Below are positions 1-64,000 of a stretch of 64,000 nt of DNA, piece after piece. Under the pieces are notes generated by a model, which had not been told where the DNA came from, did not search any database, and worked only from the letters and a program-made list of their open reading frames with translations. Numbering within the stretch: position 1 is the first letter of the stretch; every line of letters begins with the position of its first letter. Source of the stretch: Pseudomonadota bacterium. Lineage in GTDB: Bacteria > Pseudomonadota > Gammaproteobacteria > Burkholderiales > SG8-39. The stretch covers positions 64,824 through 128,823 of the forward strand of contig JBFMFX010000002.1 in the NCBI GenBank assembly GCA_040752005.1, written 5' to 3'. The position numbers and the translations under genes are program-made.

Positions 1-1041
1 GCGACGCTGAACGCGGCCGCGCCCAAGGGCAAGTGGGTGGTGATCTTCACCTCCGGCCTGAACAACGTCTCGCCCGGCGACGGCGTCGGCTACCTCTACA
101 TCGTGGACGCCCAGACCGGCAAGATCCTCAAGCGCTACTCGACCGGCACCGGAAGCAGCACCACACCGAGCGGACTGAACAAGATCAACGCCTGGGCGGA
201 CAACGCGGCCTTCGACAATACCGCGCGCACGGTGTACGCGGGCGACGTCCTCGGCAATCTGTGGCGCATCCAGCTCGACGATTCGGTCGCAGCCGTTCCG
301 CAGCATTCAGTGACGCGGCTCGCGACGCTGGTCGACCCGAGCAGCGTGGCGCAACCGATCACCACCAAGCCCGAGCTGGGCGAGGTGAGCGGAAAGCGCG
401 TGGTGCTCGTCGGCACCGGCAAGTTCCTCGGCCTGTCCGACAAGGCCGACACCCAGCGCCAGACGATCTACGCGATAAAGGACGAAATGAACAGCATTGG
501 CTCGCCGGTAGTGCCGATTGTGCGCAGCGGCGCGTTTCCCACCTCCTCGATCACGGGCTTCGTGCGCCAAGACCTCACGGCGAGCCCGACCAACCCGGCC
601 ACCGAAAGAGTTACGACGACCAACACCGTGGACTTCGCCAACCCGACCGTGCTCGGCTGGTTCATAGACCTGCCCGACGGCGGCACCGGCGGCAACGGCA
701 CCGAGCGCGTCAACGTGGACCCGATCCTGCAGCTTGGCACCCTGGTAGTCGCCTCGAACGTGCCGAGCACCGACACCTGCACCGCCGGCGGTTTCGGCTG
801 GGTCAACTTCCTCGACTACAAGACGGGCGCATACATCCCCGGCGCGACCGCCAACATGGCGAGCACCAAGATCTCCGCCTCGCTCGTGGTCGGCATCAAT
901 GTGATCCAGCTTCCGGGCGGCACGGTGAAGACCATCGTCACCACTGCCGACAACCAGCAGCTCACCCGCGACACTCCGGTCGCGCCGACCTCGTTCGCCG
1001 GACGGCGCGTGTCCTGGCGTGAGATTTTCTTCGAGAGGTAG
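1..1041 (+). CDS. pilY1: Type IV pilus tip adhesin PilY1, C-terminal part (5' end outside the window)
   Basis: Frame 1 is open from base 1 to the stop at 1041. The sequence resembles the PilY1 C-terminal propeller domain (NKINAWADN..., YAGDVLGNLWRIQLDD, WVNFLDYKTG). Confidence 0.8.
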   Translation, partial: ATLNAAAPKGKWVVIFTSGLNNVSPGDGVGYLYIVDAQTGKILKRYSTGTGSSTTPSGLNKINAWADNAAFDNTARTVYAGDVLGNLWRIQLDDSVAAVPQHSVTRLATLVDPSSVAQPITTKPELGEVSGKRVVLVGTGKFLGLSDKADTQRQTIYAIKDEMNSIGSPVVPIVRSGAFPTSSITGFVRQDLTASPTNPATERVTTTNTVDFANPTVLGWFIDLPDGGTGGNGTERVNVDPILQLGTLVVASNVPSTDTCTAGGFGWVNFLDYKTGAYIPGATANMASTKISASLVVGINVIQLPGGTVKTIVTTADNQQLTRDTPVAPTSFAGRRVSWREIFFER

Positions 1042-1681
1042 CCTCGGCGCCGCGGGCATCGGCCCGCGGCTCGCCGGCGCGCTCATCGCGTCGCTGTTCC
1101 TTCACGCCCTCCTTGTAGGGAGCGTGCCTGCGCCGTTCGGCGCCCGCTGGGGGAGTCTCGACTGGTTCAGAGCGAGCGCGCCGCTGCGCGCGGCGCTGCG
1201 GCCCATGCCCGCGCAGGGCGCGCCGGAATCGCTTCTCGCCGCACAGCAGCCCGCGCCAGCGGCCCCTTCGCCACCCGCGCCTTCTCCGGCGCCAGCGCCC
1301 GCGGGCGAACCGCCTGCGGCGGATCCGCAGCGGGCGCTGCTGCCGCAGCCGCACTATTACCTTACGCGCGAGCTCGACGTGCGGCCAGGCATCATGACCC
1401 GCGTCGAACCCGAGTACCCGGAAGCGGCCGCGCGCAGGTTCCTCTCGGGCAAGGTGGTGCTTCGGCTCTACATCGAGGAAACCGGCGCCGTGGAGCGCAT
1501 CGAGATCCTTGCCGCCGATCCGCCCGGCTACTTCGAGGACTCCGCACAGCGCGCCTTCAGCGCCGCGCGCTTCACTCCGGGCATCAAGGACGGGCGTGCG
1601 GTACGCGTCCAGATGACGCTGGAGGTGAGCTTCGAGAACCCTCCCGCGCCCGCGCCGCCGGTCGCGGATCCCGGCCGGTAA
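1019..1681 (+). CDS. TonB C-terminal-domain protein (energy-transducer TonB family)
   Basis: N-terminal hydrophobic segment, then a Pro/Ala-rich linker (PAPAAPSPPAPSPAPAPAG), then a TonB_C-like domain (YPEAAARRFLSGKVVLRLYIEETGAVERIEIL...FTPG). The GTG start overlaps the pilY1 end by 23 nt, so the start is uncertain. Confidence 0.7.
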   Translation: MRFSSRGSLGAAGIGPRLAGALIASLFLHALLVGSVPAPFGARWGSLDWFRASAPLRAALRPMPAQGAPESLLAAQQPAPAAPSPPAPSPAPAPAGEPPAADPQRALLPQPHYYLTRELDVRPGIMTRVEPEYPEAAARRFLSGKVVLRLYIEETGAVERIEILAADPPGYFEDSAQRAFSAARFTPGIKDGRAVRVQMTLEVSFENPPAPAPPVADPGR

Positions 1682-1762
1682 TCTTGGCCGCGTCGGGCTC
1701 CCCGTCGCGCATTCCGCCTTGCGCCGCCCGCCCGATGAACGGCGCGGTCCCGCCGCGGCGAC

Positions 1763-2461
1763 TCAGCGCCCGGATCCGGACGCCTCCGGCGCCGCGTTTT
1801 CCCCTGGCACCGAATAGGCGCCGCGCCTGCGCGACGGCTCGCCCGGCTCCGGCGTCGCGTAGCGCCCGGCGGCCGAGGGCGTCTCTGCGGCAACGGGCTT
1901 CGCCACCGGCTTCTGTGCCTCGCCCGCCGCAGGCGGCACATAGCCCTGCGGCGGCACGGGTGCCTTCTGCGCGCGCGGCGGAAGGATACCTTCGCGCGGA
2001 TAGCCGGCGCTGTCGAGCAGGGCATCGAACAGTCCCTGCTCGAAGCCGCGCTGCACCGAACGCCCGACGACGAGCGTCGGCACTTCGGTCGCCCCGGACA
2101 CGCGTTTCAGCTCCTCGTTCGTGTCCGGATCCCAGACCTGCACCTCCCTGAACGGGATGCCCCGGCGGTTGAGCGCCGCGCGCGCCAGCTCGCACGGCTC
2201 CTTGCAGCCGGGCGAGGTGTAAAGCGTCACCGGAAAATCCTTCTGCAGGCGCGCAAGCTCGTAGGGCAGCGGCGCCGGCTCCGGCTTCGCTACCCGAAGC
2301 TCTCTTTTGCGCACGTCCCTCGCCCCGGGAGGAGGCGCATCGCCGTACTGCACGCGCCCCTTTTCGTCCACCCAGCGATACTGCTGCGCGAACGCAGCGC
2401 CGGCCGCAAACACGGCGGCGGCGAACGCGATCCGGCCGGCCGGCTTCATGCGCGAAATCAT
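1763..2461 (-). CDS. DUF4124 / glutaredoxin-domain periplasmic protein
   Basis: Signal peptide, DUF4124-like YRWVDEKGRVQYGD motif, and a C-terminal glutaredoxin-like fold (VTLYTSPGCKEPCELARAALNRRGIPFREVQV). Confidence 0.7.
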   Translation of the reverse strand: MISRMKPAGRIAFAAAVFAAGAAFAQQYRWVDEKGRVQYGDAPPPGARDVRKRELRVAKPEPAPLPYELARLQKDFPVTLYTSPGCKEPCELARAALNRRGIPFREVQVWDPDTNEELKRVSGATEVPTLVVGRSVQRGFEQGLFDALLDSAGYPREGILPPRAQKAPVPPQGYVPPAAGEAQKPVAKPVAAETPSAAGRYATPEPGEPSRRRGAYSVPGENAAPEASGSGR

Positions 2462-2473
2462 AACACCCGAGCG

Positions 2474-3415
2474 TCAGACCGCCGGGCGCGCCAGCTCGCG
2501 CGGCAGCGTGAACACCACGCCCTCGGTGATGCCCTTGAGCGAACGCACCTCGCTCGCGCCGAGCGACTTGAGCCGCGCGACCAGCTCCTCGACCAGCACC
2601 TCGGGCGCCGATGCCCCGGCGGTGACACCGACCCGGCGTGCCCCGGCGAGCCATTCGGCGCGCAGGTCGGAGGCACCATCCACCATGTACGCGCGCGCAC
2701 CGCTTTGCTCGGCGACCTCGCGCAGGCGGTTGGAGTTCGAGCTGTTGGGCGAACCGACCACGATCACCACGTCGCAGCGCGGGGCCATCGCCTTCACCGC
2801 GTCCTGGCGGTTCTGGGTCGCGTAGCAGATGTCGTCGCGCTTGGGGCCGCGGATCGCGGGAAAACGGCGCTTGAGCGCGGCGACGATGCGCGCGGCGTCG
2901 TCCACCGACAGCGTGGTCTGCGTGACGTAGGCGAGCTTTTCCGGGTCGCGCGGCGCGAGGCGCGCGACTTCCTCCTCGGTCTCGATCAGCGTGATGCCGC
3001 TCTCGGCCTGCCCGACCGTGCCTTCGGCCTCCGGATGGCCGCGGTGCCCGATCATCACGATCTCGTAGCCGGCGGCGAGCATCTTCGCCACCTCGACGTG
3101 CACCTTGGTCACCAGCGGGCAGGTGGCGTCGAACACCTTCAGGCCGCGGCGCTCGGCCTCGGCGCGCACCGCCCTGGACACGCCGTGCGCCGAAAACACC
3201 ACGGTCGCCCCGCGGGGCACCTCGTCCAGCTCCTCGACGAACACCGCGCCTTTGGCGCGCAGGCGCTCGACGACCGCGCGGTTGTGCACGATCTCGTGGC
3301 GCACATAGATCGGCCGGCCGAAGAGCGCGAGCGCGCGCTCGACGATCTCGATCGCGCGCTCGACGCCGGCGCAGAATCCGCGCGGGTTGGCGAGCAGCAC
3401 TTCCATGGACGCCAT
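2474..3415 (-). CDS. ispH: 4-hydroxy-3-methylbut-2-enyl diphosphate reductase
   Basis: Full-length IspH/LytB similarity ([41 protein letters not shown]). Sits in the conserved ribF-ileS-lspA-ispH order. Confidence 0.95.
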
Positions 3416-3425
3416 TATCCCCCGT

Positions 3426-3941
3426 TCAGGTGCGCCGCTCGCGCGCGCCGTGCGCGCGCGGCAGGAAGCTCTCGACGATCAGCGCCGCAGCGCCCGCCGT
3501 GATCGCCGAATCGGCGACATTGAACGCCGGCCAGTGCCAGCCGCCGGCGTGAAAATCGAGGAAATCCACCACGTGGCCCCAGGCGAGCCGGTCCCAGAGG
3601 TTGCCGAGCGCGCCGCCGAGGACGAGCGCGAGCGCAGCGCTGAAGAGGCGCTTGCCGGCGTGGCGAACGAGCAGCACCGAGATCACCGCCGCCGCCACGG
3701 CGGCGATCGCGGCGAAGACCCAGGTCTGCCAGCCGGAAGCGGCGGCGAGCAGGCTGAACGCCGCGCCCTTGTTGAACACCAGCACCAGGTTGAAGAAGCC
3801 GGTCACGGCGACACTCTCGCCCGGAGCCAGGGTGGCGAGCACCGCGATCTTGGTCGCACGATCGAGCGCGACAACGAGCGCGGCGAGCGCGAACCATTTC
3901 GCCGCCGCCGCCGGCCGGTGCCGCGCCACGCCTTCAGGCAT
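3426..3941 (-). CDS. lspA: Lipoprotein signal peptidase II
   Basis: Four hydrophobic segments with LspA motifs ([22 protein letters not shown]). Overlaps the ileS stop by 8 nt. Confidence 0.92.
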
Positions 3942-6735
3942 AGCGCCGCGTCTCGCCCGGCCCGCGGATGTTCGTGTCGCAGCGCCCGCACACGCCCCCG
4001 GCGCCGACGTCGGGGCGATAGTGCCAGCAGCGCGGGCATTTGGCGTGCGGGCTCGGCCTCACCTCGACCGAGGCGGCCGCTCCGTCGGCGCGGTGCACGC
4101 TGGCGCGCGAGGTGAGCATCACGAAGCGCAGGTCCTCGCCCAGGCGCGCGAGGGCCTCGTAGGTATCGCCCCCGGCGCGGATGTCCAGTTCCGCGGCAAG
4201 CGAGGAGCCGATCACCTTGGCGACGCGCTTTTCCTCCAGCGCCTTGGCGACCGACTCGCGAACACGCCGCACCGTCTCCCACGCCGCGAGGACCTTCTGG
4301 TCCAGCCCGTGCCCGGGCAGCCGGTGCCACAGCTCCTCGAAGATGCTCGACGCCGACTGGCGCGTGAGCACCTGCCACGCCTCCTCGGCGGTGAAGCTGA
4401 GGATCGGCGCCATCAGCCTGAGCAGACTCTGCGTGATGTGCCACAGCGCCGTCTGCGCCGAGCGCCGCGCGTGCGAGGCCGTGGCGCAGGTATAGAGCCG
4501 GTCCTTGAGGATGTCGAGGTAGAACGCGCCCAGCTCCTCGGCGCAGAAACCCTGCAGCCGCTGCGCGACCAGATGAAAGGCGTAGCGCTCGTAGTCGCGC
4601 ACGCACTCGCCCTGCATGCGCTCGGCGAGCGCGAGCGCGTAGCGGTCCAGTTCCACCATCCGCTCGACCGGCACCGCATCGCGCGCCGCATCGAAGTCCG
4701 AGGTATTGGCGAGCAGGAACCGCAGCGTGTTGCGGATGCGGCGGTAGGACTCGACCACGCGGTCGAGGATCTCCTTCGAGATGGACAGCTCGCCCGAGTA
4801 GTCGGTCGCCGCCACCCACAGGCGCAGGATCTCGGCCCCGAGCGAGCCGGCCACCTCCTGCGGCGCGATGACGTTGCCTTTCGACTTCGACATCTTGCGG
4901 CCCTCGCCGTCCACGACGAAGCCGTGGGTGAGCAGCGCCCGGTAGGGCGGCACGCCGTCCAGCATCGAGGACACCAGCAGCGACGAATGGAACCAGCCGC
5001 GATGCTGGTCCGAACCCTCGAGGTACAGATCCGCCGGAAAGCCGGTTTGGGCCGCGTGCGAGCCGCGCAGCACCGTGTAATGGGTCGCGCCGGAGTCGAA
5101 CCAGACATCGAGCGTGTCGCGGCTCTTCTCGTAGTGCGCGGCTTCCGCCCCGAGCAGCTCCTCGGCGCGCAGCGCCTGCCACGCCTCGATGCCGCCCTCC
5201 TCGACGCGCTTCGCCACCTCCTCGACGAGCTCCAGCGTCCTCGGGTGCAGCTCGCCGGTTTCGCGGTGAAGGAAGAACGGGATCGGCACGCCCCACTGGC
5301 GCTGGCGCGAAAGCGTCCAGTCTGGGCGGTTCTCGATCATTCCTCTGAGCCGCGGCTTGCCCCAGTGCGGGAAGAACTGCGTCGCCTCCACGCCGCGCAG
5401 CGCGGTCGCGCGCAGCGTCTCGGCGGGCTTTGCGCCGCGAAAGCCGGGCGGCTCGTCCATCGCCGCGAACCACTGCGTCGTGGCGCGCAGGATCACCGGC
5501 GTCTTGTGGCGCCAGCAGTGCATGTAGCTGTGCGTGAACCTCTCCTCGGCGAGCAGCAGCCCGCGGCGCGCCAGCTCCTCCACGATGCGCGGGTTCGCCT
5601 CCCAGATGGACTGCCCGCCGAAGAGCGCGAGCGTCGGCGCGAAACGGCCGTCGGCCTGCACCGGGTTGAGGATCTCCCCGTCCTTCATGCCGTAGCGGCG
5701 GCACGATTCGAAGTCCTCCACGCCGTAGGCCGGCGCCGAGTGCACCACGCCGGTGCCGGTATCGAGCGTCACATACTCGCCGAGAAACACCGGCGAGGCG
5801 CGCTCATAAAGCGGGTGCCGGAAGCGCAACCGCTCCAGCGCCGCGCCCTTGCACGAGCCGAGCACCGTGCCGGCGAGCCGGTAGCGCGCAAGGCACGCCT
5901 GGCGCAGCTCGGCGGCGAGCACGAGCAGCCCCTTCTCCGTTTCCACGAGCTGGTAGGTGAACGCCGGGTGGACGTTGAGCGCCTGATTGGCCGGAATCGT
6001 CCACGGTGTCGTCGTCCAGATCACCGCGTAGAGCGGCCGCCCGGCCGCGCCTTGCGCGCCGAACGCGGCGAGGATGCGCGGTGCGTCCTCCGGGTGGGCG
6101 GGAAACGCGACGTCAATCGCCGGGTCTGTGCGGTCCTCGTACTCCACCTCCGCCTCGGCGAGCGCCGAGCCGCAGTCGAAGCACCAGTTGACCGGCTTCA
6201 AGCCGCGGTAGAGGTAGCCCTTCGCGAGGAGCTTGCCCAGCACGCGGATCTCGTCGGCCTCGTTGCGGAAGGCCATCGTCAGATACGGGTTGTCCCAGTC
6301 GCCGAGCACGCCCAGGCGCATGAAGTCCTTCTTCTGCCGCTCGACCTGCTCGGCGGCGAACGCCCGGCACAGGCGCTGCGTCTCCTCCGGCGTGAGGTTC
6401 TTGCCGTACTTCTTCTCGATCTGCACCTCGATCGGCATGCCGTGGCAGTCCCAGCCGGGCACGTACGGCGCGTCGTAGCCCGCGAGCGTCTTCGACTTGA
6501 CAACGATGTCCTTGAGGATCTTGTTGACGGCGGTGCCGATGTGGATGTCGCCGTTGGCGTACGGCGGGCCATCGTGCAGCACGAACCGCGGCCGCCCCTT
6601 CGCCGCCGCGCGGATACGCCGGTACACGCCCTTTTCCTGCCATTGCCTCACCCAGTCGGGCTCGCGCCTGGCGAGGTCGCCGCGCATCGGGAAGGGCGTT
6701 TCCGGAAGATTCAGCGTCTTCTTGTAGTCAGCCAT
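3934..6735 (-). CDS. ileS: Isoleucine--tRNA ligase
   Basis: 933 aa with class I HIGH ([11 protein letters not shown]) and KMSKS motifs, plus a C-terminal Zn cluster (CPRCWHY...CGRC). Confidence 0.97.
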
Positions 6736-7669
6736 GTCTTGCGAACCACTCCCTTGCTCGTGCGGCGTCCTGCGCGATCGCCGCGCGCAGCGCCGCGAGC
6801 CCGGCGAACTTCTCCTCGTCGCGCAGCTTGGCGAGGAACGTCACCCGCAGGTGCCGGCCGTAGATCGCCCCGGCGAAATCGAACAGGTGCACTTCCAGCA
6901 GCGGCGCCGCGTCCGCCTTCACCGTCGGGCGCCGGCCGACGCTCGCCACTCCGCGCAGCACCTGATGTGTCTCTTCCAGCTCAGCCTCGACCACGTAGAT
7001 CCCGGCAAGCGGAGGCTTCCTGCGCAGCACGATGTTGGCGGTCGGAAACCCGATCGCCCGGCCGAGCTTCTCGCCGTGCGCGACGCGCCCGCTCATCGCG
7101 TAACGGCGTCCGAGCAGCCGCGCCGCGCGCTCGAGCTCCCCGGCGGCGAGCGCCTCGCGTACCGCGGAACTCGATACGCGCGGACTGCCCGGGGCGGCCT
7201 CGTCGCACACGTCCGGCATCGCCGCCACCTCGAATCCGAGCCGCGGGGCGAGCGCCTCGAGCTGCGCGAAATCGCCGGCGCGCTTCGCGCCGTAGCGAAA
7301 GTCGCGTCCGACGAGCAGCCAGCGCATGCCCAGGCGCTCGACCAGCAGTTCGTGCACGAAGCGCTCGGGTGCGAGCGCCGCAAGCCGGGCGTCAAAGCGC
7401 AGCACATGCACGCGCTCGATGCCCGTCTCGGCGATCAGCTCCAGCTTCTCGCGCAGGCGCGTCAGCCGCGCCGGCGCCGACCCGGGCGCGAAGAACTCGC
7501 GCGGATGCGGCTCGAAGGTCACCGCGCAGGAGCCCAGCCCCCGCCTGCGCGCCTCGGCGACCACGCGCTCGAGCATCGCCCGGTGGCCCAGGTGCACGCC
7601 GTCGAAATTGCCGACGGTGATCGCCAGGCGCGCGGCGCATCGCGGCGGGGTTCCGTGCGTGACGATCAT
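6728..7669 (-). CDS. ribF: Bifunctional riboflavin kinase / FMN adenylyltransferase
   Basis: RibF motifs ([20 protein letters not shown]). The tracked ORF extends to 7708, but the ATG at 7669 (MIVTHG...) fits usual RibF N-termini and leaves a promoter gap. Confidence 0.9.
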
Positions 7670-7718
7670 CTGCGCACTAAAATGCTGAATTATAGTGTGA
7701 AAGCGCAAAGGAGCGACC

Positions 7719-8258
7719 GTGAAGACGCTCGAAGAGCAGATGGCGTTCTACGCCGCCTATCACCAGGACCGGCGCAACAAGGCGACCCACTTCGTCGGCG
7801 TGCCGGTGATCATCGCCTCGCTGATGATTCCTCTCGGCTGGCTGCGCTGGGAGCTGGGCGGTGCGAGCGTCAGCGCCGCGCTCGCGGTATCGGCGATCCT
7901 GCTCGCGTACTACCTCGTCCTGGACGTGCCGCTCGGCCTTGCGATGTGCGCGGCGTTCGCGCTGCTATTGGGGGCGACCGAGCCGCTCGCCCAGGCGCCT
8001 TACGCGACCGGCGTTGCCTGGTTCCTCGTCCTCTTCGTCGGCGGCTGGATCCTGCAGCTTCTTGGCCACGTCTGGGAGGGACGCCGCCCGGCGCTGGTGG
8101 ACAACCTCTTTCAGATCTTCGTCGCGCCGATCTTCCTCATGGCCGAGGTTTTCTTCGCGCTCGGCTACAAACCCGACCTTCACCGCGCGGTGCGGGAGCG
8201 CGCCCGCGACCTGAAAAGACAGAAATCAGGGTCGGACCCCGGTCTGACCCCGATTTAG
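7719..8258 (+). CDS. DUF962 (Mpo1-like) membrane protein
   Basis: GTG start preceded by AAAGGAG. YAAYHQDRRNKATHFVGVP motif and four hydrophobic helices. The last 12 codons are supplied by a palindromic repeat element. Confidence 0.8.
   Translation: MKTLEEQMAFYAAYHQDRRNKATHFVGVPVIIASLMIPLGWLRWELGGASVSAALAVSAILLAYYLVLDVPLGLAMCAAFALLLGATEPLAQAPYATGVAWFLVLFVGGWILQLLGHVWEGRRPALVDNLFQIFVAPIFLMAEVFFALGYKPDLHRAVRERARDLKRQKSGSDPGLTPI
8223..8256. repeat. REP-like imperfect palindrome (AAATCAGGGTCGGACC cc GGTCTGACCCCGATTT), copy 1
   Basis: 16+16 nt inverted repeat with two mismatches. It is related to the element at 19041-19075 and lies at a convergent gene junction. Confidence 0.75.
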
Positions 8259-9106
8259 CTCACGCGCGCGGAGCGGCGGGCGAGCTCGAGCATGCGCGCG
8301 CGGATGTCGTCGGCGTCGGCGGCATCCGGTGCGCGCCTGAGGTACTCCGCGAGATCCTTCAGAGCCGCACCCCAGCATTCGAGCTGCTGGTAGACGAGCC
8401 CTCGATCGCGCAGCTCGGCGACGGCGTCGGGCGAGACGATCAGCATGCGGTTGAGCACCTCCAGCAGCCGCTCCGGGCGGCTGCGTTCGAGGTAGATCCC
8501 CTTGAGGTTCCTCAGCAACCGGGCGAGGATCTGGCGCTTGCCGGCCGGCTCCAGAAACGGCTCGAGCGGCAGCTCCGCGGGCGCAAGCCCGCCGGAGGCG
8601 CCCGGCGGGATCACGCGCTTCAGGCGTTCGCGCAGGTCATCGGCCGACTGCGGCTCGCCGCCCGAGAAAGGATCGAGCACGAGCGTGCCGCCGCGCAGCG
8701 ACATGCGCACCAGGAAATGCCCCGGGAACGACACCCCTTCGAGCGCGAGCCCGACGCGCCGCCCGATCTCCATGTACAGCACCGAGAGCGTGATCGGGAT
8801 TCCGGTACGCCGGTCGAGGACCTCGTTGAGATACGAATTCCTCGGGTCGTAATAGTTCTCGGTGTTGCCGGCAAAGCCGAGCTCGTCGAACAGGAACTCG
8901 TTGAGCGCCACCACGCGCTCCTCCGGCGCAAGGTCCGCTTCCAGCCGCGAGCGCAGCCGGCCCGCCAGGCGCTCGATCTCGCCGAGGTAGCCCTCGACGT
9001 CGAGCCCCGGATACGCGTCCTCGGCGACGAGCAGGCAGGCGCGCGCGAGGTCAATCGCCGCCTCGTCCTGCGCCAGCAACCGCTCGAACGCCGCCAGATC
9101 GGCCAT
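8255..9106 (-). CDS. SirB1/YchA-like transglutaminase-like + TPR protein (UPF0162)
   Basis: YYDPRNSYLNEVLDRRTGIPITLSVLYMEIGRRVGL...FPGHFLVR is the typical core of this family. Confidence 0.75.
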   Translation of the reverse strand: MADLAAFERLLAQDEAAIDLARACLLVAEDAYPGLDVEGYLGEIERLAGRLRSRLEADLAPEERVVALNEFLFDELGFAGNTENYYDPRNSYLNEVLDRRTGIPITLSVLYMEIGRRVGLALEGVSFPGHFLVRMSLRGGTLVLDPFSGGEPQSADDLRERLKRVIPPGASGGLAPAELPLEPFLEPAGKRQILARLLRNLKGIYLERSRPERLLEVLNRMLIVSPDAVAELRDRGLVYQQLECWGAALKDLAEYLRRAPDAADADDIRARMLELARRSARVS

Positions 9107-9115
9107 GGCGCGAGC

Positions 9116-10654
9116 TTACTCCGCGGCGCGGCGCGAGAAGTCGCGCAACCGAAACCCGAACGCGGCCAGGCAGGCGCCATAGACCCCGACGCCGAGGGCG
9201 ACCAGCCCGGCCAGGCGCGCCACCCGCGCCTGCGCCGACGCGCCGAGCCACCATGCGCCCTCGCCCGCCCCGAGCCAGAGCGCCGCCGACATCGCCCCGG
9301 CGGCGAGCGCCGTCTTGAGCGTGAACGGCCCCCAGCCCGGCTGCGGCGCGTACACCCCGGCGCGGCGCAGGCCGCGAAAAAGCAGCGCCGCGTTCAGGCA
9401 GGCCCCGAGCCCGATGGCGAGCGCAAGCCCGGCGTGCCTGAGCGGGACGATGAAGGCGGCATTCATCGCCTGCGTCGCCGCGAGCGTCACCAGGCCGATT
9501 CGCACCGGCGTCGCCACGTTCTGGCGCGCGTAGAAGCCGGGGGCGAGGATCTTGACGAGGATCATGCCGACGAGCCCCACGCTGTAGGCGATCACCGCCT
9601 CGCGCGTCGCCCAGGCGTCGGCCTCCGAGAAGCGCCCGTAGTGGAACAGCGTCGCGACCAGCGGCAGCGCCAGCACCGCGAGCGCCGCCGCCGCCGGCAG
9701 CGCGAGCAGCAGCGCCAGCCGCAACCCCCAGTCGAGCAGCCGGCTGTATTCGGCGTGCGCGGCGCCGGCGTGGTAGCGCGCGAGGCTCGGCAGCAGGATG
9801 GTGCCGAGCGCGACCCCGAGCAGCGCCGCCGGGAACTCCATCAGCCGGTCGGCGTAGTACAGCCACGACACGCTCCCGGTGACGAGGAACGAGGCAAAGA
9901 TTGTATTGATGAGCAGCGACACCTGGCTCACCGACACGCCGAACACCGCCGGTGCCATCAGCGCGAGCACGCGGCGCATCCCGGCGTGGGCGAGGTCCAG
10001 CCGCCAGCGCGGCAGCATCCGGATGCGCGCGAGCGCCGGTATCTGTGCCGCGAGCTGCAGCACGCCACCGGCGAACACCGCCCAGGCGAGCGCGAGCACC
10101 GGCGGATCGAACCGCTCGGCGAAGACGAGCGCGCCGACGATGAACGAGACGTTGAGCAGCGCCGGGGTCACCGCCGGCACCGCGAAGCGGCTCCAGGTAT
10201 TCAGGATGCCGGCGGCGAGCGCGACCAGCGAGATGAACACCACATACGGAAAGGTGATGCGCAGCATCGTCACCGTGAGGGCGAACTTCTCCGGCTCGGC
10301 GGCAAACCCCGGCGCCGAGATCCAGACGATCGCCGGGGCGGCGGCGACCCCGAGCGCCGCGGTCGCCACGAGCGCAACAAGCAGCACCGTCGCCACGCAC
10401 TCGACGAGCGCGCGCACCTCCTCGTCCGATTGCCTGGCGCGCGCCTCGGCGAGCACCGGCACGAACGCCTGCGAGAACGCGCCCTCGCCGAATAGGCGCC
10501 GCAGCAGGTTCGGGATGCGGAACGCGACGAAGAAGGCGTCGGTCGCCAGCCCCGCGCCGAACACGCGCGCAATGCAGAAGTCGCGCACGTAGCCGAGCAC
10601 CCGCGAGACGAGCGTCAGGCTCGAAACCGCGGCGAGCGAACGCAGCAGGTTCAG
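9116..10654 (-). CDS. murJ: Lipid II flippase MurJ (MviN); start placed at CTG 10654
   Basis: Full-length MurJ similarity. Residues encoded from 10654 ((M)[25 protein letters not shown]) are collinear with the MurJ N-terminus. An in-frame TAA lies at 10682-10684 with no ATG/GTG/TTG between it and the CTG. GGGAGGGGGG lies upstream. The nearest canonical start, GTG 10600, would delete TM1. Confidence 0.85.
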
Positions 10655-10679
10655 CGCCCCCCTCCCGACGCCCGGTGCG

Positions 10680-10695
10680 TGTTAAAATCCGCCCC
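10680..10695 (+). promoter_or_regulatory. Putative -10 (TTAAAAT) plus GC-rich discriminator for rpsT; the 16-mer TGTTAAAATCCGCCCC is shared with hppA
   Basis: An identical 16-mer occurs in the same orientation upstream of hppA (43942-43957, minus strand). Both copies lie about 20-25 nt upstream of their start codon. Confidence 0.45.
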
Positions 10696-10717
10696 CTTTT
10701 TCGGGACCGGGTTCAGC

Positions 10718-10981
10718 ATGGCCAACATCAAGTCCGCGCAGAAGCGCGCGCGCCAGTCCGTCGAGCGGCGCCGCCGCAACATGAGCCTGCGCACGGCGGT
10801 GCGCACCGCCATCAAGCGGGTGAAGAAGGCGATTGCGGCGGGCGACAAGGCGGCGGCGCTCGCCGCGCTGCAAGCGTCGCAGGCAGTCATTGACCGCGTC
10901 GCCGCCAAGGGCGTCCTGCACCGCAACGCCGCCGCGCGCCACAAGAGCCGCCTCGCGCACGCGATCAAGGCGCTTGCCTAG
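10718..10981 (+). CDS. rpsT: 30S ribosomal protein S20
   Basis: [21 protein letters not shown]... is the canonical S20 N-terminus. The ATG at 10718 lies inside the longer tracked ORF. Confidence 0.95.
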
Positions 10982-11319
10982 CCCGTATCGCCGGCTCGCT
11001 GCAGCTTCGCGAGCTCGGTACGCTCCGCGACGCGGCCCTCGCGCGTCTGCAGTTCGTTGTCTCTTGCGAAATTGAGCAGAAACCGGAACGCCATCGGCTC
11101 GATCTCCCTGAGCCGCACGTCCACGACCACGCAGCGCACTCCGGCCGAGGTCACCGGGTGCACGTAGGGCGAGTACTGCATGCGATGGTCGCCGCCGAAG
11201 GCGGCCATCACGCCGCACAGGCGCTCGGCCCAGTCGCTGGGACGGAACGGCCTGCCGTCCAGGGTCATGCCCCGGATCACGAACTCGACCGGGCCGCCGT
11301 CCGCGAGCTTCGCAAGCAT
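10978..11319 (-). CDS. DUF3579 domain protein
   Basis: 113 aa with the family-like core [24 protein letters not shown]...YSPYVHP. As I recall it, this family typically neighbours rpsT in betaproteobacteria. Confidence 0.7.
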
Positions 11320-11334
11320 GCGAAATCATAGCCG

Positions 11335-13332
11335 ATGCCGAAACCGGTAAGCCGCGTGCTGGTGGTGGACGACGAGCCGCTGGTGCTGCGCGAGTTCGTC
11401 AAGGGCCTGAACGCAGCGGCGCGCACGCTCGACAATCCGCTCGGCCTCACCTTCGCCGGCGTCGCCACCGCGCGCGAGGCGCTCGCCGCGATCGAGGCCG
11501 ACGGCGACCTGCAGGCGGTCGTGGTGGACGACAAGCTCTATACGCTGCAGGCGGGCGCCGCCCGGCGCGCGAACGGCCCCGGCCGGGGAAAGAAGCTGCA
11601 GATGTCGGCGCTGGAGCTGGTGCAGCGGATCGCGCGCCTGCGCCCGGAACTGGACGTCTACATCCTGATCGCCAAGGAGTCCGAGGACGAGGTCGTGGAC
11701 GCGCTCTTTACCGAGGCGGTGGACGGCTATTTTTACCGCGAGGAGCGCGACTACCGCGGCATCTACCGCATCCTCAACGCGCAGATCCAGGAAAAGGCGC
11801 GCACGCCCTTCTACGACCAGCTGAAAAGCTACGTCTGGATGGCAAAGGACCAGTGGCACACGCCGGGCCACTCCTCCGGCGAGTCGCTGCGCGGCAGCCC
11901 GTGGGTGAACGACTTCTACGAGTTCATGGGCGAGCACGTGTTCGACGCCGACCTCTCGGTGTCGGTGCCGATGCTCGATTCGCTCATGAACCCGACCGGC
12001 GTCATCGCCGAGGCGCAGAACATGGCGGCGAAGGCGTTCGGCGCGCGGCGCACGTTCTTCGCCACCAACGGCACCTCGACCGCGAACAAGGTGATCTTCC
12101 AGACGCTGATCGCCCCGGGCGAGAAGCTGCTGCTCGATCGCAACTGCCACAAGAGCGTGCACCACGGCGTGGTGCTCTCGGGCGCGCACCCGGTGTACCT
12201 GGACGCCTCGCTCAACCACCGCTACGGTCTGTACGGCCCGGTGCCGAAGAAGACGATCCTCCAGGCGATCCGGCGCCACCCGGACGCGCAGGCGCTGGTG
12301 CTCACCTCGTGCACTTACGACGGCCTGCGCTACGACCTCGCGCCGATCGTCGAGGCCGCGCACGCCACCGGCATCAAGGTGATCGTGGACGAGGCCTGGT
12401 ACGGCTTTGCGCGCTTTCACCCCGAGTTCCGCCCGACGGCGCTGGAAGCCGGCGCCGACTACGTCACGCAGTCCACGCACAAGGTGCTCTCGGCCTTCTC
12501 GCAGGCCTCGATGATCCACGTCAACGACCCCACGTTCAACGCGCACCTGTTCCGCGAGAACTTCAACATGCACACTTCGACCAGCCCGCAGTACGGGCTG
12601 ATCGCGAGCCTGGACGTCGCGCGCAAGCAGGCGGTGATGGAGGGCTACAAGCTCCTTGCGCGCACGCTCGCCTTGGCGCGCGAGCTGCGCGCGCAGATCA
12701 ACTCCACCGGCGCGTTCCGCTGCCTGGAGCTGGCCGATCTGCTGCCCGAGGAAGTGCGCGGCGACGGCATCCGGCTCGACCCGACCAAGGTCACGGTGGA
12801 CATCTCCGGCTGCGGCTACACCGTGGACGAGCTGCAGGCCGAGCTTTTTCGCCGCTACAACATCCAGATCGAGAAGAGCACTTTCAACACCCTCACCCTG
12901 CTGCTCACCATCGGCACCACGCGCTCGAAGGTCTCGCGCCTGTACGACGCGCTCATGCGCATCGCGCGCGAGCGGCGCGCGCCGCGGCGACTGGTGCGCA
13001 CGCCGGAGATCCCGGCGTTCACGCGGCTGCGCCATCTGCCGCGCGACGCCTACTACTGCGGCGGGGAGCTCGTGCCGGTGTTCGACGAGCGCGAGCGCGT
13101 CAACCGCGCCCTCGCCGGGCGCGTGTGTGCCGACGGCATCGTGCCGTATCCGCCCGGCATCCCGGTGCTCGTGCCCGGACAGGTGATCACGCACGAGATC
13201 GCCGAATACCTGGGCGGCGTGCTGCGCTCGCAAAAGAGGATCGAGGTGCACGGCATCGCCTACGAGGGCTATGCCGCGTGCGTGCGGGTGCTGCGGCCCG
13301 CCGAGGAAAGAGGCCTGCGGCGGATCCGCTAG
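11335..13332 (+). CDS. Orn/Lys/Arg decarboxylase family PLP enzyme with CheY-like N-terminal wing domain
   Basis: Fold-type I decarboxylase core with the PLP lysine motif (TQSTHKVLSAFSQASMIHV) and HTPGH motif. The N-terminus reads VLVVDDEPL...VVVDDKL. Substrate is not assignable from sequence; the arg-cluster context suggests arginine or ornithine. Confidence 0.8.
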   Translation: MPKPVSRVLVVDDEPLVLREFVKGLNAAARTLDNPLGLTFAGVATAREALAAIEADGDLQAVVVDDKLYTLQAGAARRANGPGRGKKLQMSALELVQRIARLRPELDVYILIAKESEDEVVDALFTEAVDGYFYREERDYRGIYRILNAQIQEKARTPFYDQLKSYVWMAKDQWHTPGHSSGESLRGSPWVNDFYEFMGEHVFDADLSVSVPMLDSLMNPTGVIAEAQNMAAKAFGARRTFFATNGTSTANKVIFQTLIAPGEKLLLDRNCHKSVHHGVVLSGAHPVYLDASLNHRYGLYGPVPKKTILQAIRRHPDAQALVLTSCTYDGLRYDLAPIVEAAHATGIKVIVDEAWYGFARFHPEFRPTALEAGADYVTQSTHKVLSAFSQASMIHVNDPTFNAHLFRENFNMHTSTSPQYGLIASLDVARKQAVMEGYKLLARTLALARELRAQINSTGAFRCLELADLLPEEVRGDGIRLDPTKVTVDISGCGYTVDELQAELFRRYNIQIEKSTFNTLTLLLTIGTTRSKVSRLYDALMRIARERRAPRRLVRTPEIPAFTRLRHLPRDAYYCGGELVPVFDERERVNRALAGRVCADGIVPYPPGIPVLVPGQVITHEIAEYLGGVLRSQKRIEVHGIAYEGYAACVRVLRPAEERGLRRIR

Positions 13333-13389
13333 CCGATTTCGGGCGCCGGCCGGGCCCTACACAAGCAGGCGAAGGCCTGATAGCATTAT

Positions 13390-13424
13390 GCAAACGGCGG
13401 TTCTGCGACCGCCGTTTTGCATTT
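13390..13424 (+). terminator. Hairpin plus T-rich tail between the decarboxylase gene and argD
   Basis: GCAAACGGCGG ttctgcga CCGCCGTTTTGC followed by ATTT. It is an 11/12-nt stem with a one-base bulge. Confidence 0.5.
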
Positions 13425-13435
13425 GAGAGCGACTC

Positions 13436-14635
13436 ATGTCCCATCTGATGAACACCTACGCCCGCCAGCCGGTCGCGTTCGTGCGCGGCCGCGGCTGCCG
13501 GCTCTACGACGCCGCCGGGCGCGAGTACCTCGATGCGCTCGCCGGGATCGCGGTGAACACGCTCGGGCACGCGCACCCGCGGCTCGTGCGCGCGCTCACC
13601 GAGCAGATCGGCCGCATCATCCACACCTCGAACCTGTTCGAGTCGCCGCTGCAGGAAGCCGCCGCCGACCGCATTGCGGAGATCACCGGGCTCGACGAGG
13701 TGTTTTTCTGCAACTCGGGGCTGGAAGCGAACGAGTGCGCGATCAAGCTCGCGCGCAAGTACGGCCACGAGCGCGGCATCGCCGAGCCGGCGATCGTCGT
13801 GATGGAAAAGGCGTTCCACGGCCGCTCGCTCGCCACGCTCTCGGCCGGCGGCAGCCGCAAGGTGCAGGCGGGCTTCGAGCCGCTGGTGCAGGGCTTCGTG
13901 CGCGTGCCGCTCAACGACCTGGACGCCGTGCGCCAGGTCGCCCAGCACAACCGCAACGTGGTCGCCGTGTTCGTCGAGCCGATCCAGGGCGAGGGCGGGA
14001 TCCACCTTGCGCGCATGGAGTACCTGCGAGGCCTGAAGGAGATCTGCGAGGCGAACGAGTGGCTGTTCATGTCCGACGAGGTGCAGTGCGGCCTCGGGCG
14101 CACCGGCAAATGGTTCGTCTATCAGCACGCCGGTTTTCTGCCCGACGTGGTGCCGATCGCCAAGGGCCTTGCCGGCGGCGTGCCGGTGGGCGCCTGCGTC
14201 GCCGGCGGCCGGGCGAAGGGCCTGTTCAAGCCGGGCAACCACGGCTCGACCTTCGGCGGCAACCCGCTCGCGATGACCGGCGTGATCACCACGCTCGACG
14301 TGATCCGCGAGGAGGGGCTGCTCGAGAACGCGGTGCGCGTGGGCGAAGCGATCCGCGCAGGGCTCGCGGCGGCGCTCGCTGGCGTGCCGGGCGTGGTGGA
14401 GGTGCGCGGCATGGGCATGATGATCGGCGTGGAACTCGACCGGCCCTGCGGCGACCTGGTGAAGATGGCGCTCGATGCCGGGCTCGTGATCAACGTCACC
14501 GCCGAGCGCGTGATCCGGCTTCTGCCGCCGCTCATCATGACCGAGGCCGAAGGCCGCGAGGTGGTCGAGCGCCTCGCGCCGCTGGTGCGCGCGTTCCTCG
14601 GCGCCGCCGAGCCGCGCGCCGCCGCGGCGCGCTAG
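13436..14635 (+). CDS. argD: Acetylornithine aminotransferase
   Basis: Class III aminotransferase (SGLEANECAIKLAR, DEVQCGLGRTGK, STFGGNPLA), adjacent to argF. Confidence 0.9.
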   Translation: MSHLMNTYARQPVAFVRGRGCRLYDAAGREYLDALAGIAVNTLGHAHPRLVRALTEQIGRIIHTSNLFESPLQEAAADRIAEITGLDEVFFCNSGLEANECAIKLARKYGHERGIAEPAIVVMEKAFHGRSLATLSAGGSRKVQAGFEPLVQGFVRVPLNDLDAVRQVAQHNRNVVAVFVEPIQGEGGIHLARMEYLRGLKEICEANEWLFMSDEVQCGLGRTGKWFVYQHAGFLPDVVPIAKGLAGGVPVGACVAGGRAKGLFKPGNHGSTFGGNPLAMTGVITTLDVIREEGLLENAVRVGEAIRAGLAAALAGVPGVVEVRGMGMMIGVELDRPCGDLVKMALDAGLVINVTAERVIRLLPPLIMTEAEGREVVERLAPLVRAFLGAAEPRAAAAR

Positions 14636-14642
14636 TCCCGCG

Positions 14643-15587
14643 ATGGCCGCGCCCCGGGTCAAGCTCCGGCATTACCTGCAGTTCAAGGATTTCTCGCGCG
14701 CCGAGTACGAGTACCTGTTCGCGCGCACGCGCTGGATCAAGGCGCGCTTCAAGAGCTACAAACGCTACTGGCCGCTCCAGGACCGGACGCTGGCGATGAT
14801 CTTCGAGAAGCCCTCCACGCGCACACGCCTGTCGTTCGAGGCCGGCATGCACCAGCTCGGCGGCGCCGCGATCTACCTCTACACGCGCGACTCGCAGCTC
14901 GGCCGCGGCGAGCCGGTGGAGGACGCCGCGCAGGTGATCTCGCGCATGTGCGACCTCGTCATGATCCGCACCTTCGAGCAGGAGATCGTCGAGCGCTTCG
15001 CCGCGCGCTCGCGCGTGCCGGTGATCAACGGCCTCACCAACGAGTATCACCCCTGCCAGATCCTCGCCGACATCTACACCTTCCTCGAGCACCGCGGCCC
15101 GATCCGCGGCAAGACCGTGGCCTGGATCGGCGACTCGAACAACGTGTGCAACACCTGGCTGCAGGCCGCCGAGGTGCTCGACTTCAAGGTGCACGTCTCG
15201 ACGCCGCCGGGCTACGAGGTCGAGCCCGAGCGCGCCGGGGTGGCCGGTACCCACTTCGAGCAGTTCGCCGATCCGCTCGCGGCGGCGAAGGGCGCGCATC
15301 TGGTCACCACCGACGTCTGGACCTCGATGGGGTTCGAAGCGGAGAACGAGGCGCGCCGCAAGGCGTTCGAGGACTGGCAGGTGGACGCGGAGCTCATGCG
15401 CGCGGCGCGCAAGGACGCGCTGTTCATGCACTGCCTGCCGGCGCACCGCGGCGAGGAGGTTGCCGCCGAGGTGATTGACGGGCCGCAGAGCGTGGTGTGG
15501 GACGAGGCCGAGAACCGCTTGCACACCCAGAAGGCGCTGATGGAGTTCCTGCTCCTGGGCAGGATCCGCAGGCCGGGGAAGCGTTAG
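14643..15587 (+). CDS. argF: Ornithine carbamoyltransferase
   Basis: STRTR, HPCQ and HCLP motifs are present (FEKPSTRTRLSFE, EYHPCQILAD, FMHCLPAHRGEE). Confidence 0.95.
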   Translation: MAAPRVKLRHYLQFKDFSRAEYEYLFARTRWIKARFKSYKRYWPLQDRTLAMIFEKPSTRTRLSFEAGMHQLGGAAIYLYTRDSQLGRGEPVEDAAQVISRMCDLVMIRTFEQEIVERFAARSRVPVINGLTNEYHPCQILADIYTFLEHRGPIRGKTVAWIGDSNNVCNTWLQAAEVLDFKVHVSTPPGYEVEPERAGVAGTHFEQFADPLAAAKGAHLVTTDVWTSMGFEAENEARRKAFEDWQVDAELMRAARKDALFMHCLPAHRGEEVAAEVIDGPQSVVWDEAENRLHTQKALMEFLLLGRIRRPGKR

Positions 15588-15593
15588 CCGGCC

Positions 15594-17678
<2,085 letters not shown>

Positions 17679-17681
17679 GCG

Positions 17682-18389
17682 CTACTTTGCGAGCCCCTCG
17701 AGCCAGCGGCCGTAGATGCGGTCGGCCACCCTGTGCAGCGCCTCGACCCGCTGTGCGAGGCGCCGCTCGATCTCGCGCGGTTCCTGCACCCCGGGGCTCG
17801 TGGCGCTCTTCCTGATCTCGGCCGCGCCGCCGCGCACCCAGGTCCGGATCAGCTCCTCGGTCATCTCGACATGGCACTGCATCCCGAAGTGCTTGCCGAG
17901 CGCGAACGCCTGATTGACGCAGTGCGCGTTCGTGAGCACCCGCGTCGCCCCGAAAGGAATGCTGAAGGTCTCGCCGTGCCAGTGAAACGCCTCGAACCGC
18001 TCGAGATCGCCGAACCACTCGCGCGCCACCGCGTTGTCGCAGACCTCGACCTCGCCCCAGCCGATCTCCTTCACCTTGTTGCGCGTCACCTCGCCGCCCA
18101 GCGCCTTGGCCATCAACTGGCCGCCGAGGCAGTGCCCGAGGACCGGCACGTCCTTGCACACCGCGTCACGGATGAGTTCGAGCGCCGGCGCGATCCACGG
18201 CAGGTCGTCGTTGACGCTCATCGGCCCGCCCATGAAGACGAGCCCCGAGTGCGCGCGCGCGTCCTTCGGCACCTTTGCGCCCTCGTCGAGCGCAACCAGC
18301 GTCCAGGGGATCCCCCTCGCCTCCAGCGCGGTGGCAAAATAGCCCGGACCCTCCGAGCGCACGTGGCGGAATATCGCGACCGGTTTCAT
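17682..18389 (-). CDS. Class I glutamine amidotransferase (GuaA-N-like) protein
   Basis: MKPVAIFRHV..., nucleophile elbow VLGHCLGGQ, and HWHGETF. ATG at 18389; the tracked ORF extends spuriously to 18764. Confidence 0.85.
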   Translation of the reverse strand: MKPVAIFRHVRSEGPGYFATALEARGIPWTLVALDEGAKVPKDARAHSGLVFMGGPMSVNDDLPWIAPALELIRDAVCKDVPVLGHCLGGQLMAKALGGEVTRNKVKEIGWGEVEVCDNAVAREWFGDLERFEAFHWHGETFSIPFGATRVLTNAHCVNQAFALGKHFGMQCHVEMTEELIRTWVRGGAAEIRKSATSPGVQEPREIERRLAQRVEALHRVADRIYGRWLEGLAK

Positions 18390-19041
18390 GGCAGCGCATT
18401 GTAGTGTGCTTCGGCGCATCGCCTTGCTCGCCGCGGCGCTCGCCGCCGCGCCGGCGGCGGCGCTCGAGCTCACGCTCGTCGGCACCTTCGGCGACAAGGC
18501 GGCGATCCTCGTCCTCGACAATGGGGAGCCGCGCACGGTAAGAGTCGGGCAGCGGATCGGCACCGCGACCCTCGTCTCGGTCGAGCGCGACCGCGCGACG
18601 GTGGAAATTGACGGCAAGCGCCGGGTGCTGGTGCGCGGGCAGACCTGGAGTACGTGGGCCGGTACGGCCGGCCGGCAGACCGCGGTGCTCGCCGCGGGCC
18701 CGGGCGGGCACTTCATCGTCGAAGGGCAGGTCAACGGCGGCACGGTGCGCTTTCTCGTGGACACCGGCGCAAGCGCCGTCGCGCTGCCGGCAGCCGATGC
18801 GCGGCGGCTCGGGATCGACTACCGCAAGGGCCAGCGCGGCATGACCCAGACCGCCTCCGGCACCGCGCCCGCGTACCTGGTGAGGCTCGACAGCGTGCGC
18901 GTCGGCGGAATCGAGCTGCACCAAGTGGACGGCATCGTCATCGAGCAGGGCCTTTCGGTCGCGCTCCTCGGCATGACCTTCCTCAACCGCGTCGAGATGA
19001 AGCGCGAAGGCCAGACGCTGACCCTCACCCGCCGCTTCTGA
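18388..19041 (+). CDS. Retropepsin-like (clan AA, TIGR02281-type) aspartic protease
   Basis: FLVDTGASAVALP active-site motif, GGIEL...LLGMTFL, and an N-terminal signal or anchor. The start may instead be GTG 18406. Confidence 0.8.
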   Translation: MAAHCSVLRRIALLAAALAAAPAAALELTLVGTFGDKAAILVLDNGEPRTVRVGQRIGTATLVSVERDRATVEIDGKRRVLVRGQTWSTWAGTAGRQTAVLAAGPGGHFIVEGQVNGGTVRFLVDTGASAVALPAADARRLGIDYRKGQRGMTQTASGTAPAYLVRLDSVRVGGIELHQVDGIVIEQGLSVALLGMTFLNRVEMKREGQTLTLTRRF

Positions 19042-19075
19042 AATCAGGGTCAGACCCGGGTCTGACCCGGTTTTT
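19041..19075. repeat. REP-like palindrome, copy 2; probable bidirectional terminator
   Basis: Perfect 11+11 palindrome GGGTCAGACCC GGGTCTGACCC (19047-19068) followed by TTTTT. It lies between the convergent protease and pcm genes. Confidence 0.75.
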
Positions 19076-19087
19076 CTGCGCTCCGCG

Positions 19088-19723
19088 CTACTTGCCCGGC
19101 ACGAGCGGCACGAAGCGCACCGGCAGGACGTTGCGCCGGGTGAGGGTGCCGTCGGCGGCCTTGGTGACGAGAACGAGACGCTGGATGTCGCCCGCGCCGC
19201 CCACCGGGATCACCATGCGTCCGCCGGGCTTCAACTGGTCCACCAGCGCCTGCGGAATGGAGGGAGCGGCGGCGGTGACGACGATCGCGTCGAAGGGCGC
19301 TTTTTCCGGCCAGCCGGCATAACCGTCGCCCGCGCGCACCTCGACGTTGCGATAGCCCAGTTCCGCAAGACGCGCCGCCGCCTGCTTCGCCAGCGGCTCC
19401 AGCAGCTCGATCGTGTACACCTGCTTGACGATCTCGGCGAGCACCGCCGCCTGGTAGCCCGAGCCGGTGCCGACTTCCAGCACCACGTGATGCGGCTCCG
19501 GTGCGACAAGATCGGTCGAGAGCGCAACGATGAAGGGCTGCGAGATGGTCTGCCCGTGGCCGATCGGCAGCGGATGGTTGCGGTAGGCGAGCGGCCGCTC
19601 GGCGGGCCCGACGAAGCGGTGGCGCTCGACCTTCGCCATCGCCGCGCGCACCCGCGGCGACATCGCGGCAAGCCCGGTTTCGGCGCGCGTCTCGGCGTAG
19701 GTCGCGTCAATGTCGGCGAGCAT
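19088..19723 (-). CDS. pcm: Protein-L-isoaspartate O-methyltransferase
   Basis: ISQPFIVA and VLEVGTGSGYQAAVLA SAM-binding motifs. 211 aa. Confidence 0.92.
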   Translation of the reverse strand: MLADIDATYAETRAETGLAAMSPRVRAAMAKVERHRFVGPAERPLAYRNHPLPIGHGQTISQPFIVALSTDLVAPEPHHVVLEVGTGSGYQAAVLAEIVKQVYTIELLEPLAKQAAARLAELGYRNVEVRAGDGYAGWPEKAPFDAIVVTAAAPSIPQALVDQLKPGGRMVIPVGGAGDIQRLVLVTKAADGTLTRRNVLPVRFVPLVPGK

Positions 19724-19790
19724 CCTCTCGCGCAGCGCGCGCCAGTCCTGGGCCTCGGCGCCGCCGATGCACAGGCAGGCGGCGAGAAGG

Positions 19791-20594
19791 CTAGCGAGCG
19801 CTCTTGTCGCGTTCGACGCGCGCGTAGGCGGAGTGGTTGTGGATCGATTCGAAGTTCTCCGACTCGACCACGTACGCGGTGATGCGCTCGTCGAGGTTGA
19901 GCAGCGCCGCCACGTCGCGCACCATGTCTTCGACGAACTTCGGATTGTCGTAGGCGCGCTCGGTGACGTACTTCTCGTCCGGGCGCTTGAGCAGGCCGTA
20001 GAGTTCGCTGGAGGCCTGCTTTTCCACCAGATCCACGATCTCCTCGATCCAGACGAAGTCGCTCGTGCGGGCGGTGACCGTGACGTGCGAGCGCTGGTTG
20101 TGCGCGCCGCGATCGGAAATGCGCTTGGAGCACGGGCACAGGCTCGTCACCGGCACCAGCACCTTCATCGCGAAGCTCTGCCGGCCGCGCCGGATCTCGC
20201 CGATGAAGGTGACCTCGTAGTCCATCAGGCTCTTCACCCCGGAGACCGGCGCCGACTTCTCGATGAAGTACGGGAACGCCATCTCGATGTGCCCTTCCTC
20301 GGCCTCCAGCCGCTCGACCATCTGCACGAGCATCGCCTTGAAGCTCGCCACCGTCAGCTCGCGCTCCTGCGCCGCCAGGATTTCGACGAAGCGCGACATG
20401 TGCGTGCCCTTGAAGTGGTGCGGCAGCCCGACGTACATGTTGAACGTGGCGACGGTGTGCTGCACGCCGCCGGCGCGCTCCATGACGCGGATCGGGTGGC
20501 GGATGGCCTTGATGCCGACCTGGTCAATGGCGATGCGGCGCGAGTCGCGGCTCGACTGAACGTCCGGGATGCTGTGCAGGTCTTTCGCCTTCAT
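19791..20594 (-). CDS. folE2: GTP cyclohydrolase I type 2 (FolE2/MptA family)
   Basis: IPDVQSS...IDQVGIK...[11 protein letters not shown]...SLCPCSK...GAHNQRS motifs typical of FolE2. Confidence 0.9.
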
Positions 20595-20601
20595 GCGGCC
20601 A

Positions 20602-22464
20602 TTATATTCTGCGCAGCTTGCGCTCCGGCAGCGCGGCTCGGATCGCGCTCGCGATGCCCGGCGCGTCCAGCCCCACCGAGGCGAGCAGCTTCGCCGGATC
20701 GCCGTGCTCGATGAAGCGGTCCGGGAGCCCGAGCAGCAGCACGCGCCGCTCTAGCCCGAGCGCGGCGAGCGCCTCGCACACGGCGCTGCCCGCCCCCCCC
20801 ATCACCTGGTGCTCCTCGACCGTCACCAGCAGCTCGTGCGTGCGCGCGAGTTCCTCGACCAGCGCGGTGTCGAGCGGCTTCACGAACCGCATGTTCGCCA
20901 CCGTCGCGCCGAGCGCCTCGGCCGCCTCCAGCGCGGGCCTGAGCATCGAGCCGAAGGCGAGGATCGCGACGCGCGAGCCGCGGCGCCGGATCTCGCCTTT
21001 GCCGACCGGCAGCGCGCGCAATTCCTTCTCGATCGTCACGCCCGGGCCGGTGCCGCGCGGATAGCGCACCGCCGCCGGCCCGTCGAGCAGGAACCCCGTG
21101 GTGAGCATACGCCGGCATTCGTTCTCGTCCGCGGGCGCCATTACCACCAGATTCGGCACCGTGCGCAGGTACGCATAGTCGAACGCGCCGTTGTGCGTCT
21201 GGCCGTCGCCGCCGACGAGCCCCGCGCGGTCGAGCGCGAACAGCACCGGCAGGTTCTGGATCGCGACGTCGTGGATGAGCTGGTCGTAGCCACGCTGCAG
21301 GAACGTCGAGTAGATCGCGACCACCGGCTTGAAGCCCTCGCAGGCGAGCCCGGCGGCGAAGGTGACCGCGTGCTGCTCGGCGATCGCGACGTCGAAGTAG
21401 CGGTCCGGGAACTCTTCCGAGAAGCGCACCATGCCCGAGCCTTCGCGCATCGCCGGCGTGATGCCGATCAGACGGGGATCCGCGCGCGCCATGTCGCACA
21501 GCCAGTCGCCGAACACCTGGCTGTAGGTCGGCTTGCCGCTCGCCGCCTGCCGGATACCGACCGACGGATCGAACTTGCCCGGCCCGTGGTAGGCGATCGG
21601 ATCGTCCTCGGCGAGCTTGTAGCCGTGCCCCTTGCGCGTCACCACGTGCAGGAACTGCGGTCCGGAGAGCTTGCGGATGTTGGCGAGCGTCGGAATCAGC
21701 GTGTCCAGATCGTGGCCGTCGATCGGGCCGATGTAATTGAAGCCCAGCTCCTCGAACAGCGTGCCCGGCGTGACCATCCCCTTGACGTGCTCCTCGGCGC
21801 GGCGCGCAAGCTCCAGCATCCCCGGCACGCGCTTGAGCAGGTGCTCGCTCGCGCGCTTGGCGCTCGTGTACATGCGCCCCGAGAGCAGCCGCGCGAGGTA
21901 GTTGGTGAGCGCGCCCACCGGCGGCGAGATGGACATCTCGTTGTCGTTGAGGATGACGAGCAGGTCCACGTCCATCGCGCCGGCGTTGTTCATCGCCTCG
22001 TAGGCCATGCCGGCGCTCATCGCCCCGTCGCCGATCACGGCGATGCAGCGGCGCTTCTCGCCCTTTTTCTTCGCCGCCACCGCCATGCCGAGCGCCGCCG
22101 AGATCGAGGTCGAGGAGTGCGCGGTGCCGAACGCGTCGTAGGGCGACTCGCTCCGCCTCGGAAACCCGGAGATGCCGCCCAGCTGCCGCAGGGTCGCCAT
22201 CTTTTCGCGCCGTCCGGTGAGGATCTTGTGCGGGTAGGTCTGGTGGCCGACGTCCCAGACGATGCGGTCCTCGGGCGTGTCGAACACGTAGTGCAGCGCG
22301 ATGGTGAGTTCGACCGTGCCGAGATTGGACGACAGGTGCCCGCCGGTCTTCGACACCGATTCGAGCACGAAGGCGCGCAGCTCGTCGGCAAGCTGGCGCA
22401 ACTGCCGGCGATCGAGGCGCCGTAGGTCCGCCGGATCGTTCACCGTCCTGAGCAGCTCGTACAT
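20602..22464 (-). CDS. dxs: 1-deoxy-D-xylulose-5-phosphate synthase
   Basis: [15 protein letters not shown]...[21 protein letters not shown]...DVGHQ...[13 protein letters not shown]. 620 aa starting from ATG 22464; the tracked ORF extends spuriously to 23175. Confidence 0.96.
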
Positions 22465-22547
22465 GGCCGGATTGTAGTCCCCAGCGCCCGCGGCGGCGCC
22501 GGGCGCCAGGCCGTCCGCGGCGCCGTCGCTGGCGAGCGCGGACGCCA

Positions 22548-23450
22548 TCAGAACTGCCTCAGCACGATGAAGTCGGCGAGCTGCACGAGCCGGCGGGCGC
22601 GCTCGCCGAAGCCTCCGAGCGCCGCCTGCGCCTCGCACCGCAGCTCCTCGGCGAAGGCGCGCGCACGCGCCACACCCATCGCCTGCACGTAAGTGGGTTT
22701 TCCCTGTTTCGAGTCCTTGCCGGCGGTCTTGCCCAGCGTCGCCGTGCTGGCAGCGGCATCGAGCACGTCGTCCACCACCTGGAACGCAAGGCCGATGCAC
22801 TTGGCGTAGCGGTCCAGGCGCGAACGCTCGGCTTCGGCGAGCGGCGCGCCGCACGCGGCGCCGAGCACGACCGCGGCCCGGATCAGCGCCCCGGTCTTGC
22901 GGATATGCATGAATTCCAGCTCGGGCAGTTCCAGGCGCCTGCCGGTGGATTCGAGGTCCACGGCCTGCCCGCCCGCCATGCCGCGCGAGCCGGCGGCGAG
23001 CGCGAGCGTGCGCACCATCTCGAGCTGCACGGCCGGATCGTCGGTGAGCCGGTGCTCGGCGAGCACCTGGAAGGCGAGCGACTGCAGCGCGTCGCCCGCA
23101 AGGAGCGCCGTCGCCTCGCCAAACTGGACATGCGCCGTCGGTTTGCCCCGCCGCAGCACGTCGTCGTCCATGCACGGCAGGTCGTCGTGCACCAGCGAGT
23201 AGGCATGGATCAGCTCGACCGCGGCGGCGGCGATCTCGAGGCGCTTCGCCTCCGCGCCGGCGAGTTCGCCGGCGGCGAAGACGAGCAGCGGCCGCACCCG
23301 CTTTCCGCCTTCGAGGGTCGCGTAGCGCATCGCCTCGTGCAGCCGCGACGGCGCGTGCTGCACCGCCGGCAGCAGCCTCGCGAGCGTCTCCTCTATCCTC
23401 GCCTGGACGGCACCCATCCAGGGAGCGAAATCCGACTCAGGCGTCTTCAC
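22548..23450 (-). CDS. ispA: Farnesyl diphosphate synthase
   Basis: Both Asp-rich motifs are present ([12 protein letters not shown] and FQVVDDVLD). Conserved xseB-ispA-dxs order. Confidence 0.93.
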
Positions 23451-23724
23451 GATCCTCGCGCGGGGTTTCCAGCGCGGCGGCGAGCGGCTTGAGCACCTCG
23501 CCTTCCAGTACCTGCACCTGCTGCTGCGCGGCCTCGAGCTTCTCGCGGCAGTACTTCGCCAGCTCCAGCCCGCGCTTGTGCGCGGCGAGCGACTGCTCGA
23601 GCGTCAGGTTGCCCGACTCCATCTGCGCCACGATGCGCTCCAGCTCCGCGAGCGCCTGTTCGAAGCTGGGACCGGCCGCGGACTGCTCGCCGGTTGCGGA
23701 ATTCTTGGACGAGGATTTGCTCAT
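23437..23724 (-). CDS. xseB: Exodeoxyribonuclease VII small subunit
   Basis: FEQALAELERIVAQMESGNLTLEQSL core. ATG at 23724. Overlaps the ispA start by 14 nt. Confidence 0.9.
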   Translation of the reverse strand: MSKSSSKNSATGEQSAAGPSFEQALAELERIVAQMESGNLTLEQSLAAHKRGLELAKYCREKLEAAQQQVQVLEGEVLKPLAAALETPREDREDA

Positions 23725-23811
23725 AGGGGACGCAAGCCGGCGGCCGGGGCGCGGCGCGCCTGACCTCGTGCGTATTGTACAATCCGCGCCCTTTTGGGCA
23801 TCCTCCGGCAC

Positions 23812-24909
23812 ATGTCAGACCTCGCCAGCTTCTCGCGCATCCAGCCCGCCCGGTGCCAGCTGCCGGTGGCGTGGTATTTCGACCCCGCGGTGTTCGAGCG
23901 GGAGAAACGGCTGCTCTTCGACGCCGGCGCCGAGTACATCGGTCACGAGCGCATGGTGCCCGAGCTGGGCGACTATCACACGCTCGAGTGGATGGACCAC
24001 GCCAGGGTCCTGGTGAGAAACGACTGCGGCGTGGCGCTGCTCTCCAACGTCTGCCGCCACCGCCAAGCGCTGATGCTGCAAGGCCGCGGCAATCTGCGCA
24101 ACATCGTCTGCCCGGCGCACCGCTGGACCTACGACCTGCGCGGCGAGCTGCTCGGCGCGCCGCACTTCGCCGAGAGTCCCTGCGTGCGGCTCGAGTCCAC
24201 GCCGCTCGTCCACTGGCACGGTCTGCTCTTCACCGGCTCGCGCGACGCGCGCGCCGACCTCGCCAGAATCGCCTGCGCGGCGGACTTCGATTTTTCCGGC
24301 TACGCGCTCGACCGCGTCGAGATCACCGACTACCGCTGCAACTGGAAGACCTTCATGGAAGTGTATCTGGAGGTCTACCACGTCGAGCCCTTCCATCCGG
24401 GACTGAGCAACTTCGCCGACGCCGCCGACTTCCGCGTCGAGTACACCGAGCGCACCTCGGTGCAGATCGTGGGCGCGAAGAACGGTCTCGCGGCGCCGGG
24501 CAGCCCGGTCTATCGCCGCTGGCACGAGCAGTGCCTCGCGCGCCTGCAAGGCAAGGCGCCGAAGTACGGCGCGCTGTGGGCGGCGTACTACCCCGGCCTC
24601 ATGCTGGAGTGGTACCCGGACGTGCGGGTGATCTCGAAGCTGATTCCGCGCGCGCCGGACCTCACCACCAACGTGGTCGAGTTCTATTACCCCGAGGAGA
24701 TCGTGCTCTTCGAGCGCGAGTTCGTCGAGGCGCAGCAGGCGGCCTACCGCGAGACCGCCGCCGAGGACGACGAGCTATGCCGGCGCATGGACCGCGGCCG
24801 CGCGGCGCTCTGGCGCGAGGGCCGCGACGACGCCGGTCCTTACCAGTCGCCGATGGAAGACGCGATGGTGCACTTCCACGAATGGGTGCGACGCGAACTG
24901 GGCGAGTAG
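23812..24909 (+). CDS. Rieske [2Fe-2S] non-heme-iron oxygenase alpha-subunit-like protein
   Basis: Rieske motif CRHRQ...(17 residues)...CPAHRW, and a mononuclear-iron motif EVYHVEPFHPG. Substrate unknown. Confidence 0.8.
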   Translation: MSDLASFSRIQPARCQLPVAWYFDPAVFEREKRLLFDAGAEYIGHERMVPELGDYHTLEWMDHARVLVRNDCGVALLSNVCRHRQALMLQGRGNLRNIVCPAHRWTYDLRGELLGAPHFAESPCVRLESTPLVHWHGLLFTGSRDARADLARIACAADFDFSGYALDRVEITDYRCNWKTFMEVYLEVYHVEPFHPGLSNFADAADFRVEYTERTSVQIVGAKNGLAAPGSPVYRRWHEQCLARLQGKAPKYGALWAAYYPGLMLEWYPDVRVISKLIPRAPDLTTNVVEFYYPEEIVLFEREFVEAQQAAYRETAAEDDELCRRMDRGRAALWREGRDDAGPYQSPMEDAMVHFHEWVRRELGE

Positions 24910-25733
24910 GGCCGCTCGTTTCCACCGAGGCGCTCGCCGCGCACCCGGACTGGCGAGTCTTCGACTGCCGCCACGATCTCGCCGACCCGGACGCGGGCGA
25001 ACGGCAATACCGGCAGGCGCACATTGCCGGCGCGCTGTTCGCCCACCTCGACCGCGACCTCTCGGCGCCGAGGACCGGAACGAACGGACGCCACCCGCTG
25101 CCCGCTTTCGACACCTTCGTCGCGTGGCTCGGCCGGCAGGGACTCAGGCCCGAGGACACCGTCGTGTGCTACGACGCCGGCTCCGGGGCGATGGCGGCGC
25201 GGCTCTGGTGGATGCTGCGCTGGGCGGGACACGAGAACGTCGCGGTGCTCGACGGAGGGTTCGCGAAGTGGCTGCGCGAAGGCCGGCCGGTGACCGCGCA
25301 GGTGCCGGCGTTCGCGCCGACCGTCTACCCGGGACGCGAGCGAAAGGACATGGCGGTGGACGTCGCCTGGATGGAGGCGAACCTCGGCCGCGCGCTGCTC
25401 GTGGACGCGCGCGCGCCGGCGCGCTTTCGGGGCGAAGCCGAGCCGATTGACCCGGTGGCCGGGCACATCCCCGGTGCGGTCAACCGCTTCAACAACGACA
25501 ACCTCACCCCCGAGGGCACGTTCAAGGACCCCGCGACGCTGCGACGCGCGTTCGAAAAGGCGCTCGCCGGACGCGCGCCGCAGGAAGTGGTGAATTACTG
25601 CGGCTCCGGAGTTTCCGCCTGCCACAACCTGCTGGCGATGGAGATCGCGGGGCTCTCGGGCGCGAAGCTCTACCCGGGGTCGTGGAGCGAATGGATCGCG
25701 GACCCCCGGCGGGCGATCGCGCGGGGGGAGTAA
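24882..25733 (+). CDS. sseA: 3-mercaptopyruvate/thiosulfate sulfurtransferase (tandem rhodanese)
   Basis: Two rhodanese domains with the active-site loop NYCGSGVSACH. The ATG at 24882 gives about 283 aa and overlaps the Rieske gene by 28 nt. Confidence 0.85.
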   Translation: MGATRTGRVGPLVSTEALAAHPDWRVFDCRHDLADPDAGERQYRQAHIAGALFAHLDRDLSAPRTGTNGRHPLPAFDTFVAWLGRQGLRPEDTVVCYDAGSGAMAARLWWMLRWAGHENVAVLDGGFAKWLREGRPVTAQVPAFAPTVYPGRERKDMAVDVAWMEANLGRALLVDARAPARFRGEAEPIDPVAGHIPGAVNRFNNDNLTPEGTFKDPATLRRAFEKALAGRAPQEVVNYCGSGVSACHNLLAMEIAGLSGAKLYPGSWSEWIADPRRAIARGE

Positions 25734-25739
25734 CCCCCT

Positions 25740-26108
25740 TTGGCCGCCGACGCGCTTCTGGTCGTTCACTTTGCGATCGCGGCCTTCATCGCCGCGGGAC
25801 TTCCGCTCACCTGGATCGGCGCGGCGGCGCGATGGCGATGGGTGCGCAATCCGTGGTTCCGCTATTCTCACCTCGGCGCGATCGTGTTCGTCGCCGCGGA
25901 GGCGCTGCTCGGCTACGCGTGTCCGCTCACCGTCTGGGAAGATCTGCTGCGCGGCGGCGTGCGGCCGGAGTCCTTCGTCGGCCGCTGGGTGTACCGGCTG
26001 CTCTACTACGACGCCCCCGAGTGGGTGTTCACGACGATCTACGTCGCATGGGCGGCGGCAACGCTCGTCACCCTGCGGCTTTTGCCGCCCAGGCGAAGAG
26101 CTGGCTGA
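25740..26108 (+). CDS. DUF2784 membrane protein
   Basis: 122 aa with hydrophobic helices and a CPLTVWEDLLR motif. Confidence 0.65.
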   Translation: MAADALLVVHFAIAAFIAAGLPLTWIGAAARWRWVRNPWFRYSHLGAIVFVAAEALLGYACPLTVWEDLLRGGVRPESFVGRWVYRLLYYDAPEWVFTTIYVAWAAATLVTLRLLPPRRRAG

Positions 26109-26961
26109 AGACTTCCTCCCGGATTCTGCGCCGCGAAAGCACGAGATCGTGCGGCGCGCCGGGGAAGGCGAGCACGCGCACGTCGCCCCCGAGCGCGTGC
26201 GACCAGCGCGCGCAGTCGCGCCAGTCGAGGATGATGTCGGCTTCGTCCGAGTGCATCGAGAGCACCGGGATCGCCAGGCCCAGGCCGGCGTGCACCCGGG
26301 CGTGCGCGGCGAATATCGCCCTCACCCATCCCGCGTACGCCGGAAATCCGTGCAGCGGCTTGAGCGCCAGATTGAAGTCCCATTCGCCGCCCCAGTTGCG
26401 GTGCAGGCTCTTCACATAGGCGGGAGAGACCGCCTTCGGGTCGTTCAGGAACGGAAAGCGCGCGCCGAGCGCCGCCGCCAGACGCAGCTTCGCCCGGCGC
26501 AGCCCGCGCGAGCGCCAGTCGAAGAACGGGCTGTTCAGCCACAGCGCGCGCACGAGGTCGCGCCGTACGCCCTGCGCCGCGTAGAGCGCGCAGACGAGAC
26601 CCCCGGTCGAGTGGCCGGCGAGCAGCACTGGCCGGCCGATCGCCTCCAGCGCCCGCGTGAGGTCGGCGAAGTACTCGGCGAGGTCCTTGCAGAAGCACGG
26701 ATGCTGGTGCGGCCGCAGCGACCGTCCGTGCTTTCTCAGGTCGAGCGCGTAAAACGCCCACCCTTCCGCGGCGAAGCGCTCGGCCATGTGGCGCTGGAAG
26801 AAATAATCTATAAAACCGTGCACATACAGCACCGCGCGCGCGGCCTGGGCGGGCGGCAGCCGCACCAGCGTCGCCACGACCGGCCCGTCGTAATCCGGCG
26901 GCTGCGCGATCTCCAGCGCCTCGAAGCCGGCCAGCTCCGTGTCAGGCCGCCACGCGCTCAT
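26068..26961 (-). CDS. Alpha/beta hydrolase (lysophospholipase-like)
   Basis: HGFIDYF..., nucleophile elbow GHSTGG, and C-terminal FPGAPHD. ATG at 26961. Confidence 0.8.
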   Translation of the reverse strand: MSAWRPDTELAGFEALEIAQPPDYDGPVVATLVRLPPAQAARAVLYVHGFIDYFFQRHMAERFAAEGWAFYALDLRKHGRSLRPHQHPCFCKDLAEYFADLTRALEAIGRPVLLAGHSTGGLVCALYAAQGVRRDLVRALWLNSPFFDWRSRGLRRAKLRLAAALGARFPFLNDPKAVSPAYVKSLHRNWGGEWDFNLALKPLHGFPAYAGWVRAIFAAHARVHAGLGLAIPVLSMHSDEADIILDWRDCARWSHALGGDVRVLAFPGAPHDLVLSRRRIREEVFSQLFAWAAKAAG

Positions 26962-27994
26962 GCCGTGCAAGCGCCCAGCGCACATGCTCGCGCACCAGCG
27001 CCGAAGGGTGGTTCTCGCGCGCCCGCAGCGCGGCGAGCACCTCGGGCGAGGTGGGCGCGTTGCCCAGGCCCACCGCAAGGTTGCGCAGCCACCGCTCATA
27101 GCCGATGCGCCGGATCGGCGAGCCGCGCAGGCGCCGGTCGAACTCTTCCTCGGTCCAGCCGAACAGCTCGACGAGCGTCGCGCGGTCCAGCCGGTTGCGC
27201 GGCAGGAAATCGGGCTCGGCCGTGAGGCGCGCGAAGCGGTTCCACGGGCACACCAGCTGGCAGTCGTCGCAGCCGTACACGCGGTTGCCGATGAGCGGCC
27301 GCAGCTCCTCCGGAATCGCGCTCCTGTGCTCGATGGTGAGGTACGAGATGCAGCGGCGCGCATCGAGCCGGTACGGGCCGCGGATCGCCCGCGTCGGGCA
27401 GATCTCGATGCACCTCTCGCAGGTGCCGCAGTGCTCGCTTGCCGGCGAATCGGCCGGCAGCGGCAGGCTGGTATAGATCTCGCCGAGGAAAAACCAGGAA
27501 CCCGCGTCGCGCGAAAGCGCGAGCGTGTGCTTGCCGCGCCAGCCGATTCCAGCCTTCACCGCCAGCTCCACCTCCAGCACCGGCGCGGAGTCGCAAAGCA
27601 CGCGATGCCCGAACGGCCCGACCTCGGACTCGATGCGCGCGCAGAGCTTGCGCAGCCGCGCGCGGATCACCTTGTGGTAGTCGCGCCCGCGCGCATAGCG
27701 CGCGATGTAGGCGCGCGCGCCGTCGGCGAGCGCCGGCCACTCGTCCTCCAGTGTCGGCGCGTAGTCCATCCGGCAGGCGATCACCCGCAGCGTCCCGGGA
27801 GCAAGCTCGGCCGGACGGGCGCGGAGCGCGCCGTGGCGGGCCATATAATCCATCTCCCCGTGCCAACCCAGGGCGAGCCATTCGGCGAGCCGGCCTTCGG
27901 CCGCCGACAGGTCGGCGTCCGCGATGCCGATCGCCTGGAAGCCGAGTTCGGCGCCCCAACGCCTGATCCGCTCCGCAAGCGCCGCGTAATCCAT
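26942..27994 (-). CDS. queG: Epoxyqueuosine reductase
   Basis: Two 4Fe-4S ferredoxin motifs (CGTCERCIEICPT, CDDCQLVCPWN) and HGEMDYM. ATG at 27994. Confidence 0.92.
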   Translation of the reverse strand: MDYAALAERIRRWGAELGFQAIGIADADLSAAEGRLAEWLALGWHGEMDYMARHGALRARPAELAPGTLRVIACRMDYAPTLEDEWPALADGARAYIARYARGRDYHKVIRARLRKLCARIESEVGPFGHRVLCDSAPVLEVELAVKAGIGWRGKHTLALSRDAGSWFFLGEIYTSLPLPADSPASEHCGTCERCIEICPTRAIRGPYRLDARRCISYLTIEHRSAIPEELRPLIGNRVYGCDDCQLVCPWNRFARLTAEPDFLPRNRLDRATLVELFGWTEEEFDRRLRGSPIRRIGYERWLRNLAVGLGNAPTSPEVLAALRARENHPSALVREHVRWALARHERVAA

Positions 27995-28466
27995 GAATGC
28001 CGAGCTTAGCCTGCCGGACGAAGCCGCCACGCTGCGGCTGGGCGCCGCGCTCGCCGAGGGCGCGCGCGGCGGGCTGGTGCTGCACCTTTCCGGAGAGCTC
28101 GGCACCGGCAAAACCACCCTGGTGCGCGGGCTGCTCGAATCTCTCGGCCACCGCGGCCGGGTGCGAAGCCCGACCTACACCTTGGTTGAACCTTACATCT
28201 TTTCGAGGTTACACTTCTATCACTTTGATTTCTATCGAATCAAAGGCGAGGCGGAATGGCTGAGCTCGGGGTTTCAGGAGCATTTCGGCCCGGAGGCGCT
28301 CTGCGTTGTCGAGTGGCCGGAGCGGGCCGGGAGCGCGCTTCCGCCGCCGGATGTGTTGATCCGGCTGGAGCATGCAAACGGCGGCCGGCTCGCCCGGCTT
28401 TCCACGCACTCGCCTGCGGGCGAAGCCTGGCTCGCCGCGGCCTTGTCGCGCTGGCGCTCGTCCTAG
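27993..28466 (+). CDS. tsaE: tRNA t6A37 biosynthesis ATPase TsaE
   Basis: Walker A GELGTGKTTLVRG, SPTYTLVEPY, and HFDFYR. Confidence 0.92.
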   Translation: MNAELSLPDEAATLRLGAALAEGARGGLVLHLSGELGTGKTTLVRGLLESLGHRGRVRSPTYTLVEPYIFSRLHFYHFDFYRIKGEAEWLSSGFQEHFGPEALCVVEWPERAGSALPPPDVLIRLEHANGGRLARLSTHSPAGEAWLAAALSRWRSS

Positions 28467-29689
28467 GCGCCGCCGAGGCGTTCGCGCAGGCGCAAATCAC
28501 CTCGGCGCGGATTTGGCCGGCGCGCGATTACACCCGCGTCACCCTGGAGTCGCCCGTCGAGCTGCGCTTCAGCGTCTTCACCGTCAAGGATCCGGAGCGG
28601 CTGGTGGTGGATGTCGAGGGCGCGGTGATGACCCCGGCGCTGGCGGAGCTTCAGGACAAGGTCGTGCCCGGGGATCCCTACATCGAGAAGCTGCGCGTCG
28701 GGCGCAACCGCCCCAGCGTCATCCGCATCGTGCTCGACCTGAAGACGGAGGTGAAGCCGCAGGTCTTCACGCTCAAGCCGGTTGCCGATTACGGGCACCG
28801 GTTGGTGCTTGACCTCTACCCGGCGGTGCCGCCGGATCCGCTGGCGCTGCTGATCGAATCCGGCGGCAAGCTCGCGCCGCAGGCGCCGCGCGAGGAGGCG
28901 AGGCCCGCCGCCCCGGCCGAGGCACCGCCGCCGCCGGCGAAGGCGGGCGTCGCGCGGCTTGCGACCATCGTGATTGATCCGGGCCACGGCGGCGAGGACC
29001 CGGGCGCGATCGGCCGCCACGGCTCGCAGGAAAAGGACATCACGCTGATGATCGCGCGGCGGCTGAAGGCCCTGGTGGACGAGGAACCCGACCTGCGCGC
29101 GGTGCTCACGCGCGACGGCGACTACTATCTGCCGCTGCACGTGCGCGTGGACAAGGCGCGCCGGCTGCGCGCCGACTTGCTCGTCTCGATTCACGCCGAC
29201 GCGTTTTTGCGCCCGCACGCGCGTGGCTCGTCGGTGTACGCGCTCTCGGAGCGGCGTGCGACCTCGGAGGCGGCGAAATGGCTCGCGCGGCGCGAGAACG
29301 ACGCCGACCTGGTCGGCGGCGTCAATCTCGACGTCAAGGACCGGTATCTCGCGCAGACGCTGCTCGATCTGTCGCAGACGGCGACGATCGACCACAGTCT
29401 GAAGCTCGGCCACGCGGTGCTCGCCGAGCTCGGACAGGTGAACTCTCTGCACAAGGCGCGCGTCGAGCAGGCGAGCTTCGCGGTGCTCAAGGCCCCCGAC
29501 GTGCCCTCGATCCTGGTCGAGACCGCGTTCATCTCGAACCCGGAGGAAGAAAAGCGCCTGAACGACGAGGCCTACCGCGAGCGCATCGCGCGCGCCATTC
29601 TCGCCGGCATCAAGCGCTATCTCGCGCGGCATCCGCCGCGGCCCGGCCCGATGACCGCGACGCCGCCCTCAGCCGTGGCGCTGAACTGA
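28256..29689 (+). CDS. amiC: N-acetylmuramoyl-L-alanine amidase (AmiC-like, AMIN + Amidase_3); start uncertain
   Basis: Tat-like signal ARRGLVALALVLGAAEAFAQ, an AMIN domain, and an Amidase_3 core (IDPGHGGEDPGA, SIHADA). Candidate starts are ATG 28256, GTG 28313 and CTG 28427. Confidence 0.85.
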   Translation: MAELGVSGAFRPGGALRCRVAGAGRERASAAGCVDPAGACKRRPARPAFHALACGRSLARRGLVALALVLGAAEAFAQAQITSARIWPARDYTRVTLESPVELRFSVFTVKDPERLVVDVEGAVMTPALAELQDKVVPGDPYIEKLRVGRNRPSVIRIVLDLKTEVKPQVFTLKPVADYGHRLVLDLYPAVPPDPLALLIESGGKLAPQAPREEARPAAPAEAPPPPAKAGVARLATIVIDPGHGGEDPGAIGRHGSQEKDITLMIARRLKALVDEEPDLRAVLTRDGDYYLPLHVRVDKARRLRADLLVSIHADAFLRPHARGSSVYALSERRATSEAAKWLARRENDADLVGGVNLDVKDRYLAQTLLDLSQTATIDHSLKLGHAVLAELGQVNSLHKARVEQASFAVLKAPDVPSILVETAFISNPEEEKRLNDEAYRERIARAILAGIKRYLARHPPRPGPMTATPPSAVALN

Positions 29690-30316
29690 GCGCGCCCGCG
29701 CCCAGGCCCAGAACCCGGGGCTCGCCGACGCGAGCACGATTCCGATCAGCACCACGGTGAGATTGTCCTTCACCGCCGGGATGTTGCCGAAGAAGTAGCC
29801 GGCGGAGCACAGCGACACCACCCACAGCAGCGCGCCGGCGACGCAGAACGCGAGGTAGCGCGCGTACGGCATCGTCGCCACGCCGGCGACGAACGGCACA
29901 TAAGTGCGCACGATCGGCACGAAGCGCGCGAGGAGGATCGTCTTGCCGCCGTGGCGCTCGTAGAAGTCGTGCGCGCGCGCCAGGTGCCGGGGGTTGAACC
30001 AGCGCGAGCGCTCGTAGTGAAACACCTTCGGGCCGGCCCAGCGGCCGACGAAGTAGTTGACGTTGTCGCCGCAGAGCGCGGCGATCGCCAGCGTCGCCAT
30101 CACCGCGCCGATGTCCATGCCGCCGGCGGCGGCGAGCGTGCCGGCGACGAAGAGCAGCGAATCCCCCGGCAGGAACGGGGTCACCACGAGACCCGTCTCG
30201 CAGAACACGATCGCGAACAGCAGCGCGTACACCCAGCGGCCGTGCTCGGCGACGAAGGCGGCGAGATTGCGGTCGAGGTGCACGGCGAAGTCCCACAGCG
30301 CCGCGATCCATTCCAT
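29669..30316 (-). CDS. DedA family membrane protein
   Basis: 215 aa with typical DedA motifs (FCETGLVVTPFLPGDSLLF, RFVPIVRTYVPFVAG). Confidence 0.88.
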   Translation of the reverse strand: MEWIAALWDFAVHLDRNLAAFVAEHGRWVYALLFAIVFCETGLVVTPFLPGDSLLFVAGTLAAAGGMDIGAVMATLAIAALCGDNVNYFVGRWAGPKVFHYERSRWFNPRHLARAHDFYERHGGKTILLARFVPIVRTYVPFVAGVATMPYARYLAFCVAGALLWVVSLCSAGYFFGNIPAVKDNLTVVLIGIVLASASPGFWAWARARSVQRHG

Positions 30317-30354
30317 CGGCCGATTGTAGCCGGGTGCGCCGATATAATCGTTCG

Positions 30355-32094
30355 ATGCCCGCGCGCGCGCCGATCCGCGTCCTGCCTGAGCTGCTCGTCA
30401 GCCAGATCGCCGCCGGCGAGGTGGTCGAGCGCCCGGCCTCGGTGCTCAAGGAACTGCTGGAGAACGCGCTCGACGCCGGGGCGCAGAACATCGCGGTCGC
30501 GCTCGAGGAAGGCGGCGCGCGGCGCGTGCAGGTCGAGGACGACGGCGCCGGGATCGCCGCCGCCGAGCTGCCGCTCGCCCTCGCGCGCCACGCCACCAGC
30601 AAGATCGCGACGCTCGCGGAACTGGAAGCGGTCGGCACCCTCGGCTTTCGCGGCGAGGCGCTCGCCTCGATCGCCGCGGTGTCGCGCCTGGAGATCATCA
30701 GCCGCACGGCGGACGCGCCCCACGCCGCGCGCATCCGCGCCGAAGGCGGCACCCCCGGCGCGGTCGAGCCCGCGGCGCGCGCGCCGGGCACGACCGTCGC
30801 AGTCGCCGACCTCTACTTCAACACGCCGGCGCGGCGCAAGTTCCTGCGCAGCGAAGCGACCGAGTTCGCCCACGCGGAGGAGGCTTTCCGCCGCATCGCG
30901 CTCGCGCATCCGCAGATCGCCTTCACGCTGCGGCACAACGGGCGCGTGCTGCGCAGCCTGCCGCGCCAGAACCTGCAGGCGCGCGCGCAGGCCCTGCTCG
31001 GACCCGAGTTCACGGCCGAGAGCACGCCGGTCGAGGCCGCGGCCGGCGGGCTGCGGCTGCACGGCCTCGCCGGCCTGCCGCCGTCGGCGCGCGCGCGCGC
31101 CGACGCGCAGTACTTCTTCGTCAACGGCCGCTTCGTGCGCGACCGGCTGCTTGCGCACGCCGCGCGCGCGGCCTGGGCGGAGCTGCTGCACGGCGAGCGC
31201 CAGCCCGCCTACCTGCTGTTTCTCGAGCTCGATCCGCGCCTGGTGGACGTGAACGTTCATCCGGCGAAGACCGAGGTGCGGTTTCGCGACGCACGCGCGG
31301 TGCACCAGTTCGTGCTGCACGCCCTGCGGCGCGCGCTCGGGGCGAGCGCCGGCGAGACGCCGGCCGCGTCCGCCGCGCTCGCGCCACGGCCGGCTCCGCG
31401 CGCCGCGGCCGCCGCGCAGGCGCAGCTCGCGCTCGCGCAACCGGTGGCGGCGTATCAGGCGTTCCTGGCGCCGGCGAGCGAACGCGCGCCGCTCACCGAA
31501 GCGCGATCGGCCGCCCCGCTCGGCTACGCGCTCGCGCAACTGCACGGCGTGTACATCCTTGCGCAGAACGAGGCCGGGCTCGTGCTCGTGGACATGCACG
31601 CCGCGCACGAGCGCATCGTATTCGAGGACCTGCGCGCGAGCCTGGAGGCCGGCCGCATCGAGCGCCAGCGGCTGCTCGTGCCGGCGCTGTTCCGCGCCAC
31701 GGCGCTGGAGATCGCGACCGCGGAGGAACAGCGCGAGGCGCTGGAGCAGCTCGGCTTCGAGATCGCCGCCGCCGGCCCGGAGGAGCTGGCGGTGCGCGCG
31801 GCGCCCGCTCCGCTCGCGGGAGCCGACGTCGCCGCGCTCGCGCGCACCGTGCTCGCCCAGATCGCCGAATTCGGCGCCGCGACGGCGGCTGCGGCGCGCC
31901 GCGACGAGCTGCTCGCCGGCATGGCCTGCCACGCCGCGGTGCGCGCCCACCGCGCCCTCACGATCGCCGAGATGAACGCGCTGCTGCGGCGCATGGAAGA
32001 AACCGAGCGCTCCGGAAGCTGCAACCACGGCCGCCCGACGTGGTATCAGCTCACGCTCGCCGACCTCGATCGCCTGTTCCTGCGCGGACGTTGA
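30355..32094 (+). CDS. mutL: DNA mismatch repair endonuclease MutL
   Basis: GHKL ATPase N-terminus ([36 protein letters not shown]) and C-terminus CNHGRPT. ATG at 30355. Confidence 0.95.
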
Positions 32095-32993
32095 GCAAGC
32101 TGCCGGTCGCCTTTGCCCTGCTCGGCCCCACGGCGAGCGGAAAATCCGGGTTCGCGCTCGCGCTCGCCGCCGAGTTTCCGGTCGAGATCGTCAGCGTGGA
32201 CTCGGCGCAGGTGTACCGCGGCATGGATGTGGGCACCGGCAAGCCCTCGGCGGCCGAGCGCTCGCGGGTACCGCATCATCTGATTGACGTCGCCGAGCCG
32301 ACCGAGCGCTATTCGGCCGGGCGTTTCCGCGCCGATGCGATCGCGGCGGTCGAGGAGATCGTCGCGCGCGGCCGCATCCCCCTGCTCGTCGGCGGCACGA
32401 TGCTCTATTACCGCGCGCTCGCGGTCGGGCTGGACGAGCTGCCCGCCGCCGACCCGGCGATCCGGGCCGGGATCGAGGCCGAGGCGCGCCGCCGCGGCTG
32501 GCCGGCGCTGCACGCCGAGCTCGCCCGTGCCGACCCGCAGGCGGCGGCACGCATCGCGCCGCGCGACGCGCAGCGCATCCAGCGCGCGCTGGAAGTGATC
32601 CGCGCCACCGGCGCGCCCCTCTCCGGCCTGCAGCGGGGCGCGGCGCCCCGGCTGCCGTTCGAGCTGCGCGGCTTCGCCCTGATTCCGGCCGACCGCGCCG
32701 AGCTGCACCGCAGGATCGCCGCGCGCTTCGACGCGATGCTCGCCGCCGGATTGGTCGAGGAGTTGCGCGAGCTGCGGCGCCGCTACGCGCTCGATCCTTC
32801 GCTGCCGAGCATGCGCGCGGTCGGCTACCGCCAGGCGTGGCGCTACCTCGAAGGGGAAATCAGCGCCGAGGAGCTGCGCGAGCAGGCGATCGCGGCGACG
32901 CGCCAGCTCGCCAAGCGCCAGCTCACCTGGCTGCGCGCGATGAAGGATCTCGCGCCGGCCGACGAGCTGCGGCGCGCGCTCAGTCGAGCGTGA
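32091..32993 (+). CDS. miaA: tRNA dimethylallyltransferase
   Basis: P-loop [10 protein letters not shown] and [17 protein letters not shown]. The TTG start at 32091 overlaps the mutL TGA (GTTGAGC). Confidence 0.92.
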
Positions 32994-33930
32994 GACCGAC
33001 GGCGCGCGCCGCGCGCCCGTACGCCTCGAGCTGCTCGATCACGAAGGCGCGCAGCGCCTCGGGGCTGGAAGCGCGCGGCTCGAAGGCGATCCTGCCGAAC
33101 GCCTCCTTGACGTCGGCGCGCGCGAGCACCACCGCGAGTTCGCGCCCGACGCGCTCGACGACCTCGCGCGGCAGCTTCGCCGGCCCGAACAATCCTCCCC
33201 AGGGCACGATCGGCACCGGGGCGAGCCCCGCTTCCGGTAGCGTCGGCGCATCCGGCAGCAGCGGACTGCGGCTCGGGAGCATCGTCGCGAGCACGCGGAT
33301 CTTGCCCTCCTTCACCTGAGGGGCGAGCGTGCCGGGCGTGGCGAAGGCGAAGTGCACGCGGCCGGCGAGCAGATCCACCGACAGCGGCGCGTCGCCCTTG
33401 TAGGGCACATGCACCATGTCGAGCTTGTTCGCTGCGGCGAAGAGCGCGGTGGCGAGGATGCTGGTCGCGTTCCCGGTGCCGTAATTGATGCGTCCCGGGT
33501 TGGCACGCGCATAGCCGACGAGGTCCTGGATCGTGCGCACCGGCAGGTCGGCGTGCGAGAACACGAAAAAGCCGAAGATGCCGACGAGCGAAATCGGCGT
33601 GAAGTCGTTGACCGGGTCGTACGGCGGCACCTTCTTCGCCGCCGGCGCGAAGGACATGCCGGTCGCCGTGCCGTAGTACAGCGTGTAGCCGTCGGGCGGG
33701 GCGCGGCGCACCGCCTCGGAGGCGATGATGCCCTCGGCGCCGGGCCGCGTCTCGATGATGATCGGCTGGCCGAGCCGCTCGCCGAGCGGTTGGGCGAAGA
33801 TGCGCGCGCCGAGCTCGGCCGCCCCGCCTGGCGGGAACGGGACGATGAGCCGCACGGGTTTGTTCGGATACTGCGCCTGCGCCGCCGTGCAGGCGACCAG
33901 CGCCGCGATCGCCGCGAAGAGCCGTTTCAT
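32980..33930 (-). CDS. Bug-family (TctC-like) tripartite tricarboxylate transporter substrate-binding protein
   Basis: Signal peptide followed by [16 protein letters not shown]...PGAEG...PDGYTL, the typical Bug family pattern. No adjacent tctAB. Confidence 0.88.
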
Positions 33931-33934
33931 GGCG

Positions 33935-34894
33935 CTACTCCGGTTGCACGCCGGCAGCGCGCAGGATCGAGCGATACGCTCCCATCTGCGCCCTGGTGAA
34001 CGAGGCGAGCTCTTCCGGCGTGGAAGGGGTCATGTGGAACGCTTGCTTGTCCATCGCGGCGACGACGTCGGGCCGCTTCATCGCATCGTGGAACTCCTTG
34101 TTCAGGCGCGCGACGATCTCCCTGGGCAGCTTCGCCGGCCCGAACAGCCCCGCCCACGACACGACCGAGTACTGCGGCAGGCCCACCTCGGCCATCGTCG
34201 GCACGTCCGGAAGGAGGCTGGACCGCGTCTTCAGATTGGTCGCCAGCGCACGCAGCTTGCCGTCCTTGAGGTGCGGCAGCCCGGTGGTCGGCGTCGCCCA
34301 CATCACCTGCACGCGCCCGGCGACGAGGTCGGTGATGCCCTGCGGCTCGCCCTTGTAAGGCACGTGCGTCATCTCGATGCCGGCGAGCGAGTTCATCTGC
34401 GCGAACGAGACGATACCGGTGGTGTTGCCGGTCGCGTAGTTGAGCTTGCCGGGGTTCGCCTTGGCGTACGCGACCAGCTCCTTGAACGTCCCGATCGGCA
34501 CGCCGGCGTTGACGTAGAGGAAGAACGTGTAGCGGCCGATGTCGGTGATTGGAGTGAAGTCGGCCACCGGATCGTAGGGTGGATTCTTCTTCATCGCCGG
34601 CACCGCCGCCATTGGACTGTTGGTCGCCATGAGCAGCGTGTAGCCGTCGGGCGCGGCCTTCGCGACCTCGGCTGCGGCGATCGCGCCGTCGGCGCCCGCC
34701 TTGTTGTCCACGACGACCGGCTGGCCGACGGCGGCCGATACCGAGGCGCCGAGGATGCGCGTGATGGTGTCGGTCGCCGAACCCGCGGGAAACGGCACGA
34801 CGATCCGTATCGGTTTCGCCGGATACTGCGCCGCCGCACGAATCGCGACCACCGCGAGAGCGATCGCCACCGCGAGAACGAACCCCTTTCGCAT
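33935..34894 (-). CDS. Bug-family (TctC-like) substrate-binding protein, second copy
   Basis: YPAKPIRIVVPFPAGSATD...PDGYTLL. It has its own TATAAT-like element and an AAAAAGGGGGGAG Shine-Dalgarno in the 69-nt upstream gap. Confidence 0.88.
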   Translation of the reverse strand: MRKGFVLAVAIALAVVAIRAAAQYPAKPIRIVVPFPAGSATDTITRILGASVSAAVGQPVVVDNKAGADGAIAAAEVAKAAPDGYTLLMATNSPMAAVPAMKKNPPYDPVADFTPITDIGRYTFFLYVNAGVPIGTFKELVAYAKANPGKLNYATGNTTGIVSFAQMNSLAGIEMTHVPYKGEPQGITDLVAGRVQVMWATPTTGLPHLKDGKLRALATNLKTRSSLLPDVPTMAEVGLPQYSVVSWAGLFGPAKLPREIVARLNKEFHDAMKRPDVVAAMDKQAFHMTPSTPEELASFTRAQMGAYRSILRAAGVQPE

Positions 34895-34963
34895 ACTCCC
34901 CCCCTTTTTGGAGATGGTCGCGGCGATTATAGAACGCGCCCCGCCGCCGCGGCGCCCCCGCGC

Positions 34964-36205
34964 CTACGCAAGGAGCGGGCAGCCGGCGGGGCTCGCCGTT
35001 TTTTTCTTTGCGAGGATTCGGGCCGAATACTTCTCCAGATAGTGCGCGATCGTCTCGACGCGGATCTTCACCGACCCGGCGGGCTTGGTGGAATCGAGGT
35101 CCTGGAAGGAGAAAAAGAGCGTGCCCGACGATTCGACGATTTTCTGCACCGGCGAGTAGGTCGGCTGGTCCATGCCGCATTCGTAGCTGGACAGCCGCAC
35201 CACGCAGGCGATCCACGGCATGCGCGCGGCGAACTTCGCTCCCCACAGGATCTCATTGGTGTTCGCGCTGTAAGACGAAGGCCACACGTCGGAGATGTCG
35301 AACGGCGACTTGATCCAGCCCGCCTCGAGGTCCGGGCCGAACATCCAGGCAAGCAGATCGTCGTCGGTCGGCAGGTACTGCGCCCAGAGCACCGGGTAGC
35401 CGCAGGCCTGCAGATCCCCTTCGATCTCGTGCCCGATGCCCGGGTCCATGTGGTAAGGACGCGCGAGCACCAGCAGGCAAGGCCGCTCCTCGCGCGCGCA
35501 CCACTGGAGAATCTCGCGCGCCTTGCGGCGCAGGCTCGCGCCGTAGGCGGCCAGCGCCCGGTAGCCCTCCTCGACCGCTCGTTGGGTCTCCTCGGCCGTC
35601 AGTCCCGGAATGGCCTCGCGCAGGCCCTCGTAAAGCTGCCGGGCGGCGAGCGGCGGGTCGTCGAGCGAAACGAGCGGCGCGCAGTAGCGCACGCCCAGTT
35701 CCGCGAAGGTGTCGCGCTCCTTCAGAAACCCCGCCTTGATGTTCTCCGGCGCCGCCATCACGCGCGGGCAGGCGATCGAGGCGACGACATGGCCGGCAAG
35801 GCACGAGGGCAGCGTCGCGATCATCGGCGAGAGCAGGATGTCGATTTTCCGCTTGCGGTTGGCGAGCAGCTCGCCGTAATGGCCGGAGATGCATTTCACC
35901 GGGTAGCAGCAGTCCACGGTGCCGCGGCCCCTGGCGAAGCGGCGCGCCTGCTCCTCCGAGGTGTCGGAGGAGAATTCGATGCGCCGCGCCTCGATGCCGA
36001 GCGCTTCCAGGAAAGCGATCCAGAACTGGTGCGTGGACCAGAGGTTGAGCACGCGCGGGATGCCGACGCGCAGCTGCGCGCGCGCCTTCGTGCCCGGGCC
36101 GCTCGCGCGCGCGGGCGCCTCGCCCGAGCCGTCGCGGTCAAACCGCAGCCCGGGAACGCCGAAAGGCGCCTTCGCGAACCAGCTCAGCAACGTTGGGACA
36201 GGCAC
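34964..36205 (-). CDS. Acyl-CoA dehydratase activase-related protein (DUF2229-like)
   Basis: VGIPRVLNLWSTHQFW..., CYPVK..., ARPYHMDPG..., SSYECGMD: the pattern I recognise from the C-terminal region of large CoA-substrate-specific enzyme activase proteins. Overlaps the upstream gene by 68 nt if the ATG at 36205 is used. Confidence 0.75.
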   Translation of the reverse strand: MPVPTLLSWFAKAPFGVPGLRFDRDGSGEAPARASGPGTKARAQLRVGIPRVLNLWSTHQFWIAFLEALGIEARRIEFSSDTSEEQARRFARGRGTVDCCYPVKCISGHYGELLANRKRKIDILLSPMIATLPSCLAGHVVASIACPRVMAAPENIKAGFLKERDTFAELGVRYCAPLVSLDDPPLAARQLYEGLREAIPGLTAEETQRAVEEGYRALAAYGASLRRKAREILQWCAREERPCLLVLARPYHMDPGIGHEIEGDLQACGYPVLWAQYLPTDDDLLAWMFGPDLEAGWIKSPFDISDVWPSSYSANTNEILWGAKFAARMPWIACVVRLSSYECGMDQPTYSPVQKIVESSGTLFFSFQDLDSTKPAGSVKIRVETIAHYLEKYSARILAKKKTASPAGCPLLA

Positions 36206-38303
36206 GTTTCGCTTCCTCCAGCTTCTGCTTCACCGCCTTCATCTCGTTCACGTCTTCGAGCAGACCCTTGGGGCAGGAGTTGCCGCTGATCACCCGTTCC
36301 CAGCCCTCGGCGAGCGGCACCTTGCTCCAGGGGCGTCCCCTGCCTCCGGGCATGCGCACGTCGATGAACGTGCGCTTGCAGTTGACCGCGCACCATTGGC
36401 AGGTCGTGTGCTCGTTCGTCGTGCTGGTGTATTCGAGCGACTCGATCAGCTCGTAGCCGCGGAAGCGGCTGCGCTCGCCCTTCTGCGCCCACTCGAGCGC
36501 GCACAGCGCCGCGCCGATCGCGCCGGCTTCGCCCGAATACGGGTGGACCACGATCTCGGCATCCGGAACCTTCGAGCGGATGAAGTCCACCTGCGCCTTG
36601 ACCACCGCGAGATTGCGGTGCGTGCCGCCCTGCAGCACGAACTTGCGGCCGGCGGCGGCGAGGTTCTGCAGCTGCCCGGCGTACACCCAGACGTTGAGCG
36701 GCAGCACCGCCGCGAGCGAGGCCATGATCTCCTCGCGCGACCAGCCTTTTCTCTGCTGGTTGACGATGTCGGACTGCAGGAACACGCCGCAGCCCATGGC
36801 GAGCGCCGGGATCGCGCGCGCCCGGAACGCAAGCTCGGCGTACTGCTCGAGCGGCACGCCGTAGCGCTCGGCCACCCCCTGCAGGAACGCGCCGTTGCCG
36901 GAGGAGCACTGCGAGTTCAGGCGGAAGTCCGCCACCGTGCCCTGGCGCAGGATCATGATCTTGACGTCGCAGCCGCCGACGTCGCAGATCACCTCGGCGT
37001 CCGGAAAGTAGTGCAGCGCGGCGGTGGCGTGCGCCACCGTCTCGACGATCGCGACGTCCGCACCGACGATGTCCTTGAGCAGGTCCTTGCCGTAGCCGGT
37101 GATGCCGAGCGCGCCGATCCTCTCGAAGCCGGCGCCGCGGATCTCGCGCAGAATGGCCTTCGCGTCCTCGATCGGATTGCCGTTCGAGGGCACATAGCAG
37201 CTCGCCAGCAGCTCGCGCTCGGGCGAGAGCACCACCGCCTTCGCCGTGGTGCTGCCGAAATCGCAGCCGACGAGCGCCGGTTGATCGCGCGCCCCGGTGC
37301 GCGGGTTCGCCGCCGCGACGCGCGGCCCACCGTAGCAGCGGATGAAGTGCTCGAGCTCCTTCGGGTCCTTCACCAGGCCCTGCGCGCCCTCGCGTGCCTT
37401 GTGCTCGTGCTGCCCTTCCTCTATCCACCAGCGCAGCTTCGCGGTGCCGGCGTACACGCCGACGCCCGCGGGCTCGCCGCGGCCGATCTCGACGCACCCG
37501 AGGCAGGCATAGTAGAGCGCGTCCTCCGGTACCTCGATGAGCGCGTCCGGGTCGGCGCCGGGCGGCAGCGCAACGTTGCGCTCGACCCACAGCTTGCGCA
37601 GGTGGTGGCGCCACGCTTGCTGCAGGCCGCGATAAAACAGGTTCGGCCCGCCCAGCAGCAGCACGTGCGGCCGCGGCGTGTTGCCCTTGGTGAGCGTGGC
37701 CAGATTCTGACAGACGACCGCCTCGTACAGGCTGGCGATGATCTCCTCGACCGGCACGCCCGATTTCACCAGCGTGTTGGCGTCGGCCTCGGCGAAGATG
37801 CCGCACTTGGAGCTCACCTTGTGCAGAGTCAGGCCCGAGTACGGCATGCGCGCGAGCCGCTCGGGGGGGATCTGCAGCTTGCGCGCGGTCTTCTCGATGA
37901 ACGTGCCGGTGCCCCCGCTGCAGGCCGACTGCATGAACACCTGCTTCGCCTTCCCGGCACCGCCCGCGGTGAAGAACAGCGTCTTCATGTCCTCGCCGCC
38001 GATCTCCGAGACGAAGCTCACTTCCGGGTGGAGCTTTTCGACCGCGGCGGACACCGCGACCACCTCCTGCACGAACTTGCCGCCGACGAGCGGCGCGAGC
38101 AGCCCGGCGCCCGAGCCGGTGAGGAGGATGCGGTCGCGACCGGCCCGCAGCCCGCACTCGGCTTCGAGACGGGCGAGGAAATCGAGCACCACCTCCGCCT
38201 GCCGCGTGTCGTGGCGCCGGTAGTCGCGCCACAGGACGGTGTCCCCGTCGGCGAAAAGCGCTTTGACGGTGGTCGAGCCGACGTCGAGCCCGACGATCCT
38301 CAT
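36138..38303 (-). CDS. Double BcrAD/BadFG/HgdC-type ATPase (acyl-CoA dehydratase activase-like)
   Basis: Two ASKHA ATPase repeats (MRIVGLDVGSTTVKA... and LVGCDFGSTTAKAV...). Each repeat has the cluster-ligand Cys pair (QSACSGGTGTFIE/SSKCGIFAEAD and NSQCSSGNGAFLQ/AMGCGVFLQSD). A C-terminal Cys motif CQWCAVNC...CPKG is also present. Confidence 0.85.
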   Translation of the reverse strand: MRIVGLDVGSTTVKALFADGDTVLWRDYRRHDTRQAEVVLDFLARLEAECGLRAGRDRILLTGSGAGLLAPLVGGKFVQEVVAVSAAVEKLHPEVSFVSEIGGEDMKTLFFTAGGAGKAKQVFMQSACSGGTGTFIEKTARKLQIPPERLARMPYSGLTLHKVSSKCGIFAEADANTLVKSGVPVEEIIASLYEAVVCQNLATLTKGNTPRPHVLLLGGPNLFYRGLQQAWRHHLRKLWVERNVALPPGADPDALIEVPEDALYYACLGCVEIGRGEPAGVGVYAGTAKLRWWIEEGQHEHKAREGAQGLVKDPKELEHFIRCYGGPRVAAANPRTGARDQPALVGCDFGSTTAKAVVLSPERELLASCYVPSNGNPIEDAKAILREIRGAGFERIGALGITGYGKDLLKDIVGADVAIVETVAHATAALHYFPDAEVICDVGGCDVKIMILRQGTVADFRLNSQCSSGNGAFLQGVAERYGVPLEQYAELAFRARAIPALAMGCGVFLQSDIVNQQRKGWSREEIMASLAAVLPLNVWVYAGQLQNLAAAGRKFVLQGGTHRNLAVVKAQVDFIRSKVPDAEIVVHPYSGEAGAIGAALCALEWAQKGERSRFRGYELIESLEYTSTTNEHTTCQWCAVNCKRTFIDVRMPGGRGRPWSKVPLAEGWERVISGNSCPKGLLEDVNEMKAVKQKLEEAKRACPNVAELVREGAFRRSRAAV

Positions 38304-39934
38304 CGGCGCCGCCCCGCCGCGACGTGCAGCGCGAGGTTCGCCGCGGTGCCCGCCACTCCGTAGTGCGGCAGCCGCCAGGTCGCGCGCCGCAGCTCCGGCC
38401 GCTCGGCGATCGCGGCCCGCAGATCTTCGGGCGTGAGGCCGGTCCGTTCGAGCACCTCCTCGAACTCGCGCTGCGCGCGCCGCTTCGCCTCCGTGAGAAT
38501 CATCTGGCAGCGCGAGAGCGCGTGCACCTCGGCGTCGCCCTTGATCTCGAGCGGCGCGTACAGCAGGTCCGGGTACTTGCCAAGCACCGCGGCCATCGCG
38601 CCGATGCTCATCGTGTTCGGCATGCACGAGTAGGGCGAGAGCTCGCAGGTCATGTGCGCCTTCCTGCCGTGGTAGGCCCAGAGCGCCTTGCCGATCAGCA
38701 TGTCGCCCTCGCCGCCGTTCAGGCGGCTGTGATAGAAGGGCGCAGCCAGGCGCCGCAGCGCGTCCTGCTCGGGCAGCTCGCGCGGAACCTCGCCCAAAGC
38801 CCGGCGCATGCGGTCGTAGGTCCAGCGCAGCAGCCGCTGGCCGAGGCGTACCGCGGCGAGCTTCGCACGCGCCTGGCGGTCAATGCCGATGTGGTCCTCG
38901 AAGTCCTGCCCGGCGAAGCGCAGCAGGTAGTCGAGCCAGATCGTGATCGCCGCCGGGTACACTTCCGCCCCCTCGGCCTCCAGCCAGCGGTGGATGTTGT
39001 AGTTGGGTTCGCCTTCCACCGTCTGCAGATAGAACTCGCCGGTGATCTTCACGACCGGCTTGACACGCGTGCGATCCACTTCGACCCGATCGTAGAGCGC
39101 CCTCACTTCGCGCATCGCGCGCACGAAGTAGCCGGTGGCGAGATGCCAGAGCGCCGCACTCCACTTGCCGCGGCGCACCGGCCGGCGGCGGAACGCTTCG
39201 TACAGCAGTTCCACCGCCGCGCGCGTGGCGCGCTCCGTTTCCCCCGCCTTCACTTCGAAGGGCCGCGTGCGGTATTCCATGTCCTGCACGACGTCGGTGA
39301 GCACGATCGCCCAAATCGCGCCGAGGATGAACGGCAGGTTGAGCTCGAGCCCACCGCCTTCGCGCGCGCCCTGGTCGAGGTTCGCCTGATCGAGCAGGAA
39401 CATGCGGAACGATTCCAGTCCGGTGTTCTTCAGCGCCAGCTCGTAGCTCTGGTGATACTGGCCGAAGCGGCAAGCACCGCAGGCGCCGGCGGTGACGTAG
39501 ATGAAATTCTTCGCCACCTCCTCGGGACTCGAGCGCTTCGCCTCGGCGCGCAGGAAATTGGCGAGATTGCCGGTGGTGAAGCTCGTCGGGCAGCACTGCC
39601 CGATGTCGGCCACCTCGCGCCCGGTGAGGAGGTCCTCGCGCGTGGCGACCGGCAGCACCCGCACGCGGTAGCCGAGGTTCTCCATCGCGCCCTGGATCAC
39701 GCGCTCGGCGCGCCAGTGCAGGCCGCCGAAGAGCACCGTGACCTTGTCGCGCTCCTCGCGCGTGAAGGGTCGCGGCCGGTACGCGCGGTAGTGCCCGCCC
39801 GCCTGCGAGGTGCGGTCCGGCGGCGGCACCGTTCGCACCTGCGCAGTCGGCGGAGCGCCGGCCGCGACGACGCGCACGTTCCGCAGCGAGCGGAAGGACA
39901 CGGACGGACGCGATTCGGACGTCGTCGGTTCCAT
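38300..39934 (-). CDS. 2-hydroxyacyl-CoA dehydratase-like / activase-related protein
   Basis: 544 aa from ATG 39934, with GQCCPTSF, TAGACGACRFGQY, ITGEFY and SPYSCMPN motifs. The stop overlaps the next start (ATGA). Confidence 0.7.
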   Translation of the reverse strand: MEPTTSESRPSVSFRSLRNVRVVAAGAPPTAQVRTVPPPDRTSQAGGHYRAYRPRPFTREERDKVTVLFGGLHWRAERVIQGAMENLGYRVRVLPVATREDLLTGREVADIGQCCPTSFTTGNLANFLRAEAKRSSPEEVAKNFIYVTAGACGACRFGQYHQSYELALKNTGLESFRMFLLDQANLDQGAREGGGLELNLPFILGAIWAIVLTDVVQDMEYRTRPFEVKAGETERATRAAVELLYEAFRRRPVRRGKWSAALWHLATGYFVRAMREVRALYDRVEVDRTRVKPVVKITGEFYLQTVEGEPNYNIHRWLEAEGAEVYPAAITIWLDYLLRFAGQDFEDHIGIDRQARAKLAAVRLGQRLLRWTYDRMRRALGEVPRELPEQDALRRLAAPFYHSRLNGGEGDMLIGKALWAYHGRKAHMTCELSPYSCMPNTMSIGAMAAVLGKYPDLLYAPLEIKGDAEVHALSRCQMILTEAKRRAQREFEEVLERTGLTPEDLRAAIAERPELRRATWRLPHYGVAGTAANLALHVAAGRRR

Positions 39935-40110
39935 GGCTTCTCCTTCTTGTCCGGACCCGGAGCAAGACCTCCCCGAGGCGACGGAATTCTTACTCCGGAG
40001 AAAGCTGCAGACAATGCCGGCCCGAAAGGCGCGGTTTTGACCCCATTGCACGCATGGGCATACGCGCGTACACGCAAGCAGTTACGCGCGCGGCGTTCTC
40101 GGCCAGCGCC

Positions 40111-41838
40111 CTAAAGACCCCGCGCGACCCCCTCGCGCCGCGGATCGGCGCCGCCGCGCCAGCCTCCCGGTGCGCGCTCGACGATGTACAGGCCGCTTGT
40201 GAGATCGGCGAGGCGCACTTCGTGACCTCGGGCGGCGAGCGGCGGACCGAGCAGCTCATACGCCGTGCCGCGCTCAAGCTCGGTCGGGCCGTTGCGGCTG
40301 CCGGCGTGCGGCAGCGCCGCGGCGCTCTGGGCATCGAGCCCCCAGTCGAGCATCGCTACGAGCGCCTGCGCGACGTAGTTGACGATCGCCGGGCCGCCCG
40401 GCGAGCCGAGCACCGCGCGCAGCCGGCCTTCGGCGCTGAACACGAGCGTCGGCGACATCGCGCTCCTCGGGCGCTTTCCGGGCTCGACGCGGTTGGCGAC
40501 CGGGCGGCCGGCGGATTCCGGCACGAAGGCGAAATCGGTGAGCTGGTTGTTGAGCAGAAAGCCGCGCACCATGATGCGCGCGCCGAACGCACTCTCGATC
40601 GTCGTCGTCATCGCGACCGCGTCGCCGCGCGCGTCCACGATCGAGATGTGGCTCGTACCGGAAAGCGCCGCCTCGGGCGAGTCGGCGTGCGCCTGCGCGC
40701 CAGGCGGCGCGCCCGGCGCGGCGCGACCCATCGAGCGCTCGCCGATGAGTCTTGCGCGCCCGGCGAGATACGCGGCATCCAGCAGCCCGGCGACCGGAAC
40801 GGGAACGAAGTCCGGATCGGCGAGATGGCGCGCGCGATCGGCATACGCCAGGCGGCCGGCCTCGGCAAAGAGATGGACCGCCTCGGCCGAGTTGGGCGCC
40901 GCTACGGCAAAGTCGGTGCGCGCGAGAATGCCGAGGATCTGGAGCACGGTGACGCCTCCGCCCGGCGGGCCCATGCTGCAGACGCGGTGCGCGCGATAGG
41001 CAAGGCAGACCGGCTCGCGCTCGAGCGCCCGATAGCGCGCGAGGTCCTCCAGCGTCATGTCTCCCGGCCGTCTGTGGTCCCGCACCGCGCGCACGATGTC
41101 GGCGGCGATTTCGCCGCGGTAGAACGCGCCGGCGCCGCCGCTCGCGATACGCCGCAGCGTCGCAGCGTACTCCGGGTTCGCGATGCGCTCGCCGACCGGC
41201 CGCGGCCGGTCGTCGGCGCCGTAAAAGAGCGCACGCGCGGCGCGGTCGTTGCGCAGCGCGCTTTCGCGCTCGAGGAGCCCGTAGAGCCTCGGGGTCATCG
41301 CAAAGCCCTGTTCGGCGAGCCGGATCGCGGAGGCGAAGAGCCTCGCCCACGGCAGGCGCCCGTGGCGTCGGTGCGCGAGTTCGAGCATCCGCAGCACGCC
41401 GGGCACGCCGACCGCCGCGCCGCTTGCCGCGGCTTCGGCAAAGGCAAGCGGCCTGCCGGAGGAGTCGAGAAAGCGATCGGCGCGCGCAGCCGCCGGAGCG
41501 GTCTCGCGCCCGTCGTAGGCCCGCAGTCGCCGCTCGGCGCGCGACCAGTGCAACAGGAACGCGCCGCCGCCGATTCCCGAGGATTGCGGCTCGGCGAGCC
41601 CCAGCACCATCTGCACCGCGACCGCGGCATCGAGCGCGCTGCCGCCGGCGCGCAGGATTTCCAGCCCCGCCTCGACCGCGAGCGGATGCGCCGCCGCCAC
41701 CATCGCTCGGCGCGCAAACGCCGGCTCGCGCGGCTGCATACCGCCCGGGCCTCCGGGCCGCGCCTGCGCGGCGGCGAGCCCGGCCGCCAGAACAAAAAGG
41801 GCAGCCGGAGCTGCCCTTTTCCAGCAAGCGGCGAACAT
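40111..41838 (-). CDS. ggt: Gamma-glutamyltransferase
   Basis: Signal peptide, autoprocessing site GTSHISIVD, and the SPGGPAI motif. 575 aa from ATG 41838; the 1189-aa tracked ORF is a frame run-on. Confidence 0.92.
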   Translation of the reverse strand: MFAACWKRAAPAALFVLAAGLAAAQARPGGPGGMQPREPAFARRAMVAAAHPLAVEAGLEILRAGGSALDAAVAVQMVLGLAEPQSSGIGGGAFLLHWSRAERRLRAYDGRETAPAAARADRFLDSSGRPLAFAEAAASGAAVGVPGVLRMLELAHRRHGRLPWARLFASAIRLAEQGFAMTPRLYGLLERESALRNDRAARALFYGADDRPRPVGERIANPEYAATLRRIASGGAGAFYRGEIAADIVRAVRDHRRPGDMTLEDLARYRALEREPVCLAYRAHRVCSMGPPGGGVTVLQILGILARTDFAVAAPNSAEAVHLFAEAGRLAYADRARHLADPDFVPVPVAGLLDAAYLAGRARLIGERSMGRAAPGAPPGAQAHADSPEAALSGTSHISIVDARGDAVAMTTTIESAFGARIMVRGFLLNNQLTDFAFVPESAGRPVANRVEPGKRPRSAMSPTLVFSAEGRLRAVLGSPGGPAIVNYVAQALVAMLDWGLDAQSAAALPHAGSRNGPTELERGTAYELLGPPLAARGHEVRLADLTSGLYIVERAPGGWRGGADPRREGVARGL

Positions 41839-41843
41839 CCGCC

Positions 41844-43919
41844 TCACGCCATCAGCGGCACGACGAGCAGCGCGACGATGTTGATGATCTTGATGAGCGG
41901 GTTGACCGCCGGGCCGGCGGTGTCCTTGTAGGGGTCGCCCACCGTGTCGCCGGTCACCGCCGCCTTGTGCGCCTCCGAGCCCTTGCCGCCATAGTGGCCG
42001 TCCTCGATGTACTTCTTCGCGTTGTCCCAGGCGCCGCCGCCGGTGCACATCGAGATCGCGACGAAGAGCCCGGTGACGATCGTGCCCATCAGCACGCCGC
42101 CGAGCGCCTTCGGCCCGAGGATGAGGCCGACGAGGATCGGCACCAGCACCGGCAGCAGAGACGGGATCATCATCTCGCGGATCGCCGCGCGCGTGAGCAT
42201 GTCCACCGCGGTGCCGTACTCCGGCTTGGCCTTGCCTTCCATGATCCCGGCGATCTCCCGGAACTGCCGGCGCACTTCCAGCACCACCGAGCCCGCGGCG
42301 CGCCCGACCGCCTCCATCGCCATCGCGCCGAAGAGGTAGGGCACCAGCCCGCCGATGAACAGGCCGATGATCACCATGTGGTCCGACAGGTCGAACGAGA
42401 TCGAGCGGCCGGCGGCTTCCAACGCATGCGTGTAGTCGGCGAAGAGCACCAGCGCCGCAAGGCCCGCCGAGCCGATGGCGTAGCCCTTGGTCACCGCCTT
42501 GGTGGTGTTGCCGACCGCGTCCAGCGGATCGGTGATGTCGCGCACCGAATCCGGCAGATCGGCCATCTCGGCGATGCCGCCGGCGTTGTCGGTGATCGGC
42601 CCGTAGGCGTCCAGCGCGACGATGATTCCGGCCATCGAGAGCATCGAGGTGGCGGCGATCGCGATCCCGTACAGGCCGGCGAGAGAGTAGGAGACGAGGA
42701 TCGCGGCGCACACCGCGAGCACCGGCCAGGCAGTGGACTTCATCGAGACGCCGAGTCCGGCGATGATGTTGGTGGCGTGCCCGGTGGTGGAGGCCTCGGC
42801 CACATGCCGCACCGGCTTGAACTGGGTGCCGGTGTAGTACTCGGTGATCCAGACCATGAACCCGGTGAGCGCCATGCCGATCACCGCGGCGCCGTACAGG
42901 TGCCAGACGGTGATCAGTTTCTTCTCGCCGCCGACGTCGAAGGGCACGTTCTTCACGATGTCGCCCATCAGCCATTCGGTGATCGGCCAGAAGGCGATGA
43001 GCGCGATCACGCCGGAGACGATGAGGCCTTTGTACAGCGCCGGCATCACGTTGCGGTCGGTGGGCCGGGCGCGCACGAACCAGGTGCCGATGATCGAGGC
43101 GACGATGGCGAAGCCGCCGATCGCGAGCGGATAAATCACCGCGTTCGCGCTGGTCGTTTTCACCATCAGCGCGCCGAGCAGCATGGTGGCGATGATCGTC
43201 ACCGCGTAGGTCTCGAACAGGTCCGCCGCCATGCCGGCGCAATCGCCGACGTTGTCGCCGACGTTGTCGGCGATCACCGCCGGATTGCGCGGGTCGTCCT
43301 CCGGGATGCCGGCCTCGACCTTGCCGACGAGGTCCGCACCGACGTCCGCGCCCTTGGTGAAGATTCCGCCGCCCAGCCGCGCGAAGATCGAGATCAGCGA
43401 CCCGCCGAATCCGAGCCCCACCAGCGGCTTGATGACATGATCGAGGCTCGTCTTGTCCACGGCGTTGGCGTAGAGCAGCGCAAAATAGCCGGCCACGCCC
43501 AGAAGCCCCAGGCCGACCACCAGCAGCCCGGTGATCGCGCCGCCGCGGAAAGCGACGTTGAGCGCCTCGTTCAGGCCCGTGCGCGCGGCTTCCGCCGTCC
43601 TGACGTTGGCGCGCACGGAGATGTTCATGCCGATGATGCCGCAGGCGCCCGAGAGCACCGCACCGAGCGCGAAGCCCCATGCCGTCGCCCAGCCCAGCGG
43701 CGGGGTGAAGCCGATGACGAGAAAGAGGATCGCGCCGACGATCGCGATGGTCGTGTACTGGCGCCTGAGGTAAGCGACCGCTCCTTCGCGCACCGCGGCG
43801 GCGATTTCGCGCATGCGCGGATTGCCTTCGGGCTGCGCGAGGATCCAGCTGATCGAGACCGCCCCGTAGACGAGCGCGAGCGCGGCGCAGACGAGCGCAA
43901 AGACGAGTCCACCAGACAT
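41844..43919 (-). CDS. hppA: Membrane-bound proton-translocating pyrophosphatase
   Basis: 691 aa, polytopic, with H+-PPase motifs ([39 protein letters not shown]). Confidence 0.96.
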
Positions 43920-43941
43920 TCTTGTGCTCTCCCCTGGGAAA

Positions 43942-43957
43942 GGGGCGGATTTTAACA
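43942..43957 (-). promoter_or_regulatory. Putative -10/discriminator element for hppA (same 16-mer as upstream of rpsT)
   Basis: The minus strand reads TGTTAAAATCCGCCCC, then TTTCCCAGGGGAGAGCACAAGA, then the ATG. Confidence 0.45.
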
Positions 43958-43968
43958 GGGCGGGGCGG

Positions 43969-45361
<1,393 letters not shown>

Positions 45362-45365
<4 letters not shown>

Positions 45366-45544
45366 GCGACTTCCTCCTGCGGCGCGAGCTTTCTCGCCTC
45401 TTCCTCCAGCATCACCGGGATGCCGTCCTTCACCGGATAGGCGAGGCGGTCGGCCTTGCAGACGAGCTCGGCGGCTTCGCGCCGCCACACGAGCGGCCCC
45501 TTGCAGATCGGGCAGACGAGGATTTCAAGCAGCCTTGGATCCAC
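45362..45544 (-). CDS. Trm112/YcaR family small zinc-finger-like protein (UPF0434)
   Basis: (M)[17 protein letters not shown]...DGIPVML. GTG start at 45544; 60 aa. Confidence 0.85.
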
Positions 45545-46526
45545 CGAGCTTCTCCAGGAGCCACGCGCCGAACGCCGCATCGGGTGCCGCGCGCACCGGG
45601 AACGCCCAGTGCTGCGGCTTTGCGAAGCGCCGGCATTTTACCGCGTCCTTTTCGGTCATCACGACCGGCGCATCGTCGCCGAACTCGAGGTCGGCGGGCG
45701 AGAAGCGGTGATGGTCGGGAAACGGATGCGGCACCACCTCGAGCCCGAAGCCGGCGAGTTGTTCGAAAAACCGCTGTGGATCGCCGATGCCGGCGACTGC
45801 GTGCACGCGCTTGCCGCGCAGGGCGGCCGCGGGACGCACGTCGCGCGCGTCGGTGAGCCGGACCAGCTCGCTTCCCTCCAGGCGCATCGCGAAGCGCCGC
45901 GGCGCCAGTACGCGCACGGCCGCCGGGACCTCGCCGTGCTCGATCAGCGCGTCCACCGAGCGCAGGCGCGACAGCGGCTCGCGCAGCGGCCCGGCCGGGA
46001 GCAGGAATCCGTTGCCGAGGCCGCGCGCATCCAGCACGCAGATCTCGATGTCGCGCGCGAGCGCGTAGTGCTGCAGGCCGTCGTCGGAAACGATCACGTC
46101 GCACTCCGGATGGCGCGCGAGCAGGCTGCGGCATGCGGCGACGCGGCTCGCCGCCACCCAGACGGGGCAGCCGGCAAGGCGCGCAAGCAGCACCGGCTCA
46201 TCGCCCACCTCGCCCGGATCGGAGGCGATCGTCGCCTCGCGCGGGGTCCCGGCGCTACCGCCCCAGCCGCGCGAGACGATGCCGGGCCGGCGGCCGCGCG
46301 CGGCGAGAAACTGGGCGATCCAAGCAACGAGCGGGGTCTTGCCCGCTCCGCCGACGGTCAGGTTGCCGACGACGATCACCGGCACCGCCACGCCGTGGCG
46401 GGGCGCGAGCCGCACCGCGTACGCCAGACGCCGCGCGAACACCGCCGCGCCGAAGGCGAAGCTCGCCGGCAGGAGCAGCCAGGCGAGCGGACCGCGGGCC
46501 GACCAGTGCGAGGGGCGGGTGCGCAG
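45525..46526 (-). CDS. lpxK: Tetraacyldisaccharide 4'-kinase; start placed at CTG 46526
   Basis: Walker [14 protein letters not shown]. The N-terminal membrane helix ([23 protein letters not shown]) lies upstream of the first canonical start (GTG 46442). The CTG lies 4 nt after the exbD TAG. Confidence 0.85.
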
Positions 46527-46530
46527 GGGC

Positions 46531-46947
46531 CTAGCGGCTCGCCTGGGTGGTGAAGGTGATGTGGGTGAGGCCCGCCAGACGCGATGCCTCCATCACCCGC
46601 ACCACCGACTGGTGCGTGGCGCTGGCGTCGGCGCTGATCACCACGATCGGCTCGCGCAATCCGGCGGCGGCCTTGCGCAGCTCGCCGGCGAAGCCCTCGA
46701 CCGAAGAAAACGCCACCGGCACCTTGTTGACGACGTACTGCCCCTGGGCGTTCACGAGCACCGTCACCTCGCCCGGCCGCTCGAGCTGCTTCTCGGCATC
46801 CGCCGTCGGCAGGTTGATCTGCAGCTCGGTGTATTTCGAGTAGGTGGTGGTGATCATGAGGAAGATCAGGATCACCAGCATCACGTCGATCATCGGCACC
46901 AGGTTGATCTCGGGCTCTTCCCGGTACCGGCCGCGCTGGAAGTTCAT
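46531..46947 (-). CDS. exbD: ExbD/TolR family biopolymer transport protein
   Basis: EINLVPMIDVMLVILIFLM motif. 138 aa. Confidence 0.88.
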   Translation of the reverse strand: MNFQRGRYREEPEINLVPMIDVMLVILIFLMITTTYSKYTELQINLPTADAEKQLERPGEVTVLVNAQGQYVVNKVPVAFSSVEGFAGELRKAAAGLREPIVVISADASATHQSVVRVMEASRLAGLTHITFTTQASR

Positions 46948-47573
46948 CCCGCCGCGCCCGTGCCGTAGTCGCCGCGCTCGCCGTGGATGATGTCCACCAG
47001 CTTCGCCGCCGCCTGCTCCATGTCCACCACGAAGTTGTCCACCTTGTTCCTGAAGTGGCGGTAGAAGATGAGCGCCGGAATCGCGATCGCGATGCCGAAG
47101 GCGGTGTTGTAGAGCGCGATCGAGATGCCGTGCGCGAGCTGCTGCGGGTTGGTGCCGGTCGGGGACTGCGAGCCGAATATCTCGATCATGCCGACCACCG
47201 TGCCGAACAGGCCGAGCAGCGGCGCCGCGGTGGCGATGGTGCCGAGCGTGGTGAGGAACCGCTCCAGGTCGCGCGCCACCGCGCGGCCGGTTTCGTCAAT
47301 CGCCTCCTTCATCACTTGCCGCGGGCTGGCATGGTTGCGAAGCCCGGCGGCGAGCACTTCGCCCAAGGGCGAGTCCTTCGCCAGCCGCTCGATGATCTCC
47401 GGGCTGACGCCCTGGCGCCGGTACACCTCGACCACCTGATCGAGCAGGGTCGGGGGCACGATCTTCGCCGCCCGCAGCGTGATGGAGCGCTCGATGATCA
47501 GGGCGACCGCGATGACCGAGGCGAGAAGCAGAGGCCAGATCGGCCAGCCCGCAGCCTGGATGATGGCGAACAA
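46944..47573 (-). CDS. exbB: MotA/TolQ/ExbB proton-channel protein
   Basis: Three TM helices with a conserved GLFGTVVGMI motif. TTG start. Confidence 0.88.
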   Translation of the reverse strand: MFAIIQAAGWPIWPLLLASVIAVALIIERSITLRAAKIVPPTLLDQVVEVYRRQGVSPEIIERLAKDSPLGEVLAAGLRNHASPRQVMKEAIDETGRAVARDLERFLTTLGTIATAAPLLGLFGTVVGMIEIFGSQSPTGTNPQQLAHGISIALYNTAFGIAIAIPALIFYRHFRNKVDNFVVDMEQAAAKLVDIIHGERGDYGTGAAG

Positions 47574-47713
47574 GTTGATTTCCCGATTATTTTGGGTGCG
47601 CGCACTCTAACCAATGCGCTGCGCTGCGGCAAGCCGGTTCACCTTGGACTGCCTGCCGGATCGAGACGTTGTCTGCAGGCTTCACTGGCAGAACGGACAT
47701 GCTTTGCAATGCG

Positions 47714-47748
47714 ATATCCACAAAACTTGTGGGCAACTTTGTGGATAG
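47714..47748. promoter_or_regulatory. Cluster of three DnaA-box-like 9-mers
   Basis: ATATCCACA (47714-47722; 8/9 to TTATCCACA). On the opposite strand, TGTGGGCAA (47728-47736; 7/9 to TGTGGATAA) and TGTGGATAG (47740-47748; 8/9). By my hand count, the surrounding 120 nt is about 42% G+C. Confidence 0.55.
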
Positions 47749-47933
47749 GCATTTGAAAGCCGAAATTTTTAGAGTGAAGAACAACGAAAAGTCGGCGGCG
47801 ATTAAATTTTCAGCAGCGATTTTTCGCGTCGACTCAAGCGGTTACGGATAAGAATCGGCTTCCGTGAGGCATCCCGGCAAAGGGCACGGGTGCCGCGATC
47901 GCGCTGTGCATAGTGTATCGTCGGGCGCGACAC

Positions 47934-49208
47934 ATGGAAGCGGGCCTTTTCTCGGGCAATTCGACCGTTGTCAGCGTCTCGGAGCTTCTGCGCAGCGTGC
48001 GCGATGCGCTGGAGACGCGCTTCGCGCTGCAATGGGTCTCGGGCGAGATCTCCGGGCTGAAGCTCGCCCCGTCGGGGCACCTGTACTTCGTGCTCAAGGA
48101 CGACCGCGCGCAAGCCGACTGCGTCATGTTCCGCGGCCGGGCGGCACTCCTTGACTGGGAGCCGCGCGAAGGGCTGCGGGTGGAGGTGCGAGCGCTCGTG
48201 ACCCTGTACGAGCCGCGCGGGCGCTTTCAGCTCAACGTCGAGGCGATGCGCCGCGCCGGACCCGGTCCGCTCTACGAGCGCTTCCTGCGCCTGAAGGAGA
48301 AACTGGAGAAGGAGGGCCTGTTCGATCCGGCCGGCCGGCGAGAAATTCCGGCGTACCCGCGCCGAATCGGAATCGTCACTTCGCTTGCGGCGGCCGCGCT
48401 CCGGGACGTGCTCACCACGCTGGCGCGGCGCAACCCCTCGATCCCGGTGGTCGTGTACCCGGCGCCGGTGCAGGGCGAAGGCGCCGCCGCCGCGCTCGCG
48501 GCGGCGCTCGCGGCGGCGAGCCGGCGCGCCGAGTGCGACGTGCTGCTGCTGGTGCGCGGCGGCGGTTCGATCGAGGACCTGTGGCAGTTCAACGAGGAGG
48601 TCGTGGCGCGCGCGATCCGCGCCTCGCGCATCCCGGTGGTGGTCGGCGTCGGGCACGAAACCGACGTCACGATCGCCGATCTCGCGGCCGACCGGCGCGC
48701 GCCGACGCCGACCGCGGCCGCCGAGCTGGTGAGCCCGCCGCGCGCCGAGCTGGCGGCAAGGCTCGCGCTGCTCGCCGCGCGTGCCGCACGCGAGATGCGC
48801 CGGCGCCTGGAGTACGCGGCGCAGGCGCTCGATGGCGCCACGCGGCGCCTCGTTCACCCTGCCGAGCGGCTGCGCAACTGGCGCCGGCTGCTCGCCCAGC
48901 TCGCCGCGCGGCTCGCCGCCGCCGCCGCGCGGCGCCTCGAGCGCGAGCGCTACCGCCTGCGCGAGCATCCGCCCCGGCTCGCCGCCGCGCTTGCGCGCCG
49001 GCTGCACCAGGCCGGCGCGCGGCTGGAGGTGCTCGGTGCGCGCCTGGCGAGCCTCGACCCGACGGCGGTGCTCGCGCGCGGCTACTCGATCACGCGCGCG
49101 GCCGACGGCCGCGTGCTGCGCGACTCCGCCGCCGTCGCCGAGGGCGAGCGCCTGATCACCACGCTTGCGCGCGGCTGGGTCGAGAGCGAAGCGAAGCGCC
49201 GCGGCTAG
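47934..49208 (+). CDS. xseA: Exodeoxyribonuclease VII large subunit
   Basis: OB-fold N-terminus ([16 protein letters not shown]...VSGEISGLK...[10 protein letters not shown]) and [10 protein letters not shown]. Confidence 0.93.
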
Positions 49209-49252
49209 CCGCCTATAATGGCGCGCTCGCGCCGACAGAGGACGGCCGCCGC

Positions 49253-49810
49253 ATGGGTCACCGGCTCTCCAGAATCACCACGCGCACCGGCGACCGGGGC
49301 GAAACCGGTCTCGGCGACGGCACGCGCGTGCCGAAGGACGCCGCGCGCGTGCACGCGATGGGCGATATTGACGAGCTCAATTCCGCGCTCGGCGTGCTGC
49401 TTGCCGAGCGCCTGCCGAAGGCCGCACGCCAGGCGCTGCAGCGGATCCAGCACGATCTGTTCGATCTCGGCGGCGAAATCTGCATTCCCGGTCACACCAT
49501 GATGACCGCAGCGCACGTCGCCCGGCTGGAGGCGCTGATCGAGGCGTACAACGCGAAACTGCCGCCGCTCAGGGAATTCATCCTGCCCGGCGGAACCCGC
49601 GCCGCCGCGCTCGCGCACCTTGCGCGCGCCGTATGCCGGCGCGCCGAGCGCACCTTGGTCGCGCTCGCTCGCGCCGAGCCCGTCGGCGAGCAGGCGCGCC
49701 GCTACCTCAACCGCCTCTCGGACCTGCTGTTCGTGCTCGGGCGCAGCCTCAACCGCGGTGCCGGCCGCGGCGACGTGCTCTGGCGCCACGAGCGGGCGAG
49801 GAAAGCCTGA
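49253..49810 (+). CDS. PduO-type ATP:cob(I)alamin adenosyltransferase
   Basis: ITTRTGDRGETGL N-terminus and FILPGG motif. 185 aa. Confidence 0.9.
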   Translation: MGHRLSRITTRTGDRGETGLGDGTRVPKDAARVHAMGDIDELNSALGVLLAERLPKAARQALQRIQHDLFDLGGEICIPGHTMMTAAHVARLEALIEAYNAKLPPLREFILPGGTRAAALAHLARAVCRRAERTLVALARAEPVGEQARRYLNRLSDLLFVLGRSLNRGAGRGDVLWRHERARKA

Positions 49811-49832
49811 GCGGCGCATCGCCAAGGCACGC

Positions 49833-50264
49833 ATGAACCCTGCCGCCTCGCCGCTGGAGACGCCGAGCCGCCACCGCGTGCTGATCGTGGACGACGACGA
49901 GTCCACGCGGCTGCTGCTTGCGCGCATCCTCACCCGCGAACTGCAGGTCGAGGTCAGGCTCGCCGGCACCGCCGAAGAAGCGCTCAAGCTCGCCGGAACC
50001 TACGCCTACGACGCGATCCTGCTCGACCTGCTCATGCCCGGCATGGGCGGGATCCAGGTGCTCGACGAGATCCGCGACTCCTCGGCCAACGTCGCGACGC
50101 CGATCATCATCGTCTCGGTGCTCGCCGACCCGGACACGAAGAATCGCTGCCTCGCCGGGGGCGCGAACGCCTACCTGGTCAAGCCGGTCGAGCGCGGCGT
50201 GCTCGCCGCGACCGTGCGCGAGCAGATCGAAGCGCGAAGCCGCAGACCCGCGAGGAGACGCTGA
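49833..50264 (+). CDS. Single-domain response regulator (receiver only)
   Basis: VLIVDDDESTR, AILLDLLMPGMGG (phospho-acceptor Asp), and YLVKP. Confidence 0.88.
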   Translation: MNPAASPLETPSRHRVLIVDDDESTRLLLARILTRELQVEVRLAGTAEEALKLAGTYAYDAILLDLLMPGMGGIQVLDEIRDSSANVATPIIIVSVLADPDTKNRCLAGGANAYLVKPVERGVLAATVREQIEARSRRPARRR

Positions 50265-50266
50265 AC

Positions 50267-50653
50267 ATGGCAGACATCCGCATCGAGAACGTAGCTGCGC
50301 TCGGCGCGCCGCTCGGCCAGTACTCGCACATGGCACGCGTGCGCAACGCCGCCGAGACCCTCTATATCGCCGGCATGCTCGCGCCGGGGGAGACCATCGA
50401 GGCGCAGCTCTCCGGCTGCTTTGCCAACATCGAGGCGGCACTGGCGCACGCCGGCGCGGGCTGGAAGAATGTGGTGCAGTTCACCACCTATCTGGTGCAT
50501 TCCCAAGACATCCCCAAGTTCATGGCCTGGCGCCTGCGCGAGTTCCCGCGCTTCTTTCCCTACGGGCGCTATCCGCCGAACACGCTGCTCGTCGTGGACA
50601 GGCTGGTGCAGGAGCCGTTCCTCGTCGAGGTGCAGACGATCGCGGTCCTGTAG
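50267..50653 (+). CDS. RidA/YjgF family protein
   Basis: 128 aa with the YjgF/chorismate-mutase-like fold signature (LYIAGM..., VVQFTTYL, VEVQTIAV). Confidence 0.8.
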   Translation: MADIRIENVAALGAPLGQYSHMARVRNAAETLYIAGMLAPGETIEAQLSGCFANIEAALAHAGAGWKNVVQFTTYLVHSQDIPKFMAWRLREFPRFFPYGRYPPNTLLVVDRLVQEPFLVEVQTIAVL

Positions 50654-50698
50654 CGCAGGGCGCCTGGCGTTCGGTGGCCCGGCGCCCGGCCGCGCCGG

Positions 50699-51661
50699 TC
50701 AGTCCGGCTTCGCGCCCGAGCGGCGCACGAGCTCGGCGTAGATCCGGCCCTCGGCGGCGACGAAGGCGGTGAACTCCTCGGAAGTGCGGATCGCGGGCGT
50801 CTCCGAGCCCATCGCGCGAAGGCGCTCGCGAACCTCCGGCGCTTCCAGCGCCCTGAGGATCTCGCTGTTGAGCCGCGCGACCACCTCGTCCGGCGTCCTC
50901 GCCGGCGCCATCACGCCCCACCAGGTCGTCATGTCGAAGCCCTTGAGGCCGGATTCGTCGAGCGTCGGAAGCTCGGGCAGGAAGCTCGAGCGCTTTTTTG
51001 TCGTCACCGCCAGCGCGCGCACTTTGTCGGCGCGGATGTTGGGCAGCGCGCTCGCCAGGTTGTCGAACATCAGGTGCACGCGCCCCGCGACGAGATCGAG
51101 CACCGCGGGCGCCGCGCCCTTGTAGGGGATGTGCACCATGTACGTGCCCGTCATCTGCTTGAAGAGTTCCCCCGCCAGATGCCCGGTCGAGCCGGTCGAG
51201 CCGGAAGCGAAGTCGAGGCGACCGGGGCGCTGGCGCGCGAGCGCGATCAGCTCGGCGACGCTTTTCGCCGGCAGATCGAGGTTCACGACCAGCACGTTCG
51301 GCACCTGCACCATCAGCGCGACGTGGCGGAAATCGCGCACCGGGTCGTAGGGCACACCGCCCATCAGCGTCGGGTTGATCGCATGGGTGGCGATCGCGCC
51401 GATGACGAGCGTGTGCCCGTCGGGCGCGCTCTTTGCCACCATCTCGACCCCGAGGTTGCCTCCGGCCCCGGGGCGGTTCTCGACCACCACTGGCTGGCCG
51501 AGCGATGCCTGGAGCTTGCCGGCGAGCAGGCGCGCCGAGATGTCGATCGGGCCGCCGGCGGCGTAGGGCGCGATCAGGCGCACCGGGCGCGAAGGCCAGC
51601 CCTGCGCCAGCGCCGCGCCCGCCGTCGCGGCGAGCGCGACGACGGCGATCGCCCGCCTCAC
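50699..51661 (-). CDS. tctC: Tripartite tricarboxylate transporter substrate-binding protein
   Basis: Signal peptide followed by WPSRPVRLIAPYAAGG...PGAGG...PDGHTL. The GTG start overlaps the tctA TGA (GTGA). Confidence 0.9.
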   Translation of the reverse strand: MRRAIAVVALAATAGAALAQGWPSRPVRLIAPYAAGGPIDISARLLAGKLQASLGQPVVVENRPGAGGNLGVEMVAKSAPDGHTLVIGAIATHAINPTLMGGVPYDPVRDFRHVALMVQVPNVLVVNLDLPAKSVAELIALARQRPGRLDFASGSTGSTGHLAGELFKQMTGTYMVHIPYKGAAPAVLDLVAGRVHLMFDNLASALPNIRADKVRALAVTTKKRSSFLPELPTLDESGLKGFDMTTWWGVMAPARTPDEVVARLNSEILRALEAPEVRERLRAMGSETPAIRTSEEFTAFVAAEGRIYAELVRRSGAKPD

Positions 51662-53163
51662 GTCTCCTCGACGAAGACCTCGGAGCGCTTCTTGCGGATG
51701 TTGGGCGCGGCGATGATCGCGAGCAGGACGATCGCCGCCACCAGGAACGAAGCGCTGATCGGCTTCTGGAAGAAAACGAGCGGATCGCCGCGCGAAAGCA
51801 GCATCGCGCGCCTGAGGTTCTCCTCCATCAGGGGGCCGAGGATGAAGCCGAGGATCATTGGCGCCGGCTCGCACTCCAGCTTCACGCAGATGTAGCCGAG
51901 CAGACCGAAGAAGGCCATGATCAGCACGTCGAAGGGATTGTTCGACAGGCTGAAGACGCCGATCCCCATGAACAGCAGGATCGAGGGATAGAGCAGCCGG
52001 TAGGGCACCGTGAGCAGCTTGATCCACATGCCGATCAGGGGCAGGTTCAAGATCACGAGCATCAGGTTGCCGACCCACATCGAGGCGATCATCCCCCAGA
52101 ACAGCTGCGGGCGCTCGTTCATGACCTGGGGTCCGGGCGCGATGCCCTGGATCATCATCGCCCCGATCATCAGCGCCATCACCGCGTTGGAGGGAATGCC
52201 GAGGGTGAGCAGCGGGATGAACGAGGTCTGCGCGCCGGCGTTGTTGGCCGATTCGGGCGCGGCGACGCCCTCGATCGCGCCCTGGCCGAACTCGTGCGCG
52301 TACTTCGACACCTTCTTCTCCAGCGTGTAGGCGCCGAAGGAGGCGAGCAGCGCTCCGCCTCCGGGGAGGATGCCGAGCGCCGCGCCGAGGAAAGTGCCGC
52401 GCAACGCCGCCGGAATCAGGCGGCGAAAGTCCTCCTTGGTCGGCCAGAGATGGGTCACCTTCTTCGTGAACACCTCGCGCTGCCCGGTCTGCTCCAGGTT
52501 TGTCACGATCTCGGCGATGCCGAACATGCCCATTGCCACCACGACGAAGCCGATGCCGTCGGCGAGTTCCGAGATGCCGAAGGCGAAGCGAAGCACGCCG
52601 GAATTGACGTCGGTGCCGATCAGGCCGAGCAGCAGGCCGAGCACCACCATCGCGATCGCCTTGATGAGCGAGCCGTGCGCCAGCACCACCGCCGCGACCA
52701 GTCCCAGCACCATCAGCGAGAAATACTCCGCCGGGCCGAACTTGAGCGCCACCTCGGCAAGGGGCGGGGCGAACATCGCCACGATCAGCGTGGCCACGCA
52801 GCCGGCAAAGAAAGATACCAGCGCCGCAGTGGCGAGCGCGGGACCGGCGCGGCCCCGCCGCGCCATCTGGTAGCCGTCGATGCACGTCACCACCGAGGAG
52901 GACTCGCCCGGCAGGTTCACCAGGATCGCGGTGGTCGAGCCGCCGTACTGCGCGCCGTAATAGATCCCGGCGAGCATGATGAGCGCGCCGATCGGGTTCA
53001 GGTTGAAGGTGATCGGCAGCAGCATCGCGATGGTCGCCACCGGTCCGACGCCCGGTAGCACGCCGATCAGCGTGCCGAGCAGCACGCCGATCAGGCACAT
53101 CAGGATGTTGAAGGGCGAAAGCGCGACCGAGAAGCCGAGCAGCAGGTTGTTGAAAATCTCCAT
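51658..53163 (-). CDS. tctA: Tripartite tricarboxylate transporter large permease
   Basis: 501 aa, polytopic, with TctA family motifs (GVLPGVGP, YGGSTTAIL, NLPGE). Confidence 0.93.
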   Translation of the reverse strand: MEIFNNLLLGFSVALSPFNILMCLIGVLLGTLIGVLPGVGPVATIAMLLPITFNLNPIGALIMLAGIYYGAQYGGSTTAILVNLPGESSSVVTCIDGYQMARRGRAGPALATAALVSFFAGCVATLIVAMFAPPLAEVALKFGPAEYFSLMVLGLVAAVVLAHGSLIKAIAMVVLGLLLGLIGTDVNSGVLRFAFGISELADGIGFVVVAMGMFGIAEIVTNLEQTGQREVFTKKVTHLWPTKEDFRRLIPAALRGTFLGAALGILPGGGALLASFGAYTLEKKVSKYAHEFGQGAIEGVAAPESANNAGAQTSFIPLLTLGIPSNAVMALMIGAMMIQGIAPGPQVMNERPQLFWGMIASMWVGNLMLVILNLPLIGMWIKLLTVPYRLLYPSILLFMGIGVFSLSNNPFDVLIMAFFGLLGYICVKLECEPAPMILGFILGPLMEENLRRAMLLSRGDPLVFFQKPISASFLVAAIVLLAIIAAPNIRKKRSEVFVEET

Positions 53164-53173
53164 TGCCCCGCCC

Positions 53174-53836
53174 CTACTGCAGGAACTCCGGCCAGATCGG
53201 GAAGGGCAGCGTCAGCCCTTTGACGAACACCAGCACCGAAAAGACCGCGAGCACCACGGCGAGGATGGCGACTTCCTTCGTGCGGTACTCATGGCCGCCG
53301 AGCGCGGCGACGAAGACGAGCAGAATGGAGCTCAGCACCAGCCCGAGCGGCTTGAGCAGGTAGGCGAACACCATGCAGGAGGCGATGATGAGGATGAGCG
53401 GCTTCGCCTTCGGCCGAAAGGCGAACGCGAGCACCGCGAGCACCACCGAGGCGCCCATCATGCCCCAGTCGGCGTTGCCGAGGGCTCGCTTCGACGCCCA
53501 GCCAAGCACCGCATAAACCGCGATCCCGATCGCGAGATCCACGACGTTGAACGACATGCGGACCTCGGTCGCCGCCTTCGGCAGCTTCGACATGAAGCCG
53601 CGCAGGAAGACGACGAAACCGAGGACAGCGAGCAGGCCGCCGAGCAGCGTCGGGAAGTACGCCGGCCCCATGCGCACCGCGGTGCCCATCTGATAGCCGT
53701 ACTCGATCTTCCAGCCGGCCCGGCTGCCCAGCTCGACCAGAAACGCCGGCGGGCCGATCGCGATCAGCATGAACGCGAGGCCGAAGCCCATGAACATCAG
53801 GCCGGCCCAGAAATCCTTCTCGCTGTTGATGCGCAC
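53174..53836 (-). CDS. tctB: Tripartite tricarboxylate transporter small permease (long form)
   Basis: Hydrophobic protein upstream of tctA. GTG at 53836 is preceded by GGGAGGAAG. An alternative ATG lies at 53899. Confidence 0.75.
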   Translation of the reverse strand: MRINSEKDFWAGLMFMGFGLAFMLIAIGPPAFLVELGSRAGWKIEYGYQMGTAVRMGPAYFPTLLGGLLAVLGFVVFLRGFMSKLPKAATEVRMSFNVVDLAIGIAVYAVLGWASKRALGNADWGMMGASVVLAVLAFAFRPKAKPLILIIASCMVFAYLLKPLGLVLSSILLVFVAALGGHEYRTKEVAILAVVLAVFSVLVFVKGLTLPFPIWPEFLQ

Positions 53837-53927
53837 CCGCTTCCTCCCTCTTGCAAGCGTGTCTCCCCGGAAGGCGGGCAAGTGTAGCATGCGCTCCATG
53901 CCGGCCCGAGGGCGAAACGGCGCGGCG

Positions 53928-54554
53928 ATGCTGAGCCGCCTGCGCCGGGCGCAAATTGCGATCACAGCCGCCGCGCTCGCGCTGCTTTTCGCCGCCGCCT
54001 GCGCAGAAAAGCCGAAGCTTTCACGCTTGTCAGCGAACGCGGTGATCCTCGCCTTCGGCGACAGCCTCACCTACGGCACCGGAGCGGCGCAGGCCGAGAG
54101 TTATCCCGCGCAGCTCGCCGCGATCGTCGGGCGCACCGTCGCGCGTGCCGGCGTGCCCGGCGAGACGAGCGCCGCCGGCCTTGCGCGCCTTGCGCAGGCG
54201 CTGGAGGAACACCAGCCGCAGCTGCTCCTGCTCCTTCACGGCGGCAACGACTTTTTGCAACGGCTGCCGAAAGAGCGCACGGCGGCGAACGTGCGCGAGA
54301 TGGTTCGCCTCGCGCGCGGGCGCGGCGTCGAAGTGGTCCTGATCGGCACGCCCGAGCCGGGGCTCACCGTCACGCCGCCGGACTTCTACGCCGGCATCGC
54401 AAGAGAGTTCTCGATCCCCTACGATGGCTCGGTGATCGGCACGGTGCTGCGCGACCCGGGCCTGAAGTCCGACCCGGTGCACCCCAACGCGAAGGGCTAC
54501 CGCCTCATCGCCGAGCGCGTCGCCGCGCTACTGCGCGAATCCGGTGCGCTCTGA
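53928..54554 (+). CDS. SGNH/GDSL hydrolase (TesA-like arylesterase/thioesterase), probable lipoprotein
   Basis: Blocks FGDSLTYG, GGNDF and DPVHPN. Signal sequence ending in AAAC. The start could also be 53889. Confidence 0.85.
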   Translation: MLSRLRRAQIAITAAALALLFAAACAEKPKLSRLSANAVILAFGDSLTYGTGAAQAESYPAQLAAIVGRTVARAGVPGETSAAGLARLAQALEEHQPQLLLLLHGGNDFLQRLPKERTAANVREMVRLARGRGVEVVLIGTPEPGLTVTPPDFYAGIAREFSIPYDGSVIGTVLRDPGLKSDPVHPNAKGYRLIAERVAALLRESGAL

Positions 54555-54557
54555 GCG

Positions 54558-55289
54558 TCAGCGCCGGAGAAACCGCACGTCGCCGAAGTAGGACTCGACC
54601 GATTCGCCGGTGTTGTCGGTGTCGGCCGAGACGATCACGCCGGTCACCGCCGGCGCCGGCAGGCCGAACGCACGCCGGAAATCGTCGGCGAGGTCGCGCC
54701 TGCGCGCCACCCAGCGCCCGAGGAGCGCCGGGCCGCTGTCGGCGACCACCATGCGCACGCGGTCGGTATAGACGTTGGGCACGATCGTGCCCACCGCGGC
54801 GCGCGCGTCCCAGACGTAGCACAGCGCCGCGAGCGGCAGGCGCTCGCCCCAGAGCGCTCGCGCCAGCGCGATCCGCAGCCGCTCGCCGAGATCGAGCGCC
54901 GCCGCATCGAGATCGAAGGTGACGTACAGGCGCGCGGCGTAGTCGTCGCCTTCCTTTTTCGCGAGATCGCCCTTTTCCACCAGGCGCGTCACTTTCCACC
55001 GCCAGGCGAGCACCGGGTACGCCGCGGGGTCCACGCGCAGCGTGCGTGCAAGGCCGGAGGCCGCGGCGCGCGCGCGCACGCGCAAGACGGTGCCGCCCTC
55101 GTCCTCGACGAGCGCGAATTCGGCGGCAGGCGCGCCGCGGAAGGTGACCGGCTCCAGCCACGCCGGAAGGGGCGCACCCGCGGGCAACCGCGAAAAGGCC
55201 AGTGCCTCGACTTCCTCCGGCTGCGCACGCCCGGCGAGGGGCACGCATGCGGCCACGCCAGCAGCGAGGAAGGCGCGGCGGCCGATCAC
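54558..55289 (-). CDS. DUF3047 periplasmic protein
   Basis: Tat-like GRRAFLAAG signal, and YPVLAWRWKV and DDYAARLYVTFD motifs. The GTG start overlaps the upstream TGA. Confidence 0.75.
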   Translation of the reverse strand: MIGRRAFLAAGVAACVPLAGRAQPEEVEALAFSRLPAGAPLPAWLEPVTFRGAPAAEFALVEDEGGTVLRVRARAAASGLARTLRVDPAAYPVLAWRWKVTRLVEKGDLAKKEGDDYAARLYVTFDLDAAALDLGERLRIALARALWGERLPLAALCYVWDARAAVGTIVPNVYTDRVRMVVADSGPALLGRWVARRRDLADDFRRAFGLPAPAVTGVIVSADTDNTGESVESYFGDVRFLRR

Positions 55290-55909
55290 GGCAGGCGCAG
55301 CGCGCGCGGCGCGCGCCGCAGCCGCGCGAGATCCAACGCACGGTCCACGTCGCGCACTTGGGGCAGCTCGCGCCAGCGCAGGCCAAGCGCGCGCAGGCGG
55401 GCGCGCGTCTGCTCCAGCACCCGCGGCCCGCCCCAGGCGATGCCTTCGAACAGGAGCGGCGCCGACCGGCGCAGGCCGATGAGCGCGTAACCGCCGTCGG
55501 CGGCCGGAGCGATCACCGCGTCCATGCCGCCGGCGAGCGCCGCAAATGCTGCGCGCAGTTCGCGCGGCCCGAGCGCCGGACAGTCCGAGCCGACAAGTAC
55601 CGCCGCCGCGCGCCGCCCGAGCGCCTCGGCGAGCGCCGTGTGCATGCGCTGACCGAGGTCCCCTGCGCCTTGCGCGCGCAGGCGCGCGCGGTAGCGGCGC
55701 GCGAGGCGCCGAAGCAGCGGGTGCGCGCATGCGGGCGCGCAGTGCAGCTCGACCTCGGCGCAGCGCGCCCGGCGAGCGCTGGCGAGTGCGCGTTCGAGCA
55801 GCCGGACCTGAAGGCGCGCCGCTGCTGCCGCACCCAGCGCGCGCGCAAGGCGCGTCTTGACGCGCCCCGGGCGCGGCGCCTTGGCGAACACGATCAGGAT
55901 CCCTCTCAC
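55286..55909 (-). CDS. DUF2064 / TIGR04282-type nucleotidyl- or glycosyl-transferase-like protein
   Basis: ILIVFAKAPRPGRVKTRL N-terminus and GSDCP motif. The GTG start overlaps the upstream TGA (GGTGAG). Confidence 0.75.
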   Translation of the reverse strand: MRGILIVFAKAPRPGRVKTRLARALGAAAAARLQVRLLERALASARRARCAEVELHCAPACAHPLLRRLARRYRARLRAQGAGDLGQRMHTALAEALGRRAAAVLVGSDCPALGPRELRAAFAALAGGMDAVIAPAADGGYALIGLRRSAPLLFEGIAWGGPRVLEQTRARLRALGLRWRELPQVRDVDRALDLARLRRAPRALRLP

Positions 55910-56580
55910 CCGCGGGCGTAGCGGCGCGCCAGCTCCTCGGCCGGCACGCCGAAGGAGAACGCGAGCCGCAGCCGCCACATGAGCACGATCGTGCGCAGCA
56001 CGCCGTGGCGCTCCCAGCGCCGTCCGGAGGTGATCGCGCGCGCGCCGATGCAGGCCGGACGCGAGAGCGCCTTCATCCGGCGGCTGAAGACGATGTCCTC
56101 CATGAGCGCGAGATCCGGGTAGCCGCCGGCGCGCTCGAACGCCTCGCGCCGCACGAAGATCGCCTGGTCGCCGGTCGCGATGCCGGTGAGGCGCGAGCGC
56201 CAGTTCATGAAAGCCGCGACGACGCGAAGCAGCGGCGAACGGCCCTCGATCGCGACGTCGAAGCGGCCCCAGGCGCGCGCGGCGAGCGCCTCAGCGACCC
56301 GGCAATCGGCATCCTCCGGCAGCCGGGTGTCGGCATGCAGAAAGATCAGCCCCTCGCCGCGGGCGATCGCCGCCCCGGCGTTCATCTGCCGCGCGCGCCC
56401 GCGCGGGGCGGCGATCACGCGGTCGGCGAGCGGCGCGGCAAGCGCGGGCGTGCCGTCCTTCGATCCGCCGTCCACGACGATCACCTCGTGGCCACGCGCA
56501 CGCAGCGGCGCGAGCGCGGCGAGCGTCGCCGGCAGCGCCCTGGCCTCATCGAGCGCCGGAATGACGATCGAGAGCCTCAT
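55906..56580 (-). CDS. Family 2 glycosyltransferase (TIGR04283-like)
   Basis: LSIVIPALDEA...EVIVVDGGSKDGT...FLHADT. 224 aa from ATG 56580. Confidence 0.82.
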   Translation of the reverse strand: MRLSIVIPALDEARALPATLAALAPLRARGHEVIVVDGGSKDGTPALAAPLADRVIAAPRGRARQMNAGAAIARGEGLIFLHADTRLPEDADCRVAEALAARAWGRFDVAIEGRSPLLRVVAAFMNWRSRLTGIATGDQAIFVRREAFERAGGYPDLALMEDIVFSRRMKALSRPACIGARAITSGRRWERHGVLRTIVLMWRLRLAFSFGVPAEELARRYARG

Positions 56581-56593
56581 CGCGATCCCCGGC

Positions 56594-58831
56594 TCAGCGC
56601 TGTTCCGGACCATACGCCGGCCGGCGGTCGGCGGATGCGGCGGCAAGGCGCGCGAGCACCGCCGCGAGCGAGCCCTCGCCGCGCGACCAGTCATGAAACG
56701 CGGCAAGGAGCGCCTGCTGGCCGCGCGTCACGCGCGCGCGCCGCCACGCGCCGGCGGCGTACTTGTTCGCCTCGGCGAACGTCGGATAGACGTGGATCGT
56801 GCGCAGGATCCCTTCCAAGCCGATGCCGTGGCGCATGGCGAGAACGAACTCGGCCATCAGGTCGCCCGCATGCGCGCCGACGATCGTCGCGCCGAGAATG
56901 CGATCGGTGCCCGGTGCGGTCAGCACCTTGACGAAGCCGTGCGCCTCACCGTCCGCGATCGCGCGATCGAGCTCCTCCAGGCTGTAGCGCGCCACCTCGT
57001 ACGCAACGCCCTTTGCGGCCGCCTCGGTTTCGTTCAGGCCGACGCGCGCCACCTCCGGATCGGTGAAGATGGCCCACGGGATCACCGAGTAATCGGCGCG
57101 GAACCTGCGAAAGCGCCCGAAGAGCGCGTTCACCGTCGCGTACCACGCCTGGTGCGAGGCGGTGTGGGTGAACTGCCAGGGGCCGGTGACGTCGCCGCAG
57201 GCGTAGATGTTGGGATAGTTCGTGCGCAGGTACTCGTCGGTTTCGATCGTGCGCGCCGGCGTGAGCGCAATGCCCAGCTCCTCCAGCCCGTAGCCGGCGG
57301 TGTTCGCGACTCGCCCGAGCGCGCACACGAGCAGATCGAAAGGCACGTGCGCCACGCCGCCGGAGTGCTCGGCGACGAGCCGCTTCTCCCCCGCCTCGAC
57401 GCGGAACTCCTGCGCCCGGTGGCCGGCGAGCACGCGGATGCCTTCGGCGCCGAAGCGCTCGGCCACCAGGACCGAAACCTCCGGGTCCTCGTGCGGAAGG
57501 ATCCGCTCGCGCATCTCCACCTGCGTCACCTCGGCGCCCAGGCGCGCGAGGCACTGCGCCAGCTCGCAGCCGATCGGCCCGCCGCCCAGCACCAGAACGC
57601 GCCGGGGCAGCGCGCGCAGATCCCAGATCGTGTCGGAGGTGACGTAGCCGGTCGCCTCGATCCCCGGGATCGGCGGCACGAGCGGCCGCGCGCCCGCCGC
57701 GATCACGATCGCCTTCGTGGTGAGCCGCACGCTCGAACCGTCGGGCTTCCTCACCTCGACTTCCCAGGGCGTGGCGATGCGCGCCTCGCCGGTGACGCAC
57801 TCGACGCCGAGGGCGCTGTAGCGCTCGCGCGAGTCGTGCGGCGCCACCGTGCGTACCACGCGCGCGACGCGCTCCATGATCTCGCCGAAATCCAGCTCGG
57901 CGCTCGCCGCGCGCAGGCCGAAATCGCGATGGCGCCGGATCTGCGCCACCAGCCGCGCCGAGCGCACGAGCGCCTTGGAGGGCACGCAGCCGGTGTTCAG
58001 GCAGTCCCCGCCCATGCGGTCGCGCTCGACAAGCGTCACCTTCGCCTTCACCGCGGCCGCGATATAGGCGGCGACCAGGCCCGCCGAGCCCGCGCCGATG
58101 ACCACCAGGTTGCGCTCGAAGCGCCGCGGTCGCAGATGCGCCCAGCGCGCGTACACCCGATGCGCCTTCGCCGCGCCGACCGCTTTCCTCGCAAGCAGCG
58201 GAAAGACGCCGAGCAGCACGAACGAGCCGAGCAGCCCGGGCGAGAGGATTGCGGCGGGCGAGTCAATCGCCGCGAGCTGTGTCCCGGCGTTCACGTACAC
58301 CACGGTGCCGGCGAGCATGCCGAGCTGGCTGACCCAGTAGAACGTCCAGGCGCGCATCGGCGTCAGGCCCATGACCAGGTTGATGGCGAAGAACGGGATC
58401 GCCGGGATCAGCCGCAGCGTGAAGAGGTAGAAGGCGCCGTCGCGCGCGATGCCGTCGTTCACCGCGCGCAGGTGCCGGCCGAACCGCTCCTGCACCCAGT
58501 CGCGCAGCACGAACCGGCTGGCGAGAAAGGCGAGCGTCGCGCCGACCGACGAGGCGAACGAGACGATCACCGTGCCCCAGGCGAGCCCGAAGATCGCCCC
58601 GCCGGCGAGCGTCATCGGCACCGCGCCCGGCAGGGACAGACCGGTCACCAGCACGTAGAGCAGGAAATAGCCGCCGACCGTCGCCAGCCGATGCGATTCG
58701 TAAAAGGCGCGCGCGGCGTCGGCCTGCGCCTTCAGGTTTGCGAGCGTGAGCGCCTCATGCCCGCCGAAGGCGAAGAACGCGCCGGCGAGCGTGGCGAGAA
58801 CCGCGAGCACGGCAAGACGGGACCGGGTCAT
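56594..58831 (-). CDS. Fusion protein: N-terminal DedA/TVP38-TMEM64 membrane domain plus C-terminal FAD/NAD(P) pyridine-nucleotide-disulfide oxidoreductase
   Basis: About 230 hydrophobic N-terminal residues (RLIPAIPFFAINLVMG). These are followed by the dinucleotide fold VVIGAGSAG, the redox-active GGDCLNTGCVPSK motif, a second GGGPIGCE fold, and a dimerisation domain. Confidence 0.85.
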   Translation of the reverse strand: MTRSRLAVLAVLATLAGAFFAFGGHEALTLANLKAQADAARAFYESHRLATVGGYFLLYVLVTGLSLPGAVPMTLAGGAIFGLAWGTVIVSFASSVGATLAFLASRFVLRDWVQERFGRHLRAVNDGIARDGAFYLFTLRLIPAIPFFAINLVMGLTPMRAWTFYWVSQLGMLAGTVVYVNAGTQLAAIDSPAAILSPGLLGSFVLLGVFPLLARKAVGAAKAHRVYARWAHLRPRRFERNLVVIGAGSAGLVAAYIAAAVKAKVTLVERDRMGGDCLNTGCVPSKALVRSARLVAQIRRHRDFGLRAASAELDFGEIMERVARVVRTVAPHDSRERYSALGVECVTGEARIATPWEVEVRKPDGSSVRLTTKAIVIAAGARPLVPPIPGIEATGYVTSDTIWDLRALPRRVLVLGGGPIGCELAQCLARLGAEVTQVEMRERILPHEDPEVSVLVAERFGAEGIRVLAGHRAQEFRVEAGEKRLVAEHSGGVAHVPFDLLVCALGRVANTAGYGLEELGIALTPARTIETDEYLRTNYPNIYACGDVTGPWQFTHTASHQAWYATVNALFGRFRRFRADYSVIPWAIFTDPEVARVGLNETEAAAKGVAYEVARYSLEELDRAIADGEAHGFVKVLTAPGTDRILGATIVGAHAGDLMAEFVLAMRHGIGLEGILRTIHVYPTFAEANKYAAGAWRRARVTRGQQALLAAFHDWSRGEGSLAAVLARLAAASADRRPAYGPEQR

Positions 58832-58870
58832 GGGCGGCCGGCGTCCGGGTCGCGCACCGCTGACCGCGGC

Positions 58871-59413
58871 TTACAGCAGGTTGGCCGCGCGGTAGGACTG
58901 CTCGTCCATCAGCGTGAGCAGGCGGCTGCTCGTCGCGCGCAGCCGCTGCGACAGCATCAGCACCAGCTCCATCAGGATTTTCGCCCCGAGCATCGGCTGC
59001 TCGACGATGATGCGCGCGAGATTCTCGCGGTCGAGCACCGCCAGCAGCGTCGGCTCGGCGGCGATGCAGGTGGCGAAGCGCGGCTCGCCGTCGATCATGG
59101 ACATCTCGCCGAGCGTCTTGCCGGCCTCGACCACCGCGATCAACTGCGGCGTGTCCCAGCGGTCGCGCTTCCTCACCTCGACCCGCCCCTCGACCAGCAT
59201 CAGCATGAAATCGCCGTCGTCGCCCTCGCGGATGATCTCGACGCCCGGCGGCGCGCGATAGACGTTCATGAAATGGGCGAGCAGCCGCACCTCGGCGGGC
59301 GAAAAATTCTCCAGCAGGCTGCATTTCGGGATGAGCGCGTGGATCTGCGAGGCAAACCGGGTCGCGTCGCCGAGATACTCCAGATGCGCAAGCTGCCGGG
59401 GCCGTTCGCTCAT
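58871..59413 (-). CDS. Stand-alone cyclic-nucleotide-binding domain protein
   Basis: The cNMP-binding cassette GEMSMIDGEPRFATCIA is preceded by a beta-roll (IIREGDDGDFMLMLVEGRVEV). I see no DNA-binding domain. Confidence 0.8.
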   Translation of the reverse strand: MSERPRQLAHLEYLGDATRFASQIHALIPKCSLLENFSPAEVRLLAHFMNVYRAPPGVEIIREGDDGDFMLMLVEGRVEVRKRDRWDTPQLIAVVEAGKTLGEMSMIDGEPRFATCIAAEPTLLAVLDRENLARIIVEQPMLGAKILMELVLMLSQRLRATSSRLLTLMDEQSYRAANLL

Positions 59414-59437
59414 TGCGGGCTGTCTCCGGCGGCGATT

Positions 59438-60313
59438 CTAGCCGATCAGCCAGAGCACGGTCCCGAGCCAGCCGGCCACCGCGATCATGAGAACCGCGTC
59501 GGAGAGCAGCTCTTCGGCCGGATCGCCGCCCCCGCCGCGGAAGTGCAGCCGGTAAAGATAGCGAAAGGTGCCGAGCAGCACCCACGGCAGCGTGAGGATC
59601 AGGTCGCCGGTGCCGTGCAGCGCCGCGGTCTCCTCGTCGAGCGTGTACAGAGCGTAAGTCGCCACGGTCGCCGCGGCGCATGCGAAGGCGGCACGGTCGA
59701 GAAACGCCGTGCTGTAGGCCGCCAGGACCGCGCGGTGTTCGCCCGCGTCCTGGGCGAGCTGCGCGATCTCGGCGCGGCGCTTCGCGAAGCCGAGAAAGAG
59801 CGTCAGCAGGAAGCCGCACGCGAGCAGCCACTTCGACGGCTCGATGCCGATGCCGGCGGTGCCGGCGAGCAGCCGCAGCATGAAGCCGGCGGCGATCGCG
59901 AACACGTCGAGCACCGGAATCTCCTTCAGCCCGAGCGAGTAGGCGACGTTGAGCGCAAGGTACGCGGCGAGCATCGCGGCCGCACCCGCGCCCGCCCACG
60001 CGGCGGCGGCGGCGAGGCCGGCTGCGGCGCTCGCCGCGGCGAGCGCGTAGGCGGCGCCGACCGGCACCGCGCCGCGGGCGACCGGTCGGCGGCGCTTGTC
60101 GGGATGCAGGCGGTCGCGCGGTGCGTCGCGGCAGTCGTTGAACGCATAGACCGCGCCCGCGCCGAGGCAGAACGACGCGGTCGCCGCGACCGCCGACGCG
60201 ACGAGCTGCGCATCGCCCCAGGCGTGACCGAAGACAAGGCCCGTCAGCACGAAGGCGTTTTTCGGCCACTGGCGCGGCCGCAGCAGCTCGAGGTACGCGA
60301 GCAGCCGCGTCAT
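59438..60313 (-). CDS. UbiA-family prenyl-phosphate phosphoribosyltransferase-like protein (DPPR-synthase-like)
   Basis: LLRPRQWPKNAFV N-terminus and Asp-rich motif FNDCRDAPRDRLHPDK. Polytopic. The ATG overlaps the upstream TGA (ATGA). Confidence 0.8.
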   Translation of the reverse strand: MTRLLAYLELLRPRQWPKNAFVLTGLVFGHAWGDAQLVASAVAATASFCLGAGAVYAFNDCRDAPRDRLHPDKRRRPVARGAVPVGAAYALAAASAAAGLAAAAAWAGAGAAAMLAAYLALNVAYSLGLKEIPVLDVFAIAAGFMLRLLAGTAGIGIEPSKWLLACGFLLTLFLGFAKRRAEIAQLAQDAGEHRAVLAAYSTAFLDRAAFACAAATVATYALYTLDEETAALHGTGDLILTLPWVLLGTFRYLYRLHFRGGGGDPAEELLSDAVLMIAVAGWLGTVLWLIG

Positions 60314-61824
60314 CGCGCGAAGTAGCGCTCGAAGAAGTAACAGCCCCGCACCGGAAGCCAGGCGGGAATGCGGTAGTAGCGCCGACGCACCTCTTCGAGC
60401 ACGCCACCGCGATAGGCGGCGTAGTCGAAGCCGCGCCCCAGCACCGCGTAGAAGCGCACTCCGCGCAGCTCGATCGGCCGCACCTCGAGCGACCGGAAAT
60501 AGGGCCGGTAGTCCTGTTCCGTGGGCGGTTCGCGCCGCAGCACCGCCAGATCGCGGCCGTCATAGCGCCGCCAGTCGGTAAGGATATCGTCGTGCCGCGC
60601 GTGCGAGGAGCCGGTGCCGAATACCGGCACGTCGCCTCCGGTGTGCCAGGCGAGCAGCGCGGCGGTCGAGTAGCTGTCGGCGGCAAGCACGCTGCCGGCC
60701 GGCGCCGCCCGCGCGGCGAGTGTTCCCGCCTCGGAGAGGAGCACCAGCCCTCGGTACAGGCGCGTACCGCTCCAGGTTTCGAGCGGCAGCGCGGCGAGCG
60801 CCGCCGCCGCCGCGACGTGCAGCGCGGCGAATGCGGCGAAGAAGCGCGCCGCGCGCGCGAGCGCCGCCGGCTCCAGCGCGAGCGCAAGGCTTGCCGCGAG
60901 CGCGGGCAGAAAGCCGAGCAGCCAGTGCAGGCCGATGCGCTTGACCGGCGAGAGCGCAGCAAAAACGGCCAGAGGAACGAGCCACGCCAGAAACAGCGCG
61001 CGGCCGGCCGGCTGTGCCCACGCCGCCGCAAGCCGCCCGCGGCCGCGCCAGGCGAACCACAGGAGCGGCGCCGCGAGGTAGGCGAGCGCGGCCGCGTACA
61101 GCGCCGGCGTCGCGAGCGACCAGCCGCCGTCGTCCTGATGGCGGTTGATCGCGTTGAACATCACGTTCGCCCAGCAGGCGTTCGCGTTCCACCACAGATT
61201 GGCGAGCACCGCCGGCGCCGCGCCCGTGAGCACCAGCCCGAGCGCGCCCCAGCGGCGCGCGCTCACCGCCCAGGCGAGGTACGCGAGCCCGAGCAGCACC
61301 GCGAGGTATTTGGAGAGGAACGCGAGCCCGAGCAGCACGCCGGCGGCGAAGAAGAGAAAACCGGCACCCCGCCCTTCGTCCTCCGCTCGCGCTGCGCCGA
61401 GGGCGAATGCCGTCGCCGAGGCGGCCGCGAACACCATCAGGGGCGAATCGGTGGTGACGAGCACGTTCCAGACGTTCATCGGCGCAAGCAGCACGCACAG
61501 TGCGGCGAGGCTTGCGGTGTCCGCGTCGCGACACAGCTCGCGTGCGAGCGCCGCCCGCACGATGAGCGCCGCGGCGAGCGGCGCAAGCGTCGCCGGTAGC
61601 CTCAGGACCCACTGCGCGTCCGACACCGACAACAGCGGCGCGAGCAGCCAGCCGATCATCGGCGGATGGTCGTAGTAGCCCGCCGCCGCGTGCCGGCCCC
61701 AGAGCGCGAAATAGGCCTCGTCGGCGGTGATCGGCGCTGCCGCCGACAGCCACAACCGGAAGACGAGCGTTGCGGCCGCCGCGACCCAGAACCAGTGCCG
61801 CGGCGCGAGCGCCGCGCCGCTCAA
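60310..61824 (-). CDS. GT-C fold glycosyltransferase (family 39 / ArnT-PMT-like)
   Basis: ITADEAYFALWGRHAAAGYYDHPPM motif with many TM helices. The TTG at 61824 overlaps the aroG TGA. The tracked ORF extends to 62106 through the aroG 3' end in another frame. Confidence 0.8.
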   Translation of the reverse strand: MSGAALAPRHWFWVAAAATLVFRLWLSAAAPITADEAYFALWGRHAAAGYYDHPPMIGWLLAPLLSVSDAQWVLRLPATLAPLAAALIVRAALARELCRDADTASLAALCVLLAPMNVWNVLVTTDSPLMVFAAASATAFALGAARAEDEGRGAGFLFFAAGVLLGLAFLSKYLAVLLGLAYLAWAVSARRWGALGLVLTGAAPAVLANLWWNANACWANVMFNAINRHQDDGGWSLATPALYAAALAYLAAPLLWFAWRGRGRLAAAWAQPAGRALFLAWLVPLAVFAALSPVKRIGLHWLLGFLPALAASLALALEPAALARAARFFAAFAALHVAAAAALAALPLETWSGTRLYRGLVLLSEAGTLAARAAPAGSVLAADSYSTAALLAWHTGGDVPVFGTGSSHARHDDILTDWRRYDGRDLAVLRREPPTEQDYRPYFRSLEVRPIELRGVRFYAVLGRGFDYAAYRGGVLEEVRRRYYRIPAWLPVRGCYFFERYFAR

Positions 61825-63134
61825 GCGGTGCTCGCGCGCCGCAGCGCCTTCGCCGGGCGCGAGCCTCGCGCCGCCGGCCGCCCGCGCCCTTCGTCCTTGC
61901 GCGCTCTCCGGCGCGCGCGACTTGCGCCCTTCCCAGCCTCCTGGCGCGCGCTGCTTGCGCCCTTCCCGGTCTCCTGGCGCGCGCTGCTGGCGCCCTTTCC
62001 GACCTCCGGGTGCGCGCGGCCCATGCCCGTCTTTACCTCCCGGCGCGCACGTACGGCATCGGCCAGCACTTGCAGCACCGCGACCGAGTCCTCCCAGCCC
62101 AGGCACGCATCGGTGATGCTCTGACCGAACACCAGCGGCCGGCCCGGCTCCAGATCCTGACGGCCCTCGACGAGGTTGGACTCGATCATTGCGCCGATGA
62201 TGCAGTGCTCGCCGGAGGCGATCTGCGCCGCCACCTCGCGCGCAACGTCAATCTGGCGCCGAAACTGCTTGGCCGAGTTGGCGTGCGAGCAGTCGATCAT
62301 CAGGCGACAGGGAAGCCGCGACTTCGCCAGCTCCTCGCAGGCGGCCCTGACGCTCGCGGCGTCGTAGTTGGGCGTTCGTCCGCCGCGCAGGATGATGTGG
62401 CAGTCCTCGTTGCCGCGCGTCTCGACGATCGCCACCTGCCCGCTCTTGTGCACCGAGAGAAAATGGTGCTTCTGGCGCGCGGCGAGGATCGCGTCCACTG
62501 CGATGCGGACGTTTCCTTCGGTGCCGTTCTTGAACCCGACGGGCGCCGAGAGCCCCGAGGCAAGCTCGCGGTGCACCTGGCTCTCGGTGGTGCGGGCGCC
62601 GATCGCCCCCCAGGCGACGAGATCGCCGATGTACTGCGGCGAGATGACGTCGAGGAACTCGCAGCCGGCGGGCACCCCCATCTGGTTGATGCGCAGCAGC
62701 AGGTCGCGCGCGATCCGCAGCCCCTCGTTGATGCGGAAGCTGCCGTTCAGATACGGGTCGTTGATGAGCCCCTTCCATCCTACGGTGGTCCGCGGCTTCT
62801 CGAAGTACACCCGCATCACCACCTCCAGTTCCCCGGCATGGCGCGCGCGCTCGACGGCGAGGCGCTCGGCGTAGGCGAGCGCCGCCTGCGGCTCGTGGAT
62901 CGAGCACGGACCGATCACCACCAGCAGCCGGTCGGAAGCCCCGTGCACGATCTCGCGGATGCGGCGCCGGGTGTCGCCGACCAGGCGTTCGACCGCGGTG
63001 CCCTGGATCGGAAAAAAGCGGATCAGGTGCTCCGGCGACGGCAGCGGAACGATGTTCTCGATGCGCTCGTCGTCGGTGAGCGAGGTCCGATCTGCGGGAA
63101 TCGGCCCGAGGAAGCTGTCGGCGGCAGTGGTCAT
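61821..63134 (-). CDS. aroG: 3-deoxy-D-arabino-heptulosonate-7-phosphate synthase, class I alpha, with a 72-aa C-terminal extension
   Basis: Collinear with AroG-type enzymes (GPCSIHE, KPRTTVGWKGL, GARTTESQVHRELASGLS, IDCSHANS, ITDACLGWEDS...ADAVRARR). CAGGAG Shine-Dalgarno 6 nt before the ATG at 63134. Confidence 0.93.
   Translation of the reverse strand: MTTAADSFLGPIPADRTSLTDDERIENIVPLPSPEHLIRFFPIQGTAVERLVGDTRRRIREIVHGASDRLLVVIGPCSIHEPQAALAYAERLAVERARHAGELEVVMRVYFEKPRTTVGWKGLINDPYLNGSFRINEGLRIARDLLLRINQMGVPAGCEFLDVISPQYIGDLVAWGAIGARTTESQVHRELASGLSAPVGFKNGTEGNVRIAVDAILAARQKHHFLSVHKSGQVAIVETRGNEDCHIILRGGRTPNYDAASVRAACEELAKSRLPCRLMIDCSHANSAKQFRRQIDVAREVAAQIASGEHCIIGAMIESNLVEGRQDLEPGRPLVFGQSITDACLGWEDSVAVLQVLADAVRARREVKTGMGRAHPEVGKGASSARQETGKGASSARQEAGKGASRARRRARKDEGRGRPAARGSRPAKALRRASTA
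61921..62019. repeat. 3 x 33-bp tandem repeat inside the aroG 3' extension
   Basis: The units are 61921-61953, 61954-61986 (2 mismatches against unit 1) and 61987-62019 (more diverged). A degenerate partial unit lies at about 61896-61920. In the aroG frame the units encode EVGKGASSARQ / ETGKGASSARQ / EAGKGASRARR. Confidence 0.9.
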
Positions 63135-63146
63135 TGCGGTCTCCTG

Positions 63147-63184
63147 AAAAACAAAAACCGCCAGGCATCTCTGCGCTGGCGGTT
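63147..63184 (-). terminator. Intrinsic terminator of the aroG leader (attenuator)
   Basis: The minus strand reads AACCGCCAG cgcagagatgc CTGGCGGTT followed by TTTGTTTTT. This is a 9-bp stem with an 11-nt loop, and it abuts the aroG Shine-Dalgarno. Confidence 0.75.
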
Positions 63185-63209
63185 CTGCGGGGTCCGGTTC
63201 GGCGTGCGG

Positions 63210-63275
63210 CTATCCGCTCCCCTCCGCCAGCAGGCGGTGGAAGTAGAAGAAGAAGCCGTAGAACCAGCGCGTCAT
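63210..63275 (-). CDS. Aromatic-rich leader peptide MTRWFYGFFFYFHRLLAEGSG
   Basis: A 21-codon ORF on the aroG strand, 25 nt upstream of the terminator stem. Codons 4-12 are W F Y G F F F Y F. Confidence 0.7.
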   Translation of the reverse strand: MTRWFYGFFFYFHRLLAEGSG

Positions 63276-63496
63276 GGCCGCGATTCAAGCACGGAAACGC
63301 CGGCCTGTCCACTTCGGCCGCCCCCCCCAGGGGCGCCGGGACGGGCAGCCGCCCCGCCGCCGGACGTCGCCGCGGCCTCGCGCACCCCGAGGCGCCGCGG
63401 CCGGCAGCGCACGCGTCGCGCGGAATTTGCGGGGGTGGAGGCGGCGTGCTAATTTTTTTGCGTCCTCGGACGATAGTAGAGGTAAAGGAGTTCGAC

Positions 63497-64000
63497 ATGC
63501 CGGCCGGTACGCTCGTACCCGCGCGCACCCCCGCCATCCCTGTGGCGGGCTTCAAGGACGTCTACGACGTCGCCGCCGTGGAGAAGGCGCTTGCCGAGCT
63601 GCCGCAGAGCGCGAACGAGGCGCTGCGCGCGCTCTACGAGAAGATGCTGCGCCTGGGCGGGCAACGGTTCACCGTCAAGCCCTCGGCGCTGCCCGAGATG
63701 GACAGCCTGTTCGAGGACCTGCCGAACTTCTCCGAGGTGCTGGAGGAGATCCGGCGCCAGCTCGCGCTGTGCATTGACTCGAGCGACCCGGTCGAGCTGC
63801 CGCCGATCCTGCTGCTCGGCGAACCCGGCATCGGCAAGACGCACTTCGCGCAACGCGTGGCCGAGCTGATCGGCACCGGTTGCGGCTTCGTGCCGATGAG
63901 CTCGCTCACCGCCGGCTGGATCCTGTCGGGGGCGTCCTCGCAGTGGAAGAACGCAAAACCGGGCAAGGTGTTCGAGACGTTCCTGAACGGCGAGTACGCC
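63497..64000 (+). CDS. AAA+ ATPase, Lon-like nucleotide-binding module (3' end outside the window)
   Basis: ATG preceded by AAAGGAG. Walker A LLLGEPGIGKTHFA. The downstream segment SSLTAGWILSGASSQWKNAKPGKVFE resembles the Lon ATPase region. The frame is open to the window end. Confidence 0.6.
   Translation, partial: MPAGTLVPARTPAIPVAGFKDVYDVAAVEKALAELPQSANEALRALYEKMLRLGGQRFTVKPSALPEMDSLFEDLPNFSEVLEEIRRQLALCIDSSDPVELPPILLLGEPGIGKTHFAQRVAELIGTGCGFVPMSSLTAGWILSGASSQWKNAKPGKVFETFLNGEYA

Follow-up and report, generated by a model that had tools for sequence, protein, structure and literature searches.

What kind of enzyme is encoded by three overlapping genes on the minus strand of the window (the whole 64,000-nucleotide stretch of DNA analyzed here), and on which substrate could it act? 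A preliminary description presented them as an ATP-driven activase module with no evident catalytic partners of the HgdA/HgdB or BcrB/BcrC type. The three overlapping genes it had delineated were recovered with the same product lengths, all of them being co-oriented (Table 1). Gene A starts with an ATG preceded by AGGAG 6 nt on its 5' side, the ATG of gene B shares an ATGA overlap with the stop codon of gene A, and gene C, which starts with a GTG 8 nt after a GGAGGA sequence, has its first 68 nt in common with gene B, in the +1 frame. Since gene C possesses its own GTG with this strong ribosome-binding site, a programmed frameshift joining B and C was rejected. When L013 and L024, the closest loci, were aligned with the window, the proximal ~75 nt before gene A proved near-identical in all three, while the sequence farther upstream diverges. 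The palindrome TACGCGCGTA located upstream was considered as a conserved operator, and this idea was dropped, because the palindrome is absent from both of these loci. A scan of positions 32800-40400 detected neither a promoter-like site nor a minus-strand terminator between gene C and the first of two downstream genes for Bug proteins.

Table 1. Features of the three-gene locus (positions within the window).
Feature	Position	Strand	Description
Gene A	38300..39934	-	544 aa, predicted Red2 catalytic subunit (PlsR-like); open reading frame and translation
Gene B	36138..38303	-	721 aa, predicted tandem activase Act1-Act2 of HgdC/BcrAD type
Gene C	34964..36205	-	413 aa, predicted Red1 catalytic subunit (DUF2229)
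Leader before gene A	39935..40010	-	~75 nt, conserved, ribosome-binding site AGGAG included

The product of gene B matched the Pfam model PF01869 (BcrAD_BadFG) in two stretches (E 3e-66) and the NCBIfam model TIGR00241 'acyl-CoA dehydratase activase' with 220 bits at a cut-off of 125, and its matches among PDB sequences comprised HgdC (1hux), MbdQ (9gai_D), HadI (4eht) and the DCCP reductase DCCP-R (7yyl_E, E 1e-17), all of which confirms the initial proposal of two tandem BcrAD/BadFG repeats of HgdC type. The paired cluster-ligand cysteines ascribed to each repeat were checked by alignment with 1hux, and the equivalence held in both repeats: Cys128/Cys167 of the first and Cys466/Cys505 of the second share columns with Cys127/Cys166 of HgdC. 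The further CxxCxxxC...C motif noticed after the repeats is also real, being formed by Cys635, Cys638, Cys642 and Cys677, and all eight cysteines (four of the activase repeats and four C-terminal) are 98-100% conserved among 48 homologues, PlsA-type proteins included. Judging from these positions, the gene B product would form a pseudo-dimer, in which a single [4Fe-4S] cluster is bridged via Cys128, Cys167, Cys466 and Cys505. An ATP-driven electron 'archerase' delivering electrons to a two-subunit iron-sulfur core is the logic common to HgdC/HgdAB, HadI/HadBC, BcrABCD, BzdNOPQ, MbdONPQ and DCCP/DCCP-R; unlike in the HgdC-type systems, the activase considered here is a tandem fusion with an additional four-cysteine site.

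The product of gene C was recognized by Pfam PF09989 (DUF2229) with E 6e-40, in line with its original labeling as DUF2229-like. Its Cys100, Cys146 and Cys343 are invariant in 96 sequences, while Cys99, Cys105, Cys236, Cys243, Cys409 and, partly, Cys334 are kept additionally within the clade formed by the three-gene (ABC) loci; folded without an alignment, this protein gave a pLDDT of 36. The product of gene A had no Pfam match even at E ≤ 10, HGD-D (PF06050) included, and no NCBIfam match at E ≤ 0.01, the double_cubane, BcrB and BcrC models included; the failure of the catalytic subunits to match any HGD-D model distinguishes the ABC proteins from HgdAB and benzoyl-CoA reductases (BCR). Searching PDB sequences with phmmer returned nothing at E ≤ 10 for either A or C, and a family profile of A built from 42 sequences found nothing meaningful there. 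Neither BLASTP of A against C nor hhalign, run with the gene A profile against gene C and the BcrC of the same genome, gave a significant result; the weak A/C alignment (E 0.11) pairs the CC-x-P motifs of both proteins.

Structural prediction was more informative for gene A, as its AlphaFold2 model reached a pLDDT of 83 and a pTM of 0.83, residues 1-48 being disordered and variable. The five best Foldseek matches of this model were all DCCP (7yyl, 7yzm, 6eno; probability 1.0; E 7e-5 with 7yyl_A), followed by BzdNO (8s02_B) and MbdON, with modest TM-scores of 0.35-0.48. In its predicted structure the gene A product is thus of the DCCP/benzoyl-CoA-reductase catalytic-subunit fold (DCCP- or BzdO-type), so that the designation 'dehydratase-like' proved apt with respect to the fold, though no sequence model recognizes the likeness. 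Three cysteines, Cys114, Cys155 and Cys437, are invariant and Cys152 is near-invariant, and these residues are likely [4Fe-4S] ligands. Together with the sequence match of gene B to the DCCP reductase, the fold would suit a DCCP-like enzyme that reduces small molecules (acetylene, azide, hydrazine-type or other compounds) for detoxification or in another redox reaction. We regard this as improbable: apart from the modest TM-scores, the [8Fe-9S] cluster of DCCP, which Jeoung and Dobbek described in 2018, is reportedly held by six cysteines of one subunit, whereas gene A offers three invariant cysteines and one near-invariant and gene C offers three, an arrangement resembling HgdA/HgdB. Moreover, gene A displays direct sequence homology to PlsA-type proteins and none detectable to DCCP.

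The PlsA-type reference used for this comparison was a fused Listeria protein of 1475 aa (WP_014600632.1), itself an annotated homologue and not a verified enzyme. Gene B aligned with its residues 5-633 (31% identity, E 4e-93), gene C with residues 670-1000 (23% identity, E 1e-25) and gene A with residues 994-1409 (23% identity, E 3e-21), so B, C and A together cover the whole fused protein collinearly and make up its full set of modules, i.e., Act1, Act2, Red1 (DUF2229) and Red2. All 14 universally conserved cysteines are common to the ABC and PlsA-type proteins, the CxxCxxxC...C motif after Act2 and the three invariant cysteines per Red domain being found also in the proteins from Listeria, Collinsella and Haliovirga. 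Among the Red-domain columns that are invariant, about 45% are likewise common to both groups, many of them polar or charged, e.g., R156, Y160, D214, E227, E409 and R475 in gene A and K104, H109, Y251, H252, D254 and H259 in gene C. At the level of the predicted proteins, these comparisons establish that A, B and C constitute one complete three-subunit enzyme of the PlsA/PlsR-Ger branch of the benzoyl-CoA reductase/2-hydroxyacyl-CoA dehydratase (BCR/HAD) superfamily. The catalytic partners which seemed to be missing are A and C themselves, because A is collinear with Red2 and C with Red1 of the fused homologue, and A has the predicted DCCP/BCR fold; the opinion that no partners were evident was therefore mistaken, and of the 'activase module' the tandem HgdC-type activase stands, while the module as a whole is an entire enzyme with its catalytic subunits included.

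It might still be argued that only B carries recognizable activase models, that A lacks any family model and that a canonical benzoyl-CoA reductase is present in the genome, i.e., that the locus is an orphan activase for a catalytic partner encoded elsewhere, such as this reductase. Such an arrangement is very improbable, considering the homology of A and C to the catalytic modules, the predicted catalytic-subunit fold of A, the BcrA/BcrD ATPases which the bcr cluster possesses on its own, and the joint occurrence of A, B and C in every locus and, as one fused polypeptide, in the proteins P0159 and P0183.

These two proteins bear out the statements that the same domains occur fused elsewhere and that they are split and re-ordered here. 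P0183 has the order Act-Act-Red1-Red2 and P0159 the order Red2-Act-Act-Red1, both orders thus existing among fused proteins, and the ABC genes represent, as deduced from the alignments, a three-way split and circularly permuted version (Red2, Act1-Act2, Red1). With Red2 of P0183 as the query, 38 fused proteins were retrieved, including one from a Myxococcales MAG, with no verified Ger or PlsA among them. In some relatives Red2 is fused to a GltD-like NADPH oxidoreductase and ferredoxin domains, which supports a redox role with an external electron supply.

The fused proteins of about 1400 aa had been described as having no known substrate. [quoted passage not shown] PlsA/PlsR are known as the CPE1195/CPE1194 pair of C. 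perfringens; E. faecalis, L. cremoris and B. longum have them in one gene. The ABC proteins share with PlsA the four modules and the cysteine sets of the activase, the C-terminal site and the Red domains, but differ in gene organization (Red2, Act-Act and Red1 as three successive genes, where PlsA has a single gene or the pair plsA-plsR), in the longer Red2 (544 aa compared to 420 aa of PlsR), in the lack of a second DUF2229 match in Red2 (the Listeria and Collinsella proteins have two DUF2229 stretches) and in the additional clade-specific cysteines. Ger, known from T. maritima (Tmari_0479) and D. alkenivorans (SHJ90043; PMC13159169), has by its description the same BBD core of two PF01869 and one PF09989 and is a stand-alone enzyme, as ABC is, and the 'Ger-type' proteins of a sponge-symbiont preprint (10.64898/2026.06.23.733905) likewise have no second full DUF2229; unlike ABC, however, Ger consists of one polypeptide chain and comes from strict anaerobes, and small HGD-D matches were reported in its C-terminal part, whereas gene A has none.

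The closest relatives of the ABC genes are the two-gene BBD+R systems of Brevibacillus laterosporus and of Bryobacteraceae/Candidatus Solibacter. In the phylogenetic tree ABC formed a single clade (support 100) nested inside the BBD+R radiation, with a long stem of 2.0 changes per site, while the PlsA-type sequences appeared on a very long branch. The B. laterosporus pair (1168 and 545 aa) is 42%, 39% and 34% identical to B, C and A, respectively, and gene A is 36% identical over its full length to a Candidatus Solibacter sp. protein of the BBD+R group. Both groups have the CGxCRFG motif in Red2. In the BBD+R systems the Act-Act-Red1 gene precedes the Red2 gene in each of the 53 loci showing all three parts; in ABC, by comparison, Act-Act and Red1 are encoded separately and the Red2 gene is the first of the three. 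The sizes of S. usitatus Acid_0922/Acid_0921 (1188 and 589 aa), proposed for the formation of brGDGT ether bonds (PMC10087280), match those of a BBD+R pair. With respect to the PlsA-type proteins, the low identity of 23-31% and the very long separate branch indicate homology and not orthology. Since PlsA and Ger are not distinguishable from each other by sequence (PMC13274423), substrate assignments based on homology are weak.

The genomic context was analyzed in 80 loci from at least eight phyla, with 63-88% identity among them across phyla. The order A-B-C was kept in every locus long enough to be assessed, and no other gene was conserved next to it across the 80 loci; in particular, pathway genes such as those for a CoA ligase, a CoA transferase or a thiolase were not conserved beside the module, the absence of attached CoA-ester pathway genes being a further difference from HgdAB and BCR. 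As the module is self-contained, its orthologues are not tied to any separate characterized dehydratase, a linkage that had been named as evidence to look for. The independence from dedicated partner genes is in keeping with a substrate that is a ubiquitous component of cells.

Several neighbours nevertheless bear on the substrate. The module is directly preceded, at a distance of 14-130 nt and on the same strand, by the genes of a TRAP transporter (TatT, DctP, DctQM) in 13 of the loci, all from Burkholderiales (e.g., L021), and in the window two TctC-family (Bug) genes (Pfam E 2e-66 and 1e-52) follow gene C. An organic acid taken up from outside would suit the transporter and the Bug pair better than a membrane lipid, and the same activase and Red1/Red2 machinery could indeed reduce or dehydrate a non-membrane substrate, e.g., a hydrophobic or organic carboxylic acid (or an ester) that the cell imports. 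The long stem and the extra conserved cysteines of the clade could likewise mark a change of function, and the inseparability of PlsA and Ger by sequence weakens the argument from homology. We consider such a substrate possible, though rather unlikely, since the TRAP genes occur in a single group of relatives, a search of the genome carrying the window (98% complete) revealed no TatT, no pathway genes are conserved alongside in the 80 loci, and a substantial share of the invariant Red-domain columns is common to the PlsA-type proteins. The Bug pair, taken earlier as a hint of a carboxylic-acid substrate, does not sustain this role: besides the window, L013 and L024, which are the nearest among the 80 loci, are the only ones where it directly follows gene C, L014 has a TctC gene ~2.4 kb downstream, and the other loci have no adjacent TctC; the pair consequently carries little information on the substrate.

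A lipid-ester substrate, in turn, draws on other recurring neighbours, several of which are membrane-lipid enzymes: an OlsE-like FA_hydroxylase is accompanied by an FA_desaturase in about 11 loci, and a di-iron protein with a faint likeness to acyl-ACP desaturase is present in about 12. Being from few related lineages, these loci do not represent independent observations. The ABC and BBD+R systems occur in Burkholderiales, Gallionellaceae, Steroidobacteraceae, Methylomirabilota, Acidobacteriota and others; Caldovatus sediminis and Serpentinimonas barnesii H1 are carriers available in culture. Many of the carrier lineages are usually regarded as aerobic. This counts against a lipid substrate, as the verified PlsA and Ger act mainly without oxygen (PMC13159169, PMC12838417). 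The host of the window itself can, by its gene content, live anaerobically, because its genome carries bcrCBAD, oah and korAB, all recognized by equivalog models above their cut-offs.

Taken together, a complete enzyme of the PlsA/PlsR-Ger branch performing an ATP-driven reduction of a lipid ester is our best explanation of the locus as a whole, and we hold it with middling confidence, its chances of being right and wrong being about balanced. According to this scheme, a low-potential ferredoxin or flavodoxin would reduce the [4Fe-4S] cluster bridged by both repeats of B; ATP hydrolysis by B would then lower the potential of the electron and hand it on, probably through the conserved C-terminal four-cysteine site, to the C-A heterodimer with a three-cysteine iron-sulfur cluster in each subunit. 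There a cluster-bound carbonyl may be reduced via a ketyl-type radical. The most likely substrate, by likeness to PlsA/PlsR and Ger, is the carbonyl of an acyl ester in a membrane glycerolipid, and the product would be, as with these enzymes, a 1-O-alkyl or alk-1-enyl (ether) lipid formed under low-oxygen conditions.

Past temperature and pH are reconstructed from bacterial ether lipids of the brGDGT type; to our knowledge, neither a settled biosynthetic enzyme nor a settled list of producers exists for bacterial ether lipids, above all for brGDGTs. As a tentative extension, in which we place less trust than in any lipid substrate as such and which is probably not correct in full, the ABC and BBD+R systems may be the ether-bond-forming enzyme of facultative or microaerobic soil and groundwater bacteria, with the extra cysteines adapting it to low but non-zero oxygen and with alkyl glycerol ethers, brGDGT precursors among them, as the products; screens based on Ger and PlsA would then undercount the producers. 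PlsA/PlsR and Ger account for ether bonds in anaerobes, and the ABC clade is a distinct, self-contained relative of them, residing in lineages which dominate soils, aquifers and sediments. If ABC makes ether lipids, the set of candidate producers would be wider, and it would become clear why domain-based screens miss some of them, since the genes are split and neither Pfam nor NCBIfam has a model matching subunit A. If it does not, the clade would represent a widespread ATP-driven low-potential reductase of other chemistry.

Genes A, B and C (coordinates in the table) encode a complete enzyme of the PlsA/PlsR-Ger superfamily, one that is split over three genes and permuted, and they belong to an uncharacterised and unusually conserved clade. 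[quoted passage not shown]

Coordinates of the features discussed (window positions, unless a contig is named)
Feature	Position	Strand	Detail
Gene A	38300-39934	-	544 aa; AGGAG 6 nt upstream of ATG
Gene B	36138-38303	-	721 aa; ATG overlaps stop of A as ATGA
Gene C	34964-36205	-	413 aa; GTG start, GGAGGA 8 nt upstream
B/C overlap	36138-36205		68 nt; C in +1 frame relative to B
Gap between C and first Bug gene	34895-34963		69 nt; perfect TATAAT inside
Palindrome/repeat TACGCGCGTA	40061-40090		
Thauera-type class I benzoyl-CoA reductase cluster	Host genome G000, contig C23, locus L011:8600-18100		

Sequences for comparison came from mislabelled chromosomes in a plasmid collection: a PlsA homologue of Listeria monocytogenes (WP_014600632.1, 1475 aa), proteins of Collinsella aerofaciens (1593 aa, TetR gene upstream) and Haliovirga abyssi (1449 aa), and a gene pair of Brevibacillus laterosporus (1168 + 545 aa). 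Several of the PLSDB 'plasmid' records NZ_CP030101.1, NZ_LR134399.1, NZ_OY725717.1 and NZ_CP011076.1 are chromosomes or chromosome pieces (e.g., the 2.9-Mb Listeria record), a caveat for statistics on plasmids.

In BLASTP, the Listeria protein was spanned end to end by B (residues 5-633, 31% identity, E 4e-93), C (residues 670-1000, 23% identity, E 1e-25) and A (residues 994-1409, 23% identity, E 3e-21). The activase nature of B is seen from two stretches matching BcrAD_BadFG of Pfam, from a score above the cut-off of the NCBIfam 'acyl-CoA dehydratase activase' domain model, and from its alignability to HgdC (1hux), MbdQ, HadI and DCCP reductase. The positional equivalence of its cluster-ligand cysteines to those of HgdC, proposed earlier, was borne out for both repeats by a joint alignment, where Cys128/167 and Cys466/505 occupy the columns of HgdC Cys127 and Cys166; these columns are also Cys in both repeats of the Listeria homologue and in the host's own BcrA. 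The CxxCxxxC...C motif of B (Cys635, 638, 642, 677), 98-100% conserved among 48 homologues, PlsA-type ones included, probably binds an extra metal centre, predicted to lie between the activase and the catalytic core.

C was recognized by Pfam as DUF2229; A had no Pfam match even at E <= 10. Invariant cysteines are Cys100, 146 and 343 in C (96 sequences) and Cys114, 155 and 437 in A (70 sequences, most of which also have Cys152). Of the columns without variation in the window's group, PlsA-type proteins keep about 45%, many polar residues included. The fold of A, predicted from a 123-row alignment (pLDDT 83, pTM 0.83), is closest in the PDB to DCCP (7yyl, 7yzm, 6eno; prob 1.0; E down to 7e-5), the next matches being BzdNO and MbdON. 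Considering the collinearity with the Listeria protein, the conserved cysteines and columns, and the fold of A, A and C are therefore divergent counterparts of HgdA/HgdB or BcrB/BcrC. The catalytic partners previously regarded as not evident are A and C themselves, as judged from homology to fused PlsA-type proteins and the fold of A, and the locus is a whole enzyme. Overall, the observations of the preliminary description were confirmed, and its interpretation was supported in part: the activase with its cluster ligands stood, the missing partners and the unassigned fused relatives did not.

The ribosome-binding site of C sits inside the coding sequence of B, and the overlap of these genes, which measures about 65-71 nt in related loci (tblastn coordinates), looks like a scar from the split of a formerly fused gene for a BBD protein (two activase repeats, Act-Act, followed by the DUF2229 part, Red1), implying a dual-coding constraint. 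Downstream of C lie two TctC/Bug protein genes; the intervening gap has no recognisable -35 element, and no minus-strand terminator was found in it. Upstream of A lie a gamma-glutamyltranspeptidase (GGT) gene and an ORF with H+-pyrophosphatase (HppA) sequence, named by eye. Only the proximal ~75 nt upstream of A are kept between the window and the two closest loci, L013 and L024, from which the palindrome, considered as a possible operator, is absent.

Relatives of A number more than 2000 in metagenomes, and pattern-confirmed ones were found in 418 places in one-genome-per-species data. The best 80 loci (63-88% identity) originate from Burkholderiales, Gallionella, Steroidobacteraceae, Acetobacteraceae (Caldovatus sediminis, Falsiroseomonas), Serpentinimonas barnesii H1 and Hydrogenophaga, as well as from Methylomirabilota/Rokubacteria, Acidobacteriota, Verrucomicrobiia, Actinomycetota, Dormibacterota and Binatia, with the order A-B-C in every sufficiently long locus. 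The module is rare and patchy: within the window's genus it was found in 2 of 25 genomes, and within the order in 4 of 401. Since two same-order members share only 50-56% identity against 68-70% across phyla, the pattern is indicative of horizontal spread.

An exhaustive search revealed predominantly stand-alone proteins of ~520-620 aa with the PlsR-like part corresponding to A (Red2), besides fusions Act-Act-Red1-Red2 (cluster P0183), Red2-Act-Act-Red1, i.e., the window's order (P0159), and Red1 with Red2 (P0180). Among 80 metagenome loci seeded with the Brevibacillus partner, the order was Act-Red1-Red2 in all 53 showing the three parts, and 13 of the 80 had a TetR gene nearby, an association also described for pls genes of facultative anaerobes (PMC9702350). 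In a quick IQ-TREE search, the relatives split like A-B-C formed a single clade (support 100) with a long stem, nested within the radiation of two-gene forms (BBD+R, with a separate Red2 partner) as sister to P0159; three PlsA-type sequences were very distant. Cysteines peculiar to this clade, missing from BBD+R and PlsA-type relatives, are Cys99, 105, 236, 243, 409 and partly 334 in C, Cys115, 430 and 476 in A, and Cys267, 270, 347 and 601 in B; two of them give each Red domain a CC doublet at its first cluster ligand. In about 20 clusters (P0167, P0283-P0300) a Red2-type domain is fused to a GltD-like NADPH oxidoreductase (Fer4_20, Pyr_redox_2) with two ferredoxin motifs, the gene adjoining a 1223-aa BBD gene in 3/3 loci checked (L178-L180). 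These fusions support external electron input to the enzyme family and likely represent a built-in NAD(P)H route.

The 3.26-Mb genome of the host, an uncultured representative of Burkholderiales, also encodes bcrCBAD, oah and korAB, so that the host is capable of oxygen-sensitive, ferredoxin-dependent chemistry. BcrC, BcrB and BcrA exceed NCBIfam equivalog cut-offs and are followed by a second BcrAD_BadFG match, presumably bcrD. Given this canonical cluster and, adjoining it, Oah (6-oxocyclohex-1-ene-1-carbonyl-CoA hydratase) and 2-oxoacid:ferredoxin oxidoreductase, the host is probably a facultative anaerobe degrading aromatic compounds.

No gene beyond A-B-C is conserved across the best 80 loci. 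In 13 loci of Burkholderiales (L014, L015, L017, L018, L021, L023, L028, L030, L033, L035, L040, L050, L052), A is directly preceded, in the same orientation, by a TRAP transporter of the TPR-protein-associated type (TatT, DctP, fused DctQM), and such transporter links keep a soluble substrate alive as an alternative. The gene order is HppA-GGT-TatT-DctP-DctQM-A-B-C in L021 and HppA-GGT-A-B-C-Bug-Bug in the window; the transporter was therefore lost from, or never gained by, the window's lineage, and TatT was not found in the host genome (98% complete). Within the best 80 loci, L013 and L024 alone have a TctC pair immediately after C; in L014 a TctC gene lies ~2.4 kb downstream. Other neighbours are an OlsE-like FA_hydroxylase with a short FA_desaturase in ~11 loci, mostly of Steroidobacteraceae (including L027, L036, L038, L044, L049, L055, L061, L062, L065, L071), and, 5 nt upstream of the module in ~12 loci, mostly of Methylomirabilota (including L069, L073, L076, L077, L082, L086, L087), a 282-aa di-iron protein (ExxH twice) without a Pfam model, accompanied by DUF6901 and an AhpC-type peroxiredoxin. 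As the module stands by itself, occasionally with lipid-modifying genes nearby, a ubiquitous lipid is favoured as its substrate.

Acid_0922 (1188 aa, 30% identity to PlsA) and Acid_0921 (589 aa, 21% identity to PlsR) of S. usitatus were proposed by Halamka et al. as the ether-forming enzyme of brGDGT synthesis (PMC10087280 and supplement). Their sizes and identities agree with the BBD+R clade, to which we infer Acid_0921 to belong. Red2 of this type occurs in 20 of 301 Acidobacteriota genomes; relatives of one 587-aa acidobacterial Red2 are 85-96% identical (582-609 aa), the few named ones being Bryobacteraceae, and one of their 90%-identity clusters includes a protein from Candidatus Solibacter sp., which aligns with A along its full length at 36% identity (E 5e-130). 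Ether-lipid formation would be the most likely function of A-B-C, a reading to which we give about an even chance.

Follow-up and report, generated by a model that had tools for sequence, protein, structure and literature searches.

A likely composite operon in a Burkholderiales genome: an attenuated aroG followed by two separable accessory modules

Systems in which a polyprenyl-phosphate 5-phosphoribosyltransferase (PPPRS) and a GT-C glycosyltransferase add a pentofuranose extracytoplasmically were characterized in 2024, and they carry a 5-phosphatase and a flippase in cis (PMC11127046). The phosphoribose-binding sites are absent from prenyl-transferring UbiA enzymes (PMC10994848). In mycobacteria, methylthioxylose (MTX), which starts from methylthioadenosine, is added by a GT-C from a decaprenyl-phosphate-linked donor (PMC11127046). 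Here we compared with these systems a run of eight genes found in the window, by which we mean the whole 64,000-nucleotide stretch of DNA that was analyzed. We consider it likely that this run is a composite operon of an uncultured Burkholderiales host, a betaproteobacterium of soil or water, in which an attenuated aroG is followed by two separable accessory modules without transcriptional punctuation; read in this way, the aroG operon comprises two add-ons and no single new pathway. Module A consists of the GT-C and UbiA genes, after which the cNMP gene follows, and module B of the last four genes. All family assignments made in a preliminary description of this DNA were reproduced by Pfam and NCBIfam profile searches, and the features are as follows.

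63210..63275 (-), leader peptide ORF, MTRWFYGFFFYFHRLLAEGSG and stop codon, read from the sequence
63147..63184 (-), intrinsic terminator, AACCGCCAGCG-CAGAGAUG-CCUGGCGGUU then UUUUUGUUUUU, from folding
61821..63134 (-), aroG, class I-alpha DAHP synthase, 437 aa (Pfam DAHP_synth_1, 1.4e-92; TIGR00034, 524 bits)
60310..61824 (-), GT-C-fold glycosyltransferase, 504 aa, TTG start, ArnT-like architecture (Pfam PMT_2, 6e-17)
59438..60313 (-), predicted UbiA-superfamily PPPRS, 291 aa (NF008977)
58871..59413 (-), stand-alone CAP-type cNMP-binding-domain protein, 180 aa (Pfam cNMP_binding, 2.3e-17)
56594..58831 (-), DedA/VTT membrane domain (about residues 1-225) fused to a class I flavoprotein disulfide reductase (Pfam VTT_dom, Pyr_redox_2, Pyr_redox, Pyr_redox_dim)
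55906..56580 (-), GT2 (GT-A fold), 224 aa (TIGR04283, 272.8 bits, cut-off 182)
55286..55909 (-), DUF2064/TIGR04282 protein, nucleotidyltransferase-like, CofC-related, 207 aa from GTG at 55909 (TIGR04282, 197 bits, cut-off 134; Pfam DUF2064)
54558..55289 (-), DUF3047 protein, 243 aa, start from junction reading (Pfam DUF3047, 4.5e-69)
53928..54554 (+), start approximate, GDSL/SGNH lipase gene (Pfam Lipase_GDSL_2), convergent, the 3' boundary

Direct reading of the junctions bore out the layout first proposed, with eight ORFs on one strand between 54558 and 63134, gaps of 39 nt or less and four overlaps of stop and start codons. The overlaps are TTGA for aroG/GT-C (aroG stop 61821-61823, GT-C TTG start 61824), ATGA for GT-C/UbiA (60310-60313) and GTGA for both GT2/DUF2064 (DUF2064 start 55909) and DUF2064/DUF3047 (DUF3047 start 55289). 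The remaining spacings are 24 nt from UbiA to cNMP, with a GGAGA ribosome-binding site, 39 nt from cNMP to the DedA-reductase gene and 13 nt from there to the GT2 ATG at 56580. The first overlap exists only because aroG extends about 71 codons beyond its catalytic domain, which ends near residue 366 (about 62037); these last 71 residues form a Lys/Arg/Ala-rich tail that crosses a 33-bp tandem repeat of 3.5 copies (61906-62020). AroG tails of close relatives are shorter and have the same ...AKALRRAS terminal motif, and the 504-aa start of the GT-C is also the one called in three metagenomes and in a close relative with the same eight genes (L084). The lipase stop codon lies 3 nt from that of DUF3047, and the convergent lipase gene at the end of the cluster is kept in relatives. 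A consensus scan returned 4 terminator-like sites against 5.1 +/- 2.4 expected from shuffled sequence, with no convincing minus-strand terminator inside the operon and with the spaces between its genes free of T-runs and terminator-like sites, in agreement with the preliminary description. No internal promoters were found by a sigma-70 consensus scan, which is insensitive in 70% G+C DNA. Taken together, the eight genes would be co-transcribed from the aroG promoter.

The operon is headed by a genuine Phe/Tyr leader-peptide attenuator, as had been suggested. Among residues 4-12 of the leader peptide, five are Phe, two are Tyr and one is Trp, and the 3' half of its ORF holds both region 1 (CCGCC, 63233-63237) and region 2 (GCUGGCGG, 63224-63231). 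Region 3 is the 5' arm of the GC-rich terminator hairpin (63175-63182), after which UUUUUGUUUUU follows, and has region 2 as its alternative partner: a nascent transcript folded without region 4 forms the 2:3 helix (antiterminator). The 2:3 duplex has an energy of -18.7 kcal/mol, the 3:4 duplex one of -20.4 kcal/mol. Of 63 related loci, about 47-49 have a homologous leader peptide, with the consensus M.RWFYGFFFYFPRPLAEGNG, ahead of aroG, and relatives also keep a T-run at this spacing upstream of the gene.

We surveyed 160 related loci, using either the UbiA gene or the DedA-reductase fusion as anchor, with informative loci as denominators in the UbiA-anchored counts. The coupling to aroG, considered unexpected at first, recurs upstream of module A in 64/66 informative UbiA-anchored loci. 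This linkage spans UbiA identities of 51-79%, and aroG is adjacent to the GT-C gene down to about 51%, a distance at which the shared order of unlinked genes is normally gone. The aroG gene encodes a housekeeping-type DAHP synthase, and its persistent linkage is not accounted for by the two-module model. The arrangement could represent mere conserved synteny, with each gene using its own promoter inside upstream coding sequence and the aroG attenuator exerting no regulatory effect on downstream genes. Two observations fit this alternative. One chromosomal frame, recA–recX–alaS–(AAA)–aroG ... GDSL–tctBAC, hosts varying cassette combinations by lineage, like an insertion/deletion hot spot, and a Rhodocyclales-like set retains aroG–GT-C–UbiA–cNMP and has no leader peptide. 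However, the four stop/start overlaps, the clean intergenic junctions, the deep aroG-to-GT-C adjacency and the tight packing common to relatives, where intergenic gaps, mostly of -10 to +50 nt, persist across dozens of species, make it unlikely.

Within module A, the GT-C protein carries an invariant loop-1 motif DEAYF (D35-E36) and has no NCBIfam family match. Its AlphaFold2 model (pLDDT 86, pTM 0.88) finds ArnT (5f15/5ezm) as best PDB fold match over the full length (E 3e-8, TM 0.61). The UbiA protein scores 241.9 bits (cut-off 234) against NF008977, 'decaprenyl-phosphate phosphoribosyltransferase', matches the Rv3806c structure 8j8j over its full length (E 5e-32) and displays the motifs LRPRQWPKN and NDcrDaprD. 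Nine of the 11 residues contacting PRPP or Mg2+ in Rv3806c are identical (R22, K28, Y70, N73, D77, K87, R90, Y138, K143) and two are conservatively replaced (Q135N, Y157F); all eleven positions are invariant or nearly so across the family. We therefore predict from these conserved PRPP-binding residues that the UbiA protein is a PPPRS. If it were instead an aromatic prenyltransferase with an acceptor from the shikimate pathway, this would explain its place after a DAHP synthase gene and the persistence of that linkage; the protein is a UbiA superfamily member, and JGI labels homologues as 4-hydroxybenzoate polyprenyltransferase. Yet this assignment is highly improbable, given the Rv3806c-type phosphoribose/pyrophosphate-binding residues, the NCBIfam placement in a phosphoribosyltransferase equivalog with heme O synthase and prenyltransferase models scoring far under their cut-offs, the constant pairing with a GT-C (69/71 UbiA-anchored loci) and the DprE1/DprE2 genes beside its most distant relatives. 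The cNMP protein has the phosphate-binding cassette GEMSMIDGEPRFAT, in which Arg is retained and Phe replaces the usual Ser/Thr. Its gene follows UbiA in 66/75 informative loci and stands immediately 3' of aroG or TauE where GT-C and UbiA are missing.

In the two loci of 66 that lie outside aroG linkage, the UbiA gene has DprE1/DprE2 epimerase genes as neighbors. The cluster GT-C–DprE1–DprE2–UbiA is complete in one of these two loci (L064), with homologues of the GT-C (45% identity) and UbiA (53% identity) proteins, a full-length DprE1-like protein (NF053785, 455 bits) and a DprE2-like protein (NF053786, 179 bits); two loci, L078 and L068, have a similar arrangement. Among these most distant relatives with DprE1/DprE2 neighbors, one has a GT-C. 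The epimerase genes beside UbiA in the exceptions place module A within the known kind of lipid-linked pentofuranose glycosylation. The absence of a characterized pathway, stated in the preliminary description, has to be tempered for the GT-C/UbiA pair in view of this relative and of the systems described in 2024 (PMC11127046). DprE1/DprE2 homologues are absent from the window, as previously noted, and from every aroG-linked locus.

The idea of a polyprenyl-phosphate-dependent periplasmic glycosylation device is supported for the GT-C/UbiA pair, and module A is probably a stripped-down version of such a pentofuranose system plus a CAP-domain protein. On the cytoplasmic face, PPPRS would move 5-phosphoribose from PRPP onto undecaprenyl phosphate; the lipid-linked product would then be dephosphorylated and flipped by functions encoded outside module A; on the periplasmic face, the ArnT-like GT-C would pass the ribofuranosyl group on to an acceptor in the envelope, with lipid A, LPS or another glycan as candidates. 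In contrast to the characterized systems, module A has neither the 5-phosphatase nor the flippase in cis. Since an epimerase is missing as well, the donor, and hence the transferred sugar, is probably ribofuranose rather than arabinofuranose. Alternatively, the missing 5-phosphatase and flippase could mean that the transferred group is ribose-5-phosphate, or that the scheme is incomplete.

In module B, the DedA-reductase fusion has the motifs CLNTGC (redox pair) and HxYPTxxE, with C277, C282, H680 and E687 invariant (alignment A6). The DUF2064 profile matches PDB 3cgx, a 'putative nucleotide-diphospho-sugar transferase' (9e-31). The DUF3047 protein, for which no PDB relative was found, begins with VIGRRAFLAAG..., a twin-arginine-type signal, and is predicted to be periplasmic; its gene is present in only 8/50 UbiA-anchored and 17/48 DedA-anchored loci. 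G+C content at 55000-56500 is unusually high (0.75-0.78). The earlier hint that the TIGR04283/TIGR04282 pair is arsenosugar-associated proved well founded. The 3' half of the operon is an ArsS-associated cassette, and relatives carry ArsS (TIGR04167, 456 bits) exactly between the cNMP gene and the DedA fusion. The window lacks ArsS itself, as the preliminary description had stated, and also has no phosphoesterase-like gene and no DUF547. Module B is a reduced version of the cassette found elsewhere around ArsS, the arsenosugar radical-SAM enzyme. Its chemistry probably involves redox steps and nucleotidyl/glycosyl transfer, with a substrate that derives from 5'-deoxyadenosine or is related to it. 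The loss of three cassette members and the G+C content could be taken as signs of a decaying, non-functional remnant. This is very doubtful, as all four ORFs are intact and above curated family cut-offs, the reductase retains its catalytic Cys pair and His/Glu, L084 has the same four genes with a 90% identical fusion (the sole product compared), and module B occurs without adjacent ArsS in about 21/34 UbiA-anchored loci.

The seven genes downstream of aroG had been described as one module, and here whole-set co-conservation was found to be lacking. Among informative UbiA-anchored loci, the DedA-reductase, GT2 and DUF2064 genes are present in 34/50, and 16/50 have GT-C–UbiA–cNMP with no module B gene. 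Elsewhere, the module B cassette is in most cases not accompanied by aroG, GT-C or UbiA: in DedA-anchored metagenomic loci, ArsS adjoins the fusion in 24/40 and UbiA with GT-C is found in only 3/40. The commonest full architecture there is ArsS–MPE-like–DedA-reductase–DUF547–GT2–DUF2064–DUF3047. One locus (L085) reads aroG–TauE–cNMP–ArsS–...–DUF2064, with GT-C and UbiA absent, and in one lineage (L086/L087) remnants of GT-C and cNMP left by deletion adjoin a DedA-reductase–DUF547–GT2–DUF2064 block that is itself intact. Modules A and B are therefore evolutionarily separable, being present and absent independently, and may be functionally independent as well. The preliminary reading is supported for layout, attenuator, families and the GT-C/UbiA device, and unsupported for the unity of the seven genes.

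A single integrated lipid-carrier pathway can nonetheless be sharpened by the MTX precedent, in which the lipid donor is synthesized by MtxS (Rv0539) and its sugar transferred by MtxT (Rv0541c). In such a pathway, a 5-substituted ribose, activated with a nucleotide, would be produced by DUF2064 from the ArsS product, methylthioadenosine or 5'-deoxyadenosine, and GT2 would load it on polyprenyl phosphate. PPPRS would supply the ribosyl lipid without a substituent, carrier flipping or recycling would fall to the DedA domain, and the lone ArnT-like GT-C would install ribofuranosides on an envelope acceptor. TIGR04283 and TIGR04282 may be homologous to Rv0539 and Rv0540, and arsenosugars are ribofuranosides. 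In the window and in L084, the seven genes lie close together, many of them with overlapping stop and start codons. Module A adjoins module B in 34/50 informative UbiA-anchored loci, and 34 species-level genomes show the two side by side with comparably close spacing and frequent codon overlaps. The ArsS product, 5'-deoxy-5'-dimethylarsinoyl-adenosine, is a methylthioadenosine analogue (PMC13598754). A PDB profile search with GT2 found the polyprenyl-phosphate enzymes DPMS, ArnC and GtrB, but this likeness is only generic, confined to the N-terminal GT-A core, and extends to soluble GpgS. Moreover, ArsS is absent from the window, and the canonical ArsS cassettes, over the genes examined, had a second flavoprotein reductase in place of any type of GT-C. 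In a second survey, the aroG-containing loci comprised five with ArsS and module B only, three with module B alone, two with both modules and two with both modules and ArsS, so that GT-C/UbiA and ArsS presence were independent of each other. With the modules also found apart, we hold an integrated pathway to be improbable and retain the composite operon. The modules may still be functionally linked, since they are adjacent and both plausibly act on ribofuranosyl chemistry. DedA proteins were reportedly implicated in polyprenyl-phosphate recycling by UptA/DedA work in 2023; if so, the DedA fusion could serve module A.

Eight open reading frames are arranged head to tail on the minus strand at 54558-63134, from aroG, a DAHP synthase gene, to a DUF3047 gene. 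The preliminary description had presented them as a tight cluster; all seven junctions were read from the sequence, and every family call was reproduced with Pfam and NCBIfam. Contigs identical to this one are present in the samples SRR29635775 and ERR15087770.

Junctions between consecutive genes of the operon (minus strand), read from the sequence
aroG / GT-C transferase: TTGA overlap
GT-C / UbiA-family protein: ATGA overlap
UbiA to stand-alone cNMP-binding-domain protein (cNMP): 24 nt gap
cNMP to DedA-reductase fusion: 39 nt gap
DedA-reductase fusion to GT2: 13 nt gap
GT2 / DUF2064: GTGA overlap
DUF2064 / DUF3047: GTGA overlap

The first reading of the sequence had seen no terminators between these genes, and a scan of the operon region likewise gave no excess of terminator-like sites relative to shuffled sequence. 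A sigma-70 promoter scan returned zero sites, such a scan being uninformative in 70% G+C DNA. In related loci, most gaps between consecutive genes fall in the range -10 to +50 nt. Given the overlapping codons, the small conserved gaps and the lack of excess terminator-like sites, attenuator-governed co-transcription of all eight genes is likely, as judged from packing. The cluster ends at 54554-54560, where the stop codons of DUF3047 (-) and of a convergent GDSL lipase gene (+) are 3 nt apart, leaving no space for a terminator between the convergent units. G+C content is 0.75-0.78 over 55000-56500 (DUF3047, DUF2064 and GT2) relative to about 0.68 in the flanks. We caution that tight operon packing is not proof of one pathway.

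All three elements of the attenuator proposed ahead of aroG were found: a small reading frame with many regulatory codons, a terminator hairpin followed by a U-run, and a competing antiterminator.

Leader features upstream of aroG
63210-63275: leader peptide ORF, MTRWFYGFFFYFHRLLAEGSG followed by a stop (read from the sequence)
63147-63184: terminator, a GC-rich hairpin then UUUUUGUUUUU, 3' of the leader ORF (sequence and fold)

Attenuator region 1 sits within the final leader-peptide codons, and on folding, the region 2:3 helix (GCUGGCGG with CCGCCAGC) forms in the nascent transcript without the 3' terminator arm. The leader together with the mutually exclusive 1:2, 2:3 and 3:4 helices is the classical attenuator arrangement. 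Of 63 related loci, about 47-49 have a T-run 5' of aroG and a homologous leader peptide with the consensus M.RWFYGFFFYFPRPLAEGNG. When 53000-64000 was compared with Rfam (E <= 1), one sub-threshold chance match and no known leader family came up. In loci L004-L056 the C-terminal half of the leader (PRPLAEGNG) is conserved as strongly as the Phe/Tyr run; since this half encodes attenuator regions 1 and 2, its conservation probably reflects RNA structure. The leader peptide is entirely absent from a group of Rhodocyclales-like loci whose aroG identity is 60-68%. Similarly to the enterobacterial pheA, pheST and trp attenuators, the one described here combines a short ORF carrying a run of Phe/Tyr/Trp codons with exclusive helices and a U-run terminator. 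In contrast to them, it controls a DAHP synthase gene and potentially also seven non-biosynthetic genes. DAHP synthase genes in E. coli are repressor-controlled.

We then consider the two genes directly downstream of aroG, GT-C and UbiA (hereafter module A). The UbiA protein scored above the NCBIfam cut-off for decaprenyl-phosphate phosphoribosyltransferase (NF008977; 241.9 bits vs 234), and its residues 7-286 match residues 17-295 of the mycobacterial enzyme Rv3806c (structure 8j8j) over the full length (E 5e-32). The residues contacting Mg2+, pyrophosphate, ribose and the 5-phosphate have been listed for Rv3806c, and prenyl-transferring UbiA enzymes do not share its phosphoribose sites (PMC10994848). 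We compared the PRPP-site residues R22, K28, Y70, N73, D77, K87, R90, Q135, Y138, K143 and Y157, whose equivalents in the window protein are R12, K18, Y56, N59, D63, K73, R76, N122, Y125, K130 and F144. Nine of the 11 are identical and two are conservative replacements (Q135N, Y157F); across an alignment of 17 homologues these positions are invariant or at least 90% conserved. On family score and active site, the protein is a predicted polyprenyl-phosphate 5-phosphoribosyltransferase (PPPRS) of the Rv3806c branch of the UbiA superfamily. An aromatic prenyltransferase role was rejected because of the active-site residues and the DprE1/DprE2-type gene context seen in relatives. No phosphoribose 5-phosphatase was found: the 291-aa protein is a UbiA domain only, and neither the operon nor the four-gene form of it present in relatives encodes a HAD or PAP2 protein. 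No MATE or SMR flippase was detected in the operon by Pfam. Candidate flippase substitutes are the DedA domain and, in relatives, TauE; the four-gene form is without both.

Pfam placed the GT-C protein in PMT_2, and no NCBIfam family was assigned, ArnT models included. A sequence search of the PDB returned no match at E < 0.01, so structure prediction and Foldseek were needed. The best match of the AlphaFold2 model (pLDDT 86, pTM 0.88) was ArnT (5f15/5ezm; E 3e-8, TM 0.61/0.57, about 540 residues, full length), which it fits better than AglB, PglB, Pmt4, AftA or EmbB. The predicted fold is GT-C(A), and the C-terminus forms a periplasmic domain.

A scan anchored on UbiA, with one genome per GTDB species, yielded 80 loci, all from uncultured MAGs of Betaproteobacteria/Burkholderiales type, in which homologues of every window protein were placed by tblastn.

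Occurrence of operon genes among informative UbiA-anchored loci
aroG upstream: 64/66
GT-C: 69/71 (with UbiA, the pair joined by the ATGA overlap in the window)
cNMP: 66/75
DedA-reductase fusion, GT2 and DUF2064: 34/50
DUF3047: 8/50

The linkage to aroG, which the preliminary description had left to a neighbourhood survey, recurs in 64 of 66 informative loci, and module A homologues occur in at least 70 species-level betaproteobacterial genomes. At 16 loci, unrelated or convergent genes come immediately after aroG–GT-C–UbiA(–cNMP); most of these loci are Rhodocyclales-like, with UbiA identity of 51-60%, and the 16 lack the DedA-reductase fusion, GT2, DUF2064 and DUF3047 genes (hereafter module B). 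Relatives also carry additional genes, all missing in the window: TauE between aroG and GT-C, DUF547 between the DedA fusion and GT2, and, in the interval from cNMP to the DedA fusion, the arsenosugar radical-SAM enzyme ArsS (TIGR04167, 456 bits) plus a gene with weak similarity to metallophosphoesterases. One locus without aroG linkage, L064, has the order GT-C (45% identity), DprE1-like (NF053785, 455 bits, full length), DprE2-like (NF053786, 179 bits) and UbiA (53% identity). The second exception to aroG linkage (L078) has the same epimerase genes, and L068, on a short contig not informative for aroG, has a DprE2-like gene. DprE1/DprE2 homologues were absent from the window and from every aroG-linked locus (within +/-10 kb). 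The L064-type clusters indicate that the GT-C/UbiA pair belongs to the lipid-linked pentofuranose paradigm known from mycobacterial arabinan and from the systems of PMC11127046, and the lack of DprE1/DprE2 at aroG-linked loci implies that this form would use an un-epimerised ribofuranosyl donor. This qualifies the earlier statement that no characterised pathway has such a composition: the cluster as a whole is uncharacterised, yet its GT-C/UbiA half fits an existing paradigm.

As in the three-component system for extracytoplasmic pentofuranose glycosylation of Citrobacter youngae O1/O2 (ORF15/ORF14/ORF12; Kelly et al. 2024, PMC11127046), a predicted PRPP-using UbiA-type synthase is paired with a predicted periplasmic GT-C in a Gram-negative host, and an epimerase is optional. 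In contrast to that system, the operon encodes neither a fused HAD phosphoribose phosphatase domain nor a separate phosphatase, and no flippase of MATE or SMR type; its GT-C is PMT_2/ArnT-like with no carbohydrate-binding module, and the genes lie in an amino-acid biosynthesis operon rather than an O-antigen locus. Set beside the mycobacterial decaprenyl-phospho-arabinose pathway (Rv3806c, Rv3807c, DprE1/DprE2, Emb/Aft GT-Cs) and the Pseudomonas aeruginosa pilin D-Araf system, the UbiA protein keeps the PRPP/Mg2+ site of Rv3806c, and L064 shows the complete GT-C–DprE1–DprE2–UbiA arrangement, whereas the window and aroG-linked loci are without DprE1/DprE2, the operon is without a PAP2-type phosphatase and its GT-C is nearer to ArnT than to mycobacterial Emb/Aft (TM 0.61 vs 0.40-0.46). 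With the ArnT/ArnC lipid A pathway, the operon has in common the full-length structural match of its GT-C, including the small C-terminal periplasmic domain, and the predicted logic of a polyprenyl-P-sugar donor and a periplasmic acceptor. On the other hand, identity to ArnT in the structural alignment is 16-17%, no ArnT match was obtained by NCBIfam or sequence search, the donor would come from a PRPP-dependent UbiA enzyme instead of an ArnC-type GT2, and ArnA, ArnB and ArnD are absent. Module A probably represents a minimal ribofuranosylation device consisting of a PPPRS and an ArnT-like GT-C, with no phosphatase, flippase or epimerase in cis. It would take the recently defined PPPRS/GT-C pentofuranosylation strategy into a large uncultured clade, in a minimal form that has an ArnT-like transferase and is wired into an operon controlled by amino-acid starvation. 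Should lipid A or LPS prove to be the acceptor, the result would be a novel envelope modification under unusual regulation.

In module B, GT2 and DUF2064 were named in the preliminary description as the TIGR04283/TIGR04282 pair labelled arsenosugar-associated by NCBI, and this held: the two form an adjacent pair with a GTGA overlap and both exceed the family cut-offs (272.8 bits vs 182 and 197.1 vs 134, respectively). In the DedA fusion, the class I flavoprotein disulfide reductase domain is intact and its CLNTGC and HxYPTxxE motifs are invariant (Pfam, alignment), and DUF3047 begins with a twin-arginine-type signal (VIGRRAFLAAG). In PDB profile searches, DUF2064 matched 3cgx, a structural-genomics entry named 'putative nucleotide-diphospho-sugar transferase', the GT2 alignment was confined to the generic N-terminal GT-A core with respect to polyprenyl-phosphate (DPMS/ArnC/GtrB) versus soluble types, and DUF3047 had no relative. 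We found no literature that appeared to address the function of DUF2064, DUF3047, TIGR04282 or TIGR04283, with DUF2064 and TIGR04283 not mentioned in what was found, and nothing useful on DedA–mercuric-reductase fusions or arsenosugar glycosyltransferases. ArsS adenosylates DMAs(III), giving 5'-deoxy-5'-dimethylarsinoyl-adenosine (PMC13598754). The window resembles the ArsS arsenosugar cassette (TIGR04167, TIGR04282, TIGR04283, phosphoesterase) in its GT2 and DUF2064, and in relatives ArsS and the phosphoesterase-like gene (weak Metallophos_2 match, E 0.003) are directly upstream of the DedA-reductase fusion. It differs from the cassette in that ArsS, searched for by tblastn with the ArsS of a relative, and the phosphoesterase-like gene are both absent within the 64 kb.

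We also scanned metagenomes with the DedA-reductase fusion as anchor, obtaining 80 loci, of which those with at least 3.5 kb upstream or at least 3 kb downstream were taken as informative for the respective flank.

Genes flanking the DedA-reductase fusion in informative loci
Upstream flank (40 loci): ArsS 24; UbiA plus GT-C 3
Downstream flank (48 loci): DUF547 24; GT2 29; DUF2064 31; DUF3047 17

The commonest complete architecture was ArsS–MPE-like–DedA-reductase–DUF547–GT2–DUF2064–DUF3047. Four such loci were examined further; each has a second Pyr_redox_2 gene next and no GT-C or ArsM.

Extra Pyr_redox_2 flavoprotein (about 380 aa) after DUF3047
L102: 15064-16194
L113: 13083-14225
L114: 15350-16411
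L107: 11012-12160

In L107, a gene resembling sodium:solute symporters additionally separates ArsS from the phosphoesterase-like gene. The survey adds the DedA-reductase fusion, DUF547 and DUF3047 as regular cassette members, and in other lineages the second Pyr_redox_2 protein. This redefines the ArsS 'arsenosugar' cassette and supplies concrete candidates for the steps after ArsS. Since many genomes retain the GT2/DUF2064 pair with no ArsS adjacent to it, the NCBI product name is open to question.

Several loci of this survey contain aroG, and among them the presence of GT-C/UbiA and that of ArsS vary independently. L084, on a Pfam-annotated contig with the same chromosomal frame, carries the same eight genes as the window. 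L085, again in this frame, reads aroG–TauE–cNMP–ArsS–x–DedA-reductase–GT2–DUF2064, without GT-C or UbiA. L086 and L087 have aroG–TauE–DedA-reductase–DUF547–GT2–DUF2064 with abutting remnants of GT-C and cNMP: at 9494-9936, between TauE and the intact DedA-reductase gene, a C-terminal GT-C fragment (aa 402-495, 64-66% identity) abuts a C-terminal cNMP fragment (aa 125-180, 80-82%). These fragments are a deletion scar, module A having been lost while the DedA-reductase–DUF547–GT2–DUF2064 block persists. The idea that the seven downstream genes form one conserved module was not supported, with module B missing in 16/50 UbiA-anchored loci and UbiA plus GT-C present in 3/40 loci anchored on the fusion.

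Overall, the cluster is real, widely conserved, uncharacterised and composite, with half of it explained by an existing paradigm. The best reading is that an aroG operon has accreted two separable modules, module B being a putative reduced form of the ArsS cassette. Of the single envelope-glycosylation module suggested earlier, the part that stands is the fit of the GT-C/UbiA pair to the lipid-linked pentofuranose paradigm; its unity is not supported, as modules A and B are distributed independently. The main rival would retain that unity as one lipid-carrier pathway, by analogy with methylthioxylose (MTX) capping of LAM in M. tuberculosis (MtxS Rv0539, MtxT Rv0541c), a precedent in which a GT2 loads onto polyprenyl phosphate a 5-substituted pentofuranose that derives from a 5'-substituted adenosine, and a GT-C transfers it; Rv0540 is presumably a DUF2064 member with a proposed nucleotidyltransferase role. 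This is chemically attractive, but it is weakened by the independent distribution of the modules and, in contrast to MTX capping, canonical ArsS cassettes contain no GT-C. We likewise consider it improbable that the two modules, as neighbours, cooperate in (arseno)ribofuranoside decoration of the envelope. In that long-shot scheme, the nucleotidyltransferase-like DUF2064 and the GT2 would, in parallel to mycobacterial MTX capping, turn 5'-substituted 5'-deoxyadenosine derivatives (dimethylarsinoyl-adenosine with ArsS, methylthio- or 5'-deoxyadenosine without it) into polyprenyl-phosphate-linked 5-substituted ribofuranoses, and the PPPRS would give plain polyprenyl-P-ribose. The ArnT-like GT-C would then decorate lipid A, or some other acceptor in the envelope, with these (arseno)ribofuranosides, and aromatic amino-acid starvation would gate expression. 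Were it true, the steps that follow ArsS in bacterial arsenosugar assembly would have their first mechanism, and a new kind of envelope decoration would be revealed. The preferred reading of two accreted modules does not explain why GT-C/UbiA lies directly downstream of a DAHP synthase gene across wide divergence.

The cNMP gene follows the distribution of aroG and not that of GT-C/UbiA or ArsS, aroG–cNMP or aroG–TauE–cNMP adjacency being found in L090, L121, L147, L153, L162 and L085. In its phosphate-binding cassette, Phe takes the place of the Ser or Thr of cAMP-binding domains. AroG itself extends beyond the catalytic domain by a 71-aa Lys/Arg/Ala-rich C-terminal tail (61821-62036), part of which is encoded by a 33-bp x 3.5 tandem repeat at 61906-62020 (GKGASSARQE units). 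In close TauE-less relatives the tails are about 31-45 aa with the same ...AKALRRAS end overlapping the GT-C start. Given this variation in length among relatives, the tail is probably translated former spacer. Its origin, with the 33-bp repeat, as a remnant of the TauE gene is unsupported, similar basic tails being carried by these TauE-less relatives.

The 29 further ORFs of the window are housekeeping genes (IspH, IleRS, MurJ, arginine genes, LpxK, H+-PPase and others) plus a stand-alone DedA; a Pfam search among them for ArsM, DprE1/DprE2, nucleotide-sugar or flippase genes gave no further pathway genes. A large BcrAD/BadFG-type ATPase (CoA-enzyme activase; 34967-38879, minus strand) lies beside a DUF2229 protein and several TctC paralogues, a region unrelated to the operon. 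The stand-alone DedA/VTT-domain gene (29672-30397, minus strand) is another candidate for polyprenyl-phosphate recycling, separate from the fusion protein.

Follow-up and report, generated by a model that had tools for sequence, protein, structure and literature searches.

A predicted leader-peptide transcription attenuator upstream of the DAHP synthase gene, conserved across many Burkholderiales

DAHP synthase carries out the first committed, common step of aromatic amino acid synthesis. How the gene for this enzyme is controlled is the question raised by one locus in a Burkholderiales genome, found in the 64 kb stretch of DNA analysed here (64,000 nt, hereafter the window), where a short open reading frame rich in aromatic codons and an intrinsic terminator precede the gene. 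The enzyme is of class I-alpha (aroF/G/H type), and its CDS, called aroG below, scores 524.5 bits against TIGR00034 (aroFGH), for which the cut-off is 173.2. This score is under the cut-off of the AroG equivalog and over that of the AroH subfamily, an ambiguous result on account of which no AroG, AroF or AroH feedback specificity was given to the enzyme. Enterobacterial DAHP synthase genes are under TyrR/TrpR control (PMC5343134), in agreement with the contrast to E. coli drawn in the initial annotation of this DNA; a search of the 64 kb window for the TyrR box TGTAAA-N6-TTTACA, allowing up to three mismatches, returned no match.

The arrangement found upstream of the gene suggests that it is very probably controlled by a ribosome-mediated leader-peptide transcription attenuator, and what is sensed is best read as charged tRNA-Phe, tRNA-Tyr and, usually, tRNA-Trp. 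The features concerned, all on the minus strand, are as follows.

61821-63134, minus strand: class I-alpha DAHP synthase gene (aroF/G/H type, TIGR00034 aroFGH), 437 aa
63141-63146, minus strand: Shine-Dalgarno sequence of aroG, CAGGAG, 6 nt before the ATG at 63134
63147-63155, minus strand: U-tract of the intrinsic terminator, UUUGUUUUU
63156-63164, minus strand: region 4, terminator 3' arm CUGGCGGUU, part of a 9-nt inverted repeat
63175-63192, minus strand: region 3, terminator 5' arm AACCGCCAGC (63184-63175) with CCCC upstream (63192-63189)
63213-63231, minus strand: region 2, core GCUGGCGG (63231-63224) with a GGGGAG flank
63233-63247, minus strand: region 1 (UCU.CUUCC.CCGCC), 5' half of the 1:2 anti-antiterminator hairpin, taken from the folds
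63210-63275, minus strand: leader peptide ORF, 21 codons and UAG, MTRWFYGFFFYFHRLLAEGSG
63240-63266, minus strand: sensor run, codons 4-12 of the leader, W F Y G F F F Y F
63283-63291, minus strand: extended -10 element TGcTTGAAT, ending 7 nt before the leader AUG
63306-63311, minus strand: -35-like hexamer TGGACA, a 5/6 match to TTGACA

Read from the sequence, the leader ORF (63275-63210) translates as MTRWFYGFFFYFHRLLAEGSG, and eight of the nine codons from 4 to 12 are aromatic (five Phe, two Tyr and one Trp), exactly as first annotated. An in-frame TGA at 63287-63285, within the -10 hexamer of the leader promoter, means that no longer leader ORF is possible. When both strands of the 64 kb window were scanned for ATG ORFs of 8-45 aa having at least five aromatic residues in any nine, this leader was the sole aromatic-rich short ORF returned. 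The neighbouring ORF, which starts at 63497 on the plus strand, is divergent to aroG; hence the terminator between leader and gene cannot belong to a preceding gene.

That terminator reads AACCGCCAG-11 nt-CTGGCGGTT followed by a U-tract (63184-63147). A repeat finder returned its arms (63184-63176 and 63164-63156) as 9 nt sequences, 100% complementary and 11 nt apart, and the tract TTTGTTTTT after the hairpin (63155-63147) is followed directly on its 3' side by the aroG Shine-Dalgarno sequence. A copy of the terminator 3' arm, CTGGCGG, is present at 63230-63224, corresponding to leader codons 16-18, and the repeat finder matched 63231-63224 with 63182-63175 as an antiterminator of 8 perfect bp, one base longer than the heptamer reported initially. 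In addition, the CCCC of region 3 (63192-63189) and the GGGG in the flank of region 2 are able to pair. Region 2 can take either region 1, which overlaps the last aromatic codons of the leader, or region 3 as its partner. Folded alone, the terminator hairpin has a free energy of -21.8 kcal/mol, as against -24.2 to -28.8 kcal/mol for the antiterminator with the terminator 3' arm absent, whilst the 1:2 hairpin in the window, CUUCC.CCGCC-UGCU-GGCGG..GGGAG, has one of -19.6 kcal/mol; its CCGCC-UGCU-GGCGG portion forms part of the minimum-free-energy fold. The fold of the whole transcript thermodynamically favours the terminator (-38.5 kcal/mol), hence antitermination must be kinetic, as in the trp paradigm. 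The 151-nt region as a whole folds at -66 kcal/mol (z = -3.05 relative to dinucleotide shuffles).

The locus thus has an ORF of end-product codons upstream of a biosynthetic gene, an intrinsic terminator between this leader ORF and the structural gene, and an antiterminator composed of the terminator 5' arm and a 3' segment of the leader. In the mechanism that we propose, transcription would proceed from TGGACA-17-TGcTTGAAT, starting on the A of the leader AUG or on an adjacent base, and the 21-codon leader would be read as a leaderless message. When charged tRNA-Phe, tRNA-Tyr and tRNA-Trp are ample, the ribosome would cross the F/Y/W run and cover region 2 as it moves toward the UAG, upon which the region 3:4 terminator would form and RNA polymerase would be halted at the U-tract, a single base short of the aroG Shine-Dalgarno sequence. 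Were any of the three tRNAs poorly charged, the ribosome would stall on the last aromatic codons and occlude region 1, freeing region 2 (GCUGGCGG and GGGGAG) to pair with region 3 (CCGCCAGC and CCCC) before region 4 is made; no terminator would form, and aroG would be transcribed. In transcripts that are not translated, hairpin 1:2 would keep hold of region 2, making termination the default. What hairpin 1:2 does, and how the element answers to the supply of amino acids, are both inferred here. The sensing of three end products would be sensible at this point, since DAHP synthase is the pathway's first common step.

To place the element in its wider context, homologues of the enzyme were collected from one genome per species, giving 80 loci of 62-83% identity, nearly all from Burkholderiales. 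An aromatic short ORF, with at least 5-8 F/Y/W in nine residues and at a distance of 100-250 nt upstream of the gene, was present in 56-57 of the 80 orthologous DAHP synthase loci. All leader-bearing loci also have a canonical terminator, consisting of the hairpin AACCGCC(A/G)G...C(U/C)GGCGGUU and then a U run, with at least five T directly after the hairpin. The groups with the element include Comamonadaceae and Oxalobacteraceae: it was found in Variovorax, Polaromonas, Ramlibacter, Hydrogenophaga, Acidovorax, Comamonas, Rhizobacter and Rubrivivax, and likewise in Paraburkholderia, Caballeronia, Janthinobacterium and Massilia, as well as in a Paenalcaligenes-like MAG (Alcaligenaceae-like loci) and one Pseudoxanthomonas. 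Among the loci examined, it is always upstream of the same gene, that for DAHP synthase. No aromatic leader ORF was detected up to 450 nt upstream of the gene in Rhodocyclales, Polynucleobacter, Methylophilaceae, a Cupriavidus contig and others, hence the DAHP synthase loci of this kind are presumably regulated otherwise; the loci without a leader are L020, L024, L027, L043, L049, L056, L057, L060, L063-L067, L071, L074, L076, L078 and L079. A variant was observed at L062 (2302-2468), where the leader, MANPVRCFSYFWFSYFACEGRGLPARGFETTSE, is longer and the terminator, GCGCGGGGCU...AGCCCCGCGC, is an unrelated GC-rich one of 13 bp, the CCGCC and GGCGG cores of the other loci being absent.

Codon totals over 56 leaders are 251 Phe, 104 Tyr and 46 Trp, with Phe present in all 56, Tyr in 55 and Trp in 43; in 21 loci the last sensor position but one is Trp. 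Beyond the aromatic run the leader peptides vary freely, there being a single invariant column among 26 peptides, and conservation at the peptide level amounts to F/Y/W richness only. Searches with seven representative leader peptides found no families at E<=10 in Pfam and NCBIfam, and an exact look-up of ten found none among 15 billion predicted proteins. In most loci the F/Y/W run ends 8-14 nt before the core of region 2, so that region 1, but not region 2, would be covered by a stalled ribosome. In several loci region 2 is followed by the leader stop only after 23-32 nt; a ribosome at the stop would thus not mask region 2 there. Judged from this comparison of sequences, the element is real and conserved across many Burkholderiales.

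The distances downstream of the leader bear on the idea that the upstream ORF acts mainly on the translation of aroG, through coupling, re-initiation or occlusion of the ribosome binding site, which we regard as quite improbable. Such an effect would suit the position of the aroG Shine-Dalgarno sequence directly after the U-tract in the window, and leader genes have been proposed to raise translation by re-initiation (PMC4833913). However, 63 nt and a strong canonical intrinsic terminator separate the leader stop from the Shine-Dalgarno sequence, which is itself outside the hairpin. Moreover, the spacer from terminator to gene start is around 100-150 nt in several Paraburkholderia and Caballeronia loci, and in the Paraburkholderia loci the gene therefore starts too far away for coupling.

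The leader itself appears to be preceded by a promoter rather than by a ribosome binding site. In the window, a promoter-like layout is formed by TGGACA (63311-63306), a 17-nt spacer, TTGAAT (63288-63283) and a further 7 nt before the ATG. The three closest loci (L001, L002 and L038) share the extended -10 TGcTTGAAT exactly, and about 30 others have TGnTAnnnT, mostly as TGcTACATT, at 6-9 nt from the AUG; an extended -10 at this distance was counted in about 34 of 57 loci. No SD-like motif (GGAG, GAGG, AGGA or AAGG) was detected within 18 nt upstream of the leader in 56 of the 57. Given its spacing from the extended -10, the transcription start probably falls at or adjoining the A of the leader AUG. 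This distance of 6-9 nt, together with the lack of a Shine-Dalgarno sequence, suggests that the leader ORF is probably translated from leaderless mRNA, which strengthens the earlier proposal of a leaderless or near-leaderless start; at the window locus, too, the -10 is placed for a start at the AUG and there is no Shine-Dalgarno sequence. Automated scans passed over these signals: a strict promoter scan reported nothing, as its rules bar -10 hexamers without A at position 2, which TTGAAT does not have, and the built-in promoter and terminator scan, the rules of which bar loops of more than 8 nt, did not report the terminator. Both misses are a limit of the tool and not counter-evidence. A different arrangement was noted in Paraburkholderia and Oxalobacteraceae loci, where TATAAA or TATAGT lies around 30-37 nt upstream of the leader AUG, with no Shine-Dalgarno sequence; in L040, L044, L046, L047, L048, L050 and L052 (Paraburkholderia and Caballeronia) this is TATAAA around 35 nt 5' of the AUG, again with no Shine-Dalgarno sequence. 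A run of eight G (ctgggggggg, minus strand) is present in the intergenic region at 63321-63328, just upstream of the putative -35.

Evidence for the alternative helices was sought by counting pairs in ungapped fixed windows, anchored on GGCGG in the leader and on CCGCC and GGCGG in the terminator. These replaced a MAFFT alignment of the full leaders, in which region 2 was one column out of register between clades; since best pairing around GGCGG was the basis on which the windows of region 2 were chosen, the counts lean towards structure. The terminator helix was paired in 92.8% of cells (53 distinct sequences), compared with 33-57% when the partner was slid by 1-3 columns, and four of its pairs have changed on both sides. 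For the antiterminator helix formed by regions 2 and 3, 73.2% of cells were paired in the windows chosen by best pairing, compared with 23-47% when slid; six pairs have changed on both sides, and contiguous runs of 5-12 bp are present in 56 of 56 loci. Antiterminator pair 5-24, which adjoins the core, occurs as C-G (21 sequences) or as U-A (17), and it tracks terminator pair 24-33 (G-C in 29, A-U in 21), hence three strands change together: those of L077, for instance, read AGCGGUU / AACCGCU / AGCGGUU. The switch from A-U to G-C is largely along clades, so the independent compensatory events are few. In Oxalobacteraceae, the terminator stem is shorter at the loop side and the antiterminator is extended on the other side, GGCGGU pairing with ACCGCC. 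The reading frame through the GGCGG core of region 2 varies, with 31 loci having the core at codon position 3, 23 at position 1 and two at position 2, which implies that it is the RNA of region 2, and not the peptide, that is conserved. There is likely a further antiterminator helix between the purine-rich flank of region 2 (GGGGAG, GAGAGG or GGAAGGA) and a pyrimidine-rich stretch immediately 5' of the terminator (CCCC, UCUCC or UCCUUC), the duplex between the flanks of regions 2 and 3 having a mean of -7.8 kcal/mol, as against -5.2 kcal/mol for shuffles.

The terminator and antiterminator of the initial annotation are therefore borne out both at their positions in the window and, with co-ordinated changes and region 2 in register with region 3, across the loci. 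The small sequestering hairpin described with them is upheld in part: it belongs to the minimum-free-energy fold of the window, but has no alignable consensus across loci. Folded singly, 54 of 56 sequences form an equivalent of hairpin 1:2, but its energy, with a median z of only -0.84, hardly betters that of shuffles, and RNAalifold gave no consensus structure across loci for the segment of regions 1 and 2, as the register differs between lineages. Hairpin 1:2 is the weakest step of the model and is weakly supported.

The same comparisons speak to a very improbable alternative, in which the upstream transcript encodes a functional small hydrophobic protein, or is an independent sRNA with its own terminator, and aroG is expressed separately. 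The terminated transcript would indeed be discrete, at around 125 nt, and would have its own promoter, and in Sinorhizobium the RNA and the peptide of the trp attenuator act in trans. Nevertheless, a conserved protein is hard to reconcile with one invariant column in 26 peptides beyond the F/Y/W richness, and with a conserved GGCGG read in varying frames; the element is invariably 5' of the same gene, and in the window the U-tract abuts the aroG Shine-Dalgarno sequence, leaving no room for a separate promoter. A role in trans would, besides, supplement attenuation in cis and not replace it. An equally improbable rival is a TRAP-like or riboswitch-like switch under the control of a protein or of a small-molecule ligand, to which the aromatic ORF is incidental, for although helices 2:3 and 3:4 would fit any terminator/antiterminator switch and hairpin 1:2 is poorly supported, the AUG, F/Y/W run and stop stay in frame in 56-57 loci despite the drift of the peptide, the distance from the end of the run to region 2 is nearly constant, at 8-14 nt, and neither an Rfam riboswitch or protein-binding leader nor TRAP-type repeated triplet motifs were matched.

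Leaders with codons for several amino acids are familiar from the thr and ilvGMEDA operons of E. coli, where a shortage of any one of them relieves termination. Those leaders differ from the ribosome-mediated attenuator favoured here in sensing other amino acids, in serving other operons, in being SD-dependent and in being gammaproteobacterial. On the best reading, by analogy, the element would work like the pheL, trpL and hisL attenuators. With pheL-pheA (Rfam Phe_leader, RF01859) and trpL-trpEDCBA of E. coli it shares a short leader ORF with a run of end-product codons and an intrinsic terminator just 5' of the structural gene, and it would share the alternative 1:2, 2:3 and 3:4 hairpins and the sensing of tRNA charging by ribosome stalling. 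It differs from them in that the gene is that for DAHP synthase, not pheA or trpE, that Phe, Tyr and Trp codons are mixed, that there is no Shine-Dalgarno sequence and the promoter abuts the AUG (the leader being probably leaderless), and that it occurs in Burkholderiales, not Gammaproteobacteria.

Attenuation of DAHP synthase genes has precedents. In Corynebacterium glutamicum, the aroR leader with a Phe-Tyr-Phe sensor lies upstream of aroF, which encodes DAHP synthase (Neshat et al. 2014; PMC11802643; PMC4046766), and is reported to respond to Phe, not Tyr, limitation (PMC11802643). Both have a leader peptide with Phe and Tyr codons before a DAHP synthase gene; however, aroR is actinobacterial and common descent is unlikely, the documented likeness being functional. 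The sensor of aroR has three codons and no Trp, and aroR has been experimentally tested, whilst the Burkholderiales element is predicted from sequence. In Acholeplasma, uORFC-13-1 is a predicted uORF with Phe codons and an intrinsic terminator upstream of aroF (Brewer et al. 2021; PMC8632094). This element of Mollicutes has an RBS, unlike the present one, is restricted to the genus Acholeplasma and environmental sequences, and is unrelated in sequence, as the element here has no Rfam match. A leaderless transcript is found in the proteobacterial attenuator trpL (rnTrpL) of Sinorhizobium meliloti (PMC6614838), which nevertheless has Trp codons only, regulates trpE(G), and has documented trans functions of both RNA and peptide. 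Attenuators of aroF-tyrA in Vibrio are listed from Merino's database.

No Rfam family was matched at gathering score anywhere in the 64 kb window (70.4% G+C), nor any at E<=10 on the minus strand of 62900-63600, Phe_leader (RF01859) included. On the plus strand of the same interval, Methylosinus-1 was rejected as a chance match, its 13.4 bits being far below the gathering score (145). No description of the element in Betaproteobacteria was found in the full-text literature, which yielded precedents from other phyla only, although older attenuator surveys and databases may list it, and six characteristic peptide strings had no match in the full-text literature searched. Hence the element is apparently uncatalogued, whilst the kind of regulator is well known; its less common traits are the probable leaderless translation and the three-amino-acid sensor. 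A bolder version, in which an undescribed family spanning the Burkholderiales uses a leaderless uORF to read three tRNAs and so gate the committed step of the shikimate pathway in place of the TyrR/TrpR logic of enterobacteria, with the abundant terminated RNA or the peptide perhaps acting in trans like rnTrpL/peTrpL of Sinorhizobium, is a tentative and rather doubtful extension of these results.

If the attenuator operates as proposed, it would reveal how the way into aromatic amino acid synthesis is controlled in a large bacterial order of ecological importance: attenuation, reading three tRNA pools together, would take the place of the repressors known from E. coli. For annotators, it would be a conserved element that is currently missed and has no Rfam model, and, should the leaderless reading hold, a further proteobacterial case of a leaderless regulatory ORF. 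Deletion of the attenuator should deregulate DAHP synthase where aromatic compounds are to be engineered in Paraburkholderia, Comamonas or Variovorax. To specialists, the finding would be neat rather than surprising.

Several other features of the locus were noted. The intergenic region shared by the attenuator and the divergent ORF is 357 bp long. This ORF (63497-64000, plus strand) is preceded by AAGGAG and encodes a Walker A motif, GEPGIGKT; its first 167 aa matched no NCBIfam model. No tRNA or tmRNA genes were found in the 64 kb window, and the many long overlapping ORFs at 58.7-63.5 kb are probably artefacts of high G+C. The NCBIfam profiles of DAHP synthase span residues 18-366 of 437 only, hence the C-terminal extension of the protein is outside the enzyme family. 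Within the CDS, a 33-bp tandem repeat (61906-62020, minus strand; 3.5 copies, 85% match) encodes repeats of the GKGASSARQE type, located in this basic, low-complexity extension of around 70 aa.
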